Shown: one piece after another, positions 1 through 64,000 of the stretch
Numbering within the stretch: position 1 is the stretch's first letter
Layout: every line of letters starts with the position of its first letter
Source of the DNA: Candidatus Latescibacterota bacterium
Lineage (GTDB): Bacteria; Latescibacterota; UBA2968; GCA-2709665
DNA length: 64,000 nucleotides
Reading direction: 5' to 3'
Assembly: GCA_963667175.2 (NCBI GenBank)
Contig: CAXXXF010000018.1
Span: 224,001 to 288,000, forward strand
Position numbers and translations under genes: made by a program
The notes under the pieces: generated by a model
Told to the model about the DNA's origin: nothing
The model's input: the letters and a program-made list of their open reading frames with translations, nothing else
Database searches by the model: none

Positions 1-1
1 G

Positions 2-463
2 TGGACACGGAATTTCGGTAACTTTTACGCGCTGATCCAGTTGCAGAAGTGGACGTTTTTTCTGATTCTGAGTCTGATCGTGGTCGTGGCGGGATTCAAC
101 ATCATCAGCATCCTGACGATGAACGTGACCGATCGTCGCCGGGAGATTGGAATTCTGAAGGCGATGGGAATGATCCCGGGGCGGATCGGCCGGATTTTTA
201 CCCTCGAGGGCGTCGTGGTGGGCGTGTCGGGGATTGCAATCGGTAATCTCCTGGGATTTTCGCTTTGCTGGATTCAGAAACGGTTCGAAGTGATTCACGT
301 GCCCGGGGAGGTCTATTACGTCAGTTCGCTGCCGGTGGAAATGCGCCTCGAGGATTTCGGTCTGGTTTCCCTGTGCGCGGTCTTCGTCTGTTATCTCTTC
401 AGCCTGCTTCCTTCCCGTGATGCGGCGGCGCTGGATCCGGTGGATGCCATCCGCTATGAGTGA
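2..463 (+). CDS. LolC/LolE-family (FtsX-like) lipoprotein-releasing ABC permease, 5'-partial
   Basis: Frame is open from the window start. C-terminal motifs LIVVVAGFNIISIL...RREIGILKAMG and AAALDPVDAIRYE are typical of LolC/E. Confidence 0.9.
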   Translation, partial: WTRNFGNFYALIQLQKWTFFLILSLIVVVAGFNIISILTMNVTDRRREIGILKAMGMIPGRIGRIFTLEGVVVGVSGIAIGNLLGFSLCWIQKRFEVIHVPGEVYYVSSLPVEMRLEDFGLVSLCAVFVCYLFSLLPSRDAAALDPVDAIRYE

Positions 464-565
464 TCGACGATACACGGCGCCGCCGCACCTGGGGCAAGAA
501 GGGACGAATCGACGGGAGAATGGTGAGAAACTTTGGGGACAGGACACCAGGACAGGGCGCCCGCG

Positions 566-1816
566 ATGGTCGAATGGTTGATTGCGCGACGGTATCTTCG
601 CTCGATGCGTCGCCGGAAACGTGTGTCGTTCACGGTGGCTGTGGCGGTACTGGGCGTGGGCCTGGGCGTGGGGGCGCTGGTGATCGTGCTGTCGGTGTCG
701 AACGGGTTTTCGGCGCTGGTATGGGACCGGCTGCTGGGCGTAAACGCGCATGCGACGGTGCGCGCGGAGAGCGGGCGCCCGATTGAGGATCCCGGGGCGC
801 TCCTGACCGCGCTGGACGCCCATCCCCTGGTCACTGGCGTCTCGCCGTTTGCGGCGTCAGAAGGCGCCCTCCTGCACCGTTCCTTTGAAAACGAGGTGTA
901 TAGCGCCGCTGTGATGGTGAGAGGCGTAACGCCGGACGGATTGGAAGCGGTAAGCGATCTGGAGGACTATATCTGGGGAGGCGCCCTGGATCTCGGTCTC
1001 CAGGAAACGGAGGGCCGCGGTCGGGTTTACGGGATCGTCGTCGGGCGCTATCTGGCCGATCAACTGGGCGTACGGGTGGGATCCGAGGTACGTCTCTGGA
1101 TCCTGCCGCAAGAGGTCTTCGCCGCGCAGACCCGGTTCCGGCGGTACCTGGTCACCGGCATCTTCAGCTCGGGTAACCCTGAGTACGACAGCGGATTGGC
1201 CTATGTTTCTCTATCAGCGGCCCGAAGAGACCTCGAATGGGAGCGCCGGATCAGCGGCGTCCGGCTTCGGTTCGGCGACGCCTTTCGGGCGCGGGAATTC
1301 AGCGCGGCCGTTGAGAAGACGACCAGGCAACTGGATCCGGCGCTTGCCGTGCATCCCTGGATGCGCGACCACGGCAATCTCTATTTTTCCATTCATCTGG
1401 AGAAGTGGGCGAGTTTTCTGGGAATCGGGCTGATTGTCGTGGTTGCAGGCTTCAACATCGTCAGCGTGCTTAGCATGAACGTGGCGGAGAGGCGCCGTGA
1501 GATTGGCATTCTCAAGACCCTTGGCGTGCCTCCGCGGAGAATCGGGCGGATATTTACGTGGCAGGGGCTTGCCGTGGGCTTTTCCGGCGTGTTGCTTGGC
1601 AATCTGCTGGGTTTTGCCCTGTGCTGGGCGCAGCAGCGGTACGAACTGCTGAAAATTCCGGGAGACGTGTTGATTACGCAGGCACTGCCCGTCGAAATGC
1701 GGGTGTCTGATTTTCTGGCGATTTCGGCTTCCGCCGCGTTGGTCTGCTATCTGTTTACGCTGTTTCCGGCTCGAGACGCCGCGGCACTGGATCCGGTTGA
1801 AGCAATCAGGCGATAG
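566..1816 (+). CDS. LolC/LolE-family lipoprotein-releasing ABC permease
   Basis: IARRYLR N-terminus, TM1, periplasmic domain, VAGFNIVS...RREIGILKTLG and AAALDPVEAIR. ATG at 566 preferred over TTG at 533. Confidence 0.9.
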   Translation: MVEWLIARRYLRSMRRRKRVSFTVAVAVLGVGLGVGALVIVLSVSNGFSALVWDRLLGVNAHATVRAESGRPIEDPGALLTALDAHPLVTGVSPFAASEGALLHRSFENEVYSAAVMVRGVTPDGLEAVSDLEDYIWGGALDLGLQETEGRGRVYGIVVGRYLADQLGVRVGSEVRLWILPQEVFAAQTRFRRYLVTGIFSSGNPEYDSGLAYVSLSAARRDLEWERRISGVRLRFGDAFRAREFSAAVEKTTRQLDPALAVHPWMRDHGNLYFSIHLEKWASFLGIGLIVVVAGFNIVSVLSMNVAERRREIGILKTLGVPPRRIGRIFTWQGLAVGFSGVLLGNLLGFALCWAQQRYELLKIPGDVLITQALPVEMRVSDFLAISASAALVCYLFTLFPARDAAALDPVEAIRR

Positions 1817-1884
1817 GTACCTGTCCGGGAAACAGGCCGCCCTTCTTCCGTTGCCGGAGCGATGCAGGGACCAGAAGGGGCTCC

Positions 1885-2049
1885 ATGGATCCCGATCCAC
1901 TTAGATCGTATCCGCCGGGCGACCCCAGGCGTCCGCCTCCGAGGTGGTTTCTGGTGCTGATCGCCGTTGCCGTTGCGATTGTGGTGACGTTGTTCGCCGT
2001 TCTCATCGCCTATCTGCGCGACGTATGGACGGCGCGGCCGCTTGGTTAG
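1885..2049 (+). CDS. Putative 54-aa single-pass membrane protein (not in the ORF track)
   Basis: Hand translation: MDPDPLRSYPPGDPRRPPPRWFLVLIAVAVAIVVTLFAVLIAYLRDVWTARPLG. Purine-rich AGAAGGGG upstream; followed by a terminator. Confidence 0.55.
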   Translation: MDPDPLRSYPPGDPRRPPPRWFLVLIAVAVAIVVTLFAVLIAYLRDVWTARPLG

Positions 2050-2074
2050 CACTGCACGATAAAGAATAACATGG

Positions 2075-2102
2075 AAAAGCCCGGACGATTGTCCGGGCTT
2101 TT
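2075..2102. terminator. Bidirectional intrinsic terminator
   Basis: AAAAGCCCGGAC-GATT-GTCCGGGCTTTT perfect hairpin with A/T tails, between convergent genes. Confidence 0.85.
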
Positions 2103-2126
2103 GATTGCCGATGCCCGGAACGTCGG

Positions 2127-2864
2127 TCAGTACGTGGCGCGGCCGCCGCTGGCGTCAAAACACTGCCCCGTTGTGAAACTGGCTTCATCCGAGGCCAGGA
2201 AGTGTACCAGCGCGGCGACCTCGCCGGGTTTGCCAAGGCGGCCCATGGGTATCCTGGACGTAAGGAAGGCGGCCCGATCCGGATCCAGACCGAGGGTCAT
2301 CCCGGTCTCGATGAGTGCGGGCGCGACGCAGTTGACACGAACGTTGTGGTCCAGCACCTCCCTGGCAAGCGCCTTGGTAAAACAGATAACGCCGGCCTTC
2401 GATACCGAGTAAGCCGCCATATTGGCGTTCCCTTCCTTGCCAGAGATCGAGGCGACGGATACAATTGCGCCCCTGTTGCGTTCTGCCATGTGTGCGATGA
2501 CCGCGCGCGAGCAGAGGAAGACGCCCTTGAGATTGGTGTCCATCACGCGGTCCCACTCCGTTTCGCTCAGTTCCCGCACCGGCGACTCCGGGCCCACAAT
2601 GCCGGCGTTATTGACCAGGACGTCGATCTGGCCGAGCCGTTCCAGCACGGTGTCCACCATCCGGGTGACGTCTTCGCTGCGCGAGATATCCGCTTTCACG
2701 GTGAGACTGACGTTGGAACGCCCCCCGTCGGGCGGGTCGATATCCGCGATGGCAACGGTCGCGCCCGCAGTCGCCAGGCGGTCCGCGATGGCCGCACCGA
2801 TGCCTCTGGCGCCGCCGGTGACGAGCGCAACGCGTCCGGTAAGGTCCATGAACGTCGGTGGCAT
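2127..2864 (-). CDS. SDR-family oxidoreductase (FabG-like)
   Basis: TGGARGIG, NNAG and YSVSK motifs. Confidence 0.9.
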   Translation of the reverse strand: MPPTFMDLTGRVALVTGGARGIGAAIADRLATAGATVAIADIDPPDGGRSNVSLTVKADISRSEDVTRMVDTVLERLGQIDVLVNNAGIVGPESPVRELSETEWDRVMDTNLKGVFLCSRAVIAHMAERNRGAIVSVASISGKEGNANMAAYSVSKAGVICFTKALAREVLDHNVRVNCVAPALIETGMTLGLDPDRAAFLTSRIPMGRLGKPGEVAALVHFLASDEASFTTGQCFDASGGRATY

Positions 2865-2905
2865 GGTTGTTCTCTCAATCTGTGGCGTGTAACTTCGGTA
2901 AGCGG

Positions 2906-3142
2906 GGAGACGGTAGACGGTAGAGGGTAGATGACATCCTTGCCCAATTGGTTCTACCTTTGTGCCTCCGGCAAGAAATGAATCCGCACGGGGCAATAAA
3001 ACCCGTTAGACGCAAGACGGTAGATGATAACGTTAGCACAGTGTCTCCACGCTGACCGTGCCTGTTTCTCTACCGCTATCGTAACGACTAGAAAAACCAT
3101 ATGGCACTCATATCATCTCCCCTCTTACGTCTACCGTCTACC
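2906..3142. repeat. Three clusters of GTAGACG-like heptamer repeats (two direct, one inverted)
   Basis: 2906-2933 GGAGACGGTAGACGGTAGAGGGTAGATG; 3005-3026 GTTAGACGCAAGACGGTAGATG; inverted 3114-3142 CATCTCCCCTCTTACGTCTACCGTCTACC. Confidence 0.65.
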
Positions 3143-3173
3143 CGATTCTACGGGGCCGTGGGGTGAGGGTTAC

Positions 3174-4262
3174 CTAAGTCAATTCCGTCCCGTCCATGTA
3201 TTCGATCAGTTTCCGGTTCGCCCGGGAAAACGCATAGTCTTCGAGGCTTTCGGGAACGACCCACTTCACGTCCGTACAGGTCCGCGCGCGGGCTCTGCCG
3301 CCTCTGTATTCGCATCGAAACGCGTGCATGGTTACGCTGAAGTGGGTGAAAGCGTGTCTGACGGACCTGAACCGGTTCCGCAGGGCCGCGTCGACGCCGG
3401 TGGCCTCGCGCACCGCCCGAATACACGTGTCACCCAGGGGCTCGCCCTCCTGCTGTCGGGCCGACGGGAATTCCCACAGTCCTCCGAGAAGCCCGTCTTC
3501 CGGCCGGCGCGCGATCAGGACCTTGTCGTTCCGGGATACGATTCCGACACCCAGGACGTGGTGCGGGCGCGATTTCTTCGGGGCTTTGACGGGCAACGAT
3601 TCCGCCGTACCGGATTGATACGCGGCGCAATATTCGTCGACGGGACACGAGCCGCATCGAGGCGCCCGCGGGCGGCAGACCGTCGCGCCAAGTTCCATGA
3701 CGGCCTGGTTGTACTCGCCGGCATCGCCGCTGTTCAGAAGGTCGTCCGCCAGTTTCTGAAGACGGGTTCTGGTGCGGGTTTGCGCGATATCGTCCCGAAT
3801 CTCGAAGAGCCGGCAAAGAACGCGGATGACGTTGCCGTCGAGAACGGCGAAGTCCCGGTCGTAGGCGATACTCAGGACGGCGGCCGTGGTGTAGGGTCCC
3901 AGACCGGGCAGAGCGGAGAGATCGTCGTAGGCATCGGGAACGGCGCCGTTGAATCTTTCCACGATGTACCGGGCTGTTCTGTGCAGGTTTCGCGCGCGAG
4001 AATAGTAGCCCAGGCCCTCCCACGCCTTGAGGACCCGGTCTCCGGGCGATCGGGCGAGGTCCTGCACGGTCGGGAAATCTCTCAGGAACCGCCTGTAATA
4101 GGGAATGACGGTTTCGACCCGGGTCTGCTGAAGCATGAACTCGGCGAGCAGAACCTGGTATGGATCGGACGTTTGACGCCAGGGGAGATCCCGCTTTTCA
4201 CGACGGTACCACGCGAGCAGGGACCTCTTGATCGATGCAAATCCTGACAGGTCGGCATTCAT
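3174..4262 (-). CDS. mutY: A/G-specific adenine glycosylase MutY
   Basis: LPWR, EFMLQQT, GLGYYSRARNL, HhH LPGLGPYT, Fe-S motif C-X6-C-X2-C-X5-C, C-terminal NUDIX-like domain. Likely start ATG 4262. Confidence 0.95.
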   Translation of the reverse strand: MNADLSGFASIKRSLLAWYRREKRDLPWRQTSDPYQVLLAEFMLQQTRVETVIPYYRRFLRDFPTVQDLARSPGDRVLKAWEGLGYYSRARNLHRTARYIVERFNGAVPDAYDDLSALPGLGPYTTAAVLSIAYDRDFAVLDGNVIRVLCRLFEIRDDIAQTRTRTRLQKLADDLLNSGDAGEYNQAVMELGATVCRPRAPRCGSCPVDEYCAAYQSGTAESLPVKAPKKSRPHHVLGVGIVSRNDKVLIARRPEDGLLGGLWEFPSARQQEGEPLGDTCIRAVREATGVDAALRNRFRSVRHAFTHFSVTMHAFRCEYRGGRARARTCTDVKWVVPESLEDYAFSRANRKLIEYMDGTELT

Positions 4263-4285
4263 CAGTTTACCCGGCGAAGGTCGCC

Positions 4286-4648
4286 TCACCGCGCCTGGAC
4301 GTCTTCCTTTCGGCGGCGCTTCTCCTCCGCAATATCGCTGGCGTGTCCCGTGACGACGTCGGGCGGGCTGGTCCTGATCAGTTGCTGCAGAGCCAGCAGG
4401 AACAACAGGACGTCTTCTCCATAGCCCAGGTGCGGGAACAACGCTTCCGGCAACAGATCCACGGGGGATATCCCGTAGAGAATGATCACGTAGACCAGCA
4501 GTTTGCTGTACCATGGCACACGCGGGTCTTTCATCAGGCGCCAGGCGAGTCTGATATACTGGGGCAGGCGAAAGAGAATTGAGAAGATGCCGCGCATGGC
4601 AGTAGCGAGCGGGTACACGTGGACGCGATTCTCTGCGCGATCGTTCAA
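4286..4648 (-). CDS. YkvA/DUF1232 family membrane protein
   Basis: DPRVPW, YGISPVDLLPE and LGYGEDV motifs. Confidence 0.8.
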   Translation of the reverse strand: MNDRAENRVHVYPLATAMRGIFSILFRLPQYIRLAWRLMKDPRVPWYSKLLVYVIILYGISPVDLLPEALFPHLGYGEDVLLFLLALQQLIRTSPPDVVTGHASDIAEEKRRRKEDVQAR

Positions 4649-4660
4649 GAGACGGTTGGC

Positions 4661-5653
4661 CTACGTCCTGCCAGGAAAGGATCTGACCCTGGGGTGGTTC
4701 AACACGTCCGGATTGATGATGTGCGCGGGTTCCCTGCCCTCCATGGCGTCGGTGAGTTGCCCGAAGGTTCGGCGGTCCAGGCGTACCGCGGAAGCGTCGG
4801 TCATTCCGGCGTTGTGGTTGGTACAGATGATGCGGGGGTGCCCCTTGTGGATGGCTCGCGGGCCGTCCACAGGGTCGTCGACCACGTAATACCAGAGTCG
4901 CTTCTCGACGATGGCGCGGTTGACGGCAATATCGTCTACGAGGGCGCCGCGCGACGGGTTGATGAGGGAGGCATGGGGCTGCATGGCACAAAGGAGGTCG
5001 TAGGTTACGAGGGTGTCGGCGCCGGAAACGTGCAGGGAGACAGTATCGCATTCCCTGAACAGGTCTATCGGTTCGCCGACGGCCTCCGCCCCGAATCGGG
5101 ACGCGAGTTCCGCGACGTCCGGCCGGACGTCGTAAACCAGCACGCGTCCCCTGTCACCCAGGAGAGGCTTTGCTCGTTCGGCGACCGCCTGACCGATGCG
5201 GCCGAAACCATATAGACCAAGCGTAGTTTCGGCGACCTCGTAGGTTCTGATGAGAGAAAAGTCGCCGCTGTGGGAGAGTCGGTTCAGCGTGTAGACCCTC
5301 TTCATGGTCGCCATCCACTGGGCAATGGCGTATTCGGCTACCGTGACCATATGCTCAGGAGCAATGGTCACGATCACGCCGCGGCGCGTAGCCGCGTCGA
5401 GGTTGACTTTTTCGTAACCCACGCCCCATCGGGAGACGATGCGCAGGTCCGTCGCGGCTTCATAGAAGCTTTCGTGAATCAGCGCGGAGCTCGCGATTAC
5501 GCCGACCACGCCGGCTGCTTCGTTTCCCGTCAGTTCCCCGGAGTAGTAGTCCACGCTGGCAATGCCGGCCAGTCGCTCCAGTCTCTTCCGGCGGCTGTCG
5601 GAGTCGAATTCGGGGTTCCGCATGTTGGCGGACAGCAGGATTCTCCGTGCCAT
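4661..5653 (-). CDS. D-isomer-specific 2-hydroxyacid dehydrogenase (SerA-like)
   Basis: RWGVGYE, GLYGFGRIG, INPSRGALVD and NHNAG motifs. Confidence 0.85.
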   Translation of the reverse strand: MARRILLSANMRNPEFDSDSRRKRLERLAGIASVDYYSGELTGNEAAGVVGVIASSALIHESFYEAATDLRIVSRWGVGYEKVNLDAATRRGVIVTIAPEHMVTVAEYAIAQWMATMKRVYTLNRLSHSGDFSLIRTYEVAETTLGLYGFGRIGQAVAERAKPLLGDRGRVLVYDVRPDVAELASRFGAEAVGEPIDLFRECDTVSLHVSGADTLVTYDLLCAMQPHASLINPSRGALVDDIAVNRAIVEKRLWYYVVDDPVDGPRAIHKGHPRIICTNHNAGMTDASAVRLDRRTFGQLTDAMEGREPAHIINPDVLNHPRVRSFPGRT

Positions 5654-5687
5654 GCAATTCCTTTGTCTGAGAGGTGACGCGGCAGGT

Positions 5688-7349
5688 CTATCGAATCTTC
5701 TGCCGGTCCACGATATCCTGGACGATTTCGCGAAGGGCGCCGCGCTGGACCTTGCCCGTAGACGTCATCGGCAAGCGGTCGGGGTTGAACGGAATGGTCC
5801 TGCAGGGCGCTTCAAAGGGGCTCAGGTTTGCCACGTTTCCTGCCAGTCCCTCGCTCAGGATCCGCCCGGCTGCTTCCACCTGCTTCCCGGGCGCCATGCC
5901 GTTGCGAAAGACCAGCGCGGCGCAGACGTCCTGTCCCCAGCGTTCGTCGTCCAGGCCGGTAACGTAGGCCCCGGCAAGCTCTGGAAAGGCTTCTACAAGG
6001 GCGTTTTCGACGGCTATCGGCGAGATGTTTACCCCCCCCTTGATGACGATTTCCTTCTTGCGGCTGTGAACGAAATAGTAATCGCGGTCGCCGATCGCAC
6101 ACCGGTAGCCGATGTCGCCGGTGTGAAACCAACCCTCCCTGAAGACTTCCTTCGTGGCTGCCGGCTGATTGAGGTAGCCGCCCGCCACAACCGGACCGCG
6201 AACCAGGATTTCACCGAGTTCGCCGGGAGCAGGATCGCCGTCGAGGCGGATGTTGTTGTTTTCGAGTTCGACTCCCGCGGCGTTACGCAGAAGCGCCTTC
6301 CGGTATTCGTCTTCCGGCAGGTCCGGCGGAACGCCGGTGACGCGAAGGCTGACTTCGGTGGCGCCGTAGCCCTGGATCAGGCGCACGCCGAATCGATCGT
6401 GGAAACGCGCCGCGGGGCCCGCGGGAACAGGGGCGCTGCCGATCATTATTTTCCTGAGCGCGGAAATGTCGTGTCCGGCCGCGTCGAACGCGTCCGCGTC
6501 GGCAAGCAGGTCCCGCATGATGGTGGGAACAATGCTGCTGGACGTCGCTTTCTCTTCTACAATGACGGGCCAGAAACCTGAAGCGCTGTATCTGGAGTTG
6601 AGAACGAGCGTTCCGCCGGCCATCAGTAGCGCAATTGAAAAGACGGTTGAATTGACGTGATGCAGCGGCAGCACGAGGCTGAGTCGTTCATTTTCGTCGA
6701 AATGCAGCCAGCGGCCGATCCCGTCCGCATTGCTCACGATGCTCTGTCGCGTAAGTAGAACGCCCTTGGGCTTGCCCGTTGTTCCCGACGTGTACAGAAT
6801 GATCCCCGCGCCCTGCTCCGCCGCCGGATCCCCGCTCCATTCCGGTTCCAGGTCCGTAGTCCGGTCGACGTCGCCGGCAAGCAGGCTGTCCGTGGCCGCA
6901 ATGGGGACGTCCGGTGCGATTTTGCGCTCGGAATCCAAGTGGCCCGGAAGCACGCAGAGCAATTTGACGCGCGAGTCTTCGAGCTTGTATCGCTTTCGTT
7001 CCGGCCCGTCGCGCCTGAGATCCAGCGGGACGGCGGTCGCGCCAAGCCGGAAGAGGGCCTGGGTGATCAGAAGGATTTCCGGGCAATTCGGCATGGCCAG
7101 GGATACCCGGTCTCCAGGACCGATGCCATAGTCGTCGTGGAACCGGGCCGCCAGCGCCGCGGTCCGGCGGTTCAGGTCTCCGTATGTGATAACCGACCGT
7201 TTTTCGCCGTCCAGGTCGCGGAAGATGACGGCCGCGCGGTCTCCGCCGTCCGAAGCCCGACGTTGAAGAAGGCGCGTGAAGTTCTTCCATGGAAAGCGAT
7301 AGACGTGAGGACGTCCGTTCTTCGTGCATGTGAAGATCTTTGGATCCAT
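5688..7349 (-). CDS. Class I adenylate-forming enzyme (acyl-CoA synthetase family)
   Basis: YTSGTTGKPKG, QGYGATE, WFHTGDIG and TSTGKVQR motifs. Confidence 0.9.
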   Translation of the reverse strand: MDPKIFTCTKNGRPHVYRFPWKNFTRLLQRRASDGGDRAAVIFRDLDGEKRSVITYGDLNRRTAALAARFHDDYGIGPGDRVSLAMPNCPEILLITQALFRLGATAVPLDLRRDGPERKRYKLEDSRVKLLCVLPGHLDSERKIAPDVPIAATDSLLAGDVDRTTDLEPEWSGDPAAEQGAGIILYTSGTTGKPKGVLLTRQSIVSNADGIGRWLHFDENERLSLVLPLHHVNSTVFSIALLMAGGTLVLNSRYSASGFWPVIVEEKATSSSIVPTIMRDLLADADAFDAAGHDISALRKIMIGSAPVPAGPAARFHDRFGVRLIQGYGATEVSLRVTGVPPDLPEDEYRKALLRNAAGVELENNNIRLDGDPAPGELGEILVRGPVVAGGYLNQPAATKEVFREGWFHTGDIGYRCAIGDRDYYFVHSRKKEIVIKGGVNISPIAVENALVEAFPELAGAYVTGLDDERWGQDVCAALVFRNGMAPGKQVEAAGRILSEGLAGNVANLSPFEAPCRTIPFNPDRLPMTSTGKVQRGALREIVQDIVDRQKIR

Positions 7350-7395
7350 AGAGATTGGACCGCGTTCCGCAGGCAACGGACAGGACGTCGGGAAC

Positions 7396-8493
7396 TCAGA
7401 GTCGGGGCCCGCCCGAGTCATACCGGGCTCTGTGGAGGAGATGGTGGTCGGCCAGGACGAGCGCGATCATGGCTTCGACCATCGGCGCCGCGCGGGGCAG
7501 TACGCAGGGGTCGTGACGGCCGCGGCCCGATAACGTGGCCGGGTTGCCGTGAATATCCACGGTTTCCTGGGGCTTGAGGATGGTTGCGGTCGGTTTGAAG
7601 GCGGCGCGCACCACGATGTTTTCGCCGTTGGAGATTCCGCCCTGAACACCCCCGGAACGGTTGGTGCGTGTGCGTATTCTGTCTCCTTCGGTGAAGAACG
7701 GGTCGTTGTGGGTGGAACCGGTGAGCGTTGTGCCGGCAAACCCGGACCCGATCTCGAAACCCTTGCACGCCGGCAGAGACAGGACGGCCTTGCCCAGGTC
7801 GGCTTCCAGTTTGTCGAATACGGGTTCGCCGAGGCCCGGCGGAACGTTGCGGGCGACGGCTTCCACTGTGCCCCCGAGGGAGTCGCCGTCCTTTCGGGCC
7901 TGTTCGATCTGCTCGATCATCCGGTCCGCCAGTTCGGCGTCGGGACAGCGTACGATATTGGATTCGATCTGGTCCCTGGTGACTGCATCGGGATCGACAC
8001 CGGCCGTCAGGTCGCGTACGCTTCTGACAAAGGCCAGGATCTCCACGCCAAGCGCCTGATGCAGGATCTTGCGCGCGATCGCGCCGGCCGCCACCCGGCC
8101 GATGGTCTCGCGTGCGCTGGCCCGCCCGCCGCCCTGCCAGTCGCGGATCCCGTATTTTGCCTGATAGGTGTAGTCGGCGTGAGACGGACGGTACTTGACC
8201 CGCATCTCCTCGTAGTCTTTGGATCGGGCGTCTTTGTTCCTGACAATCAGCGAGACAGGCGTGCCGAGGGTCTTGCCTTCGAAGACGCCGGACAGGATCT
8301 CGACACGGTCTGCTTCCTTTCGCTGGGTGGTAATCCTGCTCTGGCCTGGTCGGCGCCGGTCCAGTTCGGCCTGAATCTCACCGGACGCGATTTCGAGATT
8401 GGGCGGGCAACCGTCGATAACGACGCCCACGCCGCCGCCGTGGGACTCGCCCCAGGTGGTGATGCGGAAGACGTGGCCGAACGTGTTGCCCAT
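7396..8493 (-). CDS. aroC: Chorismate synthase
   Basis: [40 protein letters not shown] and RGRHDPC motifs. Confidence 0.97.
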
Positions 8494-8731
8494 GCGGTAT
8501 TCGCTCCGTGTTTTGTGCGCCTCGATTCCCCGTTGGTGATACGTCGCCTCGCCACGGCGGAATCGGCCCCAATTTACCGGATTCCCCAATGCGGGTCAAG
8601 CAAAAGTCTGTGCGTGGAAGCGCGGATTTCCGGGCTGCAGTCCGCGGTGGAAGCCCCCGATTCGCGACGTCTTGACAGCGTCCCGATGCGGGCCTATCTT
8701 GTGCTCGCCCGCAGGAAACCCGGAGGGCCGC

Positions 8732-9520
8732 ATGGCCAGGAACTACTCAGGCATACTCGAAGAAATGACCATCGACCAGGTTCGGGAGCTGAAGCCGGAC
8801 GTGGCCGTGATTCCGATCGGATCGACGGAACCTCACGGTCCGGCGTTGCCGTATGGCACGGATAGCTATCGTGCCGAGGCGATCGCCTGCGGCGCCACCC
8901 GGGAGGCGAACCGCCGGGGGGGCCGCGTGGTATGCCTGCCCACCGTCCGCATCAGCCTGAACAACAACTTTCGCGCCTTTCCGTTCGCCTGCCGCATGGG
9001 GGTGTCGACGTTCATGGCGCTGCTGAAGGACCTCGTAGAAACGTGCGAGGCGGACGGCATTGAGAAGGTCGTATTCGTCAATGCCCACGGAGGCAATCCG
9101 GACGTGATTCGGGCGGCAATGCGCGACCTGGCCGCGGCAGACGGCGCATTCGTCTGCATGATCCAGGCCTCTTCGTGCGCGTCGCCCGAGGCGCGGCAGG
9201 TCTGCGAAAGACCAAGCGACCACGCGGGCGAGGAGGAGACGTCGCAGATGCTCTACCTGCGGCCCGACCTTGTCCGCAAGGCAAAGATCGGCGACAATCC
9301 GCGGAGGCAGCCCGCGCTCGAGGTCCTGACGGAGTACCAGGTGGATTTCGTGAGACCGTGGCATCTTTACATGCCGGCGTCCGCCGGCGGCGACGCAAGC
9401 CGCGCCACCCGGGAAAAGGGTAAGATCGTTATCGATTCAAGTATTGAGGGAACGGGCAGGTTTCTGGCAGAACTGTCCAGGGCCGACAGGGATCGCAATT
9501 TCCCTTACCCGCCCGATTGA
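8732..9520 (+). CDS. Creatininase/creatinine amidohydrolase family protein
   Basis: IPIGSTEPHGPALPYGTD, VNAHGGN and DHAGEEETS motifs. Confidence 0.9.
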   Translation: MARNYSGILEEMTIDQVRELKPDVAVIPIGSTEPHGPALPYGTDSYRAEAIACGATREANRRGGRVVCLPTVRISLNNNFRAFPFACRMGVSTFMALLKDLVETCEADGIEKVVFVNAHGGNPDVIRAAMRDLAAADGAFVCMIQASSCASPEARQVCERPSDHAGEEETSQMLYLRPDLVRKAKIGDNPRRQPALEVLTEYQVDFVRPWHLYMPASAGGDASRATREKGKIVIDSSIEGTGRFLAELSRADRDRNFPYPPD

Positions 9521-9584
9521 TTCGGTAACTCTGAATAGACATGGATGGACAGGATATAATTTCGAGTCAACAGCAGAGGATTTC

Positions 9585-10682
9585 ATGATCAACTACAGCG
9601 ACCTGGGCGTAAGACCGTTCATCAACGCCAGCGGGACGATCACGACCCTCGGCGGCAGCCTCATGCGCCCGGAAGTCCTGGACGCGATGCAGGAGGCGGC
9701 GGGGGCGTTCGTGGACCTTCCGGAACTGAACGAAAGGGCGGGGCGATACCTGGCGGAGAAAATCGGCGTTGAGGCGGCATTCGTCTCCTGTGGCGCGGCA
9801 AGCGGGATGCAGCTTTCGGCGGCGGCGTGCCTGACGGGCGCCGACGCGGAAAAGGTCCGGACGCTGCCGCATACCGAAGGCTGGCGGAACGAGTTCGTGG
9901 TCAGTCTTGTGGACTCCCATACGTACATTCATCAGGGGATCGAGATCTGCGGCGGACAGCTGGTGCGTGCGGGCAGCAGGACGGAGGTGACGGCCGGGGA
10001 CGTCCTCGGCGGCATCACCGAGCGGACAGCGGCCGTGGTCCATTTTCTTGGAATGCAAAGCAAGGCGCAGCTCGAGGAGGTGGTAGCCGGGGCGGACCGT
10101 GCCGGGGTCCCTGTACTTGTCGACGCCGCGGCGCAGCTTCCCCCGAGGACGAACCTGACGGAGATTGCGGACGTCGGCGCGAGCCTGGTGGTCTTCAGCG
10201 GAGGCAAGGGGCTGAGGGGGCCGCAGTGCACGGGCCTGGTTCTGGGAAAAAGGGAATACGTGGACGCGGCCAGGCTGAATGCCAGCCCTTTCAGCGCGGT
10301 GGGTCGTGGCATGAAGGTTGGAAAGGAAGAGATTCTCGGGCTGTTGGCGGCCGTCGATCTGTTTCTGGCGGGAACCGACGATCAGGACCGTGCTACGTGG
10401 CGCCATCAGGCGAAGCGGGTCGTGGAGACCGTGGCGGAAATACCTGGCGCCGAGGCATATGTTCTGGGAGAAGGCCAGCAGGCGGCGCCCGATTTCGCTC
10501 CCAGGGCGTACATCGATCTCCCCGAAGCTGAAACCCGCGAGGTGATTCGGGCGATGCGTGAGGGAGACCCTCCGGTGGTGGTCCGATCGAGCGGAAGCGG
10601 AATCGTTGTGGATCCGATGACGCTGGCGCCCGGCGAGGAGGAGATCGTCGGCCGTCGTCTGAAGGAGGCGCTGCGCCGATGA
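9585..10682 (+). CDS. SelA/DgaE-like PLP-dependent enzyme
   Basis: INASGTITTLGGS, VDAAA, FSGGKGLRGPQCTG and RGMKVGKEEI motifs. Confidence 0.85.
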   Translation: MINYSDLGVRPFINASGTITTLGGSLMRPEVLDAMQEAAGAFVDLPELNERAGRYLAEKIGVEAAFVSCGAASGMQLSAAACLTGADAEKVRTLPHTEGWRNEFVVSLVDSHTYIHQGIEICGGQLVRAGSRTEVTAGDVLGGITERTAAVVHFLGMQSKAQLEEVVAGADRAGVPVLVDAAAQLPPRTNLTEIADVGASLVVFSGGKGLRGPQCTGLVLGKREYVDAARLNASPFSAVGRGMKVGKEEILGLLAAVDLFLAGTDDQDRATWRHQAKRVVETVAEIPGAEAYVLGEGQQAAPDFAPRAYIDLPEAETREVIRAMREGDPPVVVRSSGSGIVVDPMTLAPGEEEIVGRRLKEALRR

Positions 10683-11515
10683 TCGACGCCCATTTGCACG
10701 TCGGACACCAGGGCAGGAGTCTCGAGGATACGATCCGGCATATCGAAGGCATCGGGGCGGAGAAAGCCGTATTCCTGCCGATCGAGACGGCCGACCGCGA
10801 ATACGAATGGCTTTCCGACACCGTCGCGGTGGCGTATGAGCGATACCCGGACAAAGTCATTCCCTTCTGCCACGTGGACGTGACACGGGAAGACGCGGTT
10901 GCGGTACTCGAACGACGCGCGCGGCTGGGGGTGTTCCGGGGGTACGGAGAACAGAAACAGCACGTGCCATTGAATCATCCCGGTCTGGAACGCGTGCTGG
11001 CCTTCTGCAACGAAATGCGCTGGCCCGTCACGTGGCATTTTCAGGAGGGGAGCCGGGGTTACAATCAGGGTATCGGACATCTGGAGCCACTGGTGCGCAA
11101 GTTCCGCGACGTCAGGTTTATCGGACACGCACAGTCCTGGTGGGCCAATATCAGCGCGGACGTGCCGCCGCCGGAGGAGACGCTATACCCGCGAGGTCCC
11201 GTGGTTCGGGGCGGTCTGGCGGACCGGCTGTTGTCCGACTACGAAAACGTGTACGCGGACCTGTCCGCCGGGTCGGGTCTGGGGGCCGTCACCCGCGACG
11301 AGGCGTTCGGCAGAGACTTTCTGATGCGCCACCGCCGCAAGTTGCTGTTCGCCACCGACTGCCCGTGTGTGGATGGACGGGGAACCGACTATCCTGCGGG
11401 GTGTTTTGCGGCGAAGAGCCTGCCGTTCCTGAGACGGATGGTGGAAGATCAGGAAGCGCTGGAGGATATCCTGCACCGGAACGCGGTGCGCGTGATCGGC
11501 TTGGAAGGGGATTAA
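10679..11515 (+). CDS. Amidohydrolase_2-family metallohydrolase
   Basis: IDAHLH, GYGE, FIGHA, VYADLSA and LLFATD motifs. ATGA overlap with the upstream gene. Confidence 0.85.
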   Translation: MIDAHLHVGHQGRSLEDTIRHIEGIGAEKAVFLPIETADREYEWLSDTVAVAYERYPDKVIPFCHVDVTREDAVAVLERRARLGVFRGYGEQKQHVPLNHPGLERVLAFCNEMRWPVTWHFQEGSRGYNQGIGHLEPLVRKFRDVRFIGHAQSWWANISADVPPPEETLYPRGPVVRGGLADRLLSDYENVYADLSAGSGLGAVTRDEAFGRDFLMRHRRKLLFATDCPCVDGRGTDYPAGCFAAKSLPFLRRMVEDQEALEDILHRNAVRVIGLEGD

Positions 11516-11521
11516 GCGATC

Positions 11522-12973
11522 ATGTCAATCGAGATAAAATCCATCGACCTGAACGTCCTGAACATGAAAGCGCGGATGCCGTTCCGATACGGGATCGCGT
11601 CTCTGGTGGCCGTACCCCATCTATTCGTCCGGGTGACCGCGGAGATTCACGGACGCCGGGAGGTGGGACTCGCGGCGGACGGGCTCCCGCCGAAGTGGTT
11701 CACGAAGAACCCCGAAGCGTCTTTCGAGGACGACCTCGACGAAATGCTGGCGGTGATCCGGCAGGCGTGCCGTCTGGCACAGTCCGCGGACGCGGCGGAA
11801 ACCGTCTATGATTTCTGGCGGGAGATCTACAACCGTCAGAAGGAATGGGCCGTATCCACACCGTACCCGCCACTGTTGTGGGGATTCGGCGTGAGCCTGG
11901 TGGAGCGGGCGCTCATCGACGCGTTCTGCAGGGCGACGGGGGCCGCGTTCGAAGGCGCCCTGCGAGAGAACGGGTTCGGCATTCGGCTCGACGATTTACA
12001 GCCCGATCTGGAGGCGGTCGAAGCCGCGGCGCTGCTGCCCGAACGCGCAAGCAGGTCGATTCTGGCGCGCCACACCGTGGGGTTGACCGACCCCCTGACG
12101 GACGCGGACGTCCCGGCGGACGAACGTGTGGAAGACGGCCTGCCCCAATCCCTCGAAGCCAGTATTCAGGCGTACGGCCTGACCCACCTGAAGATCAAGT
12201 TGTGCGGCGATGCGGGCCGGGACGCGGACAGGCTGAAGCAGATCGCCGGACTGATGGACCGACGTTCCGCGTCTGACTATGCATTTACGCTCGACGGGAA
12301 CGAGCAATATTCTGAAATCGATCCGTTCCGCGCGCTGTGGGAATCGGTTGTGGCGGATCCGTCGCTCGACCGGTTCATGGAGCGGTTGTTATTCGTGGAG
12401 CAGCCCTTGAGTCGCGACGTCGCTCTCGGGGAGGCCGCGGGCGGCGCACTGCGGGAATGGACCGGTCGTCCGCCCATGATCATCGATGAGTCAGACGGGA
12501 CGCTGACCAGCGCCGCGGAGGCGCTGGAACTGGGATACGCGGGAACCAGCCACAAGAACTGCAAAGGGGTCTTCAAAGGCGTTGCCAGCGCCTGTCTGAT
12601 CGCAGACAGACGAAAGAACGACCCCGGTCGGACGTATATCCTCAGCAGCGAGGATCTGGGCAACGTCGGCCCTGTTGCGCTGCTGCAGGACCTGGCGGTG
12701 GCCGCAAGTCTTGGCGTGGAACATACCGAGCGCAACGGCCACCACTATTTCACGGGTTTGAGCATGGTTCCCCAGGACGTGCAGGCCCAGGTTCTCCAGC
12801 ATCATGGCCCGCTCTACCGCAGGCACGAAGCGGGATTTCCGACCCTGGACGTGCAGCATGGCCGCCTGCGAATCGGCAGCGTCGTCGATGCGCCCTTCGG
12901 GTACGGGTTCGACCTGGACACCTCGAGATTCACCCCGCTGGAAGACTGGTCGCCGGCATCTCTGGACCTTTGA
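11522..12973 (+). CDS. Enolase-superfamily-like uncharacterised protein
   Basis: RMPFRYG, KIK, LDGNEQY, FVEQPL, IIDES and SHKNCKG resemble enolase/mandelate-racemase metal ligands. Confidence 0.7.
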   Translation: MSIEIKSIDLNVLNMKARMPFRYGIASLVAVPHLFVRVTAEIHGRREVGLAADGLPPKWFTKNPEASFEDDLDEMLAVIRQACRLAQSADAAETVYDFWREIYNRQKEWAVSTPYPPLLWGFGVSLVERALIDAFCRATGAAFEGALRENGFGIRLDDLQPDLEAVEAAALLPERASRSILARHTVGLTDPLTDADVPADERVEDGLPQSLEASIQAYGLTHLKIKLCGDAGRDADRLKQIAGLMDRRSASDYAFTLDGNEQYSEIDPFRALWESVVADPSLDRFMERLLFVEQPLSRDVALGEAAGGALREWTGRPPMIIDESDGTLTSAAEALELGYAGTSHKNCKGVFKGVASACLIADRRKNDPGRTYILSSEDLGNVGPVALLQDLAVAASLGVEHTERNGHHYFTGLSMVPQDVQAQVLQHHGPLYRRHEAGFPTLDVQHGRLRIGSVVDAPFGYGFDLDTSRFTPLEDWSPASLDL

Positions 12974-13058
12974 GGATGCTGGGCCCGGAACCGACGCGCG
13001 CACAGTCGCCGATCCGGAACCCGACTGAGAGCGACCGCCCGTTTCCAGGGAGACAGGT

Positions 13059-14411
13059 TTGAATCCGATCGACTGGAAGGCGGTCCGTGAGGAGGTGACG
13101 GGATACCTGCGGGACCTGATCCGCCTGGACACGACCAATCCGCCTGGAAACGAGATTCTGGCCGCGGAGTACCTCGCCGGCGTGTTGCGGCGCGAGGGTC
13201 TGGTTCCACGGGTGACCGAGTCGCAGCCGGGGCGCGGGAACGTCACGGCCCGGCTGGCCGGCGGCGGCGGGCCGCTCGTGCTGCTGGGGCATACGGACGT
13301 CGTGGCGGTCGAACCCGACCGATGGCGGCATCCGCCGTTCGACGGACAGTTGCGCGACGGATACGTCTGGGGGCGCGGCGCGCTGGATATGAAGAATATG
13401 GTCGCCGCCGAGCTGATGGTGTTTCTGTTGTTGAAACGCCGCCGGACCGATTTGAAGCGGGACGTCATCTTCGCGGCCACCGCGGATGAAGAGGCGGGAA
13501 AGGGAGACCATGGCGTCGGGTGGCTGCTGGACAACCACCCGGAACAGGTGGACGCGCCCTTTGTGCTGACGGAAGGCGGCGGCGCGGAATTCCGGGTGGG
13601 CGATGCCCGGTTCTATACCTGCCAGACCGGGCAGAAGGGGATCTGCAGATTCCGGATGGTGGCCCGCGGCGAGCCCGGCCACGGTTCAAGGCCGCACCCG
13701 CAAAACGCCGCGGTGAGGCTGTCGGAAGCGGTATCCGCCCTTGGACGGACCGTATTGCCGATGCATCCGTCCCGAACCGTCAGGGCGTTTCTCGACAGTA
13801 TAGCCGGGACGCAGGATGCCCTCACCGCGGACCGGCTGCGTCGCGTCCTGGAACCCGAACACAGCGAAACTGCGCTCGAATCGCTGCCGCTTGCGCCCGA
13901 GATCACGGCGAACCTTCGCGCGTCGTTGAGAAACACGGCTTCCGTGACCATGCTGCAGGCGGGGCAGAAGATCAACGTCATTCCCGCGGAGGCTTCCGCA
14001 TGGGTGGACGGCAGGCTTGCGCCGGGACAGACGGATGACACCTTCTTCGAGGAGATCCGGCCGCTGGTCGGAGACGACGTCCGATTCGAAGTGGACCAGT
14101 ACAGCCCGCCTCTGGAGGCCGGGATCGACTCGCCGTTGTACCGGACGATCGTGGGCGTGATGGCGGATCACGATCCGGGCGCACGCGTTGTGCCGTCGCA
14201 ATCCACGGGCGGTACGGATGCCAAACACATCTGTCCGCGAAGGCCGGCAACGCAGGTATACGGGTTTATGCCCTACAGGGGAGCCCCCGGTGAAGAGGAA
14301 TGGCAGCTGATCCACGGGCATGACGAACGCACCTCGGTGGAAAACCTGTTGTTCGCCACGCGTGTGCTGTACGATATCGTGCATCGTTTTTGCGCTGAAC
14401 GCGCCCCGTAA
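13059..14411 (+). CDS. M20/M25/M40 family metallopeptidase/deacylase
   Basis: GHTDVV, WGRGALDMK, ADEEAG, GGTD and IHGHDER motifs. Confidence 0.92.
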   Translation: MNPIDWKAVREEVTGYLRDLIRLDTTNPPGNEILAAEYLAGVLRREGLVPRVTESQPGRGNVTARLAGGGGPLVLLGHTDVVAVEPDRWRHPPFDGQLRDGYVWGRGALDMKNMVAAELMVFLLLKRRRTDLKRDVIFAATADEEAGKGDHGVGWLLDNHPEQVDAPFVLTEGGGAEFRVGDARFYTCQTGQKGICRFRMVARGEPGHGSRPHPQNAAVRLSEAVSALGRTVLPMHPSRTVRAFLDSIAGTQDALTADRLRRVLEPEHSETALESLPLAPEITANLRASLRNTASVTMLQAGQKINVIPAEASAWVDGRLAPGQTDDTFFEEIRPLVGDDVRFEVDQYSPPLEAGIDSPLYRTIVGVMADHDPGARVVPSQSTGGTDAKHICPRRPATQVYGFMPYRGAPGEEEWQLIHGHDERTSVENLLFATRVLYDIVHRFCAERAP

Positions 14412-14439
14412 TCGCCGGTAACCGGCCGGAGGGAACTTG

Positions 14440-15414
14440 ATGCGGGTCCTGGTAACGGACTATGCGTGGGCGGACCTCACCGTGGAACAGAGGGTCCTGG
14501 ATGAGATCGGGGTCGACCTCGTGGCCGCGCCGGATGGCAACGAAGAGACGCTGGCGCGGCTGGCGGTCGGCGTCAGCGGCATCATGACCTGTTGGGCCAT
14601 GACCACGCGGGACGTCATTCGGGCCGCGCTGCCGGACCTGAAGGTGGTGACGCGTTACGGTGTGGGCCTGGACAACATAGACGTGGCGTACGCGACCGCA
14701 CACGGGATCCCTGTGGCGTACGTGCCGGACTATTGCATGGCGGACGTGGCGGAACACGCGATGGCGCTGCTGCTGGCGCTTTCGCGAAAGGTGGCGGGGT
14801 TCGACCGGTCCGTACGCGGCGGCACGTGGGATATCCAGGCCTGTGTGCCGCTGAATCGCCTGACCGGACGGACGCTGGGACTGATCGGCTTCGGGCGGAT
14901 TGCACGGGAGGTTGCGTGCCGCGCGTCGGCTTTCGGTCTGCGCCTGCTCGCGACGGCCCCGTCGATGACGCCCGGGTCCACCTTGGCGGGGGGCGTCGCG
15001 GCTGTGACGCTGGATGAATTGTTGCGGACGTCGGATTATGTCTCGATTCACTGTCCATCCACGGACGCGACGCGGGGACTCATCGACGCGGGCGCCCTGC
15101 GAAAGATGAAACCCACGGCCTGCCTGATCAATACGTCGCGGGGCGATATTGTGGATGAGATCGCACTGGCCGATGCGCTCGAGGCAGGCGAAATCGCGGG
15201 GGCCGCCCTCGACGTCCGTGTAGAAGAGCCGCCGGGCGCCGGCGACCGGCTGATCGGGATGCCCCAGGTGATCCATACGCCCCATGCGGCCTTTTATTCG
15301 GCGGAATCGCTGATCGAATTGAGGGAACGCGCCGCGATGGAGACCCGCAGGGTCCTGCAGGGTGAGGATCCGGAGAACCTGGTGAATCCGGAGTACCGTC
15401 GGGCACACGGCTGA
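14440..15414 (+). CDS. CtBP-like 2-hydroxyacid dehydrogenase
   Basis: RYGVGLDNID, VPDYC, GLIGFGRIA, INTSRG and TPHAAFYS motifs. Confidence 0.9.
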   Translation: MRVLVTDYAWADLTVEQRVLDEIGVDLVAAPDGNEETLARLAVGVSGIMTCWAMTTRDVIRAALPDLKVVTRYGVGLDNIDVAYATAHGIPVAYVPDYCMADVAEHAMALLLALSRKVAGFDRSVRGGTWDIQACVPLNRLTGRTLGLIGFGRIAREVACRASAFGLRLLATAPSMTPGSTLAGGVAAVTLDELLRTSDYVSIHCPSTDATRGLIDAGALRKMKPTACLINTSRGDIVDEIALADALEAGEIAGAALDVRVEEPPGAGDRLIGMPQVIHTPHAAFYSAESLIELRERAAMETRRVLQGEDPENLVNPEYRRAHG

Positions 15415-15520
15415 CGTCATTGTCGTTGCAGAGTCCATTTCCCTTGCGGATCTGGAACGAACGCATCGCAAACGTGGTTGTGTCGACGGGTTGGGTGCGG
15501 ATTGCATTGCGGGAGTCGTG

Positions 15521-16888
15521 ATGTCCGAGAAGCCGAACATACTGGTACTGATGTGCGATCAGTTGCGACGCGACGCGTTGTCGGTTCACGGCGACGTGAA
15601 CCTGCACACGACGAATATCGATGCGCTGGCGACACGGGGCGTGAGATTCACGAACGCCTGTTCAACCTATCCGATCTGCGTGCCCTTTCGCTTTACGTTC
15701 ATGACCGGCGAGTATGCGCACACCCGAAAGGTGCCCGGCATCGAGTACCGGATGTCGCCCACCGAATACACGCTGGCCGACGCGTTCAACGAGGCAGGGT
15801 ACGAAACGGTCTACGTGGGAAAGTGGCACCTGGACGGCGGTCACGGGAGAATGGGTTCGGCGCTTGAATGCGGGCGTACGCCGGTGCCCCGGGCGTACCA
15901 GGGACGCTGGGAGAAGTGGTTCGGATTTGAACTCAGAAATGCCCCTTTCGACACCTATTATTTCGAGGACGACGATCCGGCGCCAAGACCCATCCGCGGC
16001 TACCAGACCGACGGGCTGTACGATATCGGGATGAACTACCTCGCCGGGGAACGGGATACCTCCCGACCGTTCTGTATGGTCATTTCCGTGGAGCCCCCGC
16101 ATGATCCGTTCGAAGCGCCAGCCGACGTCCAGGCGGCGTGGGAGAGCAGGGAGATCGAACTGCCGCCCAATTTCAAAGTGACCGACGAGACGCGGCGCGA
16201 GGCATTCGTGCTGGATCGGAAGCGATATTACGCAATGGTGGAGAATCTCGACGCCAACGTAAAGCGGATGATGGACTTTCTACAGGCGCAGGGTCTGGCC
16301 GAGAACACCGTCGTCCTGTTCGTGTCGGACCACGGCGAACTGGGCGGCAGCCACGAACTGAAGGGGAAGCAGTGGCCTTACGAGGAATCCGTGGGAATTC
16401 CGGCGATTGTCTACGACCCCCGTTTCCCCGGCCGGGCGGGTGCGGCAATCGAAGATCCCGTCTGCACGGAGGATTTCTTTCCCACGCTGCTGGGGCTCGC
16501 GGGACTGACCCCCGGCGACCATCTGATGGGAACGGACCTGTCGCCGTTGATTCACGGTGAAATCGACTCGCTGGACCGGGAAGGCGTTCTGCTGGAATTC
16601 GTGGCCGAACTCCGCAAGGGGATGGCGTTCAACCGGTGGGTGTGGCGCGGGTTTCGGAGCGCGCGATACAAATATACCGTCCGGGGAGACAAGATGGGCG
16701 CGGGCGCCTGGCAGTTCTTCGATCTGCATGCCGATCCGTACGAACGCCGGAACCTGATCGATCACCCTGACTTCCAGGACGAAATCGCACGGCGCCACCG
16801 ACTCCTGAGGGAACGCCTTGTTGAAACCGGCGACCACTTCGTGTTGCTGCCCGCGTTTGGATGCGACGGCGTAAACCTGTGGCAGTAG
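15521..16888 (+). CDS. Cys-type (formylglycine) sulfatase
   Basis: PNILVLMCDQ, CVPFR (CxPxR), GKWHL and SDHG motifs. Confidence 0.92.
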   Translation: MSEKPNILVLMCDQLRRDALSVHGDVNLHTTNIDALATRGVRFTNACSTYPICVPFRFTFMTGEYAHTRKVPGIEYRMSPTEYTLADAFNEAGYETVYVGKWHLDGGHGRMGSALECGRTPVPRAYQGRWEKWFGFELRNAPFDTYYFEDDDPAPRPIRGYQTDGLYDIGMNYLAGERDTSRPFCMVISVEPPHDPFEAPADVQAAWESREIELPPNFKVTDETRREAFVLDRKRYYAMVENLDANVKRMMDFLQAQGLAENTVVLFVSDHGELGGSHELKGKQWPYEESVGIPAIVYDPRFPGRAGAAIEDPVCTEDFFPTLLGLAGLTPGDHLMGTDLSPLIHGEIDSLDREGVLLEFVAELRKGMAFNRWVWRGFRSARYKYTVRGDKMGAGAWQFFDLHADPYERRNLIDHPDFQDEIARRHRLLRERLVETGDHFVLLPAFGCDGVNLWQ

Positions 16889-16904
16889 GGTCCTGCTGGA
16901 TGCA

Positions 16905-17945
16905 TTATCCGCCCTGAAACCAGGCGCGGAAGGAGGGTTCGAAAGGGGGTTTCGCCACGCCCTTCTCCGTAACGATTGCCGAGACGAGCCGCTCCGGCGT
17001 GACGTCGAAGGCCGGATTGTAGACGTTCACGCCGCCCGGGGCGGTCTGCCTGCCCATGCCCCGTGTAATTTCCTCAGGGCCGCGTTCTTCGATGGGAATT
17101 TCCGCACCGTGGGCGAGAGACATGTCGATTGTGGATAGTGGAGCGGCGACGTAAAAGGGAACGTCGTGTTCCCTTGCCAGGATGGCCAATCCGTAGGTGC
17201 CGATTTTGTTGGCCACGTCGCCGTTGGCGGCAATGCGGTCGGCGCCTACGATGACGCTGTCGATATTCTTCTGCCGCAAAACCGATGCCGCCATGCTGTC
17301 GCAGATCACTGTGACGTCGACGCCGCTTTGACCGAGTTCCCAGGCCGTTAGCCGCGAACCCTGCAGCAGGGGGCGGGTTTCATCGGCGAAGACGGCGATC
17401 TGTTTCCCGGCTTCGACGGCTGCATAGACCACGGCCAGCGCCGTACCGTAATCCGCGGTGGCCAGGGCGCCGGCGTTGCAGTGGGTGAGCACGGTGGCGT
17501 CGTGCCCGAGCAGTTCGGCCCCGTTCCTGCCGATCTGCCTGCATACTCTCCGGTCTTCCTCGAAGATTTCGTGCGCTTCCTCCAGCAACCGGTCCCGAAT
17601 CTCCGCGGGATCCTGTTCGGCAACTTCGCTCAGTCGGCTGCTCATCCGGTCCAGCGCCCAGAAGAGGTTCACCGCCGTGGGCCGGGTGCGAGAGAGTCTC
17701 GATATCGCCATTCTTGTCCCGGAGACGATATCGCCTCCTGTGGCCAGGGCTTCCCGCGCGCCGATGACGACGCCATACGCCGCGGCCACGCCGATGGCGG
17801 GAGCGCCCCGGACCCGAAGGCTCTCAATGGCTTCGGCAACGGTTTCCACGTCTCCGCAGTCGATCCGAACGTATCGTTCAGGCAGAAAGGTCTGATCGAT
17901 CAGCCGAAGGGAGTCGCTTTCCCAGGTGATGGTTGGTACAGGCAT
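16905..17945 (-). CDS. mtnA: Methylthioribose-1-phosphate isomerase
   Basis: VRGAPAIG, RPTAVNL, THCNAGALAT, ETRPLLQG, ANKIGT and NPAFDVTP motifs. Confidence 0.96.
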   Translation of the reverse strand: MPVPTITWESDSLRLIDQTFLPERYVRIDCGDVETVAEAIESLRVRGAPAIGVAAAYGVVIGAREALATGGDIVSGTRMAISRLSRTRPTAVNLFWALDRMSSRLSEVAEQDPAEIRDRLLEEAHEIFEEDRRVCRQIGRNGAELLGHDATVLTHCNAGALATADYGTALAVVYAAVEAGKQIAVFADETRPLLQGSRLTAWELGQSGVDVTVICDSMAASVLRQKNIDSVIVGADRIAANGDVANKIGTYGLAILAREHDVPFYVAAPLSTIDMSLAHGAEIPIEERGPEEITRGMGRQTAPGGVNVYNPAFDVTPERLVSAIVTEKGVAKPPFEPSFRAWFQGG

Positions 17946-18007
17946 CGGTCGGATCCGTTCGTTCGATCCGGTGGTTAACGGCCCGGATGGACTTTATCAA
18001 CGGACTG

Positions 18008-18397
18008 CTAAGATTGTTCCGGAGAGGATGCCTCAGCGAGTGCGGGATCTTCTTCAATCCGTTCGGACGGGGCGTCGCCCCAGAGGCGCTCGAGGCGGTA
18101 GAACGCGCGTGCCCTGGGCTGGAAGACGTGTACGACCACGTCGATATAGTCGAACAGAACCCAGGTGCGTGATTCCTGACCCTCGATATGCCAGGGTCGA
18201 TGGCCCGCCGCTTTCGTTCCTTCCTGCAACGCGTCTGCCAGGGCTCTAACGTGTACGTCGGAATTGCCCGTGCAGATGAGAAAGTAGTCCGCGACGTCGG
18301 AGACCGTGCGCAGATCGATCAGGAGAAGGTCTTCGCCCTTCCGGGACTGAAGGCATTCGATGCAGAGATCCAGGACTTCGCGTATCTGATCGGACAA
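18008..18397 (-). CDS. rsfS: Ribosome silencing factor
   Basis: DYFLICTG, WVLFDYIDVVVHVF and FYRLERLW motifs. Confidence 0.93.
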   Translation of the reverse strand: MSDQIREVLDLCIECLQSRKGEDLLLIDLRTVSDVADYFLICTGNSDVHVRALADALQEGTKAAGHRPWHIEGQESRTWVLFDYIDVVVHVFQPRARAFYRLERLWGDAPSERIEEDPALAEASSPEQS

Positions 18398-18439
18398 GGC
18401 GGTTCCGTTCCGAGACGGGGTTGATTGAAGGGCTTATCT

Positions 18440-18970
18440 TCAATGGATGGGTCGCTGCGGACCCGGTCGCTGCCGATCGGGGGGGAAGAAGCGCAGGCGG
18501 TCGTAATCCCTGCCGATGATGACCGCGACCTGCTCGATGCGATATGGGTCGTGGACGATTTGCTGAATATGCGTGCGCAGTCCCATTGCGCTTGCCACCC
18601 TGCGTGCGTTTTCAAGGTTGCCCGTCCTGTCGATGACCATGGTTTCGGGATAATTGAAGCTATCCGCATTCTTCCACGTCATCACGTCGAAGCCCGCTCC
18701 CCTCAGATAACGCCCCACCTTTTCCGCGACGCCGGAAACGCCGCATCCGTTGAGTACCTCGATGCGGATTCGCCGCATCGAATCCGGACCTACTTTTGCA
18801 ACAGGCTCCGGTTTCGGTACGGCGAGCGTTTCCGGCGCCGGCGCCGCGGGGGGTTCAGGCATTGGATCGACGGAAGGGGGCTCCGGCGGCAGCCGTCGCC
18901 GGACGTCCAGGACGGCGATCGCTGCAAAGGTCAAAACCGCCAGAGCGGTCAGGACGATTTTTCGTGACAT
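18440..18970 (-). CDS. LytR C-terminal domain protein
   Basis: N-terminal TM segment, Pro-rich linker, IEVLNGCGVSG and VIIGRDY. Confidence 0.85.
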   Translation of the reverse strand: MSRKIVLTALAVLTFAAIAVLDVRRRLPPEPPSVDPMPEPPAAPAPETLAVPKPEPVAKVGPDSMRRIRIEVLNGCGVSGVAEKVGRYLRGAGFDVMTWKNADSFNYPETMVIDRTGNLENARRVASAMGLRTHIQQIVHDPYRIEQVAVIIGRDYDRLRFFPPDRQRPGPQRPIH

Positions 18971-19049
18971 CTGCTATGCCGGAAAAGCGGAACGGGACAC
19001 TGTCCGGACCAAGTGTCCCGCATATATGGAAGTTACATGGAGGCGAACA

Positions 19050-19526
19050 TCAATATCGATATCGGCTTCTATGTCTATAATAGGGCGAGTTGCTCAGCTG
19101 AATTTCGATTTGAATGTTCTCCCTGGGCTGGTAGAACATGCCTACGTACGGAATGACAAGCTTCGTGCTGTTGCCCAGTGCGGATCCGAACGCGGAATTC
19201 CCTTGGAGAACGTGTTCGAGGCCGACCTGTGCCTCGATCAACAGGGGCTTTGTTGTATTTGCGCGGTAACTGATGGTATTCAGATAGTATTGGCTTGCGC
19301 CGCCAAAGGCGCCGGAACGGAAGTTGAATCCGACCGTGTTCCTGAACGAAAGCCGACCGGACTCGAACAGGCCCTTGAATTTCTCGCCCAGTCCGAGGGG
19401 TTCAGGCGAAAAGTCGATTGTCTTCAGGTTGGGGGATTTCGCCGGCTGAGGTTGAGACTGCTGTTCAGCCGACGCCGAAGAGACCGCAAGGAACAGGGTC
19501 GCCAGCAAATACGTAACCATTCTCAT
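19050..19526 (-). CDS. Hypothetical secreted/outer-membrane protein
   Basis: Signal peptide (ASA cleavage) and RBS GGAGG; beta-rich C-terminus YQPRENIQIEIQ. Confidence 0.6.
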   Translation of the reverse strand: MRMVTYLLATLFLAVSSASAEQQSQPQPAKSPNLKTIDFSPEPLGLGEKFKGLFESGRLSFRNTVGFNFRSGAFGGASQYYLNTISYRANTTKPLLIEAQVGLEHVLQGNSAFGSALGNSTKLVIPYVGMFYQPRENIQIEIQLSNSPYYRHRSRYRY

Positions 19527-19808
19527 CGGTTCGTCCTCCTGCATTCCCGGCCTGTAAGTTCGTATTCCATTACTGTGACAGAGAATACGACAATGAAACT
19601 CGTTTGTCAAGCCCTATAGGCATCATTCGGCACGCCACACATTGGACGTTCGAGCGGCGGATTTCGTTCCATAATCCATCCGCCGGCGCCGTGGCGCCGA
19701 TGAATGGCCGTGTTTTCGAACTGCCGCCTGCCGCTTGAAGATCCGCGGGGCCGCCCTGCGGAACGATTCGCCGGAATGACGTCGGGCGGGTCGATTATCA
19801 ACGGTCTC

Positions 19809-20930
19809 TTATGCCGTTTCCATCAGTTCCACAAAACGATCAAAGAGGTATTCCGCATCGTGCGGTCCTGCGGACGCTTCCGGGTGGTATTGTACGCAGA
19901 AGATGGGCAGGCGCCTGTGCCTCAACCCTTCCAGGGTATTGTCGTTCAGATTGACGTGGGTGACTTCCACCTCCCGGTCGTCCAGCGAATCCGCGTCCAC
20001 GGCGAACCCGTGGTTCTGGGACGTGATTTCCACCTTGCCGGTATCCAGCTCTCTGACGGGCTGGTTTGCGCCGCGGTGCCCGAATTTCAGTTTGTACGTC
20101 CGCCCGCCAAGGGCCAGCCCCAGCAGCTGATGGCCGAGGCAGATGCCGAAGGTGGGCCTGGCGTGCATGAGTTTTCGGATGTTCTCCACCGCGTAGGCCA
20201 GCGGCGCCGGATCGCCGGGTCCGTTCGAAAGGAAGATTCCGTCCGGGTCGATTTCGAGCAGCTGATCCGCCGGGGCGTCCGCAGGAAAGACCGTGACTTC
20301 GCAGCCGCGGCTGACGAGGTACCGGAGGATGTTCCGCTTGACGCCGAAATCGTAAACGGCCACCCGGAATCGGATGTTTTCGCCGTGCGTTTCCGCCAGA
20401 CCTTTCTCATAGACGAACAAGCTCTCCGACCAGCGGTAGGGTTCGCTGCAACTGGCCGCGCCGGCAAGGTCCCGCCCCGCCATGCCCGGCGCATTCCGCG
20501 CCTTTACGACCAGGCTGTCCCGGTCCGCGTCCTGGGTGGACAGGACACTTTTCATCGCGCCTTCTGTGCGGATGCGCCGCGTGAGCGCCCGCGTGTCGAC
20601 GCCCTGTATACCCAGAATGCCATGGCGTTTCAGGTAGTTGCCGAGGGATTCGCTCGAACGCCAGTTACTGGGCAGTTCACAGTATTCCCTGACCACGAAA
20701 CCTTCCACCTGGGGCCGCCCGGATTCGACGTCGATCGGATTGACGCCGTAGTTGCCAATGAGCGGGTAGGTCATCGTGACAATCTGGCCCCTGTAGGAAG
20801 GGTCGGTGAGGATTTCCTGGTATCCCGTGATGCTGGTATTGAAGACGACCTCGCCCTCGCGTTCACCGGACGCGCCGAAGGATTCTCCTTCGTAACAGGT
20901 GCCGTCTTCCAGGGCAAGTATGGCTTTCAT
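19809..20930 (-). CDS. carA: Carbamoyl-phosphate synthase small subunit
   Basis: GEVVFNT, TDPSY, SNGPGDP, GICLGHQ and QYHPEA motifs. Confidence 0.97.
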
Positions 20931-21012
20931 GTACGGGTGTGACTCCTGCCGGATGATTGTTGGTGTATTCTTTGAAGCGTTGGGGTTTACGGCCCCGCGT
21001 CTTCAGCGTAGA

Positions 21013-22332
21013 CTACGCGCGATCGTGCGGACCGCATCCGTCGTCGGGAGTCCTGTGGGTCGCGCGTCCCCCGAGAATCGTCAGTACGGCCCTGCCGGTG
21101 AGGGTGCGCCCATGAAAGGGCGTGTTCCGGGACCTGGAACGGAATGCGTTCGCGTCGACGGTCCAGGTGCGCGCCGGGTCAATAACCGTAACGTCTGCCG
21201 GCGCGCCTGGGGACAGGGCGCCGCCGGGGATCCCCAGGATCCGGGCGGGTGTTACCGTTAATTTGCGAATCGTTTCGGACGCCGAAAGGATGCCGGTCTC
21301 CACAAGGTGGGTAAAAAAAGTCCCCACGGCGGTTTCCAGCCCCACGATACCGTTGGGCGCATCGGGAAATCGCAGGAGTTTTTCCGAAACGGTGTGCGGC
21401 GCGTGGTCCGTGGCAAGAGCGTCTATGGTTCCGTCGGCCAGGCCGTCCAGCAGGGCGTCGCGATCGTCGGCCGAACGCAGGGGAGGGCTCATCTTGCCCT
21501 GGGCGCCGTAAACGCGCACGTCTTCGTCCGTAAGCGCGACGTGGTGGGGCATGGCTTCGCAGGTTACGGCCAGCCCCTCGGACTTTGCCCGTCGCACGAG
21601 ATCCACCGCGCGTCGAACGCTGACGTGGAGGATATGCAGGCGCCCGCCTGTCGAGCGCGCCAGGTCGATGTCCCGCTCGACCATGGCGGCCTCGCCTTCG
21701 GCAGGCATGCCCTTGATCCCCAGATTGCGGGAAACGTCGCCTTCGTGCATGTGTCCGCCCCTTGTGAGCGCGAACACCTCGGAATGCGGGCAGACCGGAA
21801 ATCCGTGCCGTTCAGACAGGCACATAAGATCGCGCATGACGGCTTCGGACTCTATCGGCAGACCGTCGTCCGAGAATCCCACGGCGCCGGCTTCCAGCAG
21901 GGCCTCGACGTCCGTGAGTTCTCCGCCCAGCATCCCTTTCGTCGCGCAGGCGATCGGGTAGACCCGGGCATCCGCATGCTCGGCTTTGTTTTGGATGGTT
22001 TCGACGACGTCCGGAGAATCGATTGGCGGGTCGGTATTGGGGAGGCACGCAACGGCTGTAAAGCCGCCGGCAGCGGCGGCGCGGCATCCGGTTTCCACGG
22101 TTTCCTTCTCGGGAAACCCCGGATCCCGCAGGTGAACGTGCATGTCGATGAGTCCCGGGACGACCAGGTTTCCGGAGACGTCTATAACGTCCGCGTCCGC
22201 AGGGGGTTCGATTCCTTTGGCAATACGGTCGATCCGGCCATGCCGGATCAGAAGGTCCGACGGCGAATCGATCGCGTTGGCGGGATCGATGACCCGTCCG
22301 TTCTTGAGGAGAATTGGTGTGGCCGGGCTCAT
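21013..22332 (-). CDS. pyrC: Dihydroorotase
   Basis: PGLIDMHVHLRDPG, GGFT, FSDDG, ATDHAPH and SRNTPF motifs; adjacent to carA. Confidence 0.95.
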   Translation of the reverse strand: MSPATPILLKNGRVIDPANAIDSPSDLLIRHGRIDRIAKGIEPPADADVIDVSGNLVVPGLIDMHVHLRDPGFPEKETVETGCRAAAAGGFTAVACLPNTDPPIDSPDVVETIQNKAEHADARVYPIACATKGMLGGELTDVEALLEAGAVGFSDDGLPIESEAVMRDLMCLSERHGFPVCPHSEVFALTRGGHMHEGDVSRNLGIKGMPAEGEAAMVERDIDLARSTGGRLHILHVSVRRAVDLVRRAKSEGLAVTCEAMPHHVALTDEDVRVYGAQGKMSPPLRSADDRDALLDGLADGTIDALATDHAPHTVSEKLLRFPDAPNGIVGLETAVGTFFTHLVETGILSASETIRKLTVTPARILGIPGGALSPGAPADVTVIDPARTWTVDANAFRSRSRNTPFHGRTLTGRAVLTILGGRATHRTPDDGCGPHDRA

Positions 22333-22504
22333 TAGGAAACGGGGGTGCGGCGGTCGGAATTTTTGTTGCAAAGTTACCGGCGGCAGCCATTTCTGTCAAG
22401 CGGATTCCGCAAAAACAAGCGGATCGGCTTCCCCCGCTTGCTGATTCGCTTGCGCGTGCGTATCTTTGCAGGAAATCGGCTTCGGAATCGAATGGAGGTT
22501 CACC

Positions 22505-23632
22505 ATGTTTTCGGAAATCCTTATCGCATTGATCCTTACAGCGGTGATGCCGGGTCCGGCGGCCGCCTCGTCTGAAGGAGGCGTTCCGGGCGTGTCCTAC
22601 GATGCAATACCCGGACCTGAAGATCTGAAAATCGCGGCGGACGAGGACGAAGTCTTCCTGAATGGGGTGCTGAAGCGCATCTTCCCTGAAGGAACCGGAG
22701 GGTTGACGGACGAACAGAAGGGGATCGCGATCCTGCGTTACGCGTCATCGGCGCTCGAACTGAAAAACAACGGGGGGACCGCCACGAAGATCATCAGGGA
22801 GGGCTACGCGATCTGCGGCGGGTTGTCGCACGTGCATCGGGTTCTCTGCCGGATGGTCGGGCTGCCGTCCCGGTATATCGGCGCCTTCAATCTCCGTCCG
22901 ATCATGGGCAGCCACGCCATCAGCGAGGTGTACTACGGCGGGAAATGGCATCTGCTGGACCCGACGTTCGGTATCTTCTTCTATTCGAAGAAGCAGTATG
23001 ACGGCGCCGGTGAGATTCCGTCATTCCACGATCTGGTGACGTCGCCGGGCCGGTGGACCGCGTTCAAGGTGGTGGAGAGGCCGTGGATTGGCCGGTACGA
23101 CGAATCGGTGCGGTCCTTTGGGGTTGCTCCAGTAGAGGCAGACTACCTGAAGGACGTGTACCGAACTCCGATTATGAACCTCTATCGAAAGTACGTGGAC
23201 GAGACGTTTCCGATCGCCTACGGACACCGCGATCCGGTGTCCTACCCGGTCGACGCGGACCTGAGAGAAGGGGAAGAATTCCGCGTGGGCGGCGTGGACG
23301 CGAACGCCGGCGACGTGCTGAGGATGGTGAAGAACGGAACCGGGTACGTGGGCGGGCACTATCTCGGCGGGAACTATCCGCCGGGGTTCCATACATGGAC
23401 GATCCGGACGCCGGGGCCATGTCGTCTGCGGATCGAGTATTTCAGCACCCGGGACGACCCGCCCGGCCTCGAGCCGTCTCCGTTGAAGGCGGCACGAATC
23501 GTTTCGGTTCAGAAGGAGGAAAGAAGGGTCGTCATCGACCTTCAGGCGATCGGTCCGGAGGTCATTGTGGCGGTCCATTGCCCCGGAGGCGCCTTTGCGG
23601 TGGATGCCTTTCGGGCTGCGCGAATTCGCTGA
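22505..23632 (+). CDS. Secreted transglutaminase-like domain protein
   Basis: Signal peptide; Cys-His-Asp triad pattern AICGG...SHAISEVYYGGKWHLLDPT; RBS GGAGG. Confidence 0.75.
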   Translation: MFSEILIALILTAVMPGPAAASSEGGVPGVSYDAIPGPEDLKIAADEDEVFLNGVLKRIFPEGTGGLTDEQKGIAILRYASSALELKNNGGTATKIIREGYAICGGLSHVHRVLCRMVGLPSRYIGAFNLRPIMGSHAISEVYYGGKWHLLDPTFGIFFYSKKQYDGAGEIPSFHDLVTSPGRWTAFKVVERPWIGRYDESVRSFGVAPVEADYLKDVYRTPIMNLYRKYVDETFPIAYGHRDPVSYPVDADLREGEEFRVGGVDANAGDVLRMVKNGTGYVGGHYLGGNYPPGFHTWTIRTPGPCRLRIEYFSTRDDPPGLEPSPLKAARIVSVQKEERRVVIDLQAIGPEVIVAVHCPGGAFAVDAFRAARIR

Positions 23633-23678
23633 CCGGTCCGGCCACGGCATTCTTATCTTATCAGAATGGAGTCGCATT

Positions 23679-26192
23679 ATGATCCAGGTTCTGCGCGAGG
23701 AGCACCCCCGGCTGTATTGTCCTGCCGACGATCCGCAATTCCGGTTCGAACCGCCGGCGGATGCAGGGCGAAAACGCATTCTTGATAACATTATCGCGGA
23801 TTGCGAGCTCTACTATCCCCAACGGCCGTGGAAGCGGATTCCCGAGCGGGCCGACAGCCCCCATCCGTATCATCAGCTGTATCTCACGTTCTATACGGGA
23901 ATGCATGCCTCCGCACTGATGGAGCACTACGCGTTCGCGTGGCGGCTGACCGGCGATCCGCGCTGGCTGAAACGGGCGCGAGACTGGTTGCGGGCGGCGG
24001 CGGAATGGGAACACAGCGACCGGGTTGAGCAGCATTTCTATACGGCGAACCGGTATATGCAGGCTCTTGCGCTGGCGCTGGACCTGCTCGACGATGTATT
24101 GCCGGATGAGGAGAAAGAACGGGCGACCGTGTGCCTTGTCGGACTGATGAACAGATGGTGGCCGGACGTTGAGCGATCCAGGAACTCGTCCGATGGACGA
24201 CACCACGCCGTGGTCGACAACGGGCACTTCGGCGTCGCCGCGCTGCACCTGCTGGGAAAACACCCGGACGCCGAAGCCTGGGCGTCTGCCGTCGTCGACC
24301 GGTTCCGGAACGGGGTGATGCCCCACGGTTGCGGGCGGGACGGCGAGCCCGGAGACGGGCCCTCGTTCTGGCCGTGGGAGAACCTGTGGATGCTGCACTT
24401 CGCCGACGCGCTGAAAAACGTGACCGGCGAAGACCTCTACCGGGAGTTTCCGAAGCGGCTGGAACGCCCCCTGAAGTGGTTTCGATATCATCTGGCGCCG
24501 CCCGAGGTGATCGAAGACAGATTGTACTATCCCGAAAACTCGAACGTGATTTCCGGGAGCCAGCTCGATGCCTGTTCGGTCACCCTGCTGCGGCTGGCGC
24601 AGGAGGCGGGCGACGCCGGGTTGCGGGACGTCGCGCTGAGCGACCCGAGATTAGGAAGACTCTACCGGTTCGGCATGGGTGTGACGGGGACGTCGGCAGA
24701 GTGTATGGTGGCCTACGGCCCGTACGCCTACTGTTATTGCGATCCTGGGTTCCGGCCGTTGCGGCGTCGTACGGTTCCACTGCCGCTCTCCAGGACGTTC
24801 CTCCGTGCGCACTACGGGGAAGTGGGCATGCTCCGGACCTCGTGGGACCGGAGCGCCGTCGTCGCCTGCGTGGCCGGATACAAGGGCGGGGGCGCGCACG
24901 GCTTCATGAACCTTCACGCGCAGTGGGCCGGATTTCCGGTGTTGCGGTCGATATCCGCCGAGGAGGCGCAGCCCGTGGCCTGCGGGAGCCTTCCCGTGGT
25001 GGGCGGGCAGAACGAGATCGTCGCCTTTCTGAGGCGGCTGAATGGTGAGGCCCGGTTCGACCGGTTGCGGGTCAGGTCCATCCGAACGGACCATGAATAC
25101 TGGCTGCTGAAGGGCGCGTCCCCGGTCCTGGTGACCGCTCTGAGACGCCGGCGCCGCGGGGTGAAGCTGATGCGCAAACGGGATGAAGGCTTCGCTCGAT
25201 TGAACGGACGGGACTATCTGCAGTACGAACGCGAGCCCTGCTTCAATCCCAGGGCCGGTGAATTGAGGATGCGTTTCCGGCTGAACGGCGAGGTCCCGAA
25301 TGACGGTCCGAAGGTCCTGTTCAACACCGGCATCGGCGTTGGCCGGGTCATGGGAAGCCGGGTGAACAACTACTCGCTGGCGATCATGGACGGACACGCG
25401 TTGACGTTTGTCGTACAGAGCCAGCGGAACACCTCGGTGGAGGCGGTGTCGCCGGTGAAGATCGAATCCGACAGGTGGCACGACGTCGCGATTCGATGGG
25501 GCGGTTTCAATCGAAAGGGCGACCATCCGTTTATCGAGATCGAAGTGGACGGCAGGCGAGACCGGTGCGACGATCCCGCGGTCTTCGGGGAACTGGGGGT
25601 GGATTCGCAGAACCTGGAGTCGCGTTCGGAACCCCGGACGTTCTATATCAAGTCGAATACCGTGCTGGCCTTCGGCGCCGCCGTGCAGATGCCGGGTACC
25701 GCGTTGAAATGCGACTTCGCCCTGGTGGACCTGAAATGTCCCGGGCGCAGGCGGTTGCGTCTGGACTTCGAGACCGACATGGGGCCGGAAACCGGAAGCG
25801 GCGCGCTTGAATGGAAACTGAATCCGGTGGACCTGCGCGAAATCGACTCCAACCTGGCGCGGCTCGGCGCGGGGGAGCGGACGATCGACGTGCTGCCGCT
25901 CTATGGTGACGACGTCCGTTTCGGAAGGGAAGAGGTCCCGTTCGCGCCCGCGGGCCTCGCGGCGGGAAGCCTGAAGAGCTTCGTCAAAGGCTCGCGGGGA
26001 CCGAACACGCGCGTACGTCTGTCCACGCCCGACGACGTCCTGGTTTTCGCCTTCACGGAGCACAATGCGAACACGCGCGTGACGCAGAACGAAGACGGGT
26101 TCGAGTTTGAAGTCGGGACGGAACGGTACGCGTTCGACGTGAACAGGACGGGGGAGGAGATCCTGACGCTGAAACGCGACGGGACGGCCTGA
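23679..26192 (+). CDS. Heparinase II/III / alginate-lyase-like protein with an inserted LamG/ConA-like domain (tentative)
   Basis: HPRL start, helical toroid-like N-terminus with DGEPGDGPSFW, and WHDVAIRW...IEVDG (LamG-like). Confidence 0.5.
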   Translation: MIQVLREEHPRLYCPADDPQFRFEPPADAGRKRILDNIIADCELYYPQRPWKRIPERADSPHPYHQLYLTFYTGMHASALMEHYAFAWRLTGDPRWLKRARDWLRAAAEWEHSDRVEQHFYTANRYMQALALALDLLDDVLPDEEKERATVCLVGLMNRWWPDVERSRNSSDGRHHAVVDNGHFGVAALHLLGKHPDAEAWASAVVDRFRNGVMPHGCGRDGEPGDGPSFWPWENLWMLHFADALKNVTGEDLYREFPKRLERPLKWFRYHLAPPEVIEDRLYYPENSNVISGSQLDACSVTLLRLAQEAGDAGLRDVALSDPRLGRLYRFGMGVTGTSAECMVAYGPYAYCYCDPGFRPLRRRTVPLPLSRTFLRAHYGEVGMLRTSWDRSAVVACVAGYKGGGAHGFMNLHAQWAGFPVLRSISAEEAQPVACGSLPVVGGQNEIVAFLRRLNGEARFDRLRVRSIRTDHEYWLLKGASPVLVTALRRRRRGVKLMRKRDEGFARLNGRDYLQYEREPCFNPRAGELRMRFRLNGEVPNDGPKVLFNTGIGVGRVMGSRVNNYSLAIMDGHALTFVVQSQRNTSVEAVSPVKIESDRWHDVAIRWGGFNRKGDHPFIEIEVDGRRDRCDDPAVFGELGVDSQNLESRSEPRTFYIKSNTVLAFGAAVQMPGTALKCDFALVDLKCPGRRRLRLDFETDMGPETGSGALEWKLNPVDLREIDSNLARLGAGERTIDVLPLYGDDVRFGREEVPFAPAGLAAGSLKSFVKGSRGPNTRVRLSTPDDVLVFAFTEHNANTRVTQNEDGFEFEVGTERYAFDVNRTGEEILTLKRDGTA

Positions 26193-26294
26193 CGAAGGTG
26201 TCGACAGTCTGTTTTTGTTGGATTGAGAGCGGTATCGTACTTACGAGGCAGCGGCTCGCCTTCAGTGGCAACAGCGCTTACGAGATTCGCGAGA

Positions 26295-29200
26295 ATGGAT
26301 TCAGGAATTCCCCATCGAGTTGCATCGATCGACCTCGAGGTCGACAGGCAGAACGGCCGCATCCGCGCATTCGCCGCCGTTCGCTCCGACCGGGATCAAA
26401 CGCTGATCTTCAACCGCGGGAATCTCGCAACGGCATTGCGGGATCTCGACGATTTCATCAACGGCGTCGACTTCCTTCTCGGCCATAACCTGATGGGCTT
26501 CGACCTGCCGCATCTGGCCGCGGCGAAATCAAGCCTCCGACTGCTGAGGCTGCCCGCGGTGGATACTCTGAAACTGAACCCCCTCGCGTTTCCCCGGAAC
26601 CCCTATCACTGCCTCGTCAAGCACTATCAGGACCCGCAGCTCAAACAGGGGCGATTGAACGACCCGGAACTGGACGCGCGCCTCGCGCTGGAACTCTTCC
26701 GCGACCAGTGTGACGCGTTGGAAGCCGTCGGCGGGGACAACCCGGAACTGCTCCTCGCGTGGCATTGGCTCGCCACGGCATCGGGTGACAGGGCGAAATC
26801 CGACGCCTTTTCGGAGAACGAAAGGATCGGCTGCAGCGGGTTTTTCCGTGCCTTGCGCCGGTCTCATCGACCGTCAGGCATCGAGGCCCGTACCGCCATT
26901 CGCGGCCTGCTGAAAGGCAATGCCTGTGAGAATCACGGTCAGGACGTGGAACAGAATGTCGACCACGGTGACTGGCCCCTGGCCTATGCCCTCGCGTGGC
27001 TGTCGGTGGCCGGCGGAAACTCGGTGATGCCTCCCTGGGTTCGGCATCAGTTCCCTGAAGCGGGGCGGTTCGTCCGCCGGTTGAGGGACAAGCCCTGTGG
27101 TCGGCAGGACTGCGAATGGTGCGGCGAGCGGCACGATCCACGCAAGGAACTCAATCGCTGGTTTGGCTTTGACCACTTCAGACCGGAGCCGGCAGGCGCG
27201 GACGGTCGACCGATGCAGCAGTCCATCTGCGAGGCCGCGATGGCCGGTGACCATGTACTTGGAATCCTGCCGACGGGTACCGGCAAGTCGCTTTGCTATC
27301 AGATCCCTGCCCTCTCCCGTTACGACAAAACCGGCGCTTTGACCGTGGTGATTTCGCCGCTTGTCGCGCTCATGGCGGACCAGGTTGCAGGTCTGGAGGC
27401 GAGTGGAATCACCTCGTGTGTGGCGATCAACGGGTTGCTTTCGATGCCCGAGCGCGCCGACGCCCTGGACCGGGTGCGACTCGGGGACGCGGCGATTGTG
27501 CTCGTTTCCCCCGAGCAACTCCGCAGTCAATCCTTCCGTCGCGTACTGGACCAGCGCGAAATCGGCGCCTGGGTGCTGGACGAGGCCCACTGTCTATCCA
27601 GGTGGGGGCACGACTTCCGTTCCGATTACCGCTATATAGGACGGTTCATCCGTGAGAAGGCCGGACAGGAGTCAATCCCTCCGTTGATATGCCTGACGGC
27701 GACCGCAAAGCCCGACGTCGTTGCGGACGTCCGACAGCATTTCCAGGATGAATTGGGGATTCAGTTAAGGGTATTCGACGGCGGGGCCCAGCGCACGAAT
27801 CTGGATTTCGTTGTCGTACAGACAACCGAACCGGAGAAATTCGCCCACGTCCACCAGATACTGATGGCGGACCTTCCACCGGAGACGCCCGGGGGCGCCA
27901 TCGTCTATTGCGCGACCCAACGCCAGACAGAAGAGGCTGCACAGTTCCTGCAGCTTAAGGAAGTCGAGGCCGAGCATTTTCACGCGGGGTTGTCCCCTGA
28001 AACGAAGAAGGACGTGCAGCAACGATTCATCGGCAGCGAGTTGCGGGTGATCACGGCCACCAATGCCTTCGGCATGGGCATCGACAAGCCGGACGTGCGC
28101 CTGGTGATCCACGCCGACATTCCCGGATCGCTGGAGAACTACATGCAGGAGGCCGGCCGCGCCGGTCGGGACCGGAAGACCGCGCGATGTGTTCTGCTAT
28201 ATACCGCGGACGACGTGGAACGGCAGTTCGGCATGTCGGCGCGTTCGCGACTGACCCGGCGGGAGATCCACGGCGTCCTGAGGGCGCTCCGCAATCTGGA
28301 TCGGAAGAAGCGACTCGGCGGCGAGGTTGTCGCGACCTCAGGTGAGATCCTTGGTGAAGACGACGAATTGGTCTTCGAACGGGACTCCGCCACGGACGAT
28401 ACCCGCGTGCGGACCGCCGTCTCCTGGCTTGAAGAATCCGTATTGTTGTCCCGGGAGGAAAATCGGGTACAGATATTTCCCTCGTCTCTGAGGGTAGACA
28501 CGGTGAAGGAAGCAAGTGCAAGATTCCAGAGGCGAAGAATTACTGAGGGATATCGACGGCAACTGCTGAGAATCGTCGAGGCGCTCATCGATGCGAACCC
28601 CGACGAAGGCATCTCCACGGACGAACTGATGGGTGTTGCCGGGTTGAGTCCCGAAGGTGTACGCGGCGCCATGTTCGATCTCGAGCGGCTCGGAATTGCC
28701 ACGAACGATACGGCATTGACCGCCTTCGTCCACGCTGGCGTAATCAACCACTCACGCAAGAGATTCGAAGTGGCGGAGGAGCTGGAAGTCGCCTTGATCG
28801 CGCACATGCGTGAGGCGGCGCCCGATATGTACAAGGGTGACAGTTCGACTCTGCATCTGCGTGTCGCCTCACAGAAACTGCGAGACGCGGACGTGGTCGA
28901 TCCCCTGCCCGAACGACTGTGGCGCATTCTCCGCAGTATCGCCGCCGATGGGCGCGGCGAAGGGGGTGACGCGGGAAGTCTCGGTATTCGGCGGCGGGAC
29001 GGCGAAACGGTGCACGTCGAATTAAGGCGCGAGTGGTCGGACCTGCAGGAACTCGCGTCCCGACGGCGAGAGGGCGCGAAGCGCCTGCTGGATCATTTGC
29101 TGGCCAGTCTGCCGCCCGGGAGCCGCGGCACCGACCTGCTCGCGGAGACCACCCTCGGCAAGCTATTGGATGCCATCACTTGCGACATCGTCTTGAAGAG

Positions 29201-31568
29201 CAGAGTCAAGAATCCCGAGAAGCTGTTGGACCGGGCCCTCCTGTGGCTGCACGAACAGGAGGTCATACGACTCCACAAGGGCCTCGCGGTATTCCGTCAG
29301 GCGATGACGATCAGATTGACGGATGAGAGGCGAGGCTTCGCTGCGCCCGATTTCGAACCGCTGAGGCTCCATTACAAAGGCCAGGCCATGCAGATCCACG
29401 TCATGGCCGAATTCGCACAGCGCGGGCTCGAGAATATGGCCGACGCCGTACGAATGTCGATCGACTATTTCACACTCAAACAGGAAGATTTCCTTCGGCG
29501 GTGGCTGCCGGACAGGGGCAGAGAGATCCAGCGGGAAACCACACCCGAATCCTGGCGGGCAATCGTCGAGAGCCTGAAGAATCCAGTCCAGCAGCGCATC
29601 GTCGCGGACGATCGCGAGCAGGTGAACGTGCTGGTGCTGGCCGGGCCGGGGTCCGGGAAAACGCGGGTGCTGGTCCATCGCATCGCGTATCTCATCCGCG
29701 CAAGGCGGGAAAATCCTCGCGGCGTCCTCGCGCTGGCCTACAACCGGCACGCGGCAGTCGAAATCCGGAAACGCCTGAATGAATTGATCGGCAACGACGC
29801 CCGGGGGGTGACGGTGTTGACCTGTCACGCCCTGGCCATGCGTCTTGTCGGGGTGAGTTTCCAGGAACGCGAGCGGTGGCCGCTGGACGACGAGGCATTT
29901 CGGGAGGTCCTGCGCCAGGCGGTGAAACTGCTGCGCGGCGAAGGTCTGGAGCCCGAGGAAGCGGACGAGCAGCGGGAGCGGCTGCTCAGGGGATTCCGCT
30001 GGATCCTGGTGGACGAATACCAGGATATCGGCGCGGAACAGTATGAATTGATATCGGCGCTGGCCGGACGGACCCTGGAAGACGAGGATCGAAAACTCAC
30101 CCTGTTCGCAGTCGGCGACGACGATCAGAACATCTACGCATTCAGCGGCGCATCCGTGGAATTCATCCGACGATTCGAAGCGGATTACGGTCCGAGACCC
30201 ACGTACCTGATCGAAAACTATCGATCAACCGCCCACATCATCGAAGCGTCCAACACGTTGATCAAACCTGCCCGCCAACGTCTGAAGTCTGAATATCCCA
30301 TCCGCATCGACGGGGCGCGCAGGAAGAACCCGCCGGGCGGCGATTGGAACAGTTTGGACCCTGTCGCCGGTGGCCGCGTCCAGGTGCTGCCTTGTGTGAG
30401 AGATCCAATCTCGCAGGCGCAGGTTGCGATGGCGGAATTGCAGCGGCTCGCCGGACTGTCTGAGCATTGGGATTGGTCCGCCTGCGCGGTGATCGCGCGC
30501 GAGTGGAAATATCTGGATCCCGTGCGGGCATTCTGCGAAGTCAACGGTATTCCGGCGCAGATGGCGAACGAGGGAATCCCCAGCTTCTGGCGCCTGCGGG
30601 AGACCCGCGCCCTTGTAGAATGGCTGCGCGGCAGGGACGTTCGGCTGGTGGATGGTGCGGGCATACGTGAATGGTTGGACGCTCAGCCGAACGGTACCTG
30701 GACCGATCTGCTCTGGCAGGCCCTTGAAGAGCACGCCCTGGAAACCGGCGGCACGGAAGTGGCGGTGGACCACTTCATCGAGTGGCTGGCGGAGTGGGGG
30801 CGCGACGTTCGCCGCCGCCAGCGCGGGTTATTGTTGTCGACCGCACACCGCGCCAAGGGGCTGGAATTCGATCACATCGTGGTGCTGGACGGCGGCTGGG
30901 ACAGGGTCGATCGGGGCGAGGACCCCGACGCGCCACGCAGGCTCTACTACGTGGCGATGACACGGGCAAGGCAGACGCTTGCGCTCGTGCGCTTCCAGGA
31001 ATCGCGGCGAGCAGACGGCCCCTCGCGGTCAGATCTCGTACGAGAGCCCGCGCCACAGGCGTACGGAGAGCGACTCCACGCGCTGCCCTACAGGTTTCCC
31101 GCCAATGGATCAATCCTACACCGCGAGCCCGTCGCGGTCCCGGCGGACACCGTTGAACTCAGCCGTCAATATAGACGGCCGACGTTGCGCGAGGTCGATC
31201 TGGGATTTTCGGGGCGACGAACCGCCAGTCACCCGGTGCATCACGCGATCGCCGCGCTGTCAACCGGAGATTCGCTCAAGACGAGAATCAACCATAACGG
31301 ACGTTGGGAAATTCTGAACGGGTCGGAGACGGTGGTAGGACGACTTGCTGAGGTGTTTGAGCCGCCGCCTGGGATGCAATGCACATCCGCAACAGTCTAC
31401 GCGGTCGTTACCTGGAGCCGCGAGGCGACGGACCCGGATTACCAGAAGCTTGCAAAATGCGATACCTGGGAGGTTGTGGTGCCGGAACTGGTCTTCGAGC
31501 CGGTTAACGGCCAAAGGGATTGCGCGTCTTCAGTTCCGGGAACAACGAGAAATCACGATCCCGTGTGA
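26295..31568 (+). CDS. Exonuclease-like + RecQ (SF2) + UvrD (SF1) fusion helicase
   Basis: SIDLE/GHN...FD/VDTL (DEDD-like); LPTGTGKS, DEAH, AFGMGIDKPDVR, QEAGRAGRD (RecQ); AGPGSGKT, VDEYQD, VGDDDQNIY, HRAKGLEFD, YVAMTRA (UvrD). Start could be 26223. Confidence 0.88.
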   Translation: MDSGIPHRVASIDLEVDRQNGRIRAFAAVRSDRDQTLIFNRGNLATALRDLDDFINGVDFLLGHNLMGFDLPHLAAAKSSLRLLRLPAVDTLKLNPLAFPRNPYHCLVKHYQDPQLKQGRLNDPELDARLALELFRDQCDALEAVGGDNPELLLAWHWLATASGDRAKSDAFSENERIGCSGFFRALRRSHRPSGIEARTAIRGLLKGNACENHGQDVEQNVDHGDWPLAYALAWLSVAGGNSVMPPWVRHQFPEAGRFVRRLRDKPCGRQDCEWCGERHDPRKELNRWFGFDHFRPEPAGADGRPMQQSICEAAMAGDHVLGILPTGTGKSLCYQIPALSRYDKTGALTVVISPLVALMADQVAGLEASGITSCVAINGLLSMPERADALDRVRLGDAAIVLVSPEQLRSQSFRRVLDQREIGAWVLDEAHCLSRWGHDFRSDYRYIGRFIREKAGQESIPPLICLTATAKPDVVADVRQHFQDELGIQLRVFDGGAQRTNLDFVVVQTTEPEKFAHVHQILMADLPPETPGGAIVYCATQRQTEEAAQFLQLKEVEAEHFHAGLSPETKKDVQQRFIGSELRVITATNAFGMGIDKPDVRLVIHADIPGSLENYMQEAGRAGRDRKTARCVLLYTADDVERQFGMSARSRLTRREIHGVLRALRNLDRKKRLGGEVVATSGEILGEDDELVFERDSATDDTRVRTAVSWLEESVLLSREENRVQIFPSSLRVDTVKEASARFQRRRITEGYRRQLLRIVEALIDANPDEGISTDELMGVAGLSPEGVRGAMFDLERLGIATNDTALTAFVHAGVINHSRKRFEVAEELEVALIAHMREAAPDMYKGDSSTLHLRVASQKLRDADVVDPLPERLWRILRSIAADGRGEGGDAGSLGIRRRDGETVHVELRREWSDLQELASRRREGAKRLLDHLLASLPPGSRGTDLLAETTLGKLLDAITCDIVLKSRVKNPEKLLDRALLWLHEQEVIRLHKGLAVFRQAMTIRLTDERRGFAAPDFEPLRLHYKGQAMQIHVMAEFAQRGLENMADAVRMSIDYFTLKQEDFLRRWLPDRGREIQRETTPESWRAIVESLKNPVQQRIVADDREQVNVLVLAGPGSGKTRVLVHRIAYLIRARRENPRGVLALAYNRHAAVEIRKRLNELIGNDARGVTVLTCHALAMRLVGVSFQERERWPLDDEAFREVLRQAVKLLRGEGLEPEEADEQRERLLRGFRWILVDEYQDIGAEQYELISALAGRTLEDEDRKLTLFAVGDDDQNIYAFSGASVEFIRRFEADYGPRPTYLIENYRSTAHIIEASNTLIKPARQRLKSEYPIRIDGARRKNPPGGDWNSLDPVAGGRVQVLPCVRDPISQAQVAMAELQRLAGLSEHWDWSACAVIAREWKYLDPVRAFCEVNGIPAQMANEGIPSFWRLRETRALVEWLRGRDVRLVDGAGIREWLDAQPNGTWTDLLWQALEEHALETGGTEVAVDHFIEWLAEWGRDVRRRQRGLLLSTAHRAKGLEFDHIVVLDGGWDRVDRGEDPDAPRRLYYVAMTRARQTLALVRFQESRRADGPSRSDLVREPAPQAYGERLHALPYRFPANGSILHREPVAVPADTVELSRQYRRPTLREVDLGFSGRRTASHPVHHAIAALSTGDSLKTRINHNGRWEILNGSETVVGRLAEVFEPPPGMQCTSATVYAVVTWSREATDPDYQKLAKCDTWEVVVPELVFEPVNGQRDCASSVPGTTRNHDPV

Positions 31569-31941
31569 GCAGCGTGTCCACGCCGTGAACAAGGCAAATC
31601 GCAACCACCCGGGCGTCGTGTACGACTGCGCCGCGCACCCGTGGTCGCTGCACCAGACTGCCCAGCACGGTCGAGAAACCGCTTGTTTCACCAAGCAGTC
31701 GATTGCTCGGAGATAAGATCCATGCTTCAAGTTGTCGCCATGCGTTTTTTGGTGACGTGGCCGATTCATTCCAGATCCTCCGGTTCGTAACAACGCTGAG
31801 GAATTCATAACAGCAGGGCCAGGGTATCGCCCATATTCGCTCTCCTTCGCTGAGTTCCCTCAGTACGGCAGATGCCGTTTCATATTCACGCGATTCCTTG
31901 CGGTGCGCGTAGACAAGCAGATTCGTATCAACGGCAGTCAC
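31504..31941 (-). CDS. vapC: VapC-family PIN-domain toxin
   Basis: VDTNLLVYA, YEF, HDARVVA and TRDRDF motifs. GTGA overlap with the antitoxin. Confidence 0.9.
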   Translation of the reverse strand: MTAVDTNLLVYAHRKESREYETASAVLRELSEGERIWAIPWPCCYEFLSVVTNRRIWNESATSPKNAWRQLEAWILSPSNRLLGETSGFSTVLGSLVQRPRVRGAVVHDARVVAICLVHGVDTLLTRDRDFSLFPELKTRNPFGR

Positions 31942-32186
31942 CTGGTATCCACGTCTCCATAGATGATTTCGCGCAGATCCTGCCACGAGTAGGATTCTAA
32001 CGGATCGGACGAACTCGGATTGCCCGTACTTAAATCAGGAAGCCGGTATTGAGTTCGATGCTTCGGTCCTGCGAGTACCTCTCTCAGTCCCTCTTCTACC
32101 ACAGCGCGTAATGTCCGCCCCGACTTCCTCGCGTACAGTTTTGCTCTCGCCAGCAGTTCGTCTTGAATATCAATCGTTGTTTTCAT
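31938..32186 (-). CDS. vapB: VapB-family (RHH) antitoxin
   Basis: MKTTIDIQDELL...TLRAVVEEGLR; directly upstream of the PIN toxin. Confidence 0.85.
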   Translation of the reverse strand: MKTTIDIQDELLARAKLYARKSGRTLRAVVEEGLREVLAGPKHRTQYRLPDLSTGNPSSSDPLESYSWQDLREIIYGDVDTR

Positions 32187-32417
32187 AATTCCCATATTAG
32201 CCATATAATACTATACAGTCAAGCAATAAAATCAGAAATTCGGTCGAAACCACCTACGTCCACTGTTACGTAACCACCTACCGAAAGATGCGATTCGATG
32301 ATCGTCTCGCCGCGCCGCTGTGAACTCACTGTTCAGCAGAAACGCCGCACCCTTCGCGGCATTCGCCCGCCATCGTTCAATCCTGCTTTTACAGGTCCGT
32401 CGTCAAAACCAAAAATA

Positions 32418-32486
32418 TCAATGACCTATGTAGACAGATTCGAGCCAGACTTCGCTTTTTCTGGTATCCAGGAGAAATCGGGACAT
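32418..32486 (-). pseudogene. Truncated remnant of a second PIN toxin
   Basis: Hand translation MSRFLLDTRKSEVWLESVYIGH*. Only the xxLLDT start is PIN-like; it begins 11 nt after the previous stop. Confidence 0.4.
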
Positions 32487-32497
32487 GATCGTTAGGT

Positions 32498-32914
32498 TCA
32501 ATCGAGCTGGTCGAGGAGTTGCTTGATCTGTTCATCTCCAGGCCAGGCCCCGGCGAGTTGAATCGGGTCGAACAGTTCCGCTTCCTTTCGGATAACAGAA
32601 AGCAGGTCCTGAGAATCCTCTACGTCGATCGTTGGCATTTCTTCGAAGACGTCATCGCCTCTTTGACGAATTCTGATCCGGCGAGCTTCGATAAATCGTG
32701 GTTTCCCATTATCCGTGAAGTGCGCAATACCCTCGACAGTCGTGTGTTTTCCCCACAAGGGCCCCAACGCCTCCGCATCCATTGACATCGGGTCTACACG
32801 TCCGAACAGCGCTGCGCTCTGTCCCACCACAAGGCGAAAACGGCCATTGCCCTGTTCGTTCTCCTCAAGCCTACCACAAACGATAAACGCTCTTGGTTCT
32901 GGGATGTCACTCAT
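32498..32914 (-). CDS. Hypothetical protein, probably the C-terminal fragment of a larger gene (OB-fold-like plus WPGDE tail)
   Basis: IVCGRLEE...GRFRL...TVEGIAHF beta-rich pattern; see the finding on the split gene. Confidence 0.55.
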   Translation of the reverse strand: MSDIPEPRAFIVCGRLEENEQGNGRFRLVVGQSAALFGRVDPMSMDAEALGPLWGKHTTVEGIAHFTDNGKPRFIEARRIRIRQRGDDVFEEMPTIDVEDSQDLLSVIRKEAELFDPIQLAGAWPGDEQIKQLLDQLD

Positions 32915-33036
32915 CGGACTATCTCCGTGAAGACGTCATGTGAAGGTCAGTTGTTCCAACAATTCTTATCCCGCCAGGGGCAGTGCGGCAGAAAGAACAG
33001 CGTTCCACTGTCCAACTATTTCCGATGAAATGGAGA

Positions 33037-36000
33037 TTATCCTATGACTTCCAAGAGTTCCGCTACGACCTGAAGCTCTCCCTCGTCCCTCTCCTTCAGC
33101 ACGATGGGTTGGAATTCTGGATTGTTGGGCCGGAGCGTAATGACGTCGTGCCGCCAGGATTCGCCGTATGGGATCTTCTCGCTGTGATAACGCTTGATGG
33201 TGTAGCGTTGGCCGGTTTCGGGATCGGGTGTGTCGCTCAGCTGAACCAGGACCGTCTTTCCCTGACGCGTTCCCTCGACGGGTGCACGAAATAAGCCATA
33301 CGCTCCGTCCGGGACCGCGGGTTCCATTGATCGCCCCACGATTTGCGCGACAAACATGCCCGGCCGTAGACGATAGCGAGAGTCCACGGATGCCCATTCG
33401 AATTCGCCGTCCTCGACGTGCTGCGGAGCGCCGAACGCGCCGGCGGCGGCTCTTAGCGGAACGAATGGTACACAGGTAACGTATCGTTCCTCGGGGCGGC
33501 CTTCGACCAGTCGCAGTGCGGCCGGGAATCCGTGATCTGTCACTGTTTCATCCGTTACGGCCGATTCGGTACGCAGCCGCTGATAGGCTTCGGTAGTCAT
33601 CCACTCGCGGACAGTGTGTTGGAACGAGTCGTCGTTCATATATCGCTGAAAGATCGCCTCGTTCTGATCCATGCGTTCGACGAAGATTTGATCCAACAGA
33701 CTTCTGAACACCAGTTCGAATTTGTCCTCGGGATTTACCGCTGCCGCCTGACGCATGCCATCGTCGGCAACTGCGGCCTCAACGATGTGATCGAAGAAGA
33801 GCTGGTCGGCTTGATTGAAGTCGGTCCCAAAGCGTTCGTTAACGACGTCGATCAGTTGGGAAAGCGGGACGGATTCTTCGTGTACTTCCCCGGCGCCGAC
33901 CTCTGTCGGGCCATCAAGGGCGTGCGCCTCGCCCTCCCCAAGCGAAATCGAGCCTTCGCTGATCTTCTGCAGCCGGTAGTACTCAAGCCGTACGTCATCG
34001 TCGAACTGATAGCCCGGCCCGCTACTGCGTTTCCGCAGCCTTCGCGTCAGATGTCTCAAGAACACGTGCAGGCGTTCCAGGTCCGAGTCCTGGTATGGTA
34101 TGATCTGGCTCAGAAAACCGTAGAGATTTCGGAATGCCTGAAATTGTCCGCGCAGGAGTTCCGCCGCGTCCTCGTCTTCTTCCAACCGTTTATTAAAGCG
34201 TCCAATTGCGGGATCAAGCGCGGCGTTCATCTCCTTGTGGTCTTGCACGGTCTGACGCTGCTTTGGCTTGAAATAAACGGCACAGAACAGTTCGACTTCA
34301 TCTTCCAGATAGATCCCTGACGCGTCAAGTTCGCCTTTGACCTCATACATTCGATGAGGATCTACTTCTTCTCCCATCTCCGAGCCTTCGTAGTAGACCT
34401 TAAACGCCTCCTGAATCTCCTCTCGATCGTTGACGAAGTCCAGGACGAATGTGTCCTCTTTGAGCGGATGGGTGCGATTGAGTCGCGAGAGCGTCTGAAC
34501 GGCATGAATGCCCGCGAGTCGTTTGTCAACGTACATCGTATGCAGTAACGGCTGATCGAAACCAGTTTGGTATTTCTCCGCCACCAGCAGTACCTGATAT
34601 TCCTGTGTGGCGAACTTTTCTGGGAGCTCCTTTTCACGGATGCCCTGGTTCATCTTTGCTTCCGTGTACTCGACGTCCGGTAGTTTGTCGTCTTGCACGG
34701 AACCCGAGAACGCGACAAGCGTCTTGATTGGATATTGCTTCTGCTCGATATAACGATCAAAGCTCTGCTTGTATCGCACCGCTTTGAGGCGCGAGTCTGT
34801 CACCACCATGGCCTTGGCCCGGCCGCCGATTTTGTGTCGCGTGACGGTCTGGAAATGCTCCACCATCACTTCGGTTTTCTGCGCGATGTTGTATGGATGC
34901 AGCTGCATAAAGCGAGCCAGCGCGCGCGCCGCCTGTTTCCGCTCCACGTTTGGATCGTCTTCGCGGGCCTTGAGGAGTTTGAAGTAGGTCGCGTAGGTCG
35001 TGTAATGCTCAAGCACGTCGAGGATGAATCCTTCCTCGATTGCCTGCCGCATCGTGTACTTGTGAAATTGCTCGCCGTCGCGGCCGAACACCGCAAGCGT
35101 CCTGTGTTTGGGCGTTGCCGTAAACGCAAAGAAACTCAGGTTCGCCTGCCTGCCGCGCCTGGCCATGCTGCGGAATAATTCTTCAAGATCCTCGCTCCCC
35201 GCTTCCTCAGCCTGTCTGCGTGCCTCCTCCCGCAGATCTTCTCCGCCCAGGACCTCCCTGAGATGGGTCGAGGTCTCTCCACCCTGCGAACTGTGCGCTT
35301 CGTCGACGATGACTGCACAGCGCCGCGAAGGAAGCGCGCCGGACCCCGATTCGCCTCTTTCGTCGGCCATCTTGAGCAGATGTTGTGAAACGAAAGGGAA
35401 TTTCTGAAGTGTGGTGATGATGATCGGGACCGCGTTCTCAAGGGCTTCAGCGAGTTGTCGAGACCGTTCGTCGATCTTCCGGACGACGCCATGCTTGTGT
35501 TCAAACTGGTAGATCGTGTCTTGTAGTTGCTGATCCAGGACGACGCGGTCAGTCACCACGATCACGCTATCGAAGACGCGCTCACTGTCTGTATCGTGCA
35601 GGGAAGCCAGGCGGTGCGCAAGCCAGCCGATGGTATTGCTCTTGCCGCTGCCCGCTGAGTGTTCGATGAGGTAGCTGTTCCCGACACCCTCGTCGCGAGC
35701 CGCTTTCACCAATTTCCGGACGGCATCGAGTTGGTGATAGCGCGGGAAAATCATCGACTCGACCTTAACCTTTCCGCCCATGTCGTCTCGTTTTTCCTCG
35801 GTCTGCAGATGGATATAGCGCGCGAGAACGTCGAGCAGGCTGTCGCGCTCTAACACTTCCTCCCAGAGGTATGCCGTCCGATAGTTCCGTCCGTTCGGAT
35901 CGGGTGGGTTGCCGGCCCCGTCGTCATTCCCTTTGTCGAACGGCAGGAAATGGGTCGCGTCGCCCGCCAATCGGGTGGTCATGCGGACACACTCGGTGTC

Positions 36001-36579
36001 CACCGCGAAATGTACGAGCGTCCGGCGTTTGAATTCGAAGATCGGCGCGCGGGGGTCTCGGTCACGTCGGTACTGACCGATCGCGTCCTCGACGGTCTGT
36101 CGCGTGAGCGGGTTCTTGAGTTCCACCGTAGCGACGGGGATGCCGTTCAGACAAACCGTCAGGTCGAGAGACTTCTCAGATCTGGGAGAATAATGAAGTT
36201 GGCGGGTGAGACCGAGCCGGTTGGCGGCGTAGCGGGCTTCGAGTTCCGGATTCAACTCATGAGCGGCCTTGAAGAATGCGGGATACAGCGTCCGTCCGTA
36301 GCACTTGAACCCGTGGCGCAACGTAGCGAGCGATCCGTTCGCGTCCATCCACTTGCACAGGTCATTGATAACCTGCTCACCGGTTCGATCGCCGTGAAGC
36401 GCCTCCAGCCTGGCCCATTCTTTGGATTGAGTGTCGCGGATGAACGCCAGCACCGCGTCCGGAAAGATCGCCCGGTCCCGGTCGAAACCTCCTGCGGCGA
36501 CGGTTACGTAGCCGTTCGCCAGAAGATGGGTTTCGATTACTGTTTCGAAGGCGGCTTCAGTGTGGCGGGAGTCGTTCAC
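33037..36579 (-). CDS. hsdR: Type I restriction enzyme R subunit with a C-terminal S24 peptidase-like domain
   Basis: NGIP...ELKN nuclease motif, [37 protein letters not shown]-terminus AAAG...GRSMEP...TIKRY. Confidence 0.93.
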
Positions 36580-36709
36580 GCGGGATTATCCATCCTACAG
36601 GCCCGATTTGACAGACAGACCACAAACACAAATGCGGCTGGAGGTGTACATGCAAAGTCGACTATCGTCAAAAAACAGTACAAGGCTGAGAGCGCACCCA
36701 CAGCAAATA

Positions 36710-37843
36710 TCATACAGGTTCATGTCGGTTTAGATAGAGAATCCGTCTTTCCCGTCCCCCGATAGCGACTTCCTCTATTTCCTCATCGCAATAGAATCTG
36801 TAACGCTCGCCGACCGTCAAACCATCTAAACTTGGCCCCCCTTCCATAACCTTGCCCAGACGTTTTCCTTCGTTCGTGAGCAATCCCCAATACCCGCTTC
36901 CACGGTCAAATCTCTCGAAGGTTCCCTCCAGCGTTACTGATTCGCTTCCCAGATTCGTCACACTCGAAAGCGCTTTCACTAAAAGGCCTGCCTCGGACTG
37001 AGAAACCGCGCGGCTGATTGGGCGGTCTGATTTCGGTTCGGCCCACGAGTAGCGCAGCCCCGTTTTTCGTTCAACCAGAAAACGCAAGAGCTTCAGGTAT
37101 GTCCCTGCCAGGCGCCCACGTTGTTCCTTGACGGTGAGAAGTGTTTTCTGTGGGGTCGCGGTATCCTCAAATAGCATATCGATTCGCCGTAGCGCTCTCG
37201 CAAGTTTACTGCCTCCGAAGAAATCCGGCATGCTCGCTGCTTCAAGGACAATCTGAAACGATCCGGCTGCCGCTGGAACAACGACGTCCATCATGTCTTC
37301 ATCGGGCTGCCGATAGCGAGGATCGTCTCCCTTCATCTCCGCTCTGTAAGCGTGTTTGACCATTCCCTGAACCAGATTCAACATCCCTGCGAGCGTATTC
37401 GCTCGGATACGATGTTGCATCGACGCCTCTGGCGGCTCAGCGGCGACCTCAAGTACGAGGTTGTTGCGTTCCCGGGCTTCCCTGAGCACAGAATCGTCTG
37501 AAGGGTGGTCGTGTAACACAAAACCGGCATCTGGAAGAAATCCACTATCCATGAGGGTAGTAGACAGACTATAAAGCTCCAGTGGATGATTCAGGTCGGT
37601 ATCCACTGTCGCCAGATACCGCTCCTCATCGTCCGAATGGATCAGCAACGAACGCAGATCGAGTGCACCTGAACGGAATTTCCGCAATCGCTCGGGAGCG
37701 ACACCGGCTACGAGAAAACGTCCGTTCTTATCTTCGGCGTCGACACCGACTGCGATATAGCACCCGCCGATGGCGTCGCGCGCCTCGAAAATCTGCGGCC
37801 CGTCGTAATAGAAAAGCGTCCTCGTGTGTCGGATCTCTTTCAT
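36710..37843 (-). CDS. DUF6575-like hypothetical protein
   Basis: N-terminal LFYYDGPQIF...YIAV pattern recalled from DUF6575; ATGA-coupled to the upstream ORF. Confidence 0.55.
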   Translation of the reverse strand: MKEIRHTRTLFYYDGPQIFEARDAIGGCYIAVGVDAEDKNGRFLVAGVAPERLRKFRSGALDLRSLLIHSDDEERYLATVDTDLNHPLELYSLSTTLMDSGFLPDAGFVLHDHPSDDSVLREARERNNLVLEVAAEPPEASMQHRIRANTLAGMLNLVQGMVKHAYRAEMKGDDPRYRQPDEDMMDVVVPAAAGSFQIVLEAASMPDFFGGSKLARALRRIDMLFEDTATPQKTLLTVKEQRGRLAGTYLKLLRFLVERKTGLRYSWAEPKSDRPISRAVSQSEAGLLVKALSSVTNLGSESVTLEGTFERFDRGSGYWGLLTNEGKRLGKVMEGGPSLDGLTVGERYRFYCDEEIEEVAIGGRERRILYLNRHEPV

Positions 37844-38217
37844 GGAGTTTCCACGACACAGTGCGCCAAAATGTCGAAATCTGCCAGCGGCCACCAGGTG
37901 TGATGTGAGCGCTGACCTGTCTGTTGAATGGCGCCCGCGCCATTTTCGAGTATTACTCGGCAGATTAAACGTCCGCGTAGGCTCGGGATCTTCAATGCCT
38001 TTTGGGAATCGCCTCGTTCAGCAAAAACAGAGAGTCCCCTGGCCTGGCACTCGGAGATCTTACCGAAGTCTCGGTCCGGTTTTTCAGCTCGCTGGGATGC
38101 GAAGTCCTCCTCCGCCGGTGGGGCGGTCCGCACCAATCGAAATACCACTCGCGTTGCTATAATGGCTTCTGCCGCATCAGGTGGGCACCCTTCAGGCAAC
38201 GGCTCTCGGTAATTCAT
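37840..38217 (-). CDS. Small hypothetical protein, possible ART/Tse2-like fold
   Basis: LPEGCPP, VFRLV, DFASQ, CQARGLSVF and HHTWW; coupled to the downstream gene. Confidence 0.55.
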   Translation of the reverse strand: MNYREPLPEGCPPDAAEAIIATRVVFRLVRTAPPAEEDFASQRAEKPDRDFGKISECQARGLSVFAERGDSQKALKIPSLRGRLICRVILENGAGAIQQTGQRSHHTWWPLADFDILAHCVVETP

Positions 38218-38257
38218 AGGCTGGCAGAGATGACTTGGCCTGGGCGTTCAAGACAAT

Positions 38258-38350
38258 GGCGCCCTGGATGTCGATCTATCCGGTCACCGAGGCAGTTATG
38301 AGCGCGCAGTGCTGTACATTGATCAGTGCAATGGTATTGTTCGCGATGGC
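38258..38350 (-). pseudogene. hsdS: Relic 3' end of an hsdS gene
   Basis: Hand translation AIANNTIALINVQHCALITASVTG*IDIQGA aligns without gaps to the intact HsdS end SVVKNAISLIKERRSALISAAITGRLDIGNV. Confidence 0.7.
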
Positions 38351-38361
38351 TCAGCGAGGGC

Positions 38362-38633
38362 GAGCCGTTCGCGTCCATCCAGAGGCAAGGGTTCGAGAAA
38401 ATCTGCCATCCCGTTCGATCGCCGTGAAGCGCCTCCAACTTGGCCCAGTCTTTGGGTTGCGTATCACGAATGAACGCCAGCACCGCGTCAGGAAAGATCG
38501 CGCGTTCCCGATCGAAGCCATCTCCGGCGACCGAGACGTAACCATTCACCAGAAGATGCGCCTCAATGGCGGTTTCGAAGGCGGCTTCGGAATGTCTGTC
38601 TTCTCTCGGAAAGTTATCTGTCTCTCCGTGCAA
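38362..38633 (-). pseudogene. hsdR: Relic 5' end (~75 codons) of an hsdR gene
   Basis: HSEAAFETAIEAHLLVNGY...WMDANGS versus intact [19 protein letters not shown]...WMDANGS; similarity then stops abruptly. Confidence 0.88.
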
Positions 38634-39324
38634 ATCGCTTGCGCTGACGGTGTTTCGTGAGGGCGTCCATATGCTCTGTCAGACCGCCTCGTATTGCAAC
38701 GCAAAACTCGTTGAAGCTACCATTCCCTTTACGGTCGCAAATCGTGTCGCGCACACGTTGCGCTTTGGTATAAGACAAGGGTGCATTCCCCGTCGGTCCG
38801 TAGATGAATTCCTCAATAACGCGCTTTCGGTCTTCGGTAAGACTCCTGTGATCGAGACCAAGGACGTTAATGGTCGTTACGGCTTCGTTTCGATTGTTAA
38901 CTGCCTCAATCTCACCATTAAGCTCGAATCGAAAGACCTGTTCGCAGGCAGGCTGAAGTGGAGAAACGAATTCGGCGCCATCGTTATCCCACCAATTGTT
39001 CTTAAGTTGCGCGCCATAGCGACATTTTGCCTTCATACCTTCTCGTGGGAAACACGCTACCAGATTGGTGTAGTCCAGGTCAGATCCAGGCAGTTCCGCC
39101 CGGCAGCGACTCTGTGGCTTGATATGCTCGACATGCGATGAACTGCTGTCGATTCGACGCATCGTATAGGCACACAACCCGCCCTGGTCTGCAACCATAG
39201 TCTTCAATATCTGATCCTTCAGAGTCGAAGGCGCCTCGCGCCAATCAGATTTATTCGTTCCCTCAACTTCAGTGCACCACACGGAGTAGGAGTGCGGGCA
39301 CCCGGATTTCTGGACGTGCTTCAT
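38614..39324 (-). CDS. HNH endonuclease, TIGR02646/PtuB-like
   Basis: DQGGLCAY, HVEHIKPQS, DYTNLVAC and TINVLGLD motifs; coupled to the AAA ATPase. Confidence 0.85.
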   Translation of the reverse strand: MKHVQKSGCPHSYSVWCTEVEGTNKSDWREAPSTLKDQILKTMVADQGGLCAYTMRRIDSSSSHVEHIKPQSRCRAELPGSDLDYTNLVACFPREGMKAKCRYGAQLKNNWWDNDGAEFVSPLQPACEQVFRFELNGEIEAVNNRNEAVTTINVLGLDHRSLTEDRKRVIEEFIYGPTGNAPLSYTKAQRVRDTICDRKGNGSFNEFCVAIRGGLTEHMDALTKHRQRKRFARRDR

Positions 39325-40640
39325 TCGCCCAGAATCTCCAGTCGAGTGATACGCGCTTCAAGAACGGACCACTCCGGCAGGTCAAGCCCGTTCTCTTTGG
39401 CCTCTGAGATCGCGGTGTGCGCTTTCTCGAAGGTTCCTTGCGCAATCAAGTTTTCAACTGATTGAATGGCAGCCATCGCCTCCTTCGGTCGGTCATCGGC
39501 CTCCATGAGGTGGCGCAGTATCCAGTTTGAGTCCATGCCAAGGCTGCGGTCCGGATGGACAATTTCACCAGGTGCCAAGGGGTGAACCTGATCGGGCTCG
39601 ACGGACGCCACGACCTGCGGCGAGTGAGTCGTCGCGATGAACTGGCAGTTTGGAAACGTCGCGGTCAGGTTATGGACGATTTGCCTCTGCCATTTGGGGT
39701 GAAGATGCAACTCCAATTCGTCAATCAGGACGACCGCATGACCTTCACTCAGGGGATCATCTAGTGATGGATTCGCCTGGGATAATCGTCGAGCGATGTC
39801 AAGGACCAAGGCCAACAACCCACGCTCACCATCCGATAATTTCCGTACATCAAGAGTAGTTCCATCGTGGTCGACTAAGAGGCGAGGTGTTTCTTCGTCA
39901 GTTGGTCGAAGATTCTCATAGGTCGGCAGGAATCTTTCAACCGTCGATCGTAGCACCTCTATGTTTCGCTTTACCGCGGAATTCTCCACAGCAAGAATCG
40001 CCTGTGCACGCATCCAATGGGCAAAGTGTGATACATACATCGGTCGGGATACAAGGGCACCGGCGTAAGCCACTGCCATACCACCAGTTGCCATAGACTC
40101 GGTTGGACGGCGAGAAGAGAACACGGAGCGATCGGTAGAGAAGAACACGCCGTTGGGAGCCACCCGAGAGGTGTAGGCGGCGGCAGCGAAATCAGCTTCA
40201 GACGGCAGGAGGAAATCGGAATCATAAACTCCGTGAGATTCATCAAGCTCACGCAACGGCTTTACCGCCCGGTCGCGTAATCGCTCAGACTCCAAAATCT
40301 TCCTTTGGAGATTCTTTAAATTCTCTTCACTGTCAGCCGCGATCGGCTCCCTCCATTGACGCCGCGTAAAATGGAAATCTTCCTCGTTTATCGTCAGTGA
40401 CAGTTCGGCATCCAGGAACGGGAAGTCGCTTCTTATGTCTTCAATCTCAAAGGAAATCGGCTTCGCGCGAGGTTTCGGCCAACTTCTGAGTATTCTAGAT
40501 TGACAAATGCGCAACGCGTCCAAAACAGTGGTTTTCCCAACGCCGTTAACGCCGACGATCAGGTTGAATCCCGGCTGAAATAGAAATTCAGCATTTTCAA
40601 TTGCACGCAGGTTGGTTATTTTGAGACGCGTGAGAATCAT
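39321..40640 (-). CDS. ABC/AAA ATPase, PtuA-like
   Basis: GVNGVGKTT, LSDGE, VLIDELELHLHPKWQ and QFIATTHSP motifs. ATGA overlap with hsdS. Confidence 0.88.
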   Translation of the reverse strand: MILTRLKITNLRAIENAEFLFQPGFNLIVGVNGVGKTTVLDALRICQSRILRSWPKPRAKPISFEIEDIRSDFPFLDAELSLTINEEDFHFTRRQWREPIAADSEENLKNLQRKILESERLRDRAVKPLRELDESHGVYDSDFLLPSEADFAAAAYTSRVAPNGVFFSTDRSVFSSRRPTESMATGGMAVAYAGALVSRPMYVSHFAHWMRAQAILAVENSAVKRNIEVLRSTVERFLPTYENLRPTDEETPRLLVDHDGTTLDVRKLSDGERGLLALVLDIARRLSQANPSLDDPLSEGHAVVLIDELELHLHPKWQRQIVHNLTATFPNCQFIATTHSPQVVASVEPDQVHPLAPGEIVHPDRSLGMDSNWILRHLMEADDRPKEAMAAIQSVENLIAQGTFEKAHTAISEAKENGLDLPEWSVLEARITRLEILGE

Positions 40641-41833
40641 GCGACGTTTCCTATATCCAGGCGCCCGGTAATTGCCGCTGAGATTAATGCGGAGCGACGC
40701 TCCTTGATCAACGAGATGGCGTTCTTCACTACGGACTGGAGTGAGTCGAGCTGCTCGATAGAAGTGGCTATCTTCCCCAGGATGACCGCCTGCTCCTTGA
40801 CCGGAGGAACCGGCACGCGCAGATTTCCGATCTCTTCGCACGTCAGCGCGCCTTTGGTTCCGCCAGCATCATCGCTGATGCTTCTAAGAAAATCGTATGC
40901 GGCAGATAATGTCCATTTCAAGAACCAAGGCAGAAGACGAGACGGGTTCGGATGAATAAATGCAAGGTGCTGATTGATGGTCGCATCGAATGAGAGAACG
41001 GCAGCCCGTCCCCTCGTTTTCCCTTGGCCAGTGATCGCCACGAGAACACTACCGCTCTTTACTTGGGGCAAGTGACATTCGTGAGCAGCTAGCTCAGTCA
41101 CGAATTGATCCGCGTGGGTGACTTCGGGGTGATTCACGACACTGCTGTTGAGCCACGGAATCCTGCCTTTATTCCAATACGCAGCATTGTTGCGGCTGGG
41201 CGTAGACCCGTTCCCGACCTCTGCGAGGTGTCCGACTTTCCAGGTTTCCCAATGCGCTGGAATCTTGCCCAGCCAGGGGATACCAGAGTCCCCTAGCAGG
41301 ACGTTTGGCTCGACGCCACGGGTGATGGCGCGGGTGATGAGTGCACGGCGTTTTTCGGCCAGCAGGGCCAGTAGCTTCTCCTTTTCCGCGATTAGCGCAT
41401 CGATCCGCGCCGTCTCGCGGTCGAGGTAATCCGCGATGGCGCGCTGTCGGGGCAGAGGCGGGACAAGCGCGTCTTTGGCGTATGCTGTTTCACGATTAAG
41501 GCCCGGAACTGCAGCTTCGTCTGTTCCTTCATCAAGCCGCAAAGTTTGAAGAAGCCAGTAGAGCCAGCGCAAGTGGTTCCGACTAGTGGATTTGTCAATG
41601 AAGAAGGTCGTATCGGATGCGAAGCAAGATTCCGCTGTCCAGTTGACCTTGCCATAGGAGCCTTTTCGTCCTATGACGATCGCTGGTGATCCAGTGTTGG
41701 CCCTTGAGGTATATCCAAATGGTCCGTTGGAACCAAACACACGGAAGCCACCATTTTGTGGTTCATCACGCGGCAATGTTTCTCCATACCCCAATCGAGC
41801 AACATATTTCAGCTTCACCCTTGGCCACATCAC
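40637..41833 (-). CDS. hsdS: Type I R-M specificity subunit
   Basis: Two TRDs with conserved helices PPLPRQRAIADYLD...EKRRALITRAIT and PPVKEQ...ERRSALISAAITG; SGIPWLGKIPAHW. Confidence 0.93.
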   Translation of the reverse strand: MMWPRVKLKYVARLGYGETLPRDEPQNGGFRVFGSNGPFGYTSRANTGSPAIVIGRKGSYGKVNWTAESCFASDTTFFIDKSTSRNHLRWLYWLLQTLRLDEGTDEAAVPGLNRETAYAKDALVPPLPRQRAIADYLDRETARIDALIAEKEKLLALLAEKRRALITRAITRGVEPNVLLGDSGIPWLGKIPAHWETWKVGHLAEVGNGSTPSRNNAAYWNKGRIPWLNSSVVNHPEVTHADQFVTELAAHECHLPQVKSGSVLVAITGQGKTRGRAAVLSFDATINQHLAFIHPNPSRLLPWFLKWTLSAAYDFLRSISDDAGGTKGALTCEEIGNLRVPVPPVKEQAVILGKIATSIEQLDSLQSVVKNAISLIKERRSALISAAITGRLDIGNVA

Positions 41834-43815
41834 GCCGTCACCTCCCTAAGCAGCCGGATGATTTTCTCTTCGGCCTGCTTCAGATCCGCGTCGATCTCCT
41901 CCAGCGGTCGGGGTGGCGTGTGCTTGTTGAAGTGCCGGTTGAAGTTGATCTCGTACCCGACCTTGTCCTTGCTTCTGTCCATCCAGGCTTCGGGCACATG
42001 GGGGAGGACCTCACGCTCGAAGTAGGCGTCGACGTCCTCAGCGAGCGGCACATTCTCGAAGTCTCGGAGTTCGGCGTCGGGCTCGTATTCGTTCTCTCGG
42101 CCATCCTTCCTGACCGGTTCGCCGTCCGGATCTTTAACGGTGAAGACGTCTCGGAAGAGCCTCTGTTCTACCTTCTTCCAGCGCGATTGGCGCTTATACA
42201 GGAGAGCGCTGATATTTCCCCAGGTCGCATTCCAGTCGCGCATGGGCTCGCGTCCCAACACTTTATCGATGTCCTGGACGTCATCCAGCAGGTACGGACA
42301 CGCGTCCAGGAAACGCGCTTTGTCTTCAAAGGTCATCTGGTAGCGTAGGCGCAGAGGGCGCTCCACGGTCACGCGATTATAGCCGAAGTCCTCGTTGTCG
42401 AAAATCTTCGAGCGATCACATTCCTCGAACCGACCGTAAAGTCGCACAATTTCCCCGGCATGTTCAGCGCTGATGTGCCGGCGTTTGTCGCCCAGACTGC
42501 GTCTGTTGTCGTCGCTTCCGCCGGCTGTCCACATCTCGCGGGCGTCGACCAGTTGAATCTTCCCGGTTCGGTTATCTTCCTTGCGGTTGGTGACAATCCA
42601 GATATACGTACCGATGCCCGTATTGTAGAACATCTGCTCAGGCAGGGCGATGATGGCCTCCAGCCAGTCATTTTCGATTATCCACTTGCGAATGTCGCTT
42701 TCGCCGGATCCGGCGCCGCCGGTGAAGAGGGGCGAGCCGCTGAACACAATCGCAAGGCGAGACCCATGCTTGTGCTCCTCCGGACGCAAGGGTTCGAACT
42801 TTCGGACCATGTGCTGCAGGAAAAGCATCGATCCATCGTTTACGCGGGGCAGTCCTGCGCCGAAACGGCCCGCGAAACCAAGCTTTTCGTGCTCATTGCG
42901 CACCTCGTTGCGTTGTTTCTTCCAGTCCACGCCGAAGGGGGGATTCGTAAGAAAGTAGTCAAAGGTCTCTCCGTCGAACTGGTCTTGCGTCAAACTGTCG
43001 CCGAATCGGACGTTGTCACCGCCGCCGTCGTGGTCGACCTGCTTCATCAGCGTGTCTGAAGCGGCTGTGGCAAAGGCGCGCTGGTTGTAATCCTGTCCGT
43101 AGACGTACAACCGCGCGGCACTGTGGTGCTCCCGCTGGTAGTTCTGCGCTTCGGCCAACATGCCGCCCGTGCCGCAGGCGGGGTCGAGCAGCTTGCGCAC
43201 GACGCCTGGCGTCGCGAGAAGCTCATCGTCGTTAATGAACAGAATGTTCACCATCAGTCTGATAACGTCACGTGGCGTGAAGTGATCGCCCGCGGTCTCG
43301 TTTGCCAGTTCATTGAACCGACGGATCAGATGCTCGAAGAGCAGCCCCATCTGCTCGTTGGGAACCCGGTCCGGGTGCAGATCCACGTCACAGAACTTTG
43401 AGACGATCATATAGAGGAGGTTGGCCTCTCGCATCTTCTCGATTTCAGTCTCGAACTCGAAGTACTCGAAGATGTCGCGCACGTTTTTCGAGAACCCATG
43501 GATGTAACTGACAAGGTGTTGGGCGACGTTGTCCGGGTCGCCCTTGAGTTTCTCAAAGTTTAGCGGTGAGCGGTTGTGGAAACGCTCATTGGCGGCCCTG
43601 TTCAACCTGGCTTCGAGCGCGCGACCCCTGAACCTGCCGCGAGAGCGTTCGTACTCAGCGAGCACGCCGGACCTGGTCGGTTCGAGCACGCAGTCGAACC
43701 GTCGAAGCACGGTCATGGGCAACATCACGCGCTCGTACTGCGGCGGCCGATACGGCCCACGCAGCAGGTCGGCGATGTGCCAGATCAGGTTCGCGAAGTA
43801 GCTGTGGTCAGGCAT
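41830..43815 (-). CDS. hsdM: Type I R-M methyltransferase subunit
   Basis: IWHIADLLRG, GDHFTPRDV, DPACGTGG, NPPF and FYNTGI motifs. Confidence 0.96.
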   Translation of the reverse strand: MPDHSYFANLIWHIADLLRGPYRPPQYERVMLPMTVLRRFDCVLEPTRSGVLAEYERSRGRFRGRALEARLNRAANERFHNRSPLNFEKLKGDPDNVAQHLVSYIHGFSKNVRDIFEYFEFETEIEKMREANLLYMIVSKFCDVDLHPDRVPNEQMGLLFEHLIRRFNELANETAGDHFTPRDVIRLMVNILFINDDELLATPGVVRKLLDPACGTGGMLAEAQNYQREHHSAARLYVYGQDYNQRAFATAASDTLMKQVDHDGGGDNVRFGDSLTQDQFDGETFDYFLTNPPFGVDWKKQRNEVRNEHEKLGFAGRFGAGLPRVNDGSMLFLQHMVRKFEPLRPEEHKHGSRLAIVFSGSPLFTGGAGSGESDIRKWIIENDWLEAIIALPEQMFYNTGIGTYIWIVTNRKEDNRTGKIQLVDAREMWTAGGSDDNRRSLGDKRRHISAEHAGEIVRLYGRFEECDRSKIFDNEDFGYNRVTVERPLRLRYQMTFEDKARFLDACPYLLDDVQDIDKVLGREPMRDWNATWGNISALLYKRQSRWKKVEQRLFRDVFTVKDPDGEPVRKDGRENEYEPDAELRDFENVPLAEDVDAYFEREVLPHVPEAWMDRSKDKVGYEINFNRHFNKHTPPRPLEEIDADLKQAEEKIIRLLREVTA

Positions 43816-43879
43816 GGGTAAAATCGACTATAGATTTGGTTGCGATTTTCGTTTTGGTTTAACGATGTTCACAAGAGGC

Positions 43880-43965
43880 CGCCGCCAGGACGGCTTCGCG
43901 CGAGACCGACGGATAGCTCAATCTAATCTAATCGGGATCCAGACCGGAAGCCAGATTGTCCAGAA
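43880..43965 (-). promoter_or_regulatory. 86-bp upstream module, copy 1 (putative promoter of hsdM)
   Basis: Gapless diverged repeat of 54049-54134. The minus strand has TGGCTT-N17-TAGATT. Confidence 0.55.
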
Positions 43966-44050
43966 CCTCAGTCCCTACGTGCCAATATAGGGTGAGACAA
44001 CTTCCCCTTCGAGATTAATGTCGTATCATGGGCGGAGAGGAGAACAAGAG

Positions 44051-44518
44051 ATGAGGTCAAGGACCGATGTTGTAGGCAACGGCAGCAAGGGGTCTCTGGT
44101 TGTGGAGGTCCCGCGCGGGACCTCCACAACCACGAGGCCGGATCCGGAAGTGCCGGCGCGTGCGCGGCGTCGCCGTTTCACGGCAAAGTACAAGCTTCGC
44201 ATCTTGGAAGAGGCCGATGCGTGTCGCGCTCCTGGTGAAGTCGGCGCGCTGCTGCGCCGCGAGGGACTGTATTCCTCGCAGTTGACGCAGTGGCGTCGTG
44301 CGCGTCGCGAGGGGTCGCTCAAGGCGCTGTCGAAGCTGCGGGGACCGCAAGGGCGTCGCCGCGACGAGGTGGCCGTCGAGAACGAGCAACTGCGCAAGGA
44401 GATCGCCCGTTTGCGACGACGATTGGAACAGGCGAACACGATCCTCGAGATCCAAAAAAAAGCCTCCGAGATCCTGGGCATCCCCCTGAACCCGCCAGCA
44501 GGCGACGACGACGTATGA
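44051..44518 (+). CDS. IS3-family transposase OrfA (HTH)
   Basis: RRRFTAKYKLRIL...LLRREGLYSSQLTQWR plus a leucine-zipper-like segment. Confidence 0.9.
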   Translation: MRSRTDVVGNGSKGSLVVEVPRGTSTTTRPDPEVPARARRRRFTAKYKLRILEEADACRAPGEVGALLRREGLYSSQLTQWRRARREGSLKALSKLRGPQGRRRDEVAVENEQLRKEIARLRRRLEQANTILEIQKKASEILGIPLNPPAGDDDV

Positions 44519-45528
44519 TACGGGCGGCAGAACAACTGGCCCCGAAGGTCGGGTTGGCTTCCGCGTGCCGGGCCCTGGGTGTGGCGCGGGCTTCGGTCTA
44601 CCGTGCGCGTCAGCCAGCCCAACGCGGGCCTCGTGGCGCCCGGTCCTCGTCGCCACGTGCGCTTTCCCAAAACGAGCGCGCTACCGTGCTGGACATCCTG
44701 CACGAGGACCGCTTCGTAGACCAGGCGCCACCGGCAGTCTACGCCGCGCTGCTCGAGGAAGGGCGGTATGTCTGCTCGATCCGGACCATGTACCGTCTGC
44801 TGCACGATGCAGGAGAGGTGCCCCAGCGGCGACACCAGCGGCGTCATCCACGTCTGGAACCGCCCCGCTTGATGGCGGATGCGCCCAACCAGGTCTGGAC
44901 ATGGGATATCACGCGGCTGCCAGGAACCCGCAAGTGGGAAACCTATCCCCTCTACGTCGTACTGGATCTGTTCTCACGCTATGTCGTGGCCTGGATGGTC
45001 GCCACAAGGGAAAGCGCCACATACGCCAAGCGCCTGATCACCAACGCCTGCAACAAGCAGGGCATTCAACCCGGACAACTGACGCTGCACCAGGACCGCG
45101 GCGCACCCATGACAGCCAAGACGTTTTCGCAGTTGCTGATGGACCTCGACATCCTGGCCAGCTACGCTCGACCCCGCGTCTCCGATGACAACCCGTATTC
45201 CGAAAGCCAGTTCAAAACGCTCAAATACGCGCCTTCATACCCCGGGCGCTTCACCGGTCCGCAAGAAGCCCGTACCTATTTACAGACCTTCTTTTCCTGG
45301 TACAACACGCAACACCGGCACAGTGGACTGGGCTTACTCACGCCCGACACCGTCCACCATGGGCTCACACAGCAGGTGCAAGCCGCCAGACAATCGGTGC
45401 TGGATCAGGCTTATCACAACCACCCTGAACGATTTGTTAAGGGGCATCCTCGACCACCACACGTTCCGGACCAAGTCTGGATTAACCAACCACAGAACAC
45501 CATCGAATGCCAACAACTGCTACACTAA
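44515..45528 (+). CDS. IS3-family transposase OrfB (DDE/rve)
   Basis: NQVWTWDIT, LDLFSR, HQDRG, DNPYSESQFKTLK and YNTQHRHS motifs. Confidence 0.93.
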   Translation: MIRAAEQLAPKVGLASACRALGVARASVYRARQPAQRGPRGARSSSPRALSQNERATVLDILHEDRFVDQAPPAVYAALLEEGRYVCSIRTMYRLLHDAGEVPQRRHQRRHPRLEPPRLMADAPNQVWTWDITRLPGTRKWETYPLYVVLDLFSRYVVAWMVATRESATYAKRLITNACNKQGIQPGQLTLHQDRGAPMTAKTFSQLLMDLDILASYARPRVSDDNPYSESQFKTLKYAPSYPGRFTGPQEARTYLQTFFSWYNTQHRHSGLGLLTPDTVHHGLTQQVQAARQSVLDQAYHNHPERFVKGHPRPPHVPDQVWINQPQNTIECQQLLH

Positions 45529-45688
45529 ACCCCAACGGGAGGTGTCTCATTTCTATTGACACGTTCCGAGTCACCAGGACTCGCGTACCGGCGATGCACG
45601 CGATGTTTTCAAAAAACGCTTGACAAGGTATACACAAATAATGATCATTAATTATGAATAATAATGATATATAACCAAGGAGACTTTC

Positions 45689-46249
45689 GTGCTCAAAACG
45701 ATTGAAATTCCAACTTTTAGTCAAACGTGGATAAATTCCACCACACCTTTAATACGAAAAAAAAATGACGTACAACAACAAATGAATGAATTATTGGAAG
45801 AACCTGTTAGAGAAATAATACGAAACTTTCATGATTTAAATGACTCTTTAAAGCAAGGAATAAAAAAGGAGTTTGAATTTTATCAACGTCTTAAGACTTT
45901 TGATGATAACACAATCCAACAATTAAATGTAGATAAGCGGGAATTTGCCAGGTTAGATAATGTTTATGTTAATTTAAAAAATAGACAATCCCAATATAAA
46001 GAATTTAAGAATAATGTGATTGATACTATTGCTGAATTACAGTCTATCATAAAGGCAACACCAGCTCTATGGAAAGAATCAACACAATTAAACAAGGTAA
46101 AACGTAATATTAATCGAAATCTAAATCACATAATAGCCTTATCACAAGAATCAAGTTGGATCTTATCCATAATTATCGATACTCAATGCTCAGAGCGTAG
46201 TGACGTATATGACTCCGCCCATAAGGCACTAGAAGCCTTGTGGGAGTAA
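45689..46249 (+). CDS. AT-rich coiled-coil hypothetical protein, putative antitoxin
   Basis: RBS AAGGAG before GTG; lies directly upstream of a RelE-like gene. Confidence 0.6.
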   Translation: MLKTIEIPTFSQTWINSTTPLIRKKNDVQQQMNELLEEPVREIIRNFHDLNDSLKQGIKKEFEFYQRLKTFDDNTIQQLNVDKREFARLDNVYVNLKNRQSQYKEFKNNVIDTIAELQSIIKATPALWKESTQLNKVKRNINRNLNHIIALSQESSWILSIIIDTQCSERSDVYDSAHKALEALWE

Positions 46250-46254
46250 CACAG

Positions 46255-46548
46255 ATGCTGCATAAACCTCTGGAGTCATTAAATCAAATTGCCTTTAGTC
46301 CTCGGGTGAAAAAACAACTACGCAAGTTACGCAGTCATATTGAAGGAACATTCGATAAAGCCTTATACGAACTACAGACAGGAGAACTATCTAACGGTCG
46401 TGAATTTAAGAAAGATCAATTCTTCTATACGATTCGATTAAATGATAATTATCGAATTGCTTTTACTATCGAAAAAGAAATACTACATATAAGATGCGTC
46501 GGCCCACATTCAACTATTGATCGCTATAGAAAAATTGGTGAATTATAG
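46255..46548 (+). CDS. RelE/ParE-superfamily toxin-like protein
   Basis: IAFSPRVKKQLRKL...FYTIRLNDNYRIAF...IRCVGPH pattern; RBS GGGAG. Confidence 0.75.
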   Translation: MLHKPLESLNQIAFSPRVKKQLRKLRSHIEGTFDKALYELQTGELSNGREFKKDQFFYTIRLNDNYRIAFTIEKEILHIRCVGPHSTIDRYRKIGEL

Positions 46549-46705
46549 ACCATAATTAAATAAACCCCCCCAGAACCCCCGCCACAGATCCGCCTCCTCC
46601 CGCCAATAAAACTGATAACCCGCCTCTGGCAGATACTGTTCCGCCATTCCTCACTGTATCGGTGGTGAGTATCATACGCTTGACCTGCACCGCCTAACTT
46701 AATAT

Positions 46706-47029
46706 TTACTTGTGAAATTGACCACTAGGTTGTTTTCTCCATAGATCGTCCTGGGCGAATTGCTCGTGGGCGGTATCGCCGAGTCTCGGCGCCTCAAGCT
46801 GAATAACTGTCGAACCTGATTCCAGTCCAGTAATTGTAAAGTCGATCGAAGCGCCCAACCACGGTGGCCTCGCTCCCTTCCCCACGCCAACACCAGTGGC
46901 TATCAGGCGGGTGGCTCGCTCTGCGGTCGTGAGGAGGGCAGCCGTCACCCGGCGAAGGGTCGTCATTCTGATCTGCCCTTCGCCTTCTCTAAGACCACTG
47001 ATGCGGAGTTGATAGCGTTCTGTCTTCAT
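46706..47029 (-). pseudogene. Hypothetical protein, probably a truncated N-terminal fragment
   Basis: YQLRISG...ATRL...ITGLESGSTVIQLEAP, then ends at a junction with AT-rich sequence. Confidence 0.5.
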
Positions 47030-47349
47030 GGCGGTGTTCACCTTTGTTGTGTGCCGTTCTATAGCTCAGGTTCGGCAGCTTTGTAGTTTCGCGCTTTGTA
47101 TTCGCCCAAGAGTCTCGATACAAGCTGCGATGTGTTCAAAAAACGATCCCGTAGCTGACCTTTTCCCAGATCCGGTCCAACCAGGAGTCGGTCAGATCCG
47201 GCTGTACCGCCAGATCAGTCATCGGGCATAATTTGTGAAGACGTCACGAGAACGTCAAATGTTCCGGCTTACGTCTTTCCGGGCATTCATTTCAGCAAGG
47301 ATAGGCGTTCTCAATTGTCGAAATATATAAGCCGAAAAAGACTACCCAT

Positions 47350-48648
47350 CTACAACCTTGTATTTAGGCCAGCCCTGATCGCCTTCTCTAACGCCGCGCA
47401 AAACCTTTCGTAATCCCGTAGGGATATCGGCCGATAGTGTGCCACTGCATTGCGGAGCTGGCGCGAATGGTGTACAAGTGGAAGCCATCGCTGTTCTACC
47501 TGTATATTAGGACATTTCTGCAGCAGATATTCCAAGTGTCCCCACTGACAGGCAAACGGCGTCTCTCTTACTTCCTGGCATTCTGTTTCTGTATCCGGCT
47601 CCTGCCATTTGTAAGGCCAATTCAATCCGTACGACCGGTTCAGATGAGTACATAGCACCAATCTAATCTCGTCAATCTCAGCCAGTAGGAATCCCGCTTG
47701 ACCTCGCCACAATCGATGATCCAATGTTTCCTTTTGATCCAATAGAGCTAAGACTGCGCTATGGCGTTCCAGCCCATATTCCGGAGTCCAATGGACCATT
47801 CCCCGAGCCCAAATCTTATACATTGAATTTGGTAATGCCCAATCCTCTTGCCAAAGTGTGGGATTTCGAGAATGGCTATGTAAAGGCCAATCCTCCAATT
47901 CCGTCCGATCCCATCCACGTTGCTGACCATAAGCCCGCAGTAGGTGCGCTAATTCCGCTCTATCGCTATACACTTGAGACCAAAGATAATCTGCCAAATC
48001 TATATCAGAGCCCGCAATGGCCGGAATCGTGTGCTCTTTCCATCGGCTTAAGGGACCGGTATCCTGATCGGATGCCAGGCGACACAGGAGTCGCATCTCC
48101 AATGTCGTGGGGATGCCTCTCCAAGGACGGATAGAAAGGAATACATTAGTTTCGGGAAGTGGGTAATGTACTTGAGACGCATGGGCTATCAAACAAAACG
48201 CCGGGAAGATTTCGACTCCATCTTCGTCGGTGGAGTGCATTCCTTGACAAACCTGCGCCCACTGCACCACAAAGCGAAGCCACTTTACTCGATCTTCTTC
48301 TTCCAGTTGATCAAACCCATCGAGAAACAGGATTTCCGGCAAGTCTGCTCGTTTCAGTAGATTCTCAACTGTCCTCGGCGTGGAGGATGCACCCCAATCT
48401 ACTCCGAGAGCCTGGCCCAAAGCTGCAGCCGGCGTTTGGACGTCTAACTGTGATATGAGGATCTGGTCAATCTGTAAGTGCCAGTGGTCGAGTCCTTCCC
48501 TCAAGGCCAACCGCAACATACTTGGATCGATACCATCGGGAAACAGAACCAAAACACTTCGGGCATGCCGTAAGTCGTCCTGTATCAGTTCCAACAAATG
48601 CCGGACGGTCGGCAGTTGCATCATGTAGGTGGTCAGTTCCAAGCTCAT
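47350..48648 (-). CDS. Degenerate P-loop/STAND-like protein with a C-terminal HEPN-like Rx4H motif
   Basis: ILFLDGFD Walker-B-like strand without a Walker A Lys; LRNAVAH at 47437-47457 near the C-terminus; 4-nt overlap with the upstream gene. Confidence 0.65.
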   Translation of the reverse strand: MSLELTTYMMQLPTVRHLLELIQDDLRHARSVLVLFPDGIDPSMLRLALREGLDHWHLQIDQILISQLDVQTPAAALGQALGVDWGASSTPRTVENLLKRADLPEILFLDGFDQLEEEDRVKWLRFVVQWAQVCQGMHSTDEDGVEIFPAFCLIAHASQVHYPLPETNVFLSIRPWRGIPTTLEMRLLCRLASDQDTGPLSRWKEHTIPAIAGSDIDLADYLWSQVYSDRAELAHLLRAYGQQRGWDRTELEDWPLHSHSRNPTLWQEDWALPNSMYKIWARGMVHWTPEYGLERHSAVLALLDQKETLDHRLWRGQAGFLLAEIDEIRLVLCTHLNRSYGLNWPYKWQEPDTETECQEVRETPFACQWGHLEYLLQKCPNIQVEQRWLPLVHHSRQLRNAVAHYRPISLRDYERFCAALEKAIRAGLNTRL

Positions 48649-51600
48649 AGAGGGCTAACTATTCGACCTATGACGGACTCAACGCGGTACTCTCCATCCC
48701 TTTTTTCGAGGCATCCCATCCGGGTCAAGAACTCCACAGCCAACTTGCAGTCCTCTAACGTGAGAGGAGGAGTTCCTTCCACCAGATCTCCCAAAGTCTC
48801 CAAATCCTCTTCTGAGACTTTGTCACATTCGACTAAAGTCCGTACTACTCGGCGAGACTCCGCCCGGGAATCCAAACCGACCTGCTGCAACAGCTTAGAG
48901 CCCAACTTGGATCCCGGACTGGCAACCTCCTCGATCAGACTTTTCGCATGAGATCGGGGGTCGTCATGGTCGCCGCACCGGCGCAAAAGGTCATCCAGCA
49001 AGAATGGCCACCCCCCGGTGGCCTCCAGCACCTTCCGGCAAATCTCGGGCGAATCCAGCTTATCGGCCTGGCTCAATCGCTGTTGAATTCCGACTTCGTT
49101 CCACCGACGCAGGTAAATGGAGTCAGTCCCATCCTCGAGGCCGGTACGCTGATCCGCAGGTAATCTCAGCCAGGTCCAGGCAGCCTCCGGTTTGAGGACA
49201 AAAACGACCCGTAGGGGCCGCCTACCCCTTTGGTTAAAATCCCCGCACATCAGCGATACTTTCCAGACGTATCGGGCCATATCGCCTCCTGTGCCCCTGA
49301 GCCGACCATAAGTCAATAACTGCTCGAACCCTCGTTGCTTTTTGGCGTGGGCGTCCAACCATGCACAGGTTCGATTGGCCTGGCTCAATTCTTGAGCAGG
49401 AATCTCACTGCCACCCATACGGTCTAAAGCCTGGTCCAACGCGTCCAGTCCCAATGCCTGGGAGCCAAAGACTAGACTCACGCCGGATGCCCCGGATTGT
49501 TGGATGCGGCCTTCTTCTACTAACGTCAACGGACTGTATCTGAGGCCCTGGTCACCCAATAGTACGTGCTGACTATCGGGCTGAAACTGGGTGGGCTGAG
49601 ATTTTTCCGATAGCTCCAACAGACGACTTTCTATATCCTCCTCGGTACCCATCATGCGGACGAGATTGGGACTGCGTAGCATGTATTGATTCTCATCCTG
49701 GTTGTGTACCAATATGCCCAGACCGACCATTTCTCCTAATAGTCCTCTCAAGGCTTCGGTGTGGACGTCATCGAAACCTTGAGGCCACCACTCTCGCGCC
49801 CGTTGGAGAAGCTCGTTCACGCTGAATGAACGGACATAGCTGTCTCGCGTCTCTTTTTGCTCATAGATCATGGACCACGCGATACACTGATATCGTGGAT
49901 CCAATTGCAGAGTCCAATCGAGCCGTTCCCGAATGACCTTTCGAGCTTGAGGCAAGCGATACACGGCCTCGACATCCTCCGAGCGCACTTTGTAAGGCGG
50001 TCCGGTAATGGACCTCTTGGCTTGCAGGCGGCGCACGAGTTCATGGCAGAAATACTGTATCAAACCGGGATGGTAGTTGGTGTAGGACAAAACTTTGAGC
50101 ACTGTGGTCTCATCAACGAACCGGTAACCCAGCGTCTCCAGAGGTTCCCGCACCAGGTCCCGGGCGGAACTGGCTTCGAGAGGTCCCACCAGTAAATTCT
50201 CGCCGAAGTGCGCCAAAGGCTGGTTGGGGATATCATTAAACCTTTGGACGTTGTGCAGTCCGGCAAAGACCACCTTGAAGCGAGATTGAGTATCCTGCAT
50301 TAGGGATCTCAGTCTTTCGACGACTTGGAAGCTGTTTTGAGCATCGGCACCCAGGAAGGAATCGGCTTCATCAAGCAGGACGAGAACACGCCGCTGCGGA
50401 GCCACATCCATTGCGTTTTGGATGTGGCTTATGATTCTGTCAGGTTGAGACGCCGCTATCCGCTCTCCGATTAGTGAGTGTTTCTTAAAGCCATCACGCA
50501 ATTTTATCCACAGTAGATCGGGCTGTTCGCCTGCCAGGGCATCACCCACCAGCTTGATGTCTTGGACCCAGGCATACCGCTCGTGATCTGGCTCGTGAAA
50601 CGTACGCTCTACCTGGCGCAATAGTGCGGACTTGCCCAACTGTCGCCCACCGAATACGATGCAGTTACCCTCGTTTTGTAGCTGACGCACCATTTTGTCG
50701 CGACCATAGTACATTTCAGGCGGTACGTTTCCTGCCTGGAACGGCGTATAGGGATTCAAAGCAGCGTAGGGCAAACTACAACGCAGGAAAGCTGGAAGGC
50801 GGGTATCGTCAAGCCTGGCCAGGAATGCCAGTAGGACCTCATCGAGCACCACGAGAGCCAATTCTCGTTGCCCGGCACGCGTGGCTATGTCTCCTCGTCG
50901 CCGTTCAGTCAATCGTCCGAGGAAAAAAACGATGACAGTCTTGGTATCCAGTCCTATTTCACGCAAAAAAGCTCCGATAGAGGCGGCACCAGGGCGTTCC
51001 CACAGACATACCACATCGTAGCGGCCATTGGCTTGCGAGCCCAGTTGAGGGATCGGCCGCGCGAGGTCGCTGGCCGATGCATCTACTTCGCAGTGGAGCC
51101 AATCCCGGCCTCGATTCTTCACTTTGACAGCCGATTCTCTTTCCGGTAGATGAAAACCAAGATATGCCAACAAGTTTGGTACATGCCGATGAGCAACTGT
51201 TGGCTGGTCCTGATGTCGCTTAAGCATGTGCCAGGATCGAAAGGCCCTGACGACTTCATCTCGGCGGGTTTTTGGTAACTCACCGAACGCCACCTTTTCC
51301 CAAGTTTTGCCTTTTTCAACCTCACGGGCCAATTGATTGACATTCCCCAAGCTTGCAAGCCCCGATTCAATACCTGGACTTGCATTCTTGAACTCACTTA
51401 AGTAGTCGCGTTCGGAAGGTGGGGCTAACCAGGCACTATCCCATTCAACCTCACCCTGGAGGACTTCGCGCAGGTGGGCTAAGCCTTCTTCGACGACTCT
51501 GGTATCGCCCTGTTTAAAGGATTTCTGAATAAACGCCTTCAAGGCTTTCATTTGGTCGACTTCGATCTTTTGCAATAGGCCTTGCCGCATTTCCTTCCAT

Positions 51601-53942
51601 TGACTTTTCAACTCTTGCAATCGGTCTGCGCGTTTCTGGTTCAATTGGTGCTCAATATCGTCCAGTCGTCGGAACAGAGGCTCGAAGCACATGGGCTCTT
51701 CAATCTCCGCTGTTTCCAATTCAGCGCTGAGACCGGTACGTTCTTCTTCAACCAGTAGCCCGTCGACCATTCCCTGTTCGATTGCGCCCCGTACGCTGGC
51801 GACCTTATCCGCAAGAGCCGCTCGGGCACCCTTGAGCGCCTCGTCGTTTCGATCCTCGAACTCTTGACGTTCGTCATCGTCATTCAACGCATTCCGCAAT
51901 ATATCGGCGAATCGAAAATCCTGCCCTTCAATGTGCATGGTACAGGCTGCATTAAGTGCGCGTTCCTCGGCCAGGGACTGCCGCAAGAACGTGGCAATAT
52001 CTGCCTCTTGATCCTCTCCAAGAAAGCCGTGGTCGTCCAGGGAAACTTCAGGGAGCCACAACAGGCGTCTCGTTAACGCCTGTTTCAGTGAGCCGCTTTC
52101 GCGCTGCATCCATGCTTGAGGATCTTCATTATCGGCTTGCCCCTCTAAACCCAACAATCGGGTTACTTGGCCTATAGCCAGGTGCAAAACGCGGGCACAT
52201 GCGGCTTCTTGTTCGGCTTGTTCCTGCTGTTGCATGCGATCGAGTTCGGATGTGACATCTGGCAAGATTGCTTGTATTTGGTCACGCAATTCCCTTACAA
52301 GATCGGTCCACCAGTCGCCGTTGGTGTTGATCACCTCACTCTTCTTAATCAAGGAACACCAGTGGTCGGCCAACGTCACAGCGTCTTCTATGCTGCGTAC
52401 CAATTGGTCTCGCGGAACTCCGGTGATCGGTCTGGAGGGACGCCCTGGCGTTAACTCACGGTCAATCTGGTGAATGCGGTCCTCAATCTTGCGGCCTTTG
52501 AGTTCTCTTACTCGCTGTCGGATCTTTTCGATTTCGTCGGTATGGTTATTACTCACCGGATACAATAGTTGCCCCAAATCTCCGTCTCGGTTCACCAATC
52601 GTCGGAGGACGTTTGTCGCCCTTACCATTTTTAGTCTACGGACCTTATTGTTCTCCAATAGGCTACCCGCTCTCGTAGCTGTCTCTTCAATGCCGTCTGA
52701 TAAATCTGCCTGATGTTCTACGCCAAGTAAATCGTCCCGCTGCAAAGGATAACCTGCGCGGGTAAACGCACGAATTGCATCAGCCAGCCTGCCGAAAGGG
52801 GAATCAACCTCATCTCTTTGTGGAAGCCAACTGGTCAATCCGGTGTACGGGGCAATTAAGGCGGGACGAATTGCCGCAGCCAATCCTAAAACTCGCTCGG
52901 CGTTATTTTTAGGTGCCAGATCCGTTGTAATGTCTTTGATAGCGTGGACCAAACTGTCAGCATCGTCTTCCAACCAACGCGAGCCTTGAAGCACGGCAAG
53001 CAATTCAGGCGCGACGGGTACGTTTCGGCCTCTTGCTTTCAACGAAAGAGCAAGCCAATAGGCGCCTGCCCAATCCTCTTCAGCCAACAGGCTCCAGCCC
53101 AGCGATTCCCAGTTCTCATCGGAGTCGTCCTCTTGCAATTGCATCGCCGCGTCGCGAACCGAACGCAACTTTGCCGACCTTTTTACGGGGTGCTGGAGTG
53201 TTGAAGGGGCGGGCTCGCTCTGCTTCGGTTCGGACTCGTCTGGCTTGTCTGAAAGTTCGCCTTCGGCATCTTGCTGGTTGGAACTGGTTTCCTCTTTAGA
53301 TTCGTCTGCGGGGGGACGAGCGTCTTTCTTGGCCGGTTGCTCCTCATCAGAACCAGGGTGTTCATCAGACGGACCTTTTCCGGGTTCAGGGGGATCCGTG
53401 TCGGGTTCATCGTCGTCTTGGGTGTCCTCTTCCGGGGTCTGTTGTGGCTCCGGTTCGGCTTCTGCAAACTCCTGTTCGAGTTGTTTTGCGAGTAAGTTTA
53501 TTCGATCTTCCGTGTCGTTCAAGTCCGTCCGATGCTTGCGGGTCTCCTGGAAGTTTTCAGGCGTTTCCTGCTTTAACATACGAAGCCCATTTAGCTGCTC
53601 CAGCAGATTTACGGCTATTTTCGCACGCCTTGGAACCTGATCAGCAGGGCAACTGGCCGCTTGCCAATTGGCTATGCCGAGGCTTTCGAATCCAAAAAAC
53701 GCTATCTCACCGGCGTAGTCGTCTCGCAATTGGTCCAATGTCTGTTGGAGATGGAGCCGCCCCGCTTTCTTCTGTTCGTCGCACTTGTGCTCGGCGAGGA
53801 GCCGTACCTTTTCGACGAATCCTTCGACCTGGTCTGTTTCCCATTCCGAAGCATCCGAAGGCCACTCGCGCAGTTCCTCAATAACGCTGGCCCATCGCGT
53901 ATCGTTCAGGCTCTCGCCATTCTGTTTCTTGACATCGCTCAT
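48645..53942 (-). CDS. Giant (~1765 aa) STAND-like NTPase with a second degenerate NTPase module
   Basis: NPY...MYYGR, GGRQLGKS, VLVLLDEAD, KVVFAG and NYHPGLIQ; second module VFGSQALG...TGGWP; RBS GAGGA. Confidence 0.8.
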   Translation of the reverse strand: MSDVKKQNGESLNDTRWASVIEELREWPSDASEWETDQVEGFVEKVRLLAEHKCDEQKKAGRLHLQQTLDQLRDDYAGEIAFFGFESLGIANWQAASCPADQVPRRAKIAVNLLEQLNGLRMLKQETPENFQETRKHRTDLNDTEDRINLLAKQLEQEFAEAEPEPQQTPEEDTQDDDEPDTDPPEPGKGPSDEHPGSDEEQPAKKDARPPADESKEETSSNQQDAEGELSDKPDESEPKQSEPAPSTLQHPVKRSAKLRSVRDAAMQLQEDDSDENWESLGWSLLAEEDWAGAYWLALSLKARGRNVPVAPELLAVLQGSRWLEDDADSLVHAIKDITTDLAPKNNAERVLGLAAAIRPALIAPYTGLTSWLPQRDEVDSPFGRLADAIRAFTRAGYPLQRDDLLGVEHQADLSDGIEETATRAGSLLENNKVRRLKMVRATNVLRRLVNRDGDLGQLLYPVSNNHTDEIEKIRQRVRELKGRKIEDRIHQIDRELTPGRPSRPITGVPRDQLVRSIEDAVTLADHWCSLIKKSEVINTNGDWWTDLVRELRDQIQAILPDVTSELDRMQQQEQAEQEAACARVLHLAIGQVTRLLGLEGQADNEDPQAWMQRESGSLKQALTRRLLWLPEVSLDDHGFLGEDQEADIATFLRQSLAEERALNAACTMHIEGQDFRFADILRNALNDDDERQEFEDRNDEALKGARAALADKVASVRGAIEQGMVDGLLVEEERTGLSAELETAEIEEPMCFEPLFRRLDDIEHQLNQKRADRLQELKSQWKEMRQGLLQKIEVDQMKALKAFIQKSFKQGDTRVVEEGLAHLREVLQGEVEWDSAWLAPPSERDYLSEFKNASPGIESGLASLGNVNQLAREVEKGKTWEKVAFGELPKTRRDEVVRAFRSWHMLKRHQDQPTVAHRHVPNLLAYLGFHLPERESAVKVKNRGRDWLHCEVDASASDLARPIPQLGSQANGRYDVVCLWERPGAASIGAFLREIGLDTKTVIVFFLGRLTERRRGDIATRAGQRELALVVLDEVLLAFLARLDDTRLPAFLRCSLPYAALNPYTPFQAGNVPPEMYYGRDKMVRQLQNEGNCIVFGGRQLGKSALLRQVERTFHEPDHERYAWVQDIKLVGDALAGEQPDLLWIKLRDGFKKHSLIGERIAASQPDRIISHIQNAMDVAPQRRVLVLLDEADSFLGADAQNSFQVVERLRSLMQDTQSRFKVVFAGLHNVQRFNDIPNQPLAHFGENLLVGPLEASSARDLVREPLETLGYRFVDETTVLKVLSYTNYHPGLIQYFCHELVRRLQAKRSITGPPYKVRSEDVEAVYRLPQARKVIRERLDWTLQLDPRYQCIAWSMIYEQKETRDSYVRSFSVNELLQRAREWWPQGFDDVHTEALRGLLGEMVGLGILVHNQDENQYMLRSPNLVRMMGTEEDIESRLLELSEKSQPTQFQPDSQHVLLGDQGLRYSPLTLVEEGRIQQSGASGVSLVFGSQALGLDALDQALDRMGGSEIPAQELSQANRTCAWLDAHAKKQRGFEQLLTYGRLRGTGGDMARYVWKVSLMCGDFNQRGRRPLRVVFVLKPEAAWTWLRLPADQRTGLEDGTDSIYLRRWNEVGIQQRLSQADKLDSPEICRKVLEATGGWPFLLDDLLRRCGDHDDPRSHAKSLIEEVASPGSKLGSKLLQQVGLDSRAESRRVVRTLVECDKVSEEDLETLGDLVEGTPPLTLEDCKLAVEFLTRMGCLEKRDGEYRVESVIGRIVSPL

Positions 53943-54048
53943 ATACAATCCTCAATATAGGATTCGTCTAGATTCCTGTATCATTTCGCGGTCTCATCTA
54001 CCCCGGAGTGACGACACCCTCATCCGCCAACGCTGCGGCATAGCAAAT

Positions 54049-54134
54049 CGCCGCCTGGTCGGATTCGCGTGAGACCGATGGATAGCTTTTCGTAATCTCG
54101 TCGGGGTCCAGACCGGAAGCAAGATTGTCAAGAA
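54049..54134 (-). promoter_or_regulatory. 86-bp upstream module, copy 2 (putative promoter of the STAND operon)
   Basis: Diverged repeat of 43880-43965. The minus strand has TTGACA and TTGCTT-N17-GAGATT. Confidence 0.55.
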
Positions 54135-54305
54135 TCGTGGTCACCAGAACAGGATGGCCGGAGTGGGAATTTGCGGTCTATGTGAGTCGATTTACTGCCG
54201 TTTCTCGTTCTCTCGTGCTTTTCTCTCGCTCCAGGCTTCTTCCTGCACCAAGTTATGATCCTGCTCCTGTTTTCTGTTCCTGATAAGCCTGGTTGGTTTT
54301 GGTTC

Positions 54306-54382
54306 TTATCCTGTTAATCCCGTTATTCCTGCTAATCCTGATCGCTCTTCGGTTTTCATCCTGTCCATCCTGTGCATCCATG
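54306..54382 (+). repeat. Tandem 9-mer (xxATCCTGT-like) repeats forming the intron 5' flank
   Basis: TTATCCTGT TAATCCCGT TATTCCTGC TAATCCTGA ... TCATCCTGT CCATCCTGT GCATCCATG; a related inverted copy lies at 58237-58252. Confidence 0.7.
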
Positions 54383-55144
54383 GTGCGCCGTGAAAGGCGC
54401 GGAACTCCAGTGGGTGAGAGTCCCACCCGACAAATGTTGCTACAGTCGGTAGCAACCGGAGCGGGGGTGAAGGTAACGACATCTCCGAAGCCTCCGGTGT
54501 AAAGGGTCGCAAGGCGACTCGGCGAGTATGCGGGCCGAAACGTGCAGTGAACGCTGAGCAGGCCTCGAAAAAGGTAATGCGGGAGCCGACCCGCCCATGG
54601 ATCGGGGAAGGCCGCCGTCGTTGGAAAAAGAGAGCAACGCGTGCATCCAACGGTCCCGCCGGGGTAATGGCGAAGGCACGTATACAAGGGGTTCCGACGC
54701 AACACGGGAAGCCCCAGCGGTGGTGAATAGACACCAACCGGACGCCCGTGAGGGACAGGCCGGGCCGTATGGGGTGGCGGACAGGCTCGTAGTACCCGTG
54801 AAGCCGGGTAACGCCGGTGGAGGGAAGGGGCCTGACTTCGGATGTGCTTGCGAAGGGGACAACTGTCGGGAGAGTGGCGCAAGCCTATTACCTCCTCTAA
54901 AAGTAGATGAGGCGACTCCGGAACAAGCTTGGGCTTCAGGTGAAGCTGTCCGGGCAGTGCGGGCAGCGTGTGCCTGAAGGCGACGTCCGTCGGAGAGCCG
55001 GATGCGGGAAACCCGCACGTCCGGTTCGACGAGCGGGATGTGGAAACGGAGCACGGAGCGGCTATTGAGGCACCGCCAGACGAAAGGGGCGGAAACAGAT
55101 AAGAAGGGCCACTCCTAAACCACCGCGCCACATCCCGACTCTAC
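54383..55144 (+). ncRNA. ORF-less group II intron ribozyme (762 nt)
   Basis: 5' GTGCG and 3' CTCTAC; domain V GAGCCGGATGCGGGAAACCCGCACGTCCGGTTC (54995-55027); DII/DIII-like GTAGTACC...GGGTAAC...GGAGGGAAGG; EBS1 CATGGAT (54596-54602) complementary to IBS1 ATCCATG (54376-54382); no RT ORF. Confidence 0.92.
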
Positions 55145-55179
55145 TAAGTTCCCGCTTATGAGTTGAAGGGGTTACACCC

Positions 55180-56478
55180 TCAATCCGCGGGGACCATTTC
55201 CGGCGCTTTGCATGCGAAGACGTCGATGGGCGGGAGATTGCGGTCGGGGCCGAGTTCGAGTTGGCGGGGGCCGACCAGGATGTCCAGGTTGTCCCGCATT
55301 TCGGCCATGTCAAGGTAGGCGGTGGAGGCTTCGACTTCGCCCAGGTCGAGGGTATTCTTGATCCAGAGCACTTTGGCATCGCACGGCTCGATAAGCCCGA
55401 TGGATTCCAACCCGATCTGCAGGACTTCCTCGTCGGTGGGGAAGTGCATGGGGATGGAGGCAGCGGGCGGATGCTGCCCCGTAATGGCGTTGATATTCGT
55501 CGCATAGTGGTCGATTTTCTCCACCAGCCGGTCCGTGGTGAATTCGGCCATACCCACGCCCACCGCGTTGCCATGGGTCTTTTCCGTGAGGTCCCGGACG
55601 AAGATCCGCAGCACGCGAGGCGTGTCGCCGTCCGCCGCGCGGCGTTCGTTGCGCTTGCGCCCCACCACGTTCGTATCGATGCCGGAGCCGCTGATGTCTT
55701 TGCCCATCTCGTCGATGATCAGCAGGTCCACGTCGTCGAAGGGCAGGCGGGGACACCAGGCCTTGGCCTTGACCAGAAGCTCCTTCTCGGCGCTTTCGAA
55801 GTCGGCGGCGGGAACCGCCGCGATCTGCGCGGTCTCGTCATAGCCGTTTTCGAGCAGGGCGACGCCGAACGTGATGGGCATTTTTTCCCGGACGGACTTG
55901 CCCACAACGCGAACGATCTTGTCGAACGAGTGATGGATGATGGCGCGGTGATAGATCGTCGCACCCTTGTGCTTTCCCAGGCCGATGAGCATCATTTTCA
56001 TCAGGCCGCTTTCGATCTCGCCCACGAAGCCCGTGTGGGGCTTCACGCGGTTGACGACGACCACGTGGTCGGCCTCGGAGGCGCATTTGTCGAAGTAGAC
56101 CGGCATGCCGAAATCCGTGACGTCGATCTCGACAACCTCCATCGAGGATTTGACGGGCGCGCCCACGGTTTCTTCGGTGATTCCGTATTCGGCGAGAATC
56201 CCGGCCTGGCCTTCGGCCGTGCCGCCGCCGTGACTGCCCATCGCGGGAACGATAAAGGGCCTGGTGCCCAGCGCGACCATCTCTCTGACGATCGTCGCAA
56301 TGACCGTGTCGAGGTTCGCGATGCCCCGCGAACCCGCGGCGATCGCGACGCTATGCCCGGGCCTGATGGTGTCACCGGGGTTGAGGTTTCGGATTTCACG
56401 GCGCGTGTCTCCCGGTATGTCGTCCACGCGCGGCGCGTCGAACCGCTGGCGGAGCCGGAACATGTGGGGATATTGCAT
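55180..56478 (-). CDS. Lactate racemase LarA-like/DUF2088 domain protein
   Basis: AGSRGIAN, VPAMGSHGG, NRVKPHT, ESGLMKM and GKDISGSGIDTNV motifs; RBS GGAGG. Confidence 0.8.
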   Translation of the reverse strand: MQYPHMFRLRQRFDAPRVDDIPGDTRREIRNLNPGDTIRPGHSVAIAAGSRGIANLDTVIATIVREMVALGTRPFIVPAMGSHGGGTAEGQAGILAEYGITEETVGAPVKSSMEVVEIDVTDFGMPVYFDKCASEADHVVVVNRVKPHTGFVGEIESGLMKMMLIGLGKHKGATIYHRAIIHHSFDKIVRVVGKSVREKMPITFGVALLENGYDETAQIAAVPAADFESAEKELLVKAKAWCPRLPFDDVDLLIIDEMGKDISGSGIDTNVVGRKRNERRAADGDTPRVLRIFVRDLTEKTHGNAVGVGMAEFTTDRLVEKIDHYATNINAITGQHPPAASIPMHFPTDEEVLQIGLESIGLIEPCDAKVLWIKNTLDLGEVEASTAYLDMAEMRDNLDILVGPRQLELGPDRNLPPIDVFACKAPEMVPAD

Positions 56479-56562
56479 TTGGGGCCTCCGGAGGTAGAGG
56501 TCGTAAGTCAGCAAATGATCTCGTTGCAGGCGCCGCCGCCGTCGATCGGATTCGACGAAAAC

Positions 56563-57720
56563 TCACATAGCGGCTTCGTAAAGCGCAATGACGTCCTTAA
56601 GCGTGGTGTGGCGCGGGTTGATCTGGATATTCCCGCTCTTCATCGCGTCTTCCGCAAGTACGGGAATCCCTTCGGGAACGACGCCGACGTCGGTAAGGGT
56701 TTCAGGGATGCCGACTTCCGCCGCCAGCGTTTTCACGGCATCCACGGCAACGTCGGCGGCCTCCATGGGCGAAAGGCCGTCGATGTCTTCGCCAAGTGCG
56801 GCCGCGACGTCGGCGAATCGTTCCGGGCACGCGACCTTGTTGAAATCCATCACCCGGGTGAGCAGGATGGCATTGGCGACGCCGTGAGGGACGCCGTAGT
56901 GGCCGCCCACGGCGTGGGACATCGCGTGCACGTTGCCCAGGCGCGTCTGCGAAAAGGCGATGCCGGCCATATTGCTCGCCAGAAGCATCTGCTCGGTGGC
57001 TGCGTAATTGTGGTGGCTGGCGGCGGCCTGCCGGAGGTTTTCCGCAATCAGCCGGATGGCATGCAGCGCCAGGCCGTCCGAAATGGGGTTGGAGGCCAGC
57101 GCCACGTAGGACTCCACCGCGTGGGTGAGCGCGTCCATCCCCGTCGCGGCGGCGATGGGCATGGGCAGAGCAACGGCCGCATTGACGTCCAGGATGCCCA
57201 CGTCCGGAATCACGTGAGGACCGCCTACCCCTGCCTTGAAGTGGTTGTTGTCCGTCACGACGGCGAACGGGGTGACTTCGCTGCCCGTGCCGTAGGTCGT
57301 GGGTACGCACAACAGAAAGGGCACGCGTTTCCGCCCCTGCAACAGACCGAAGTGGTCTTCAATTCTGCCGCCGTTGGATGCGAGGACGCCGGCGCACTTG
57401 GCCGTATCCATCGAAGACCCCCCGCCAATGGCCAGCAGCCAGTCGCAGCCCTGTGACTCGTACAGATCGAAACAGGCCTGAATGACGTGTACCGGCGGGT
57501 TTTCTTCCACACCGTCGTAAACCACGAAGGGGATTCCCGCGTCCTCCAGGACACCGGTGGTCTGCTGTGCCACGCCGGCTTTGACCAGGCCCTTGTCGGT
57601 AACGACGAGGGCTTTTTTCTCGTGCCGGCCGGATAGAATCCGCGGGATTTCAGACACGCTGCCACGGCCCACGAGAAGCCGGGTGGGCGAATGAAAGGTG
57701 AAGCTGTCTTGTTCCGTCAC
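56563..57720 (-). CDS. Iron-containing alcohol dehydrogenase
   Basis: GGGSSMD, PTTYGTGSEVT, GMDALTHAVE and HAMSH...HG motifs; RBS AAGGAG. Confidence 0.93.
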   Translation of the reverse strand: MTEQDSFTFHSPTRLLVGRGSVSEIPRILSGRHEKKALVVTDKGLVKAGVAQQTTGVLEDAGIPFVVYDGVEENPPVHVIQACFDLYESQGCDWLLAIGGGSSMDTAKCAGVLASNGGRIEDHFGLLQGRKRVPFLLCVPTTYGTGSEVTPFAVVTDNNHFKAGVGGPHVIPDVGILDVNAAVALPMPIAAATGMDALTHAVESYVALASNPISDGLALHAIRLIAENLRQAAASHHNYAATEQMLLASNMAGIAFSQTRLGNVHAMSHAVGGHYGVPHGVANAILLTRVMDFNKVACPERFADVAAALGEDIDGLSPMEAADVAVDAVKTLAAEVGIPETLTDVGVVPEGIPVLAEDAMKSGNIQINPRHTTLKDVIALYEAAM

Positions 57721-57821
57721 AATGCGTGCTCCTTGAAGTACGGTAGAAACAGGAACTGTCCTCACGTAATTTAGGCGTTACGTCAAGTGGGGACAAGCAG
57801 ATTCAGCGGTCAGGAAAAAAA

Positions 57822-57900
57822 GCTATCAGCTGTCAGCCTTCAGCCGTCAGCAAAGATCAAAAACGACAATCAACTCACACGAAGACACAAAGACACAAAG
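57822..57900 (+). repeat. Short tandem repeats (TCAGC-containing heptamers; ACACAAAG octamers)
   Basis: GCTATCAGCTGTCAGCCTTCAGCCGTCAGC and ACACGAAGACACAAAGACACAAAG. Confidence 0.6.
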
Positions 57901-58420
57901 AAAAACAAGCCAGCAATCAGACGTCAGCTTGAAGCAAAGTCGAAAATCAAATTCAAGATCCCCTTTTCCCCAAATTCCCTGCCTCCGGCGGGTTCCTTTT
58001 GAAGCGACCAAAAGGAACCAAAAGTCGCCGTAAGTGTCCCGTCCCGGAAATATGTCGCCATTCATCCGCCGATTCATCCCGTCTGGCGGCGTTGCCTTCA
58101 CTCGCCGAACTTACCCAGGTCGCCTGCGCTCAGGCGCCTTGCCAGCCGGGCGACTCGACGGCCGAACTCAGGCAATCTATTTCCAGGACGGAACACGGAG
58201 CGCGGGGCCTGCCACAGGCACAGCGCGAACACCCTCACAGGATGCACAGGATCCTCTGCCCTGAGACCCGCGGCGGCACATCGATCCGCGTCGCTGGACG
58301 GATCAGCGCGCTCTGCTCTGGTAGTGCTCCGGTCAGTTCTTCCCTTCGTAGTCTGATTGGTGTCTGAATAATGAGCGCAGCTGGTGGCGATCAGCTCCAA
58401 GCCGTCAGTTTGAATCACAC

Positions 58421-58702
58421 CTGTCCAAAATCGGTTTCAGTCTTGGACAGCATCTGGTTCACTTCCGCGAAGCAATCCCTCGACCAAGATTGCCTGAGAT
58501 TCACAAAGTGCTTATTTCACGGGCTTATTGAGACGGAAACAGCACAATTATGGCCGCTGGAAACGTCACCTTGTTCTTGGACAGCATTGCGCAGACGATG
58601 GCAAACCTGGTTTTCATTATCCGGGTCAAACCCGTCCAAAATCGCCTATTGTAGCCATTTTTCGAACCTTATCTCTGGGAATCCGACGGTTCTTGGACAG
58701 CA
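58421..58702. repeat. Dispersed TCTTGGACAGCA x3 and GTCCAAAATCG x2 motifs
   Basis: Exact 12-mers at 58441, 58575 and 58691; 11-mers at 58423 and 58634. Confidence 0.65.
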
Positions 58703-58773
58703 GTGAGTTTGAATCAAATGCCGAATCAGTCGACACCAGCGCCGTGAAGTGGCAGGACCAATACGGCCGCAGA

Positions 58774-58879
58774 CCTCTCCCCCCAGCCCCCTCTCCCGGG
58801 GGGAGAGGGGGAGCAGAGCGAGATGTCTTCAAGCGATGACAGTTCTCCCTTCCCCCCGGGAAGGGGGAAAGGGGGTAGG
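58774..58879. repeat. REP/BIME-like pair of GC-rich palindromes
   Basis: CCCCCTCTCCC-GG-GGGAGAGGGGG and TTCCCCCCGGGAAGGGGGAAAGGGGGTAGG, downstream of a stop codon. Confidence 0.7.
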
Positions 58880-58887
58880 TGCCGGCG

Positions 58888-59903
58888 TCAAAAGACCTTC
58901 CCGATTTCATCCCGGTCGAATTCGGGCAGGTCCTCCCAGCGGTCGTCTGTGCGGAGTTTGAGTCCGAAATCGGGCGATTCGGCGCGACCGACGATCTCGC
59001 AGGGAATGCCGGCGTGACGGATGGCGTCGCGAACCGGTTCGGCGTCTCCCGGCGCCAGGCCGATCAACAGCGCGCCGGAGGAGATGACGCCCAGCGGGTC
59101 CAACTGGAAAGCCTCGCACAGCAGACGGGTTTCTTCGGAGGAGAAGAGCGCCTCGCCGTCCACGGCAAGTCCGCAGCTCGAGGCGGCCGCGAGTTCCCGC
59201 AGCGCCGTGGCGACGCCGCCTTCGGTGGGGTCGTGCATCGCGTGCACCGAGGCGATTTTGCACGCGATTCGCGCCTCTCTGATAATACTGAGTCCCGGAT
59301 CGTGAAGGTAGCCGTGCGCGCTATCGAGCAGGTTGGAATCGAATCCCCGGTTGCGCAACTCGACGGCTTTCTCTCTGGCCAGGATGGCGGTGGCTTCGAT
59401 CCCCAACCCTTTGGTCAGCAGAATACTGTCGCCCGGCCGGAGTCCGCTCGACCGGACGAGGTCTTCGCGCCGGACTTCACCCAGCATCTGCCCGACGACG
59501 ATCGGCCGATCCAGACCTGCGGTGACTTCGGTGTGACCGCCGCATAGCGAAACGTCGATCTCACCCGCAGCGCGCCGGAGCGATTCGAAGATGGACCGGA
59601 CAAGGGCCTCGTCCGTCCGGCTTTCGGGCAGAAGCAGTGTGGCCAGGAACCAGCGGGGGGACCGCCCCCATCGTGGCGACGTCGTTGGCGTTGACGTGGA
59701 CCGCTGTAGCGGCCGATCTCGTCGGTTGCGAAAGTAATGGGGTCGGTCTTCACCACGAGGCAGGTCTCGCCGAAGTCAATGACCGCGGCGTCCTCCCCCA
59801 CCTCCGGTCCCACGAGGACCCGCTCGTCGTCGACGCTGCATTCGCGCAGCAAGCCGGAAAGCAGGTCCAGCGGGAGTTTACCTGGCGGCAGAAGGACGCA
59901 CAT
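58888..59903 (-). pseudogene. AIR-synthase-related (HypE/PurM-like) protein, frameshifted
   Basis: GKLP, GEDAA and KTDPIT in one frame; MHDPTEGG and DPLGVISSG in another; shifts near 59650-59710. May be sequence error. Confidence 0.75.
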
Positions 59904-60050
59904 GTTCGTAAGTGGATTGGCGAGCAGAGGCAACCGGTGAGGTCATGGATCGCAGAATTTACGATAGGCCAATTCCAGGGGGGTTGTCAATGGTTTTGCA
60001 GGACTGCGGCGCTGTCCGCCACCGGTAGATTGACAGGCACAGCGAACCGG

Positions 60051-61162
60051 TTATCCAGCGTGTTTAGCCGGCAAACTCCGGGTAGGAGATGATTTCACGT
60101 CAGCGTAGCGAAATTGGATCTGAGCTCCGCGGTGCGGGGGTCGGCGCTGAGGGGGCGTCTCGAGGATCCGTCGAAGTTGCGCCAGACGCGCTTCCGGGTT
60201 CCGCCACCTGTTCAGCAGCGGATGACGCGGGTCGGGCTGGGCATCCAGCAGGGACTGCGCGGCAAGGAGGTGGAAGATGAAGTGATGTCCATCCAACAGC
60301 GCCGCAATCTCGGCCTGTGACGCCGCGCGGTACTCCGACGCAAGGGCGGCATATCTCGCGGTCAGAGCAGGCGTGAGCGCGCTGCAGGTCCGGCCATCCG
60401 GTCGTCCTGCGCCGTGGGAGGTCGTGTACTGGGTCAGCCGGCGTTCGGGCCAGTCCCATCCGATTTTGGAGAATTCGATGAAACGGAGGGTTCGCGTCGC
60501 CGGATTGATCACGATGTTGCGGGCCTGGTAGTCGGTCGGGCCCGGCAGCGGCGAGGCCTGTTCGAGAAACCGTAGAAGCTCGGATAGCCCATCTGAGATT
60601 GATGGCAAAGGCCTGCGGCTGGCAGCCGGAGAGAGCTGTTCAACAAACCGGGGCAGGCCCCCGATAAGACGCCGGGTGGATTGCTGCCAGGCGCGGCGCA
60701 GATCCTTCTGGTGGCAACCCGGAAAGGTACGCGGGGCGAACACGTCTCTGTGCTCATGGAAGACGGATTGAATTCGGCAGAAGCCCTCAACGGCGAGGAC
60801 GCCCATAGGTTCCCGCGGCGCCCTCCTGAAAGGCGTCGTCGAGCGTATGGTCGCCGCACCATTCGAAAAAGACGAGGTCGTGGTCGCGGTCGGCGACGTA
60901 GAGCCTGGGGACGGGCGCCCCGGACAGACGCGCGTGCGAAAGCTGTTCGACGGCCAGCAGATCGTGGGCTTTCCCGCGTGCGAGGGGGAGCGAAAACGTG
61001 GTGTTTGGCAACGAGGAACGAACCGTTGCCGAGGACGATCTTCCAGACGTTCGGGTGACCGGGGAAGGGCTGGATATCTTCGACCGCGGTCCCGCCGGGA
61101 ACGGCGGCGGGAGCGATACGCCTGATGGCGTCGAGCGTCGGATCGGCGGAAGGAGCATGCAT
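60051..61162 (-). pseudogene. Aminoglycoside-phosphotransferase/kinase-like protein, multiply frameshifted
   Basis: LVAKH, VPRLY...FFEWCG and TDYQARN...FIEFSKIGWDW are distributed over three frames. Confidence 0.6.
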
Positions 61163-61179
61163 GGAACGTGGATGAAGTG

Positions 61180-62452
61180 TTACTTCTGCTGGATCTGCCG
61201 CTTTCGCAACGTGAGGAATTCGGGGGCTTCGCGAATACAGGAGACCAGGATGCCGAGGGAACGCCTGAAGGCGTTGAATCCCGTCCGGCGGATCTCGGCG
61301 GCGGCTTCTCCCACGGCGTCGAATCCGTCTTGCGTCGGCGCAAGGTTCTCCCAGTTCCTGAAGAGGCGGCCCCAGTCGCTTTTCAGAACTTCACGCATCC
61401 GCTTCCTGGCGAGAAACGGATACCAGAAGCTGTCGTGGTAGAGAACGCTGGCCAGGTACGACCAGGGCGCCAGGAAGGTCTTGAGAGACCACTCGACGGG
61501 TTTTTTGAGTGGTCCCCAATAGATCTTGTGCTGCATTCGGGACGCGAACGTCATTTTTCGGAAGGGACCGGCGAATTGCCAGCTTTCTTCGGCCGCGGCC
61601 GTGTCCCCCCGCAATCCGGATTCCGCGCGGGTCGCCGCAACCGAGACCGCGGTCGTGCGCGAGACGGATGTATTTGATTGAAAGCGGATCCATCCCCATC
61701 ATCCTGGCCGCCACCGCGTCGATGGCCACCTGGTCCGCGCTTGCCAGGATGACGTTCTTGGTATAGGGAATCATACACCGCGGGCCGGGTCCGTCACCGG
61801 CGAAGGTACCGTCCATGACCGCGAATACGCCGGGATGGATCTTCTTCTGGATCGTCAACAGGTCCACGAGGGTCTCGTGGATGACCGGATGGGTCCAGTG
61901 GCGCCGTTCGTTGAGGAGGCCGCCGAAAGCGTTCTTCATGGCCCCCGTCGTGGTGGTAAATACGTGGGTCTTGACGGTGGGCAGGTGGACGATGTTCTCG
62001 CCGATCAGGCGCCGGGGGATGTGAAAGCCGTCGGGGTAGACCTGGTTCAGGCACAGGAAATCGTCGGCGAGATCGCCCACCGCATCGCGGACGTGGACCC
62101 ATTCCTCGCCTTCGTAGAGGTGGATATTCCGCAGGCCGTGGGCATTGACAACGTGGACCTGCTTGTTCTCTCTCTCGCCCAAGCGGGCGTCGATGACGAC
62201 CGTCCGGTTGTGGCAGGCGTGGATCAGGTCTTTGCGATATCCGTCCTTCGCCATGGCGCGGATCACACCTTCGAGCTGCCATGGGGTCGTGGAACTTCCG
62301 GGATAAAAGAAATGCCAGGAAATATTCACCTTCAGGGCGGTGTCGAGCGTTCTGTCCAGCACGTCCTGGTACCCTGCCAGGTTCATCAGCCTGTGATAGT
62401 CTCTCAAGACCGTGTCAGGCCTGGTTTTCAGGACGGCAACCCGGGTCTGCAT
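61180..62452 (-). pseudogene. DUF362-domain protein, one frameshift near 61605
   Basis: LKVNISWH, LPTVKTH, GAMKNAFGG and DQVAIDAV; the C-terminus continues in ORF 61180-61614. May be sequence error. Confidence 0.75.
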
Positions 62453-62514
62453 AAGGAGCGCCTTCGAACGGTGACGATGATGGGGTGAGACCCGTAACGG
62501 TCGACCGGACCGGC

Positions 62515-63384
62515 TTATTTGAAATAGAGCAGGGCGAAAACGGCGAGAAACCAGAGGCCGCCGTTGATCAGCAGCGACGGATCGCCCAGGATGGTTGAGG
62601 ACGGATTTCCGCCCTCGTTCCTGGCGTAGACCAGATAGAGGTAGCGCAGCAGTCCGTAGATCACGAAGGGTATGGTGAGATTGAGATGCGGTGTTCCGAG
62701 TTTCCGGACGACTTCGGGCGACATGGTGTACAGCGCGTACGAAACGAGTGCGCCCGCGGTGACGACGGCGATCATCTGATCCAGGAACCTCGTCGTGTAT
62801 TCATCCAGGATGCGGCGATGCCCGGCCGCGCCGGCTTCGAGGAGAATCAATTCCTGCCGGCGTTTGACGAATCCCATAAAGAGCGCCAGAAGGACGGTGC
62901 ATAGAATCAGCCAGGAGGAGATTTCCACGCTGATGACCAGCGCGCCGGCGATGGCCCGGAACAGATATCCCGAGGCGACGATCATCACGTCAAGGATCAC
63001 GATATGTTTGAGGTAGAGCGAATAGGCGACGTTCATCAGCCCGTAGGCGAGGAGAATACACCCGAAGGGGACACTCAACAGAAAGGCAGGAGGAAGGACC
63101 GTCAGCGCGATGACGATGGAGGCGGTCGCCGCTGCCGAAAGGCCCAGCCGACCCGATGCAACCGGCCGGCTGCGCTTTTCGGGGTGCCGGCGGTCGGATT
63201 CGACGTCTCGAACGTCGTTCAGAAGGTAGACCGCGCTCGACATGAAGCAGAAGAGGACGAACGCGGCGCCGCTGCGAAGCAGGTAGCGACCGTCGAGCAG
63301 GTGTTCCGAGAAGACCAGCGGGGCCAGCACGAACACGCTCTTGATCCACTGGTGCGGCCGCAGGGCTTGAATGAGTGGATACAT
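62515..63384 (-). CDS. UbiA-family decaprenyl-phosphate phosphoribosyltransferase-like protein
   Basis: RPHQWIK, YLLNDVRDVESDRRHPEKRSRPVASG, YSLYLKH and KRRQE motifs. Confidence 0.9.
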   Translation of the reverse strand: MYPLIQALRPHQWIKSVFVLAPLVFSEHLLDGRYLLRSGAAFVLFCFMSSAVYLLNDVRDVESDRRHPEKRSRPVASGRLGLSAAATASIVIALTVLPPAFLLSVPFGCILLAYGLMNVAYSLYLKHIVILDVMIVASGYLFRAIAGALVISVEISSWLILCTVLLALFMGFVKRRQELILLEAGAAGHRRILDEYTTRFLDQMIAVVTAGALVSYALYTMSPEVVRKLGTPHLNLTIPFVIYGLLRYLYLVYARNEGGNPSSTILGDPSLLINGGLWFLAVFALLYFK

Positions 63385-63460
63385 AGACGGGGGGGTTCGG
63401 ACGTTGGAAGACCGGGGTCGGAATTCCGGCGGATCCGTTTCGGCCTCCGCACGACGGCTT

Positions 63461-64000
63461 TCAGATGGTCAGGCCGAAGTAGATGCGGTTGTTGTCGATG
63501 TCCTGGCCCCGGATGCTGTCGCGGGTCGGAAAGGCAATCTGAAAATAGCCATAAAGGGGAATCCGGTAGTGCGTGAACATCTGCATGCGGAGTTCGAAGC
63601 CCCAGTCGGTCAGGAACGCCGATCGTTTGAACCTGTCATCGGAATCGAGCAGCGCGCGGAGGCTCTCGAAGTTGCCGGTGGCGCCGGTCTCCACGAAGAA
63701 CGTGCCGTAGATCTTGTCGAAGAAGAACGGCGGCAGTTCCTTCGCGGCGCTCTTGAAGATCGGAAAGGTCAGGCTGGCCCTCGCGAGCAGAGCCTTGCCG
63801 CCGGACGTGGAGAAGTAGGGATATCCCCTGAGGGTGCCGAGCCCGCCCAGATAATACCGCAGAGGATAGTAGAATACGCCTTCGGCCGATGAGGTGTTCT
63901 CCTGGACGTCCTTGATGGGTTTGTCCTTGTAGGCGAGGAAAGCCTGGAGGGCGAGCGTCGTTCGGCCGCCAAGGCCGATGAATTCATTCCAGGACACGAC
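63461..64000 (-). CDS. BamA/TamA-like outer-membrane beta-barrel C-terminus, 5'-partial
   Basis: LGGLGTLRGY (VRGF-like lid motif) and terminal beta-signal IYFGLTI. Confidence 0.7.
   Translation of the reverse strand, partial: VVSWNEFIGLGGRTTLALQAFLAYKDKPIKDVQENTSSAEGVFYYPLRYYLGGLGTLRGYPYFSTSGGKALLARASLTFPIFKSAAKELPPFFFDKIYGTFFVETGATGNFESLRALLDSDDRFKRSAFLTDWGFELRMQMFTHYRIPLYGYFQIAFPTRDSIRGQDIDNNRIYFGLTI

What the first reader, a model, noticed from the sequence alone, without database searches (positions are those of the whole stretch)
47350..53942. Candidate new NLR-like two-gene system: giant tandem-STAND NTPase plus degenerate-NTPase-HEPN partner
Seen: gene 1 (~1765 aa) has a helical N-terminus, an acidic disordered linker, a long helical/coiled-coil region and an alpha/beta domain. 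These are followed by an intact STAND-type module (NPY...YGR, GGRQLGKS at ~50628-50651, LLDEAD, HPG) and a second module that lost the Walker A Lys but keeps GGWP. Gene 2 (432 aa, 4-nt overlap) has another degenerate NTPase-like domain and a C-terminal RNAVAH. Known: STAND NTPases (Avs, bNACHT) oligomerise on sensing phage proteins, and HEPN Rx4-6H RNases are activated by dimerisation. Unlike Avs, the putative sensor here is N-terminal and the effector is on a separate chain. Inference: a hetero-oligomeric sensor-executor pair causing abortive infection. I cannot match it to a named system.
Basis: partly seen in the sequence, partly recalled or inferred. Interest (0 to 1): 0.8.

Follow-up and report, generated by a model that had tools for sequence, protein, structure and literature searches.

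The report
Giant ATPase with HEPN RNase partner
Two overlapping genes encode a giant ATP-switch protein and a smaller partner made of a dead copy of the same switch plus a likely RNA-cutting domain. The pair is probably an untested phage-defence cassette of a type that was already predicted on paper in 2021.

Summary
Gene 1 (48645-53948, minus strand, 1767 aa) and gene 2 (47350-48648, 432 aa) overlap by ATGA.

- **Gene 2.** It is an ORC/STAND-like pseudo-ATPase plus a Swt1-like HEPN domain. R399 and H404 are invariant.
- **Linkage.** The pair is inherited as a unit. It is adjacent in 13 of 13 genomes of its phylum that have gene 2, and in 28 of 31 loci from about ten phyla. All six distant paralogues of gene 1 also have an RNxL[AS]H partner.
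- **Context.** In this genus the pair is an 8.4-kb indel of lower GC inside a variable hotspot that also holds a type I R-M system and a ParE gene.
- **Databases.** There is no PADLOC hit and no PDB sequence hit.

The "new system" claim is weakened. Kaur et al. 2021 (eLife) predicted a mobile two-gene operon with an active STAND NTPase plus an inactive STAND fused to HEPN or GT4 (nSTAND2). I could not test membership because the source data are closed. Hetero-oligomerisation, RNase activity, the N-terminal "sensor" and phage defence all remain inferences.

The parts
48645..53948 (-). Gene 1: 1767-aa large subunit (TTG start; alternative ATG at 53942)
   Evidence: ORF and translation. At least 1556 homologous clusters at E<=1e-3 among 7999 scored candidates, all unnamed, with PF13401 as the only Pfam family in most of them.
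53469..53948 (-). Gene 1 residues 1-160: conserved N-terminal domain of unknown fold
   Evidence: Conserved in 26 homologues (W36 at >=90%, W95 invariant). No Pfam hit. Found once fused to a HEPN tail, in L047.
53139..53471 (-). Gene 1 residues 160-270: acidic, proline-rich variable linker
   Evidence: 33 D+E and 17 P in 111 residues. Column identity 0.27-0.30 with 9-15% gaps.
50760..53138 (-). Gene 1 residues 271-1063: large uncharacterised region. Its last ~120 residues are highly conserved and partly alpha/beta.
   Evidence: No family hit. The Atlas gave no usable hit for 925-1066. Column identity rises to 0.67-0.80 over residues 951-1100. Strands and helices in model residues 1-80 have low pLDDT.
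49584..50759 (-). Gene 1 residues 1064-1455: active NTPase module (NBD, helical lid, winged helix)
50628..50651 (-). Walker A GGRQLGKS (residues 1100-1107)
   Evidence: All eight residues invariant in 26 homologues and in 47.
50361..50378 (-). Walker B LLDEAD (residues 1191-1196)
   Evidence: D1193, E1194, A1195 and D1196 invariant.
48648..49583 (-). Gene 1 residues 1456-1767: second, degenerate module (alpha/beta core without a P-loop lysine, lid with GGWP, winged helix)
   Evidence: Secondary structure and pLDDT 73-94 in model maf2718c1ac8d. Two-ring AAA+ proteins (p97, ClpA, ClpC) align over ~700 columns in Foldseek but with TM only ~0.2. hhalign to module 1 is weak, although GGWP aligns with YHPG.
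49005..49016 (-). GGWP motif (residues 1645-1648) in the lid of module 2
   Evidence: G1646 and W1647 invariant; T1644 and G1645 at >=90%.
47350..48648 (-). Gene 2: 432-aa partner with a 4-nt ATGA overlap onto gene 1
   Evidence: 98 clusters including itself. 1228 representatives at E<=1e-3 for its N-terminal domain.
47749..48648 (-). Gene 2 residues 1-300: pseudo-ATPase with an ORC/STAND-like fold and eroded Walker A and B
47353..47733 (-). Gene 2 residues 306-432: Swt1-like HEPN domain
   Evidence: PF18731 HEPN_Swt1 is the top family in 10 of 35 whole proteins (best E 1.7e-4) and in 13 of 30 isolated C-terminal domains (best 5.2e-5; this window's copy 0.023, 15.4 bits, below the 27.5 cut-off). 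The first Atlas hit is 'Swt1-like HEPN domain-containing protein' at 0.93 with 188 of 256 features.
47437..47454 (-). RNAVAH (residues 399-404): the Rx4H catalytic motif
   Evidence: R399 and H404 invariant. The motif lies at the end of helix 380-403 and the start of the loop to the last helix 410-425. That is the place given for the HEPN motif in PMC3710099, section 7.
46691..55145 (.). 8.4-kb indel that carries the pair. It is absent from the closest genome that keeps the neighbouring R-M and ParE genes.
   Evidence: In blastn of L058 (G052) against the window, homology runs to 46691 and resumes at 55145 with ~0.5 kb in between. GC is 0.538 against 0.61-0.63 in the flanks.
32800..55145 (.). 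Variable hotspot (HsdR, DUF6575, AAA_21, HsdS, HsdM, IS, ParE, the pair) between a PIN gene and a core Lar_N-like gene
   Evidence: The region is empty in G051 and G056 (L059, L057). Gene content. The Lar_N-like gene is present in 15 of 15 genomes of the genus.

Best explanation
The locus is a self-contained, horizontally mobile two-gene conflict cassette, most likely for phage defence.

Components:
- Gene 1 is a 1767-aa STAND/ORC-Cdc6-type AAA+ switch. It has one catalytically competent nucleotide-binding module (NBD, lid, winged helix), a dead copy of the same kind of module behind it, and about 1060 uncharacterised residues in front.
- Gene 2 supplies a third, dead, ORC/STAND-like module fused to a Swt1-like HEPN RNase with an intact Rx4H motif.

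Proposed mechanism (inferred, not shown):
1. The dead module of gene 2 docks onto the modules of gene 1. This resembles the way inactive ORC subunits, or BrxB with BrxC, pair with active ones, and it keeps the HEPN domains apart.
2. A trigger is sensed, either a phage protein or a nucleic acid. The sensor could be the N-terminal region or the dead modules.
3. ATP binding at GGRQLGKS/LLDEAD drives a conformational change or oligomerisation.
4. Two HEPN domains come together to form the composite active site. RNA is cut, and growth of the infected cell stops.

Shown here: domain identities, motif conservation, co-inheritance of the pair, and its presence or absence in a variable island.
For: Architecture:
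- Gene 1 module 1 has invariant Walker A and B in 26 and in 47 homologues.
- It matches AAA_22 above threshold. Across 26 homologues the Pfam hits are AAA_22 26, AAA_16 24, ATPase_2 12, nSTAND6 6 and TniB 5.

HEPN:
- R399 and H404 are invariant.
- Rx4H is present in 130 of 130 full-length representatives and in 28 of 28 genome loci.
- HEPN_Swt1 is the recurrent top Pfam family and the first Atlas hit.
- The motif sits where the HEPN fold places it.

Linkage:
- Gene 1 lies directly upstream of gene 2 in 13 of 13 genomes of the phylum that have gene 2.
- The same holds in 28 of 31 genome-contig loci from Latescibacterota, Armatimonadota, Binatia, Chloroflexota, Acidobacteriota, Entotheonella, Methanospirillum, Bacillota, Myxococcota and others.
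- Six of six paralogues at 27-32% identity are followed by a 309-408-aa gene ending in RNxL[AS]H.

Mobility and defence setting:
- Gene 2 is found in 13 of 168 genomes of the phylum, and in 2 of 14 other genomes of the genus.
- The pair is an 8.4-kb indel of lower GC in a hotspot that is empty in two relatives. In a third relative the hotspot holds only type I R-M and ParE.
- In G055 the pair abuts HsdM.
- In another genus the pair is inserted inside a sugar ABC-transporter operon.
- Distant NTPase relatives are caspase-fused STAND proteins.
Against: - No experiment exists, and no PADLOC or NCBIfam model matches.
- The defence context elsewhere is thin. I scanned 102 neighbouring ORFs from 22 loci. 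The commonest PADLOC families matched only 3 of them (DruE-like helicases, mad8) or 2 (HerA, MTase_I, mad2), and most Pfam hits were housekeeping or transport genes.
- HEPN_Swt1 hits are all below Pfam's gathering score. The isolated HEPN domain was never folded and searched on its own.
- Sequence profiles do not link the three modules. hhalign probabilities are 3%, 0.5% and 13.6%. The 'three related modules' picture therefore rests on AF2 models.
- The N-terminal 1060 residues are conserved even in 27-32% paralogues (matches start at residues 134-169 in four of the six). That pattern fits a scaffold at least as well as a fast-evolving sensor.
- Gene 2's dead module has no conserved arginine that could act as a finger.
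Confidence: 0.62

Rival explanations
1. The pair is simply a member of the nSTAND2 two-gene counter-invader operon already described by Kaur et al. 2021. Nothing here would be new except another instance. The mechanism would be the one they proposed: a toroidal hetero-multimer of active and inactive STAND proteins that deploys the HEPN effector.
For: - The text of PMC8195603, section 15, describes a mobile two-gene operon with STAND modules in both proteins. One has eroded NTP motifs and is fused to HEPN or GT4. The family is basal and lies close to transposase-type and CR-ATPases.
- Several earlier notes of this scan name the same closest relative for look-alike pairs. Those are leads only.
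Against: - No accession, alignment or profile of nSTAND2 was available, because the source data are closed.
- Pfam holds nSTAND1, nSTAND3 and nSTAND6 models that appeared in my scans. No nSTAND2 hit appeared.
- The paper describes variable effectors and an arginine finger in both proteins. Here 130 of the 130 full-length partners I could examine carry HEPN, and the dead module of gene 2 has no conserved Arg.
- The paper's text does not mention a second dead module or a ~1000-residue N-terminal region in the large protein.
Confidence: 0.55
2. The pair is an addiction or toxin-antitoxin-like module that stabilises the mobile DNA it rides on. The HEPN protein would be the toxin and the giant ATPase its regulator, with no role in phage sensing.
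For: - HEPN RNases are common toxins (PMC3710099).
- The pair sits among ParE, PIN and DUF433-like elements.
- It moves as a compact cassette.
Against: - A 1767-aa ATPase with an invariant catalytic site is an unusual antitoxin.
- No conserved mobile-element genes travel with the pair. Its neighbours differ in every locus.
- In one genus the pair is chromosomal, inside an ABC-transporter operon.
Confidence: 0.12
3. The pair is a DNA-tracking or target-selection machine related to TniB/TnsC/MuB or BrxC. The ATPase would polymerise on DNA, as in a restriction-like or transposition-linked function, and the HEPN domain would be only a back-up effector.
For: - TniB Pfam hits in 5 of 26 homologues.
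- BrxC pairs with an inactive STAND/ORC-like BrxB, and Hma/DUF499 ATPases carry HEPN (PMC12839542, passages read).
- The pair lies beside a type I R-M system in two genomes of the genus.
Against: - No methyltransferase, helicase, PglZ or transposase is conserved next to the pair.
- G052 keeps the R-M genes without the pair.
- PAB2304, Cdc6 and NLR-type matches that include the winged helix score higher than the transposition ATPases.
Confidence: 0.1
4. The pair is a housekeeping RNA-processing or regulatory ATPase-RNase pair.
For: Some HEPN proteins act in core RNA processing (PMC3710099, abstract). Most neighbours in other phyla are housekeeping genes.
Against: - Distribution is patchy: 13 of 168 genomes in the phylum, and 3 of 15 in the genus counting this one.
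- The pair is present or absent at one site among close relatives, with lower GC.
- Several copies are broken by frameshifts or stop codons.
Confidence: 0.04

Closest known systems
nSTAND2 two-gene counter-invader operon (Kaur, Iyer, Burroughs, Aravind, eLife 2021, PMC8195603; computational prediction; section 15 and the Fig. 6 legend read)
   Same: A mobile two-gene operon with a STAND-type module in both proteins. One partner has eroded NTP-binding motifs and is fused to a HEPN RNase. The NTPase lies near the transposase-ATPase/ORC base of the STAND class.
   Different: - Membership is untested: no accessions or profile were visible.
- The effector here is constant (HEPN), not variable (GT4 or HEPN).
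- The dead partner has no conserved arginine.
- The large protein carries an extra dead module and ~1060 uncharacterised N-terminal residues.
Avs/AVAST and bNACHT antiviral STAND NTPases (recalled; Avs3 8dgc and Avs5 9jap appear as weaker structural matches to gene 2's N-terminal domain)
   Same: A P-loop NOD (NBD, helical domain, winged helix) that presumably couples sensing to effector activation by oligomerisation. Found in defence islands.
   Different: - Avs proteins are single chains with an N-terminal effector and a C-terminal repeat sensor.
- Here the effector is on a second chain fused to a dead NOD, and no TPR or WD40 sensor was detected.
- No PADLOC Avs or NLR model matches.
BREX BrxC-BrxB and Hma/'BR type 1' DUF499 ATPase-HEPN (PMC12839542, passages read; BrxC structures 9zdx and 9zll)
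   Same: An active ORC/STAND-like ATPase working with an inactive STAND/ORC-like partner (BrxB). A Swt1-family HEPN attached to an ORC-like ATPase (DUF499/HmaC; also Ava_2192 in PMC3710099, Table 1).
   Different: - No methyltransferase, helicase or PglZ is linked to the pair.
- In Hma the HEPN is on the active ATPase and N-terminal. Here it is on the dead partner and C-terminal.
Archaeal Walker-type ATPases PAB2304 (2qen) and SSO1545 (2fna), Pfam ATPase_2
   Different: These are small single-module proteins of unknown function. Identity is 12-15% and there is no HEPN partner.
Swt1-like HEPN family (PF18731; Anantharaman et al. 2013, PMC3710099)
   Same: An Rx4H motif with N after the R, at the end of the penultimate helix. 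It is the top Pfam and Atlas hit. Bacterial members are described as active and are often fused to ATPases, including STAND.
   Different: All hits are below the gathering score (the window's copy scores 15.4 bits against 27.5). There is an extra invariant HRLWRGQ motif at the start of the domain.

Membership tests
STAND / ORC-Cdc6 clade of AAA+ NTPases (gene 1 module 1) | P-loop NBD with intact Walker A (GxxxxGK[ST]) and Walker B acidic residues | tested here: met
   GGRQLGKS and DEAD are invariant in 26 and in 47 homologues.
STAND / ORC-Cdc6 clade of AAA+ NTPases (gene 1 module 1) | Tripartite NBD, helical domain and winged helix (NOD) | tested here: met
STAND / ORC-Cdc6 clade of AAA+ NTPases (gene 1 module 1) | Sequence match to a curated STAND-type family above threshold | tested here: inconclusive
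   AAA_22 passes (32.7 bits against 27). AAA_16 does not (22.3 against 32.6). ATPase_2 (12 of 26) and nSTAND6 (6 of 26, best E 3e-4) are weak. The data do not separate classical STAND from the ORC/TniB-like base.
Tandem STAND (gene 1 module 2 as a degenerate copy) | Detectable homology of module 2 to module 1 | tested here: inconclusive
   The model shows a beta-alpha core, a lid with GGWP and a winged helix. Foldseek aligns two-ring AAA+ proteins over ~700 columns at TM ~0.2. hhalign gives probability 3% and E 0.014, over the lid and winged helix only.
HEPN superfamily (gene 2 C-terminus) | Conserved Rx4-6H motif | tested here: met
   R399 and H404 invariant. Present in 130 of 130 full-length representatives and 28 of 28 loci.
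HEPN superfamily (gene 2 C-terminus) | [quoted passage not shown] | tested here: met
   In the model (pLDDT mostly 93-97 in this region) the motif ends helix 380-403 and is followed by helix 410-425. The rule is taken from PMC3710099, section 7.
HEPN superfamily (gene 2 C-terminus) | Profile or fold match to a known HEPN family | tested here: inconclusive
   HEPN_Swt1 is the top family in 10 of 35 and 13 of 30 members, but always under the gathering score. Atlas score 0.93. There is no PDB sequence hit. The domain was not folded and searched alone, and the AAA+ domain filled both fold searches.
HEPN superfamily (gene 2 C-terminus) | RNase activity | not testable with these tools
   Needs biochemistry.
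nSTAND2 two-gene system (Kaur et al. 2021) | Mobile two-gene operon with a STAND-type module in both proteins, one with eroded NTP motifs and fused to an effector such as HEPN | tested here: met
nSTAND2 two-gene system (Kaur et al. 2021) | Conserved arginine finger in both proteins | tested here: not met
   Gene 1 has an invariant R1236 in GLHNVQRF. That this is the finger is my inference. Gene 2 has no invariant or >=90% Arg in residues 1-300, in 35 sequences or in 19. I could not see the authors' alignment.
nSTAND2 two-gene system (Kaur et al. 2021) | Variable effector on the inactive partner (GT4 or HEPN) | tested here: inconclusive
   Only HEPN-type tails were seen, in 130 of the 130 full-length partners I could read. 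Only the best 150 of 1228 representatives were listed.
nSTAND2 two-gene system (Kaur et al. 2021) | Sequence membership in the authors' family | not testable with these tools
   The main text gives no accession, and the source data and supplements are closed.
Avs / AVAST | Single polypeptide with effector, STAND and C-terminal repeat sensor; match to Avs models | tested here: not met
   The effector is on a separate chain. No repeat family was found in Pfam. No Avs model in PADLOC matched at E<=1.
BREX / BR (Hma) systems | Linked methyltransferase plus PglZ or helicase core genes | tested here: not met
   Neighbours are not conserved across 22 loci. BrxL appears once and BrxH-like helicase hits three times among 102 ORFs. 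The pair is absent from G052, which keeps the nearby type I R-M system.

The most novel reading that the evidence does not exclude
The pair is a widespread immune switch that has never been tested. The dead-module family has at least 1228 clusters at 50% identity, in bacteria and at least one archaeon. The switch would be built like an asymmetric ORC: one live and two dead STAND/ORC-type modules spread over two chains. The dead modules would act as nucleic-acid or protein receptors, and the single live ATP site would license dimerisation of a Swt1-type HEPN RNase. That would make it a split NLR, in which the sensor-switch and the executioner are separate polypeptides held together by pseudo-enzyme pairing rather than by adaptor domains. 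It would also be distinct from the nSTAND2 family as published.
Probability: 0.3. Interest if true: 0.65.

Novelty: new member of a known kind. Interest (0 to 1): 0.45.

Why it matters
If it works as proposed, this would be a very common defence module that current defence-finding libraries do not detect. PADLOC-DB v2.0.0 has no hit for either protein.

It would also be a clean natural case of pseudo-ATPase partners controlling a suicide RNase. Three NOD-type modules are spread over two chains, and only one of them is live. That makes the role of dead STAND modules directly testable with a handful of point mutants. Kaur et al. 2021 raised this question, and so does the recent BrxB work.

For annotation, the result gives a working label for more than a thousand hypothetical-protein clusters.

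Tried and rejected
- **Complex prediction.** I submitted gene 1 residues 1070-1767 with gene 2 residues 1-300. The verdict was 'no answer' (score 0.01, mark 0.32). This says nothing either way about binding.
- **The look-up of sequencing runs.** No RNA holder was listed. Five DNA or unknown runs hold only 5-10% of the sampled words. I did not use read laying, so there is nothing on expression or habitat.
- **PDB by sequence.** There were no hits for gene 1, gene 2 or the 47-sequence profile. The HEPN-domain profile gave only ribosomal protein S15 at E 0.19, which I take as chance.
- **NCBIfam and PADLOC.** The only hits were MutL at E 0.072 and mad8 at E 0.035, neither significant.
- **Atlas for gene 1 residues 925-1066.** No usable hit.
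- **Independent occurrences of gene 1's N-terminal domain in shorter proteins.** Only 2 hits, both likely fragments.
- **Promoter and terminator scan.** No more sites than in shuffled sequence.
- **The other giant ORF in the window (26223-31568).** It is not a paralogue of gene 1 (BLASTP E 1.5). It is a DEAD plus UvrD helicase fusion.
- **A conserved third gene.** Rejected. The 292-aa and 111-aa ORFs flanking the pair have no counterpart in 12 related loci. The recurrent 502-aa neighbour in one genus is the ABC-transporter ATPase of the operon the pair interrupted.
- **Literature searches.** The terms were 'Swt1/HEPN/STAND/defense', 'nSTAND6', 'HEPN/STAND NTPase/inactive/operon/anti-phage', 'nSTAND/HEPN' and 'nSTAND2'. 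Among the listings and the passages I read, none reports an experimental test of such a pair. The 589-clade STAND census in PMC13581612 (section 5 read) may contain this family in supplementary tables that I could not open.

Full report
**1. What is there**

On the minus strand, ORF 48645-53948 encodes 1767 aa (1765 aa from the ATG at 53942), and ORF 47350-48648 encodes 432 aa. The stop codon of the first and the start codon of the second share ATGA. GGRQLGKS is residues 1100-1107, which is 50628-50651. The acidic linker (residues 160-270) holds 33 D+E and 17 P in 111 residues. It is the least conserved stretch of the protein and among the most gapped.

**2. Gene 1**

Pfam finds only AAA_22 above threshold, plus a weak AAA_16 hit. 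PADLOC, NCBIfam and PDB sequence searches give nothing significant.

The family is large. At least 1556 clusters score E<=1e-3 among the 7999 candidates that were scored. Of the 120 listed, none carries an informative functional name.

In 26 full-length homologues the following are invariant:
- the Walker A and Walker B motifs
- GLHNVQRF
- SYTNYHPGLIQ
- LRSPNLVR
- the G and W of GGWP

Across those 26 proteins the Pfam hits are AAA_22 (26), AAA_16 (24), AAA_14 (13), ATPase_2 (12), nSTAND6 (6, best E 3e-4) and TniB (5).

An AF2 model of residues 985-1767 was built on 47 sequences. It has pLDDT 82.1 and pTM 0.57. It shows two successive modules, each with an alpha/beta core, a lid and a winged helix.

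Module 1 (residues ~1064-1450) was compared with solved structures by VIA-align:

|---|---|
| PAB2304 (2qen; 322 aligned, rmsd 4.2) | 19.5 |
| SSO1545 (2fna) | 18.9 |
| Cdc6/Orc1 | 15-17.5 |
| plant NLRs | 16.5-17.3 |
| MuB, TnsC | 14.5-16.2 |
| CED-4 | 14.3 |
| MalT | 14.0 |
| BrxC | 13.8 |

Foldseek agrees. It also aligns two-ring AAA+ proteins over about 700 columns, but at TM about 0.2.

Module 2 has no P-loop lysine. Its sequence link to module 1 is weak. hhalign gives probability 3% and aligns only the lid and winged helix, with GGWP opposite YHPG.

So one intact STAND/ORC-type module is well supported. "Tandem" is supported by the model only.

Residues 1-1063 remain unassigned.

**3. 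Gene 2**

The word-indexed search found 98 clusters, all hypothetical. A profile of residues 1-300 found 1228 representatives at E<=1e-3, of which 304 score <=1e-30.

The AF2 model has pLDDT 88.9. Residues 1-~300 match the following:
- TnsC
- NLRs
- Avs5 and Avs3
- BrxC
- RdrA

The P-loop position has no lysine, the Walker B aspartate is not conserved, and no arginine is conserved in residues 1-300.

In the C-terminal ~130 residues, R399 and H404 are invariant and N400, A403 and Y405 are at least 90% conserved. Rx4H is present in 28 of 28 genome loci and in 130 of 130 full-length representatives.

HEPN_Swt1 is the only recurrent Pfam family for this region. It hits 10 of 35 whole proteins and 13 of 30 isolated domains. 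The best E is 5.2e-5 and the window's own copy scores 0.023. All hits are below the gathering score. The first language-model Atlas hit is a Swt1-like HEPN cluster, at 0.93.

In the model the motif ends the penultimate helix and opens the loop to the last helix. That is the place Anantharaman et al. 2013 give for HEPN domains.

I could not fold and search this domain alone.

**4. Co-inheritance**

- Within the phylum (168 species genomes), gene 2 is in 13 and a gene 1 relative is in 22. In all 13 genomes with gene 2 the two matches abut. This includes one pair at only 24-30% identity.
- Six more distant gene 1 paralogues (27-32% identity) are each followed by a 309-408-aa gene ending in RNxL[AS]H. 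Only two of those partners were detectable with gene 2 by phmmer.
- In genome contigs, 28 of 31 loci have gene 1 directly upstream on the same strand. Seven of the 31 are Latescibacterota genomes; most or all of these were already counted above.
- The other phyla and groups are Armatimonadota, Binatia, Chloroflexota, Acidobacteriota, Entotheonella, Bacillota, Myxococcota, Syntrophaceticus/Thermacetogenium and a Methanospirillum MAG.
- The three exceptions are a 2.6-kb contig, a 254-aa fragment, and a 616-aa protein that joins gene 1's N-terminal domain and linker to gene 2's residues 273-425.
- Several copies are split by frameshifts or stop codons.

**5. Setting**

The window carries a variable region between a PIN gene and a core Lar_N-like gene. 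The Lar_N-like gene is present in 15 of 15 genomes of the genus.

| Genome | Content of the variable region |
|---|---|
| G051, G056 | empty |
| G052 | type I R-M and the ParE module, but not the pair; homology stops at 46691 and resumes at 55145 |
| G055 | the pair directly beside HsdM |
| this genome | HsdR, DUF6575, AAA_21, HsdS, HsdM, an IS, ParE and the pair |

The pair has GC 0.532 against 0.61-0.63 for the flanks.

In another genus the pair sits between the ATPase and permease genes of a sugar ABC-transporter operon. This shows that the two genes move as a unit.

Elsewhere the defence context is modest. I scanned 102 neighbouring ORFs from 22 of the 31 loci, taking up to three ORFs on each side of the pair. 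I chose one locus per distinct Latescibacterota context and dropped short or broken loci. The commonest PADLOC families hit 3 ORFs (DruE-like helicases, mad8) or 2 (HerA, MTase_I, mad2). Most Pfam hits are housekeeping genes.

Distant NTPase relatives in the phylum are caspase-PEGA-STAND proteins.

**6. Mechanism**

The best-supported reading is an ATP-gated, two-chain, NLR-like switch. One live NOD and two dead NODs would control a HEPN RNase that has to pair with a second HEPN domain to become active. The requirement for pairing is established knowledge for HEPN enzymes, but here I cite it from recall.

Binding between the two proteins, the nature of the trigger, RNase activity and phage defence are all inferences.

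**7. Comparison with what is known**

The closest description in print is the nSTAND2 two-gene operon of Kaur et al. 2021. It is mobile and has STAND modules in both proteins. One module has eroded NTP motifs and is fused to GT4 or HEPN. The family lies near the transposase-type ATPases. This locus fits that logic.

Three points do not match the text. The dead partner has no conserved arginine. The effector was constant in every partner I could examine. The large protein has an extra dead module and a long N-terminal region.

BrxC-BrxB and the Hma DUF499-HEPN ATPase are mechanistic analogues. Avs and bNACHT proteins share the NOD but not the split architecture.

Earlier notes of this scan describe look-alike pairs in other genomes and name the same closest relative. 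I treat these as leads, not as support.

**8. Verdict**

- The system is real, widespread, unnamed in defence libraries and experimentally untested.
- Its design principle is already in the literature.

Noticed in passing
L047:8627-10477 (Roseiflexaceae MAG contig): A 616-aa ORF joins a copy of gene 1's N-terminal domain and its acidic, proline-rich linker directly to gene 2's residues 273-425 (beta-hairpin plus HEPN). All three ATPase-type modules are missing. It could be a deletion derivative, or a minimal natural variant that hints the N-terminal domain works with the HEPN domain.
   Followed up: partly
window 33037-36579 (-): The type I restriction R subunit (HSDR_N, SWI2_SNF2, T1R_D3) carries a C-terminal Peptidase_S24 (LexA-like) domain at residues 1043-1173. 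This is an unusual fusion.
   Followed up: no
window 26223-31568 (+): A 1781-aa protein fuses a DEAD/Helicase_C (RecQ-like) helicase to a UvrD helicase. It lies about 1.1 kb downstream of tRNA-Arg (24993-25073). It is unrelated to gene 1 and is conserved in G051 and G056.
   Followed up: partly
window 54000-54130 (-), just upstream of gene 1: A short open frame ending in ...DPDEITKSYPSVSRESDQAAICYAAALADEGVVTPG. It looks, from recall only, like the C-terminal part of a DUF433-type antitoxin-like protein. It is probably a remnant inside the indel.
   Followed up: no
window 54253-55131 (-) and 46706-47041 (-): Two ORFs (292 aa and 111 aa) lie inside the 8.4-kb indel that carries the pair. Neither has a Pfam hit, and neither has a counterpart next to the pair in 12 related loci.
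   Followed up: partly
L018, L020, L021 (genus g25 of the same class): The pair is inserted inside a sugar ABC-transporter operon, between the ABC ATPase gene and the permease gene and downstream of the periplasmic binding protein gene. No transposase or integrase gene was seen among the nearest neighbours scanned.
   Followed up: partly
L054-L056 (G166, G164, G159): Proteins of 1034-1086 aa share the conserved pre-NTPase stretch and the NBD of gene 1 (28% identity). The one scanned against Pfam carries N-terminal caspase and PEGA domains. In two of the three loci the next gene encodes an AAA_35/nSTAND3-like module fused to a sigma-54 activator domain.
   Followed up: partly
window 32800-55145: A hotspot between a PIN gene and a core Lar_N-like gene holds different cargo in four species of the genus: empty, R-M plus ParE, the pair plus R-M, or all of these plus an IS.
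   Followed up: yes
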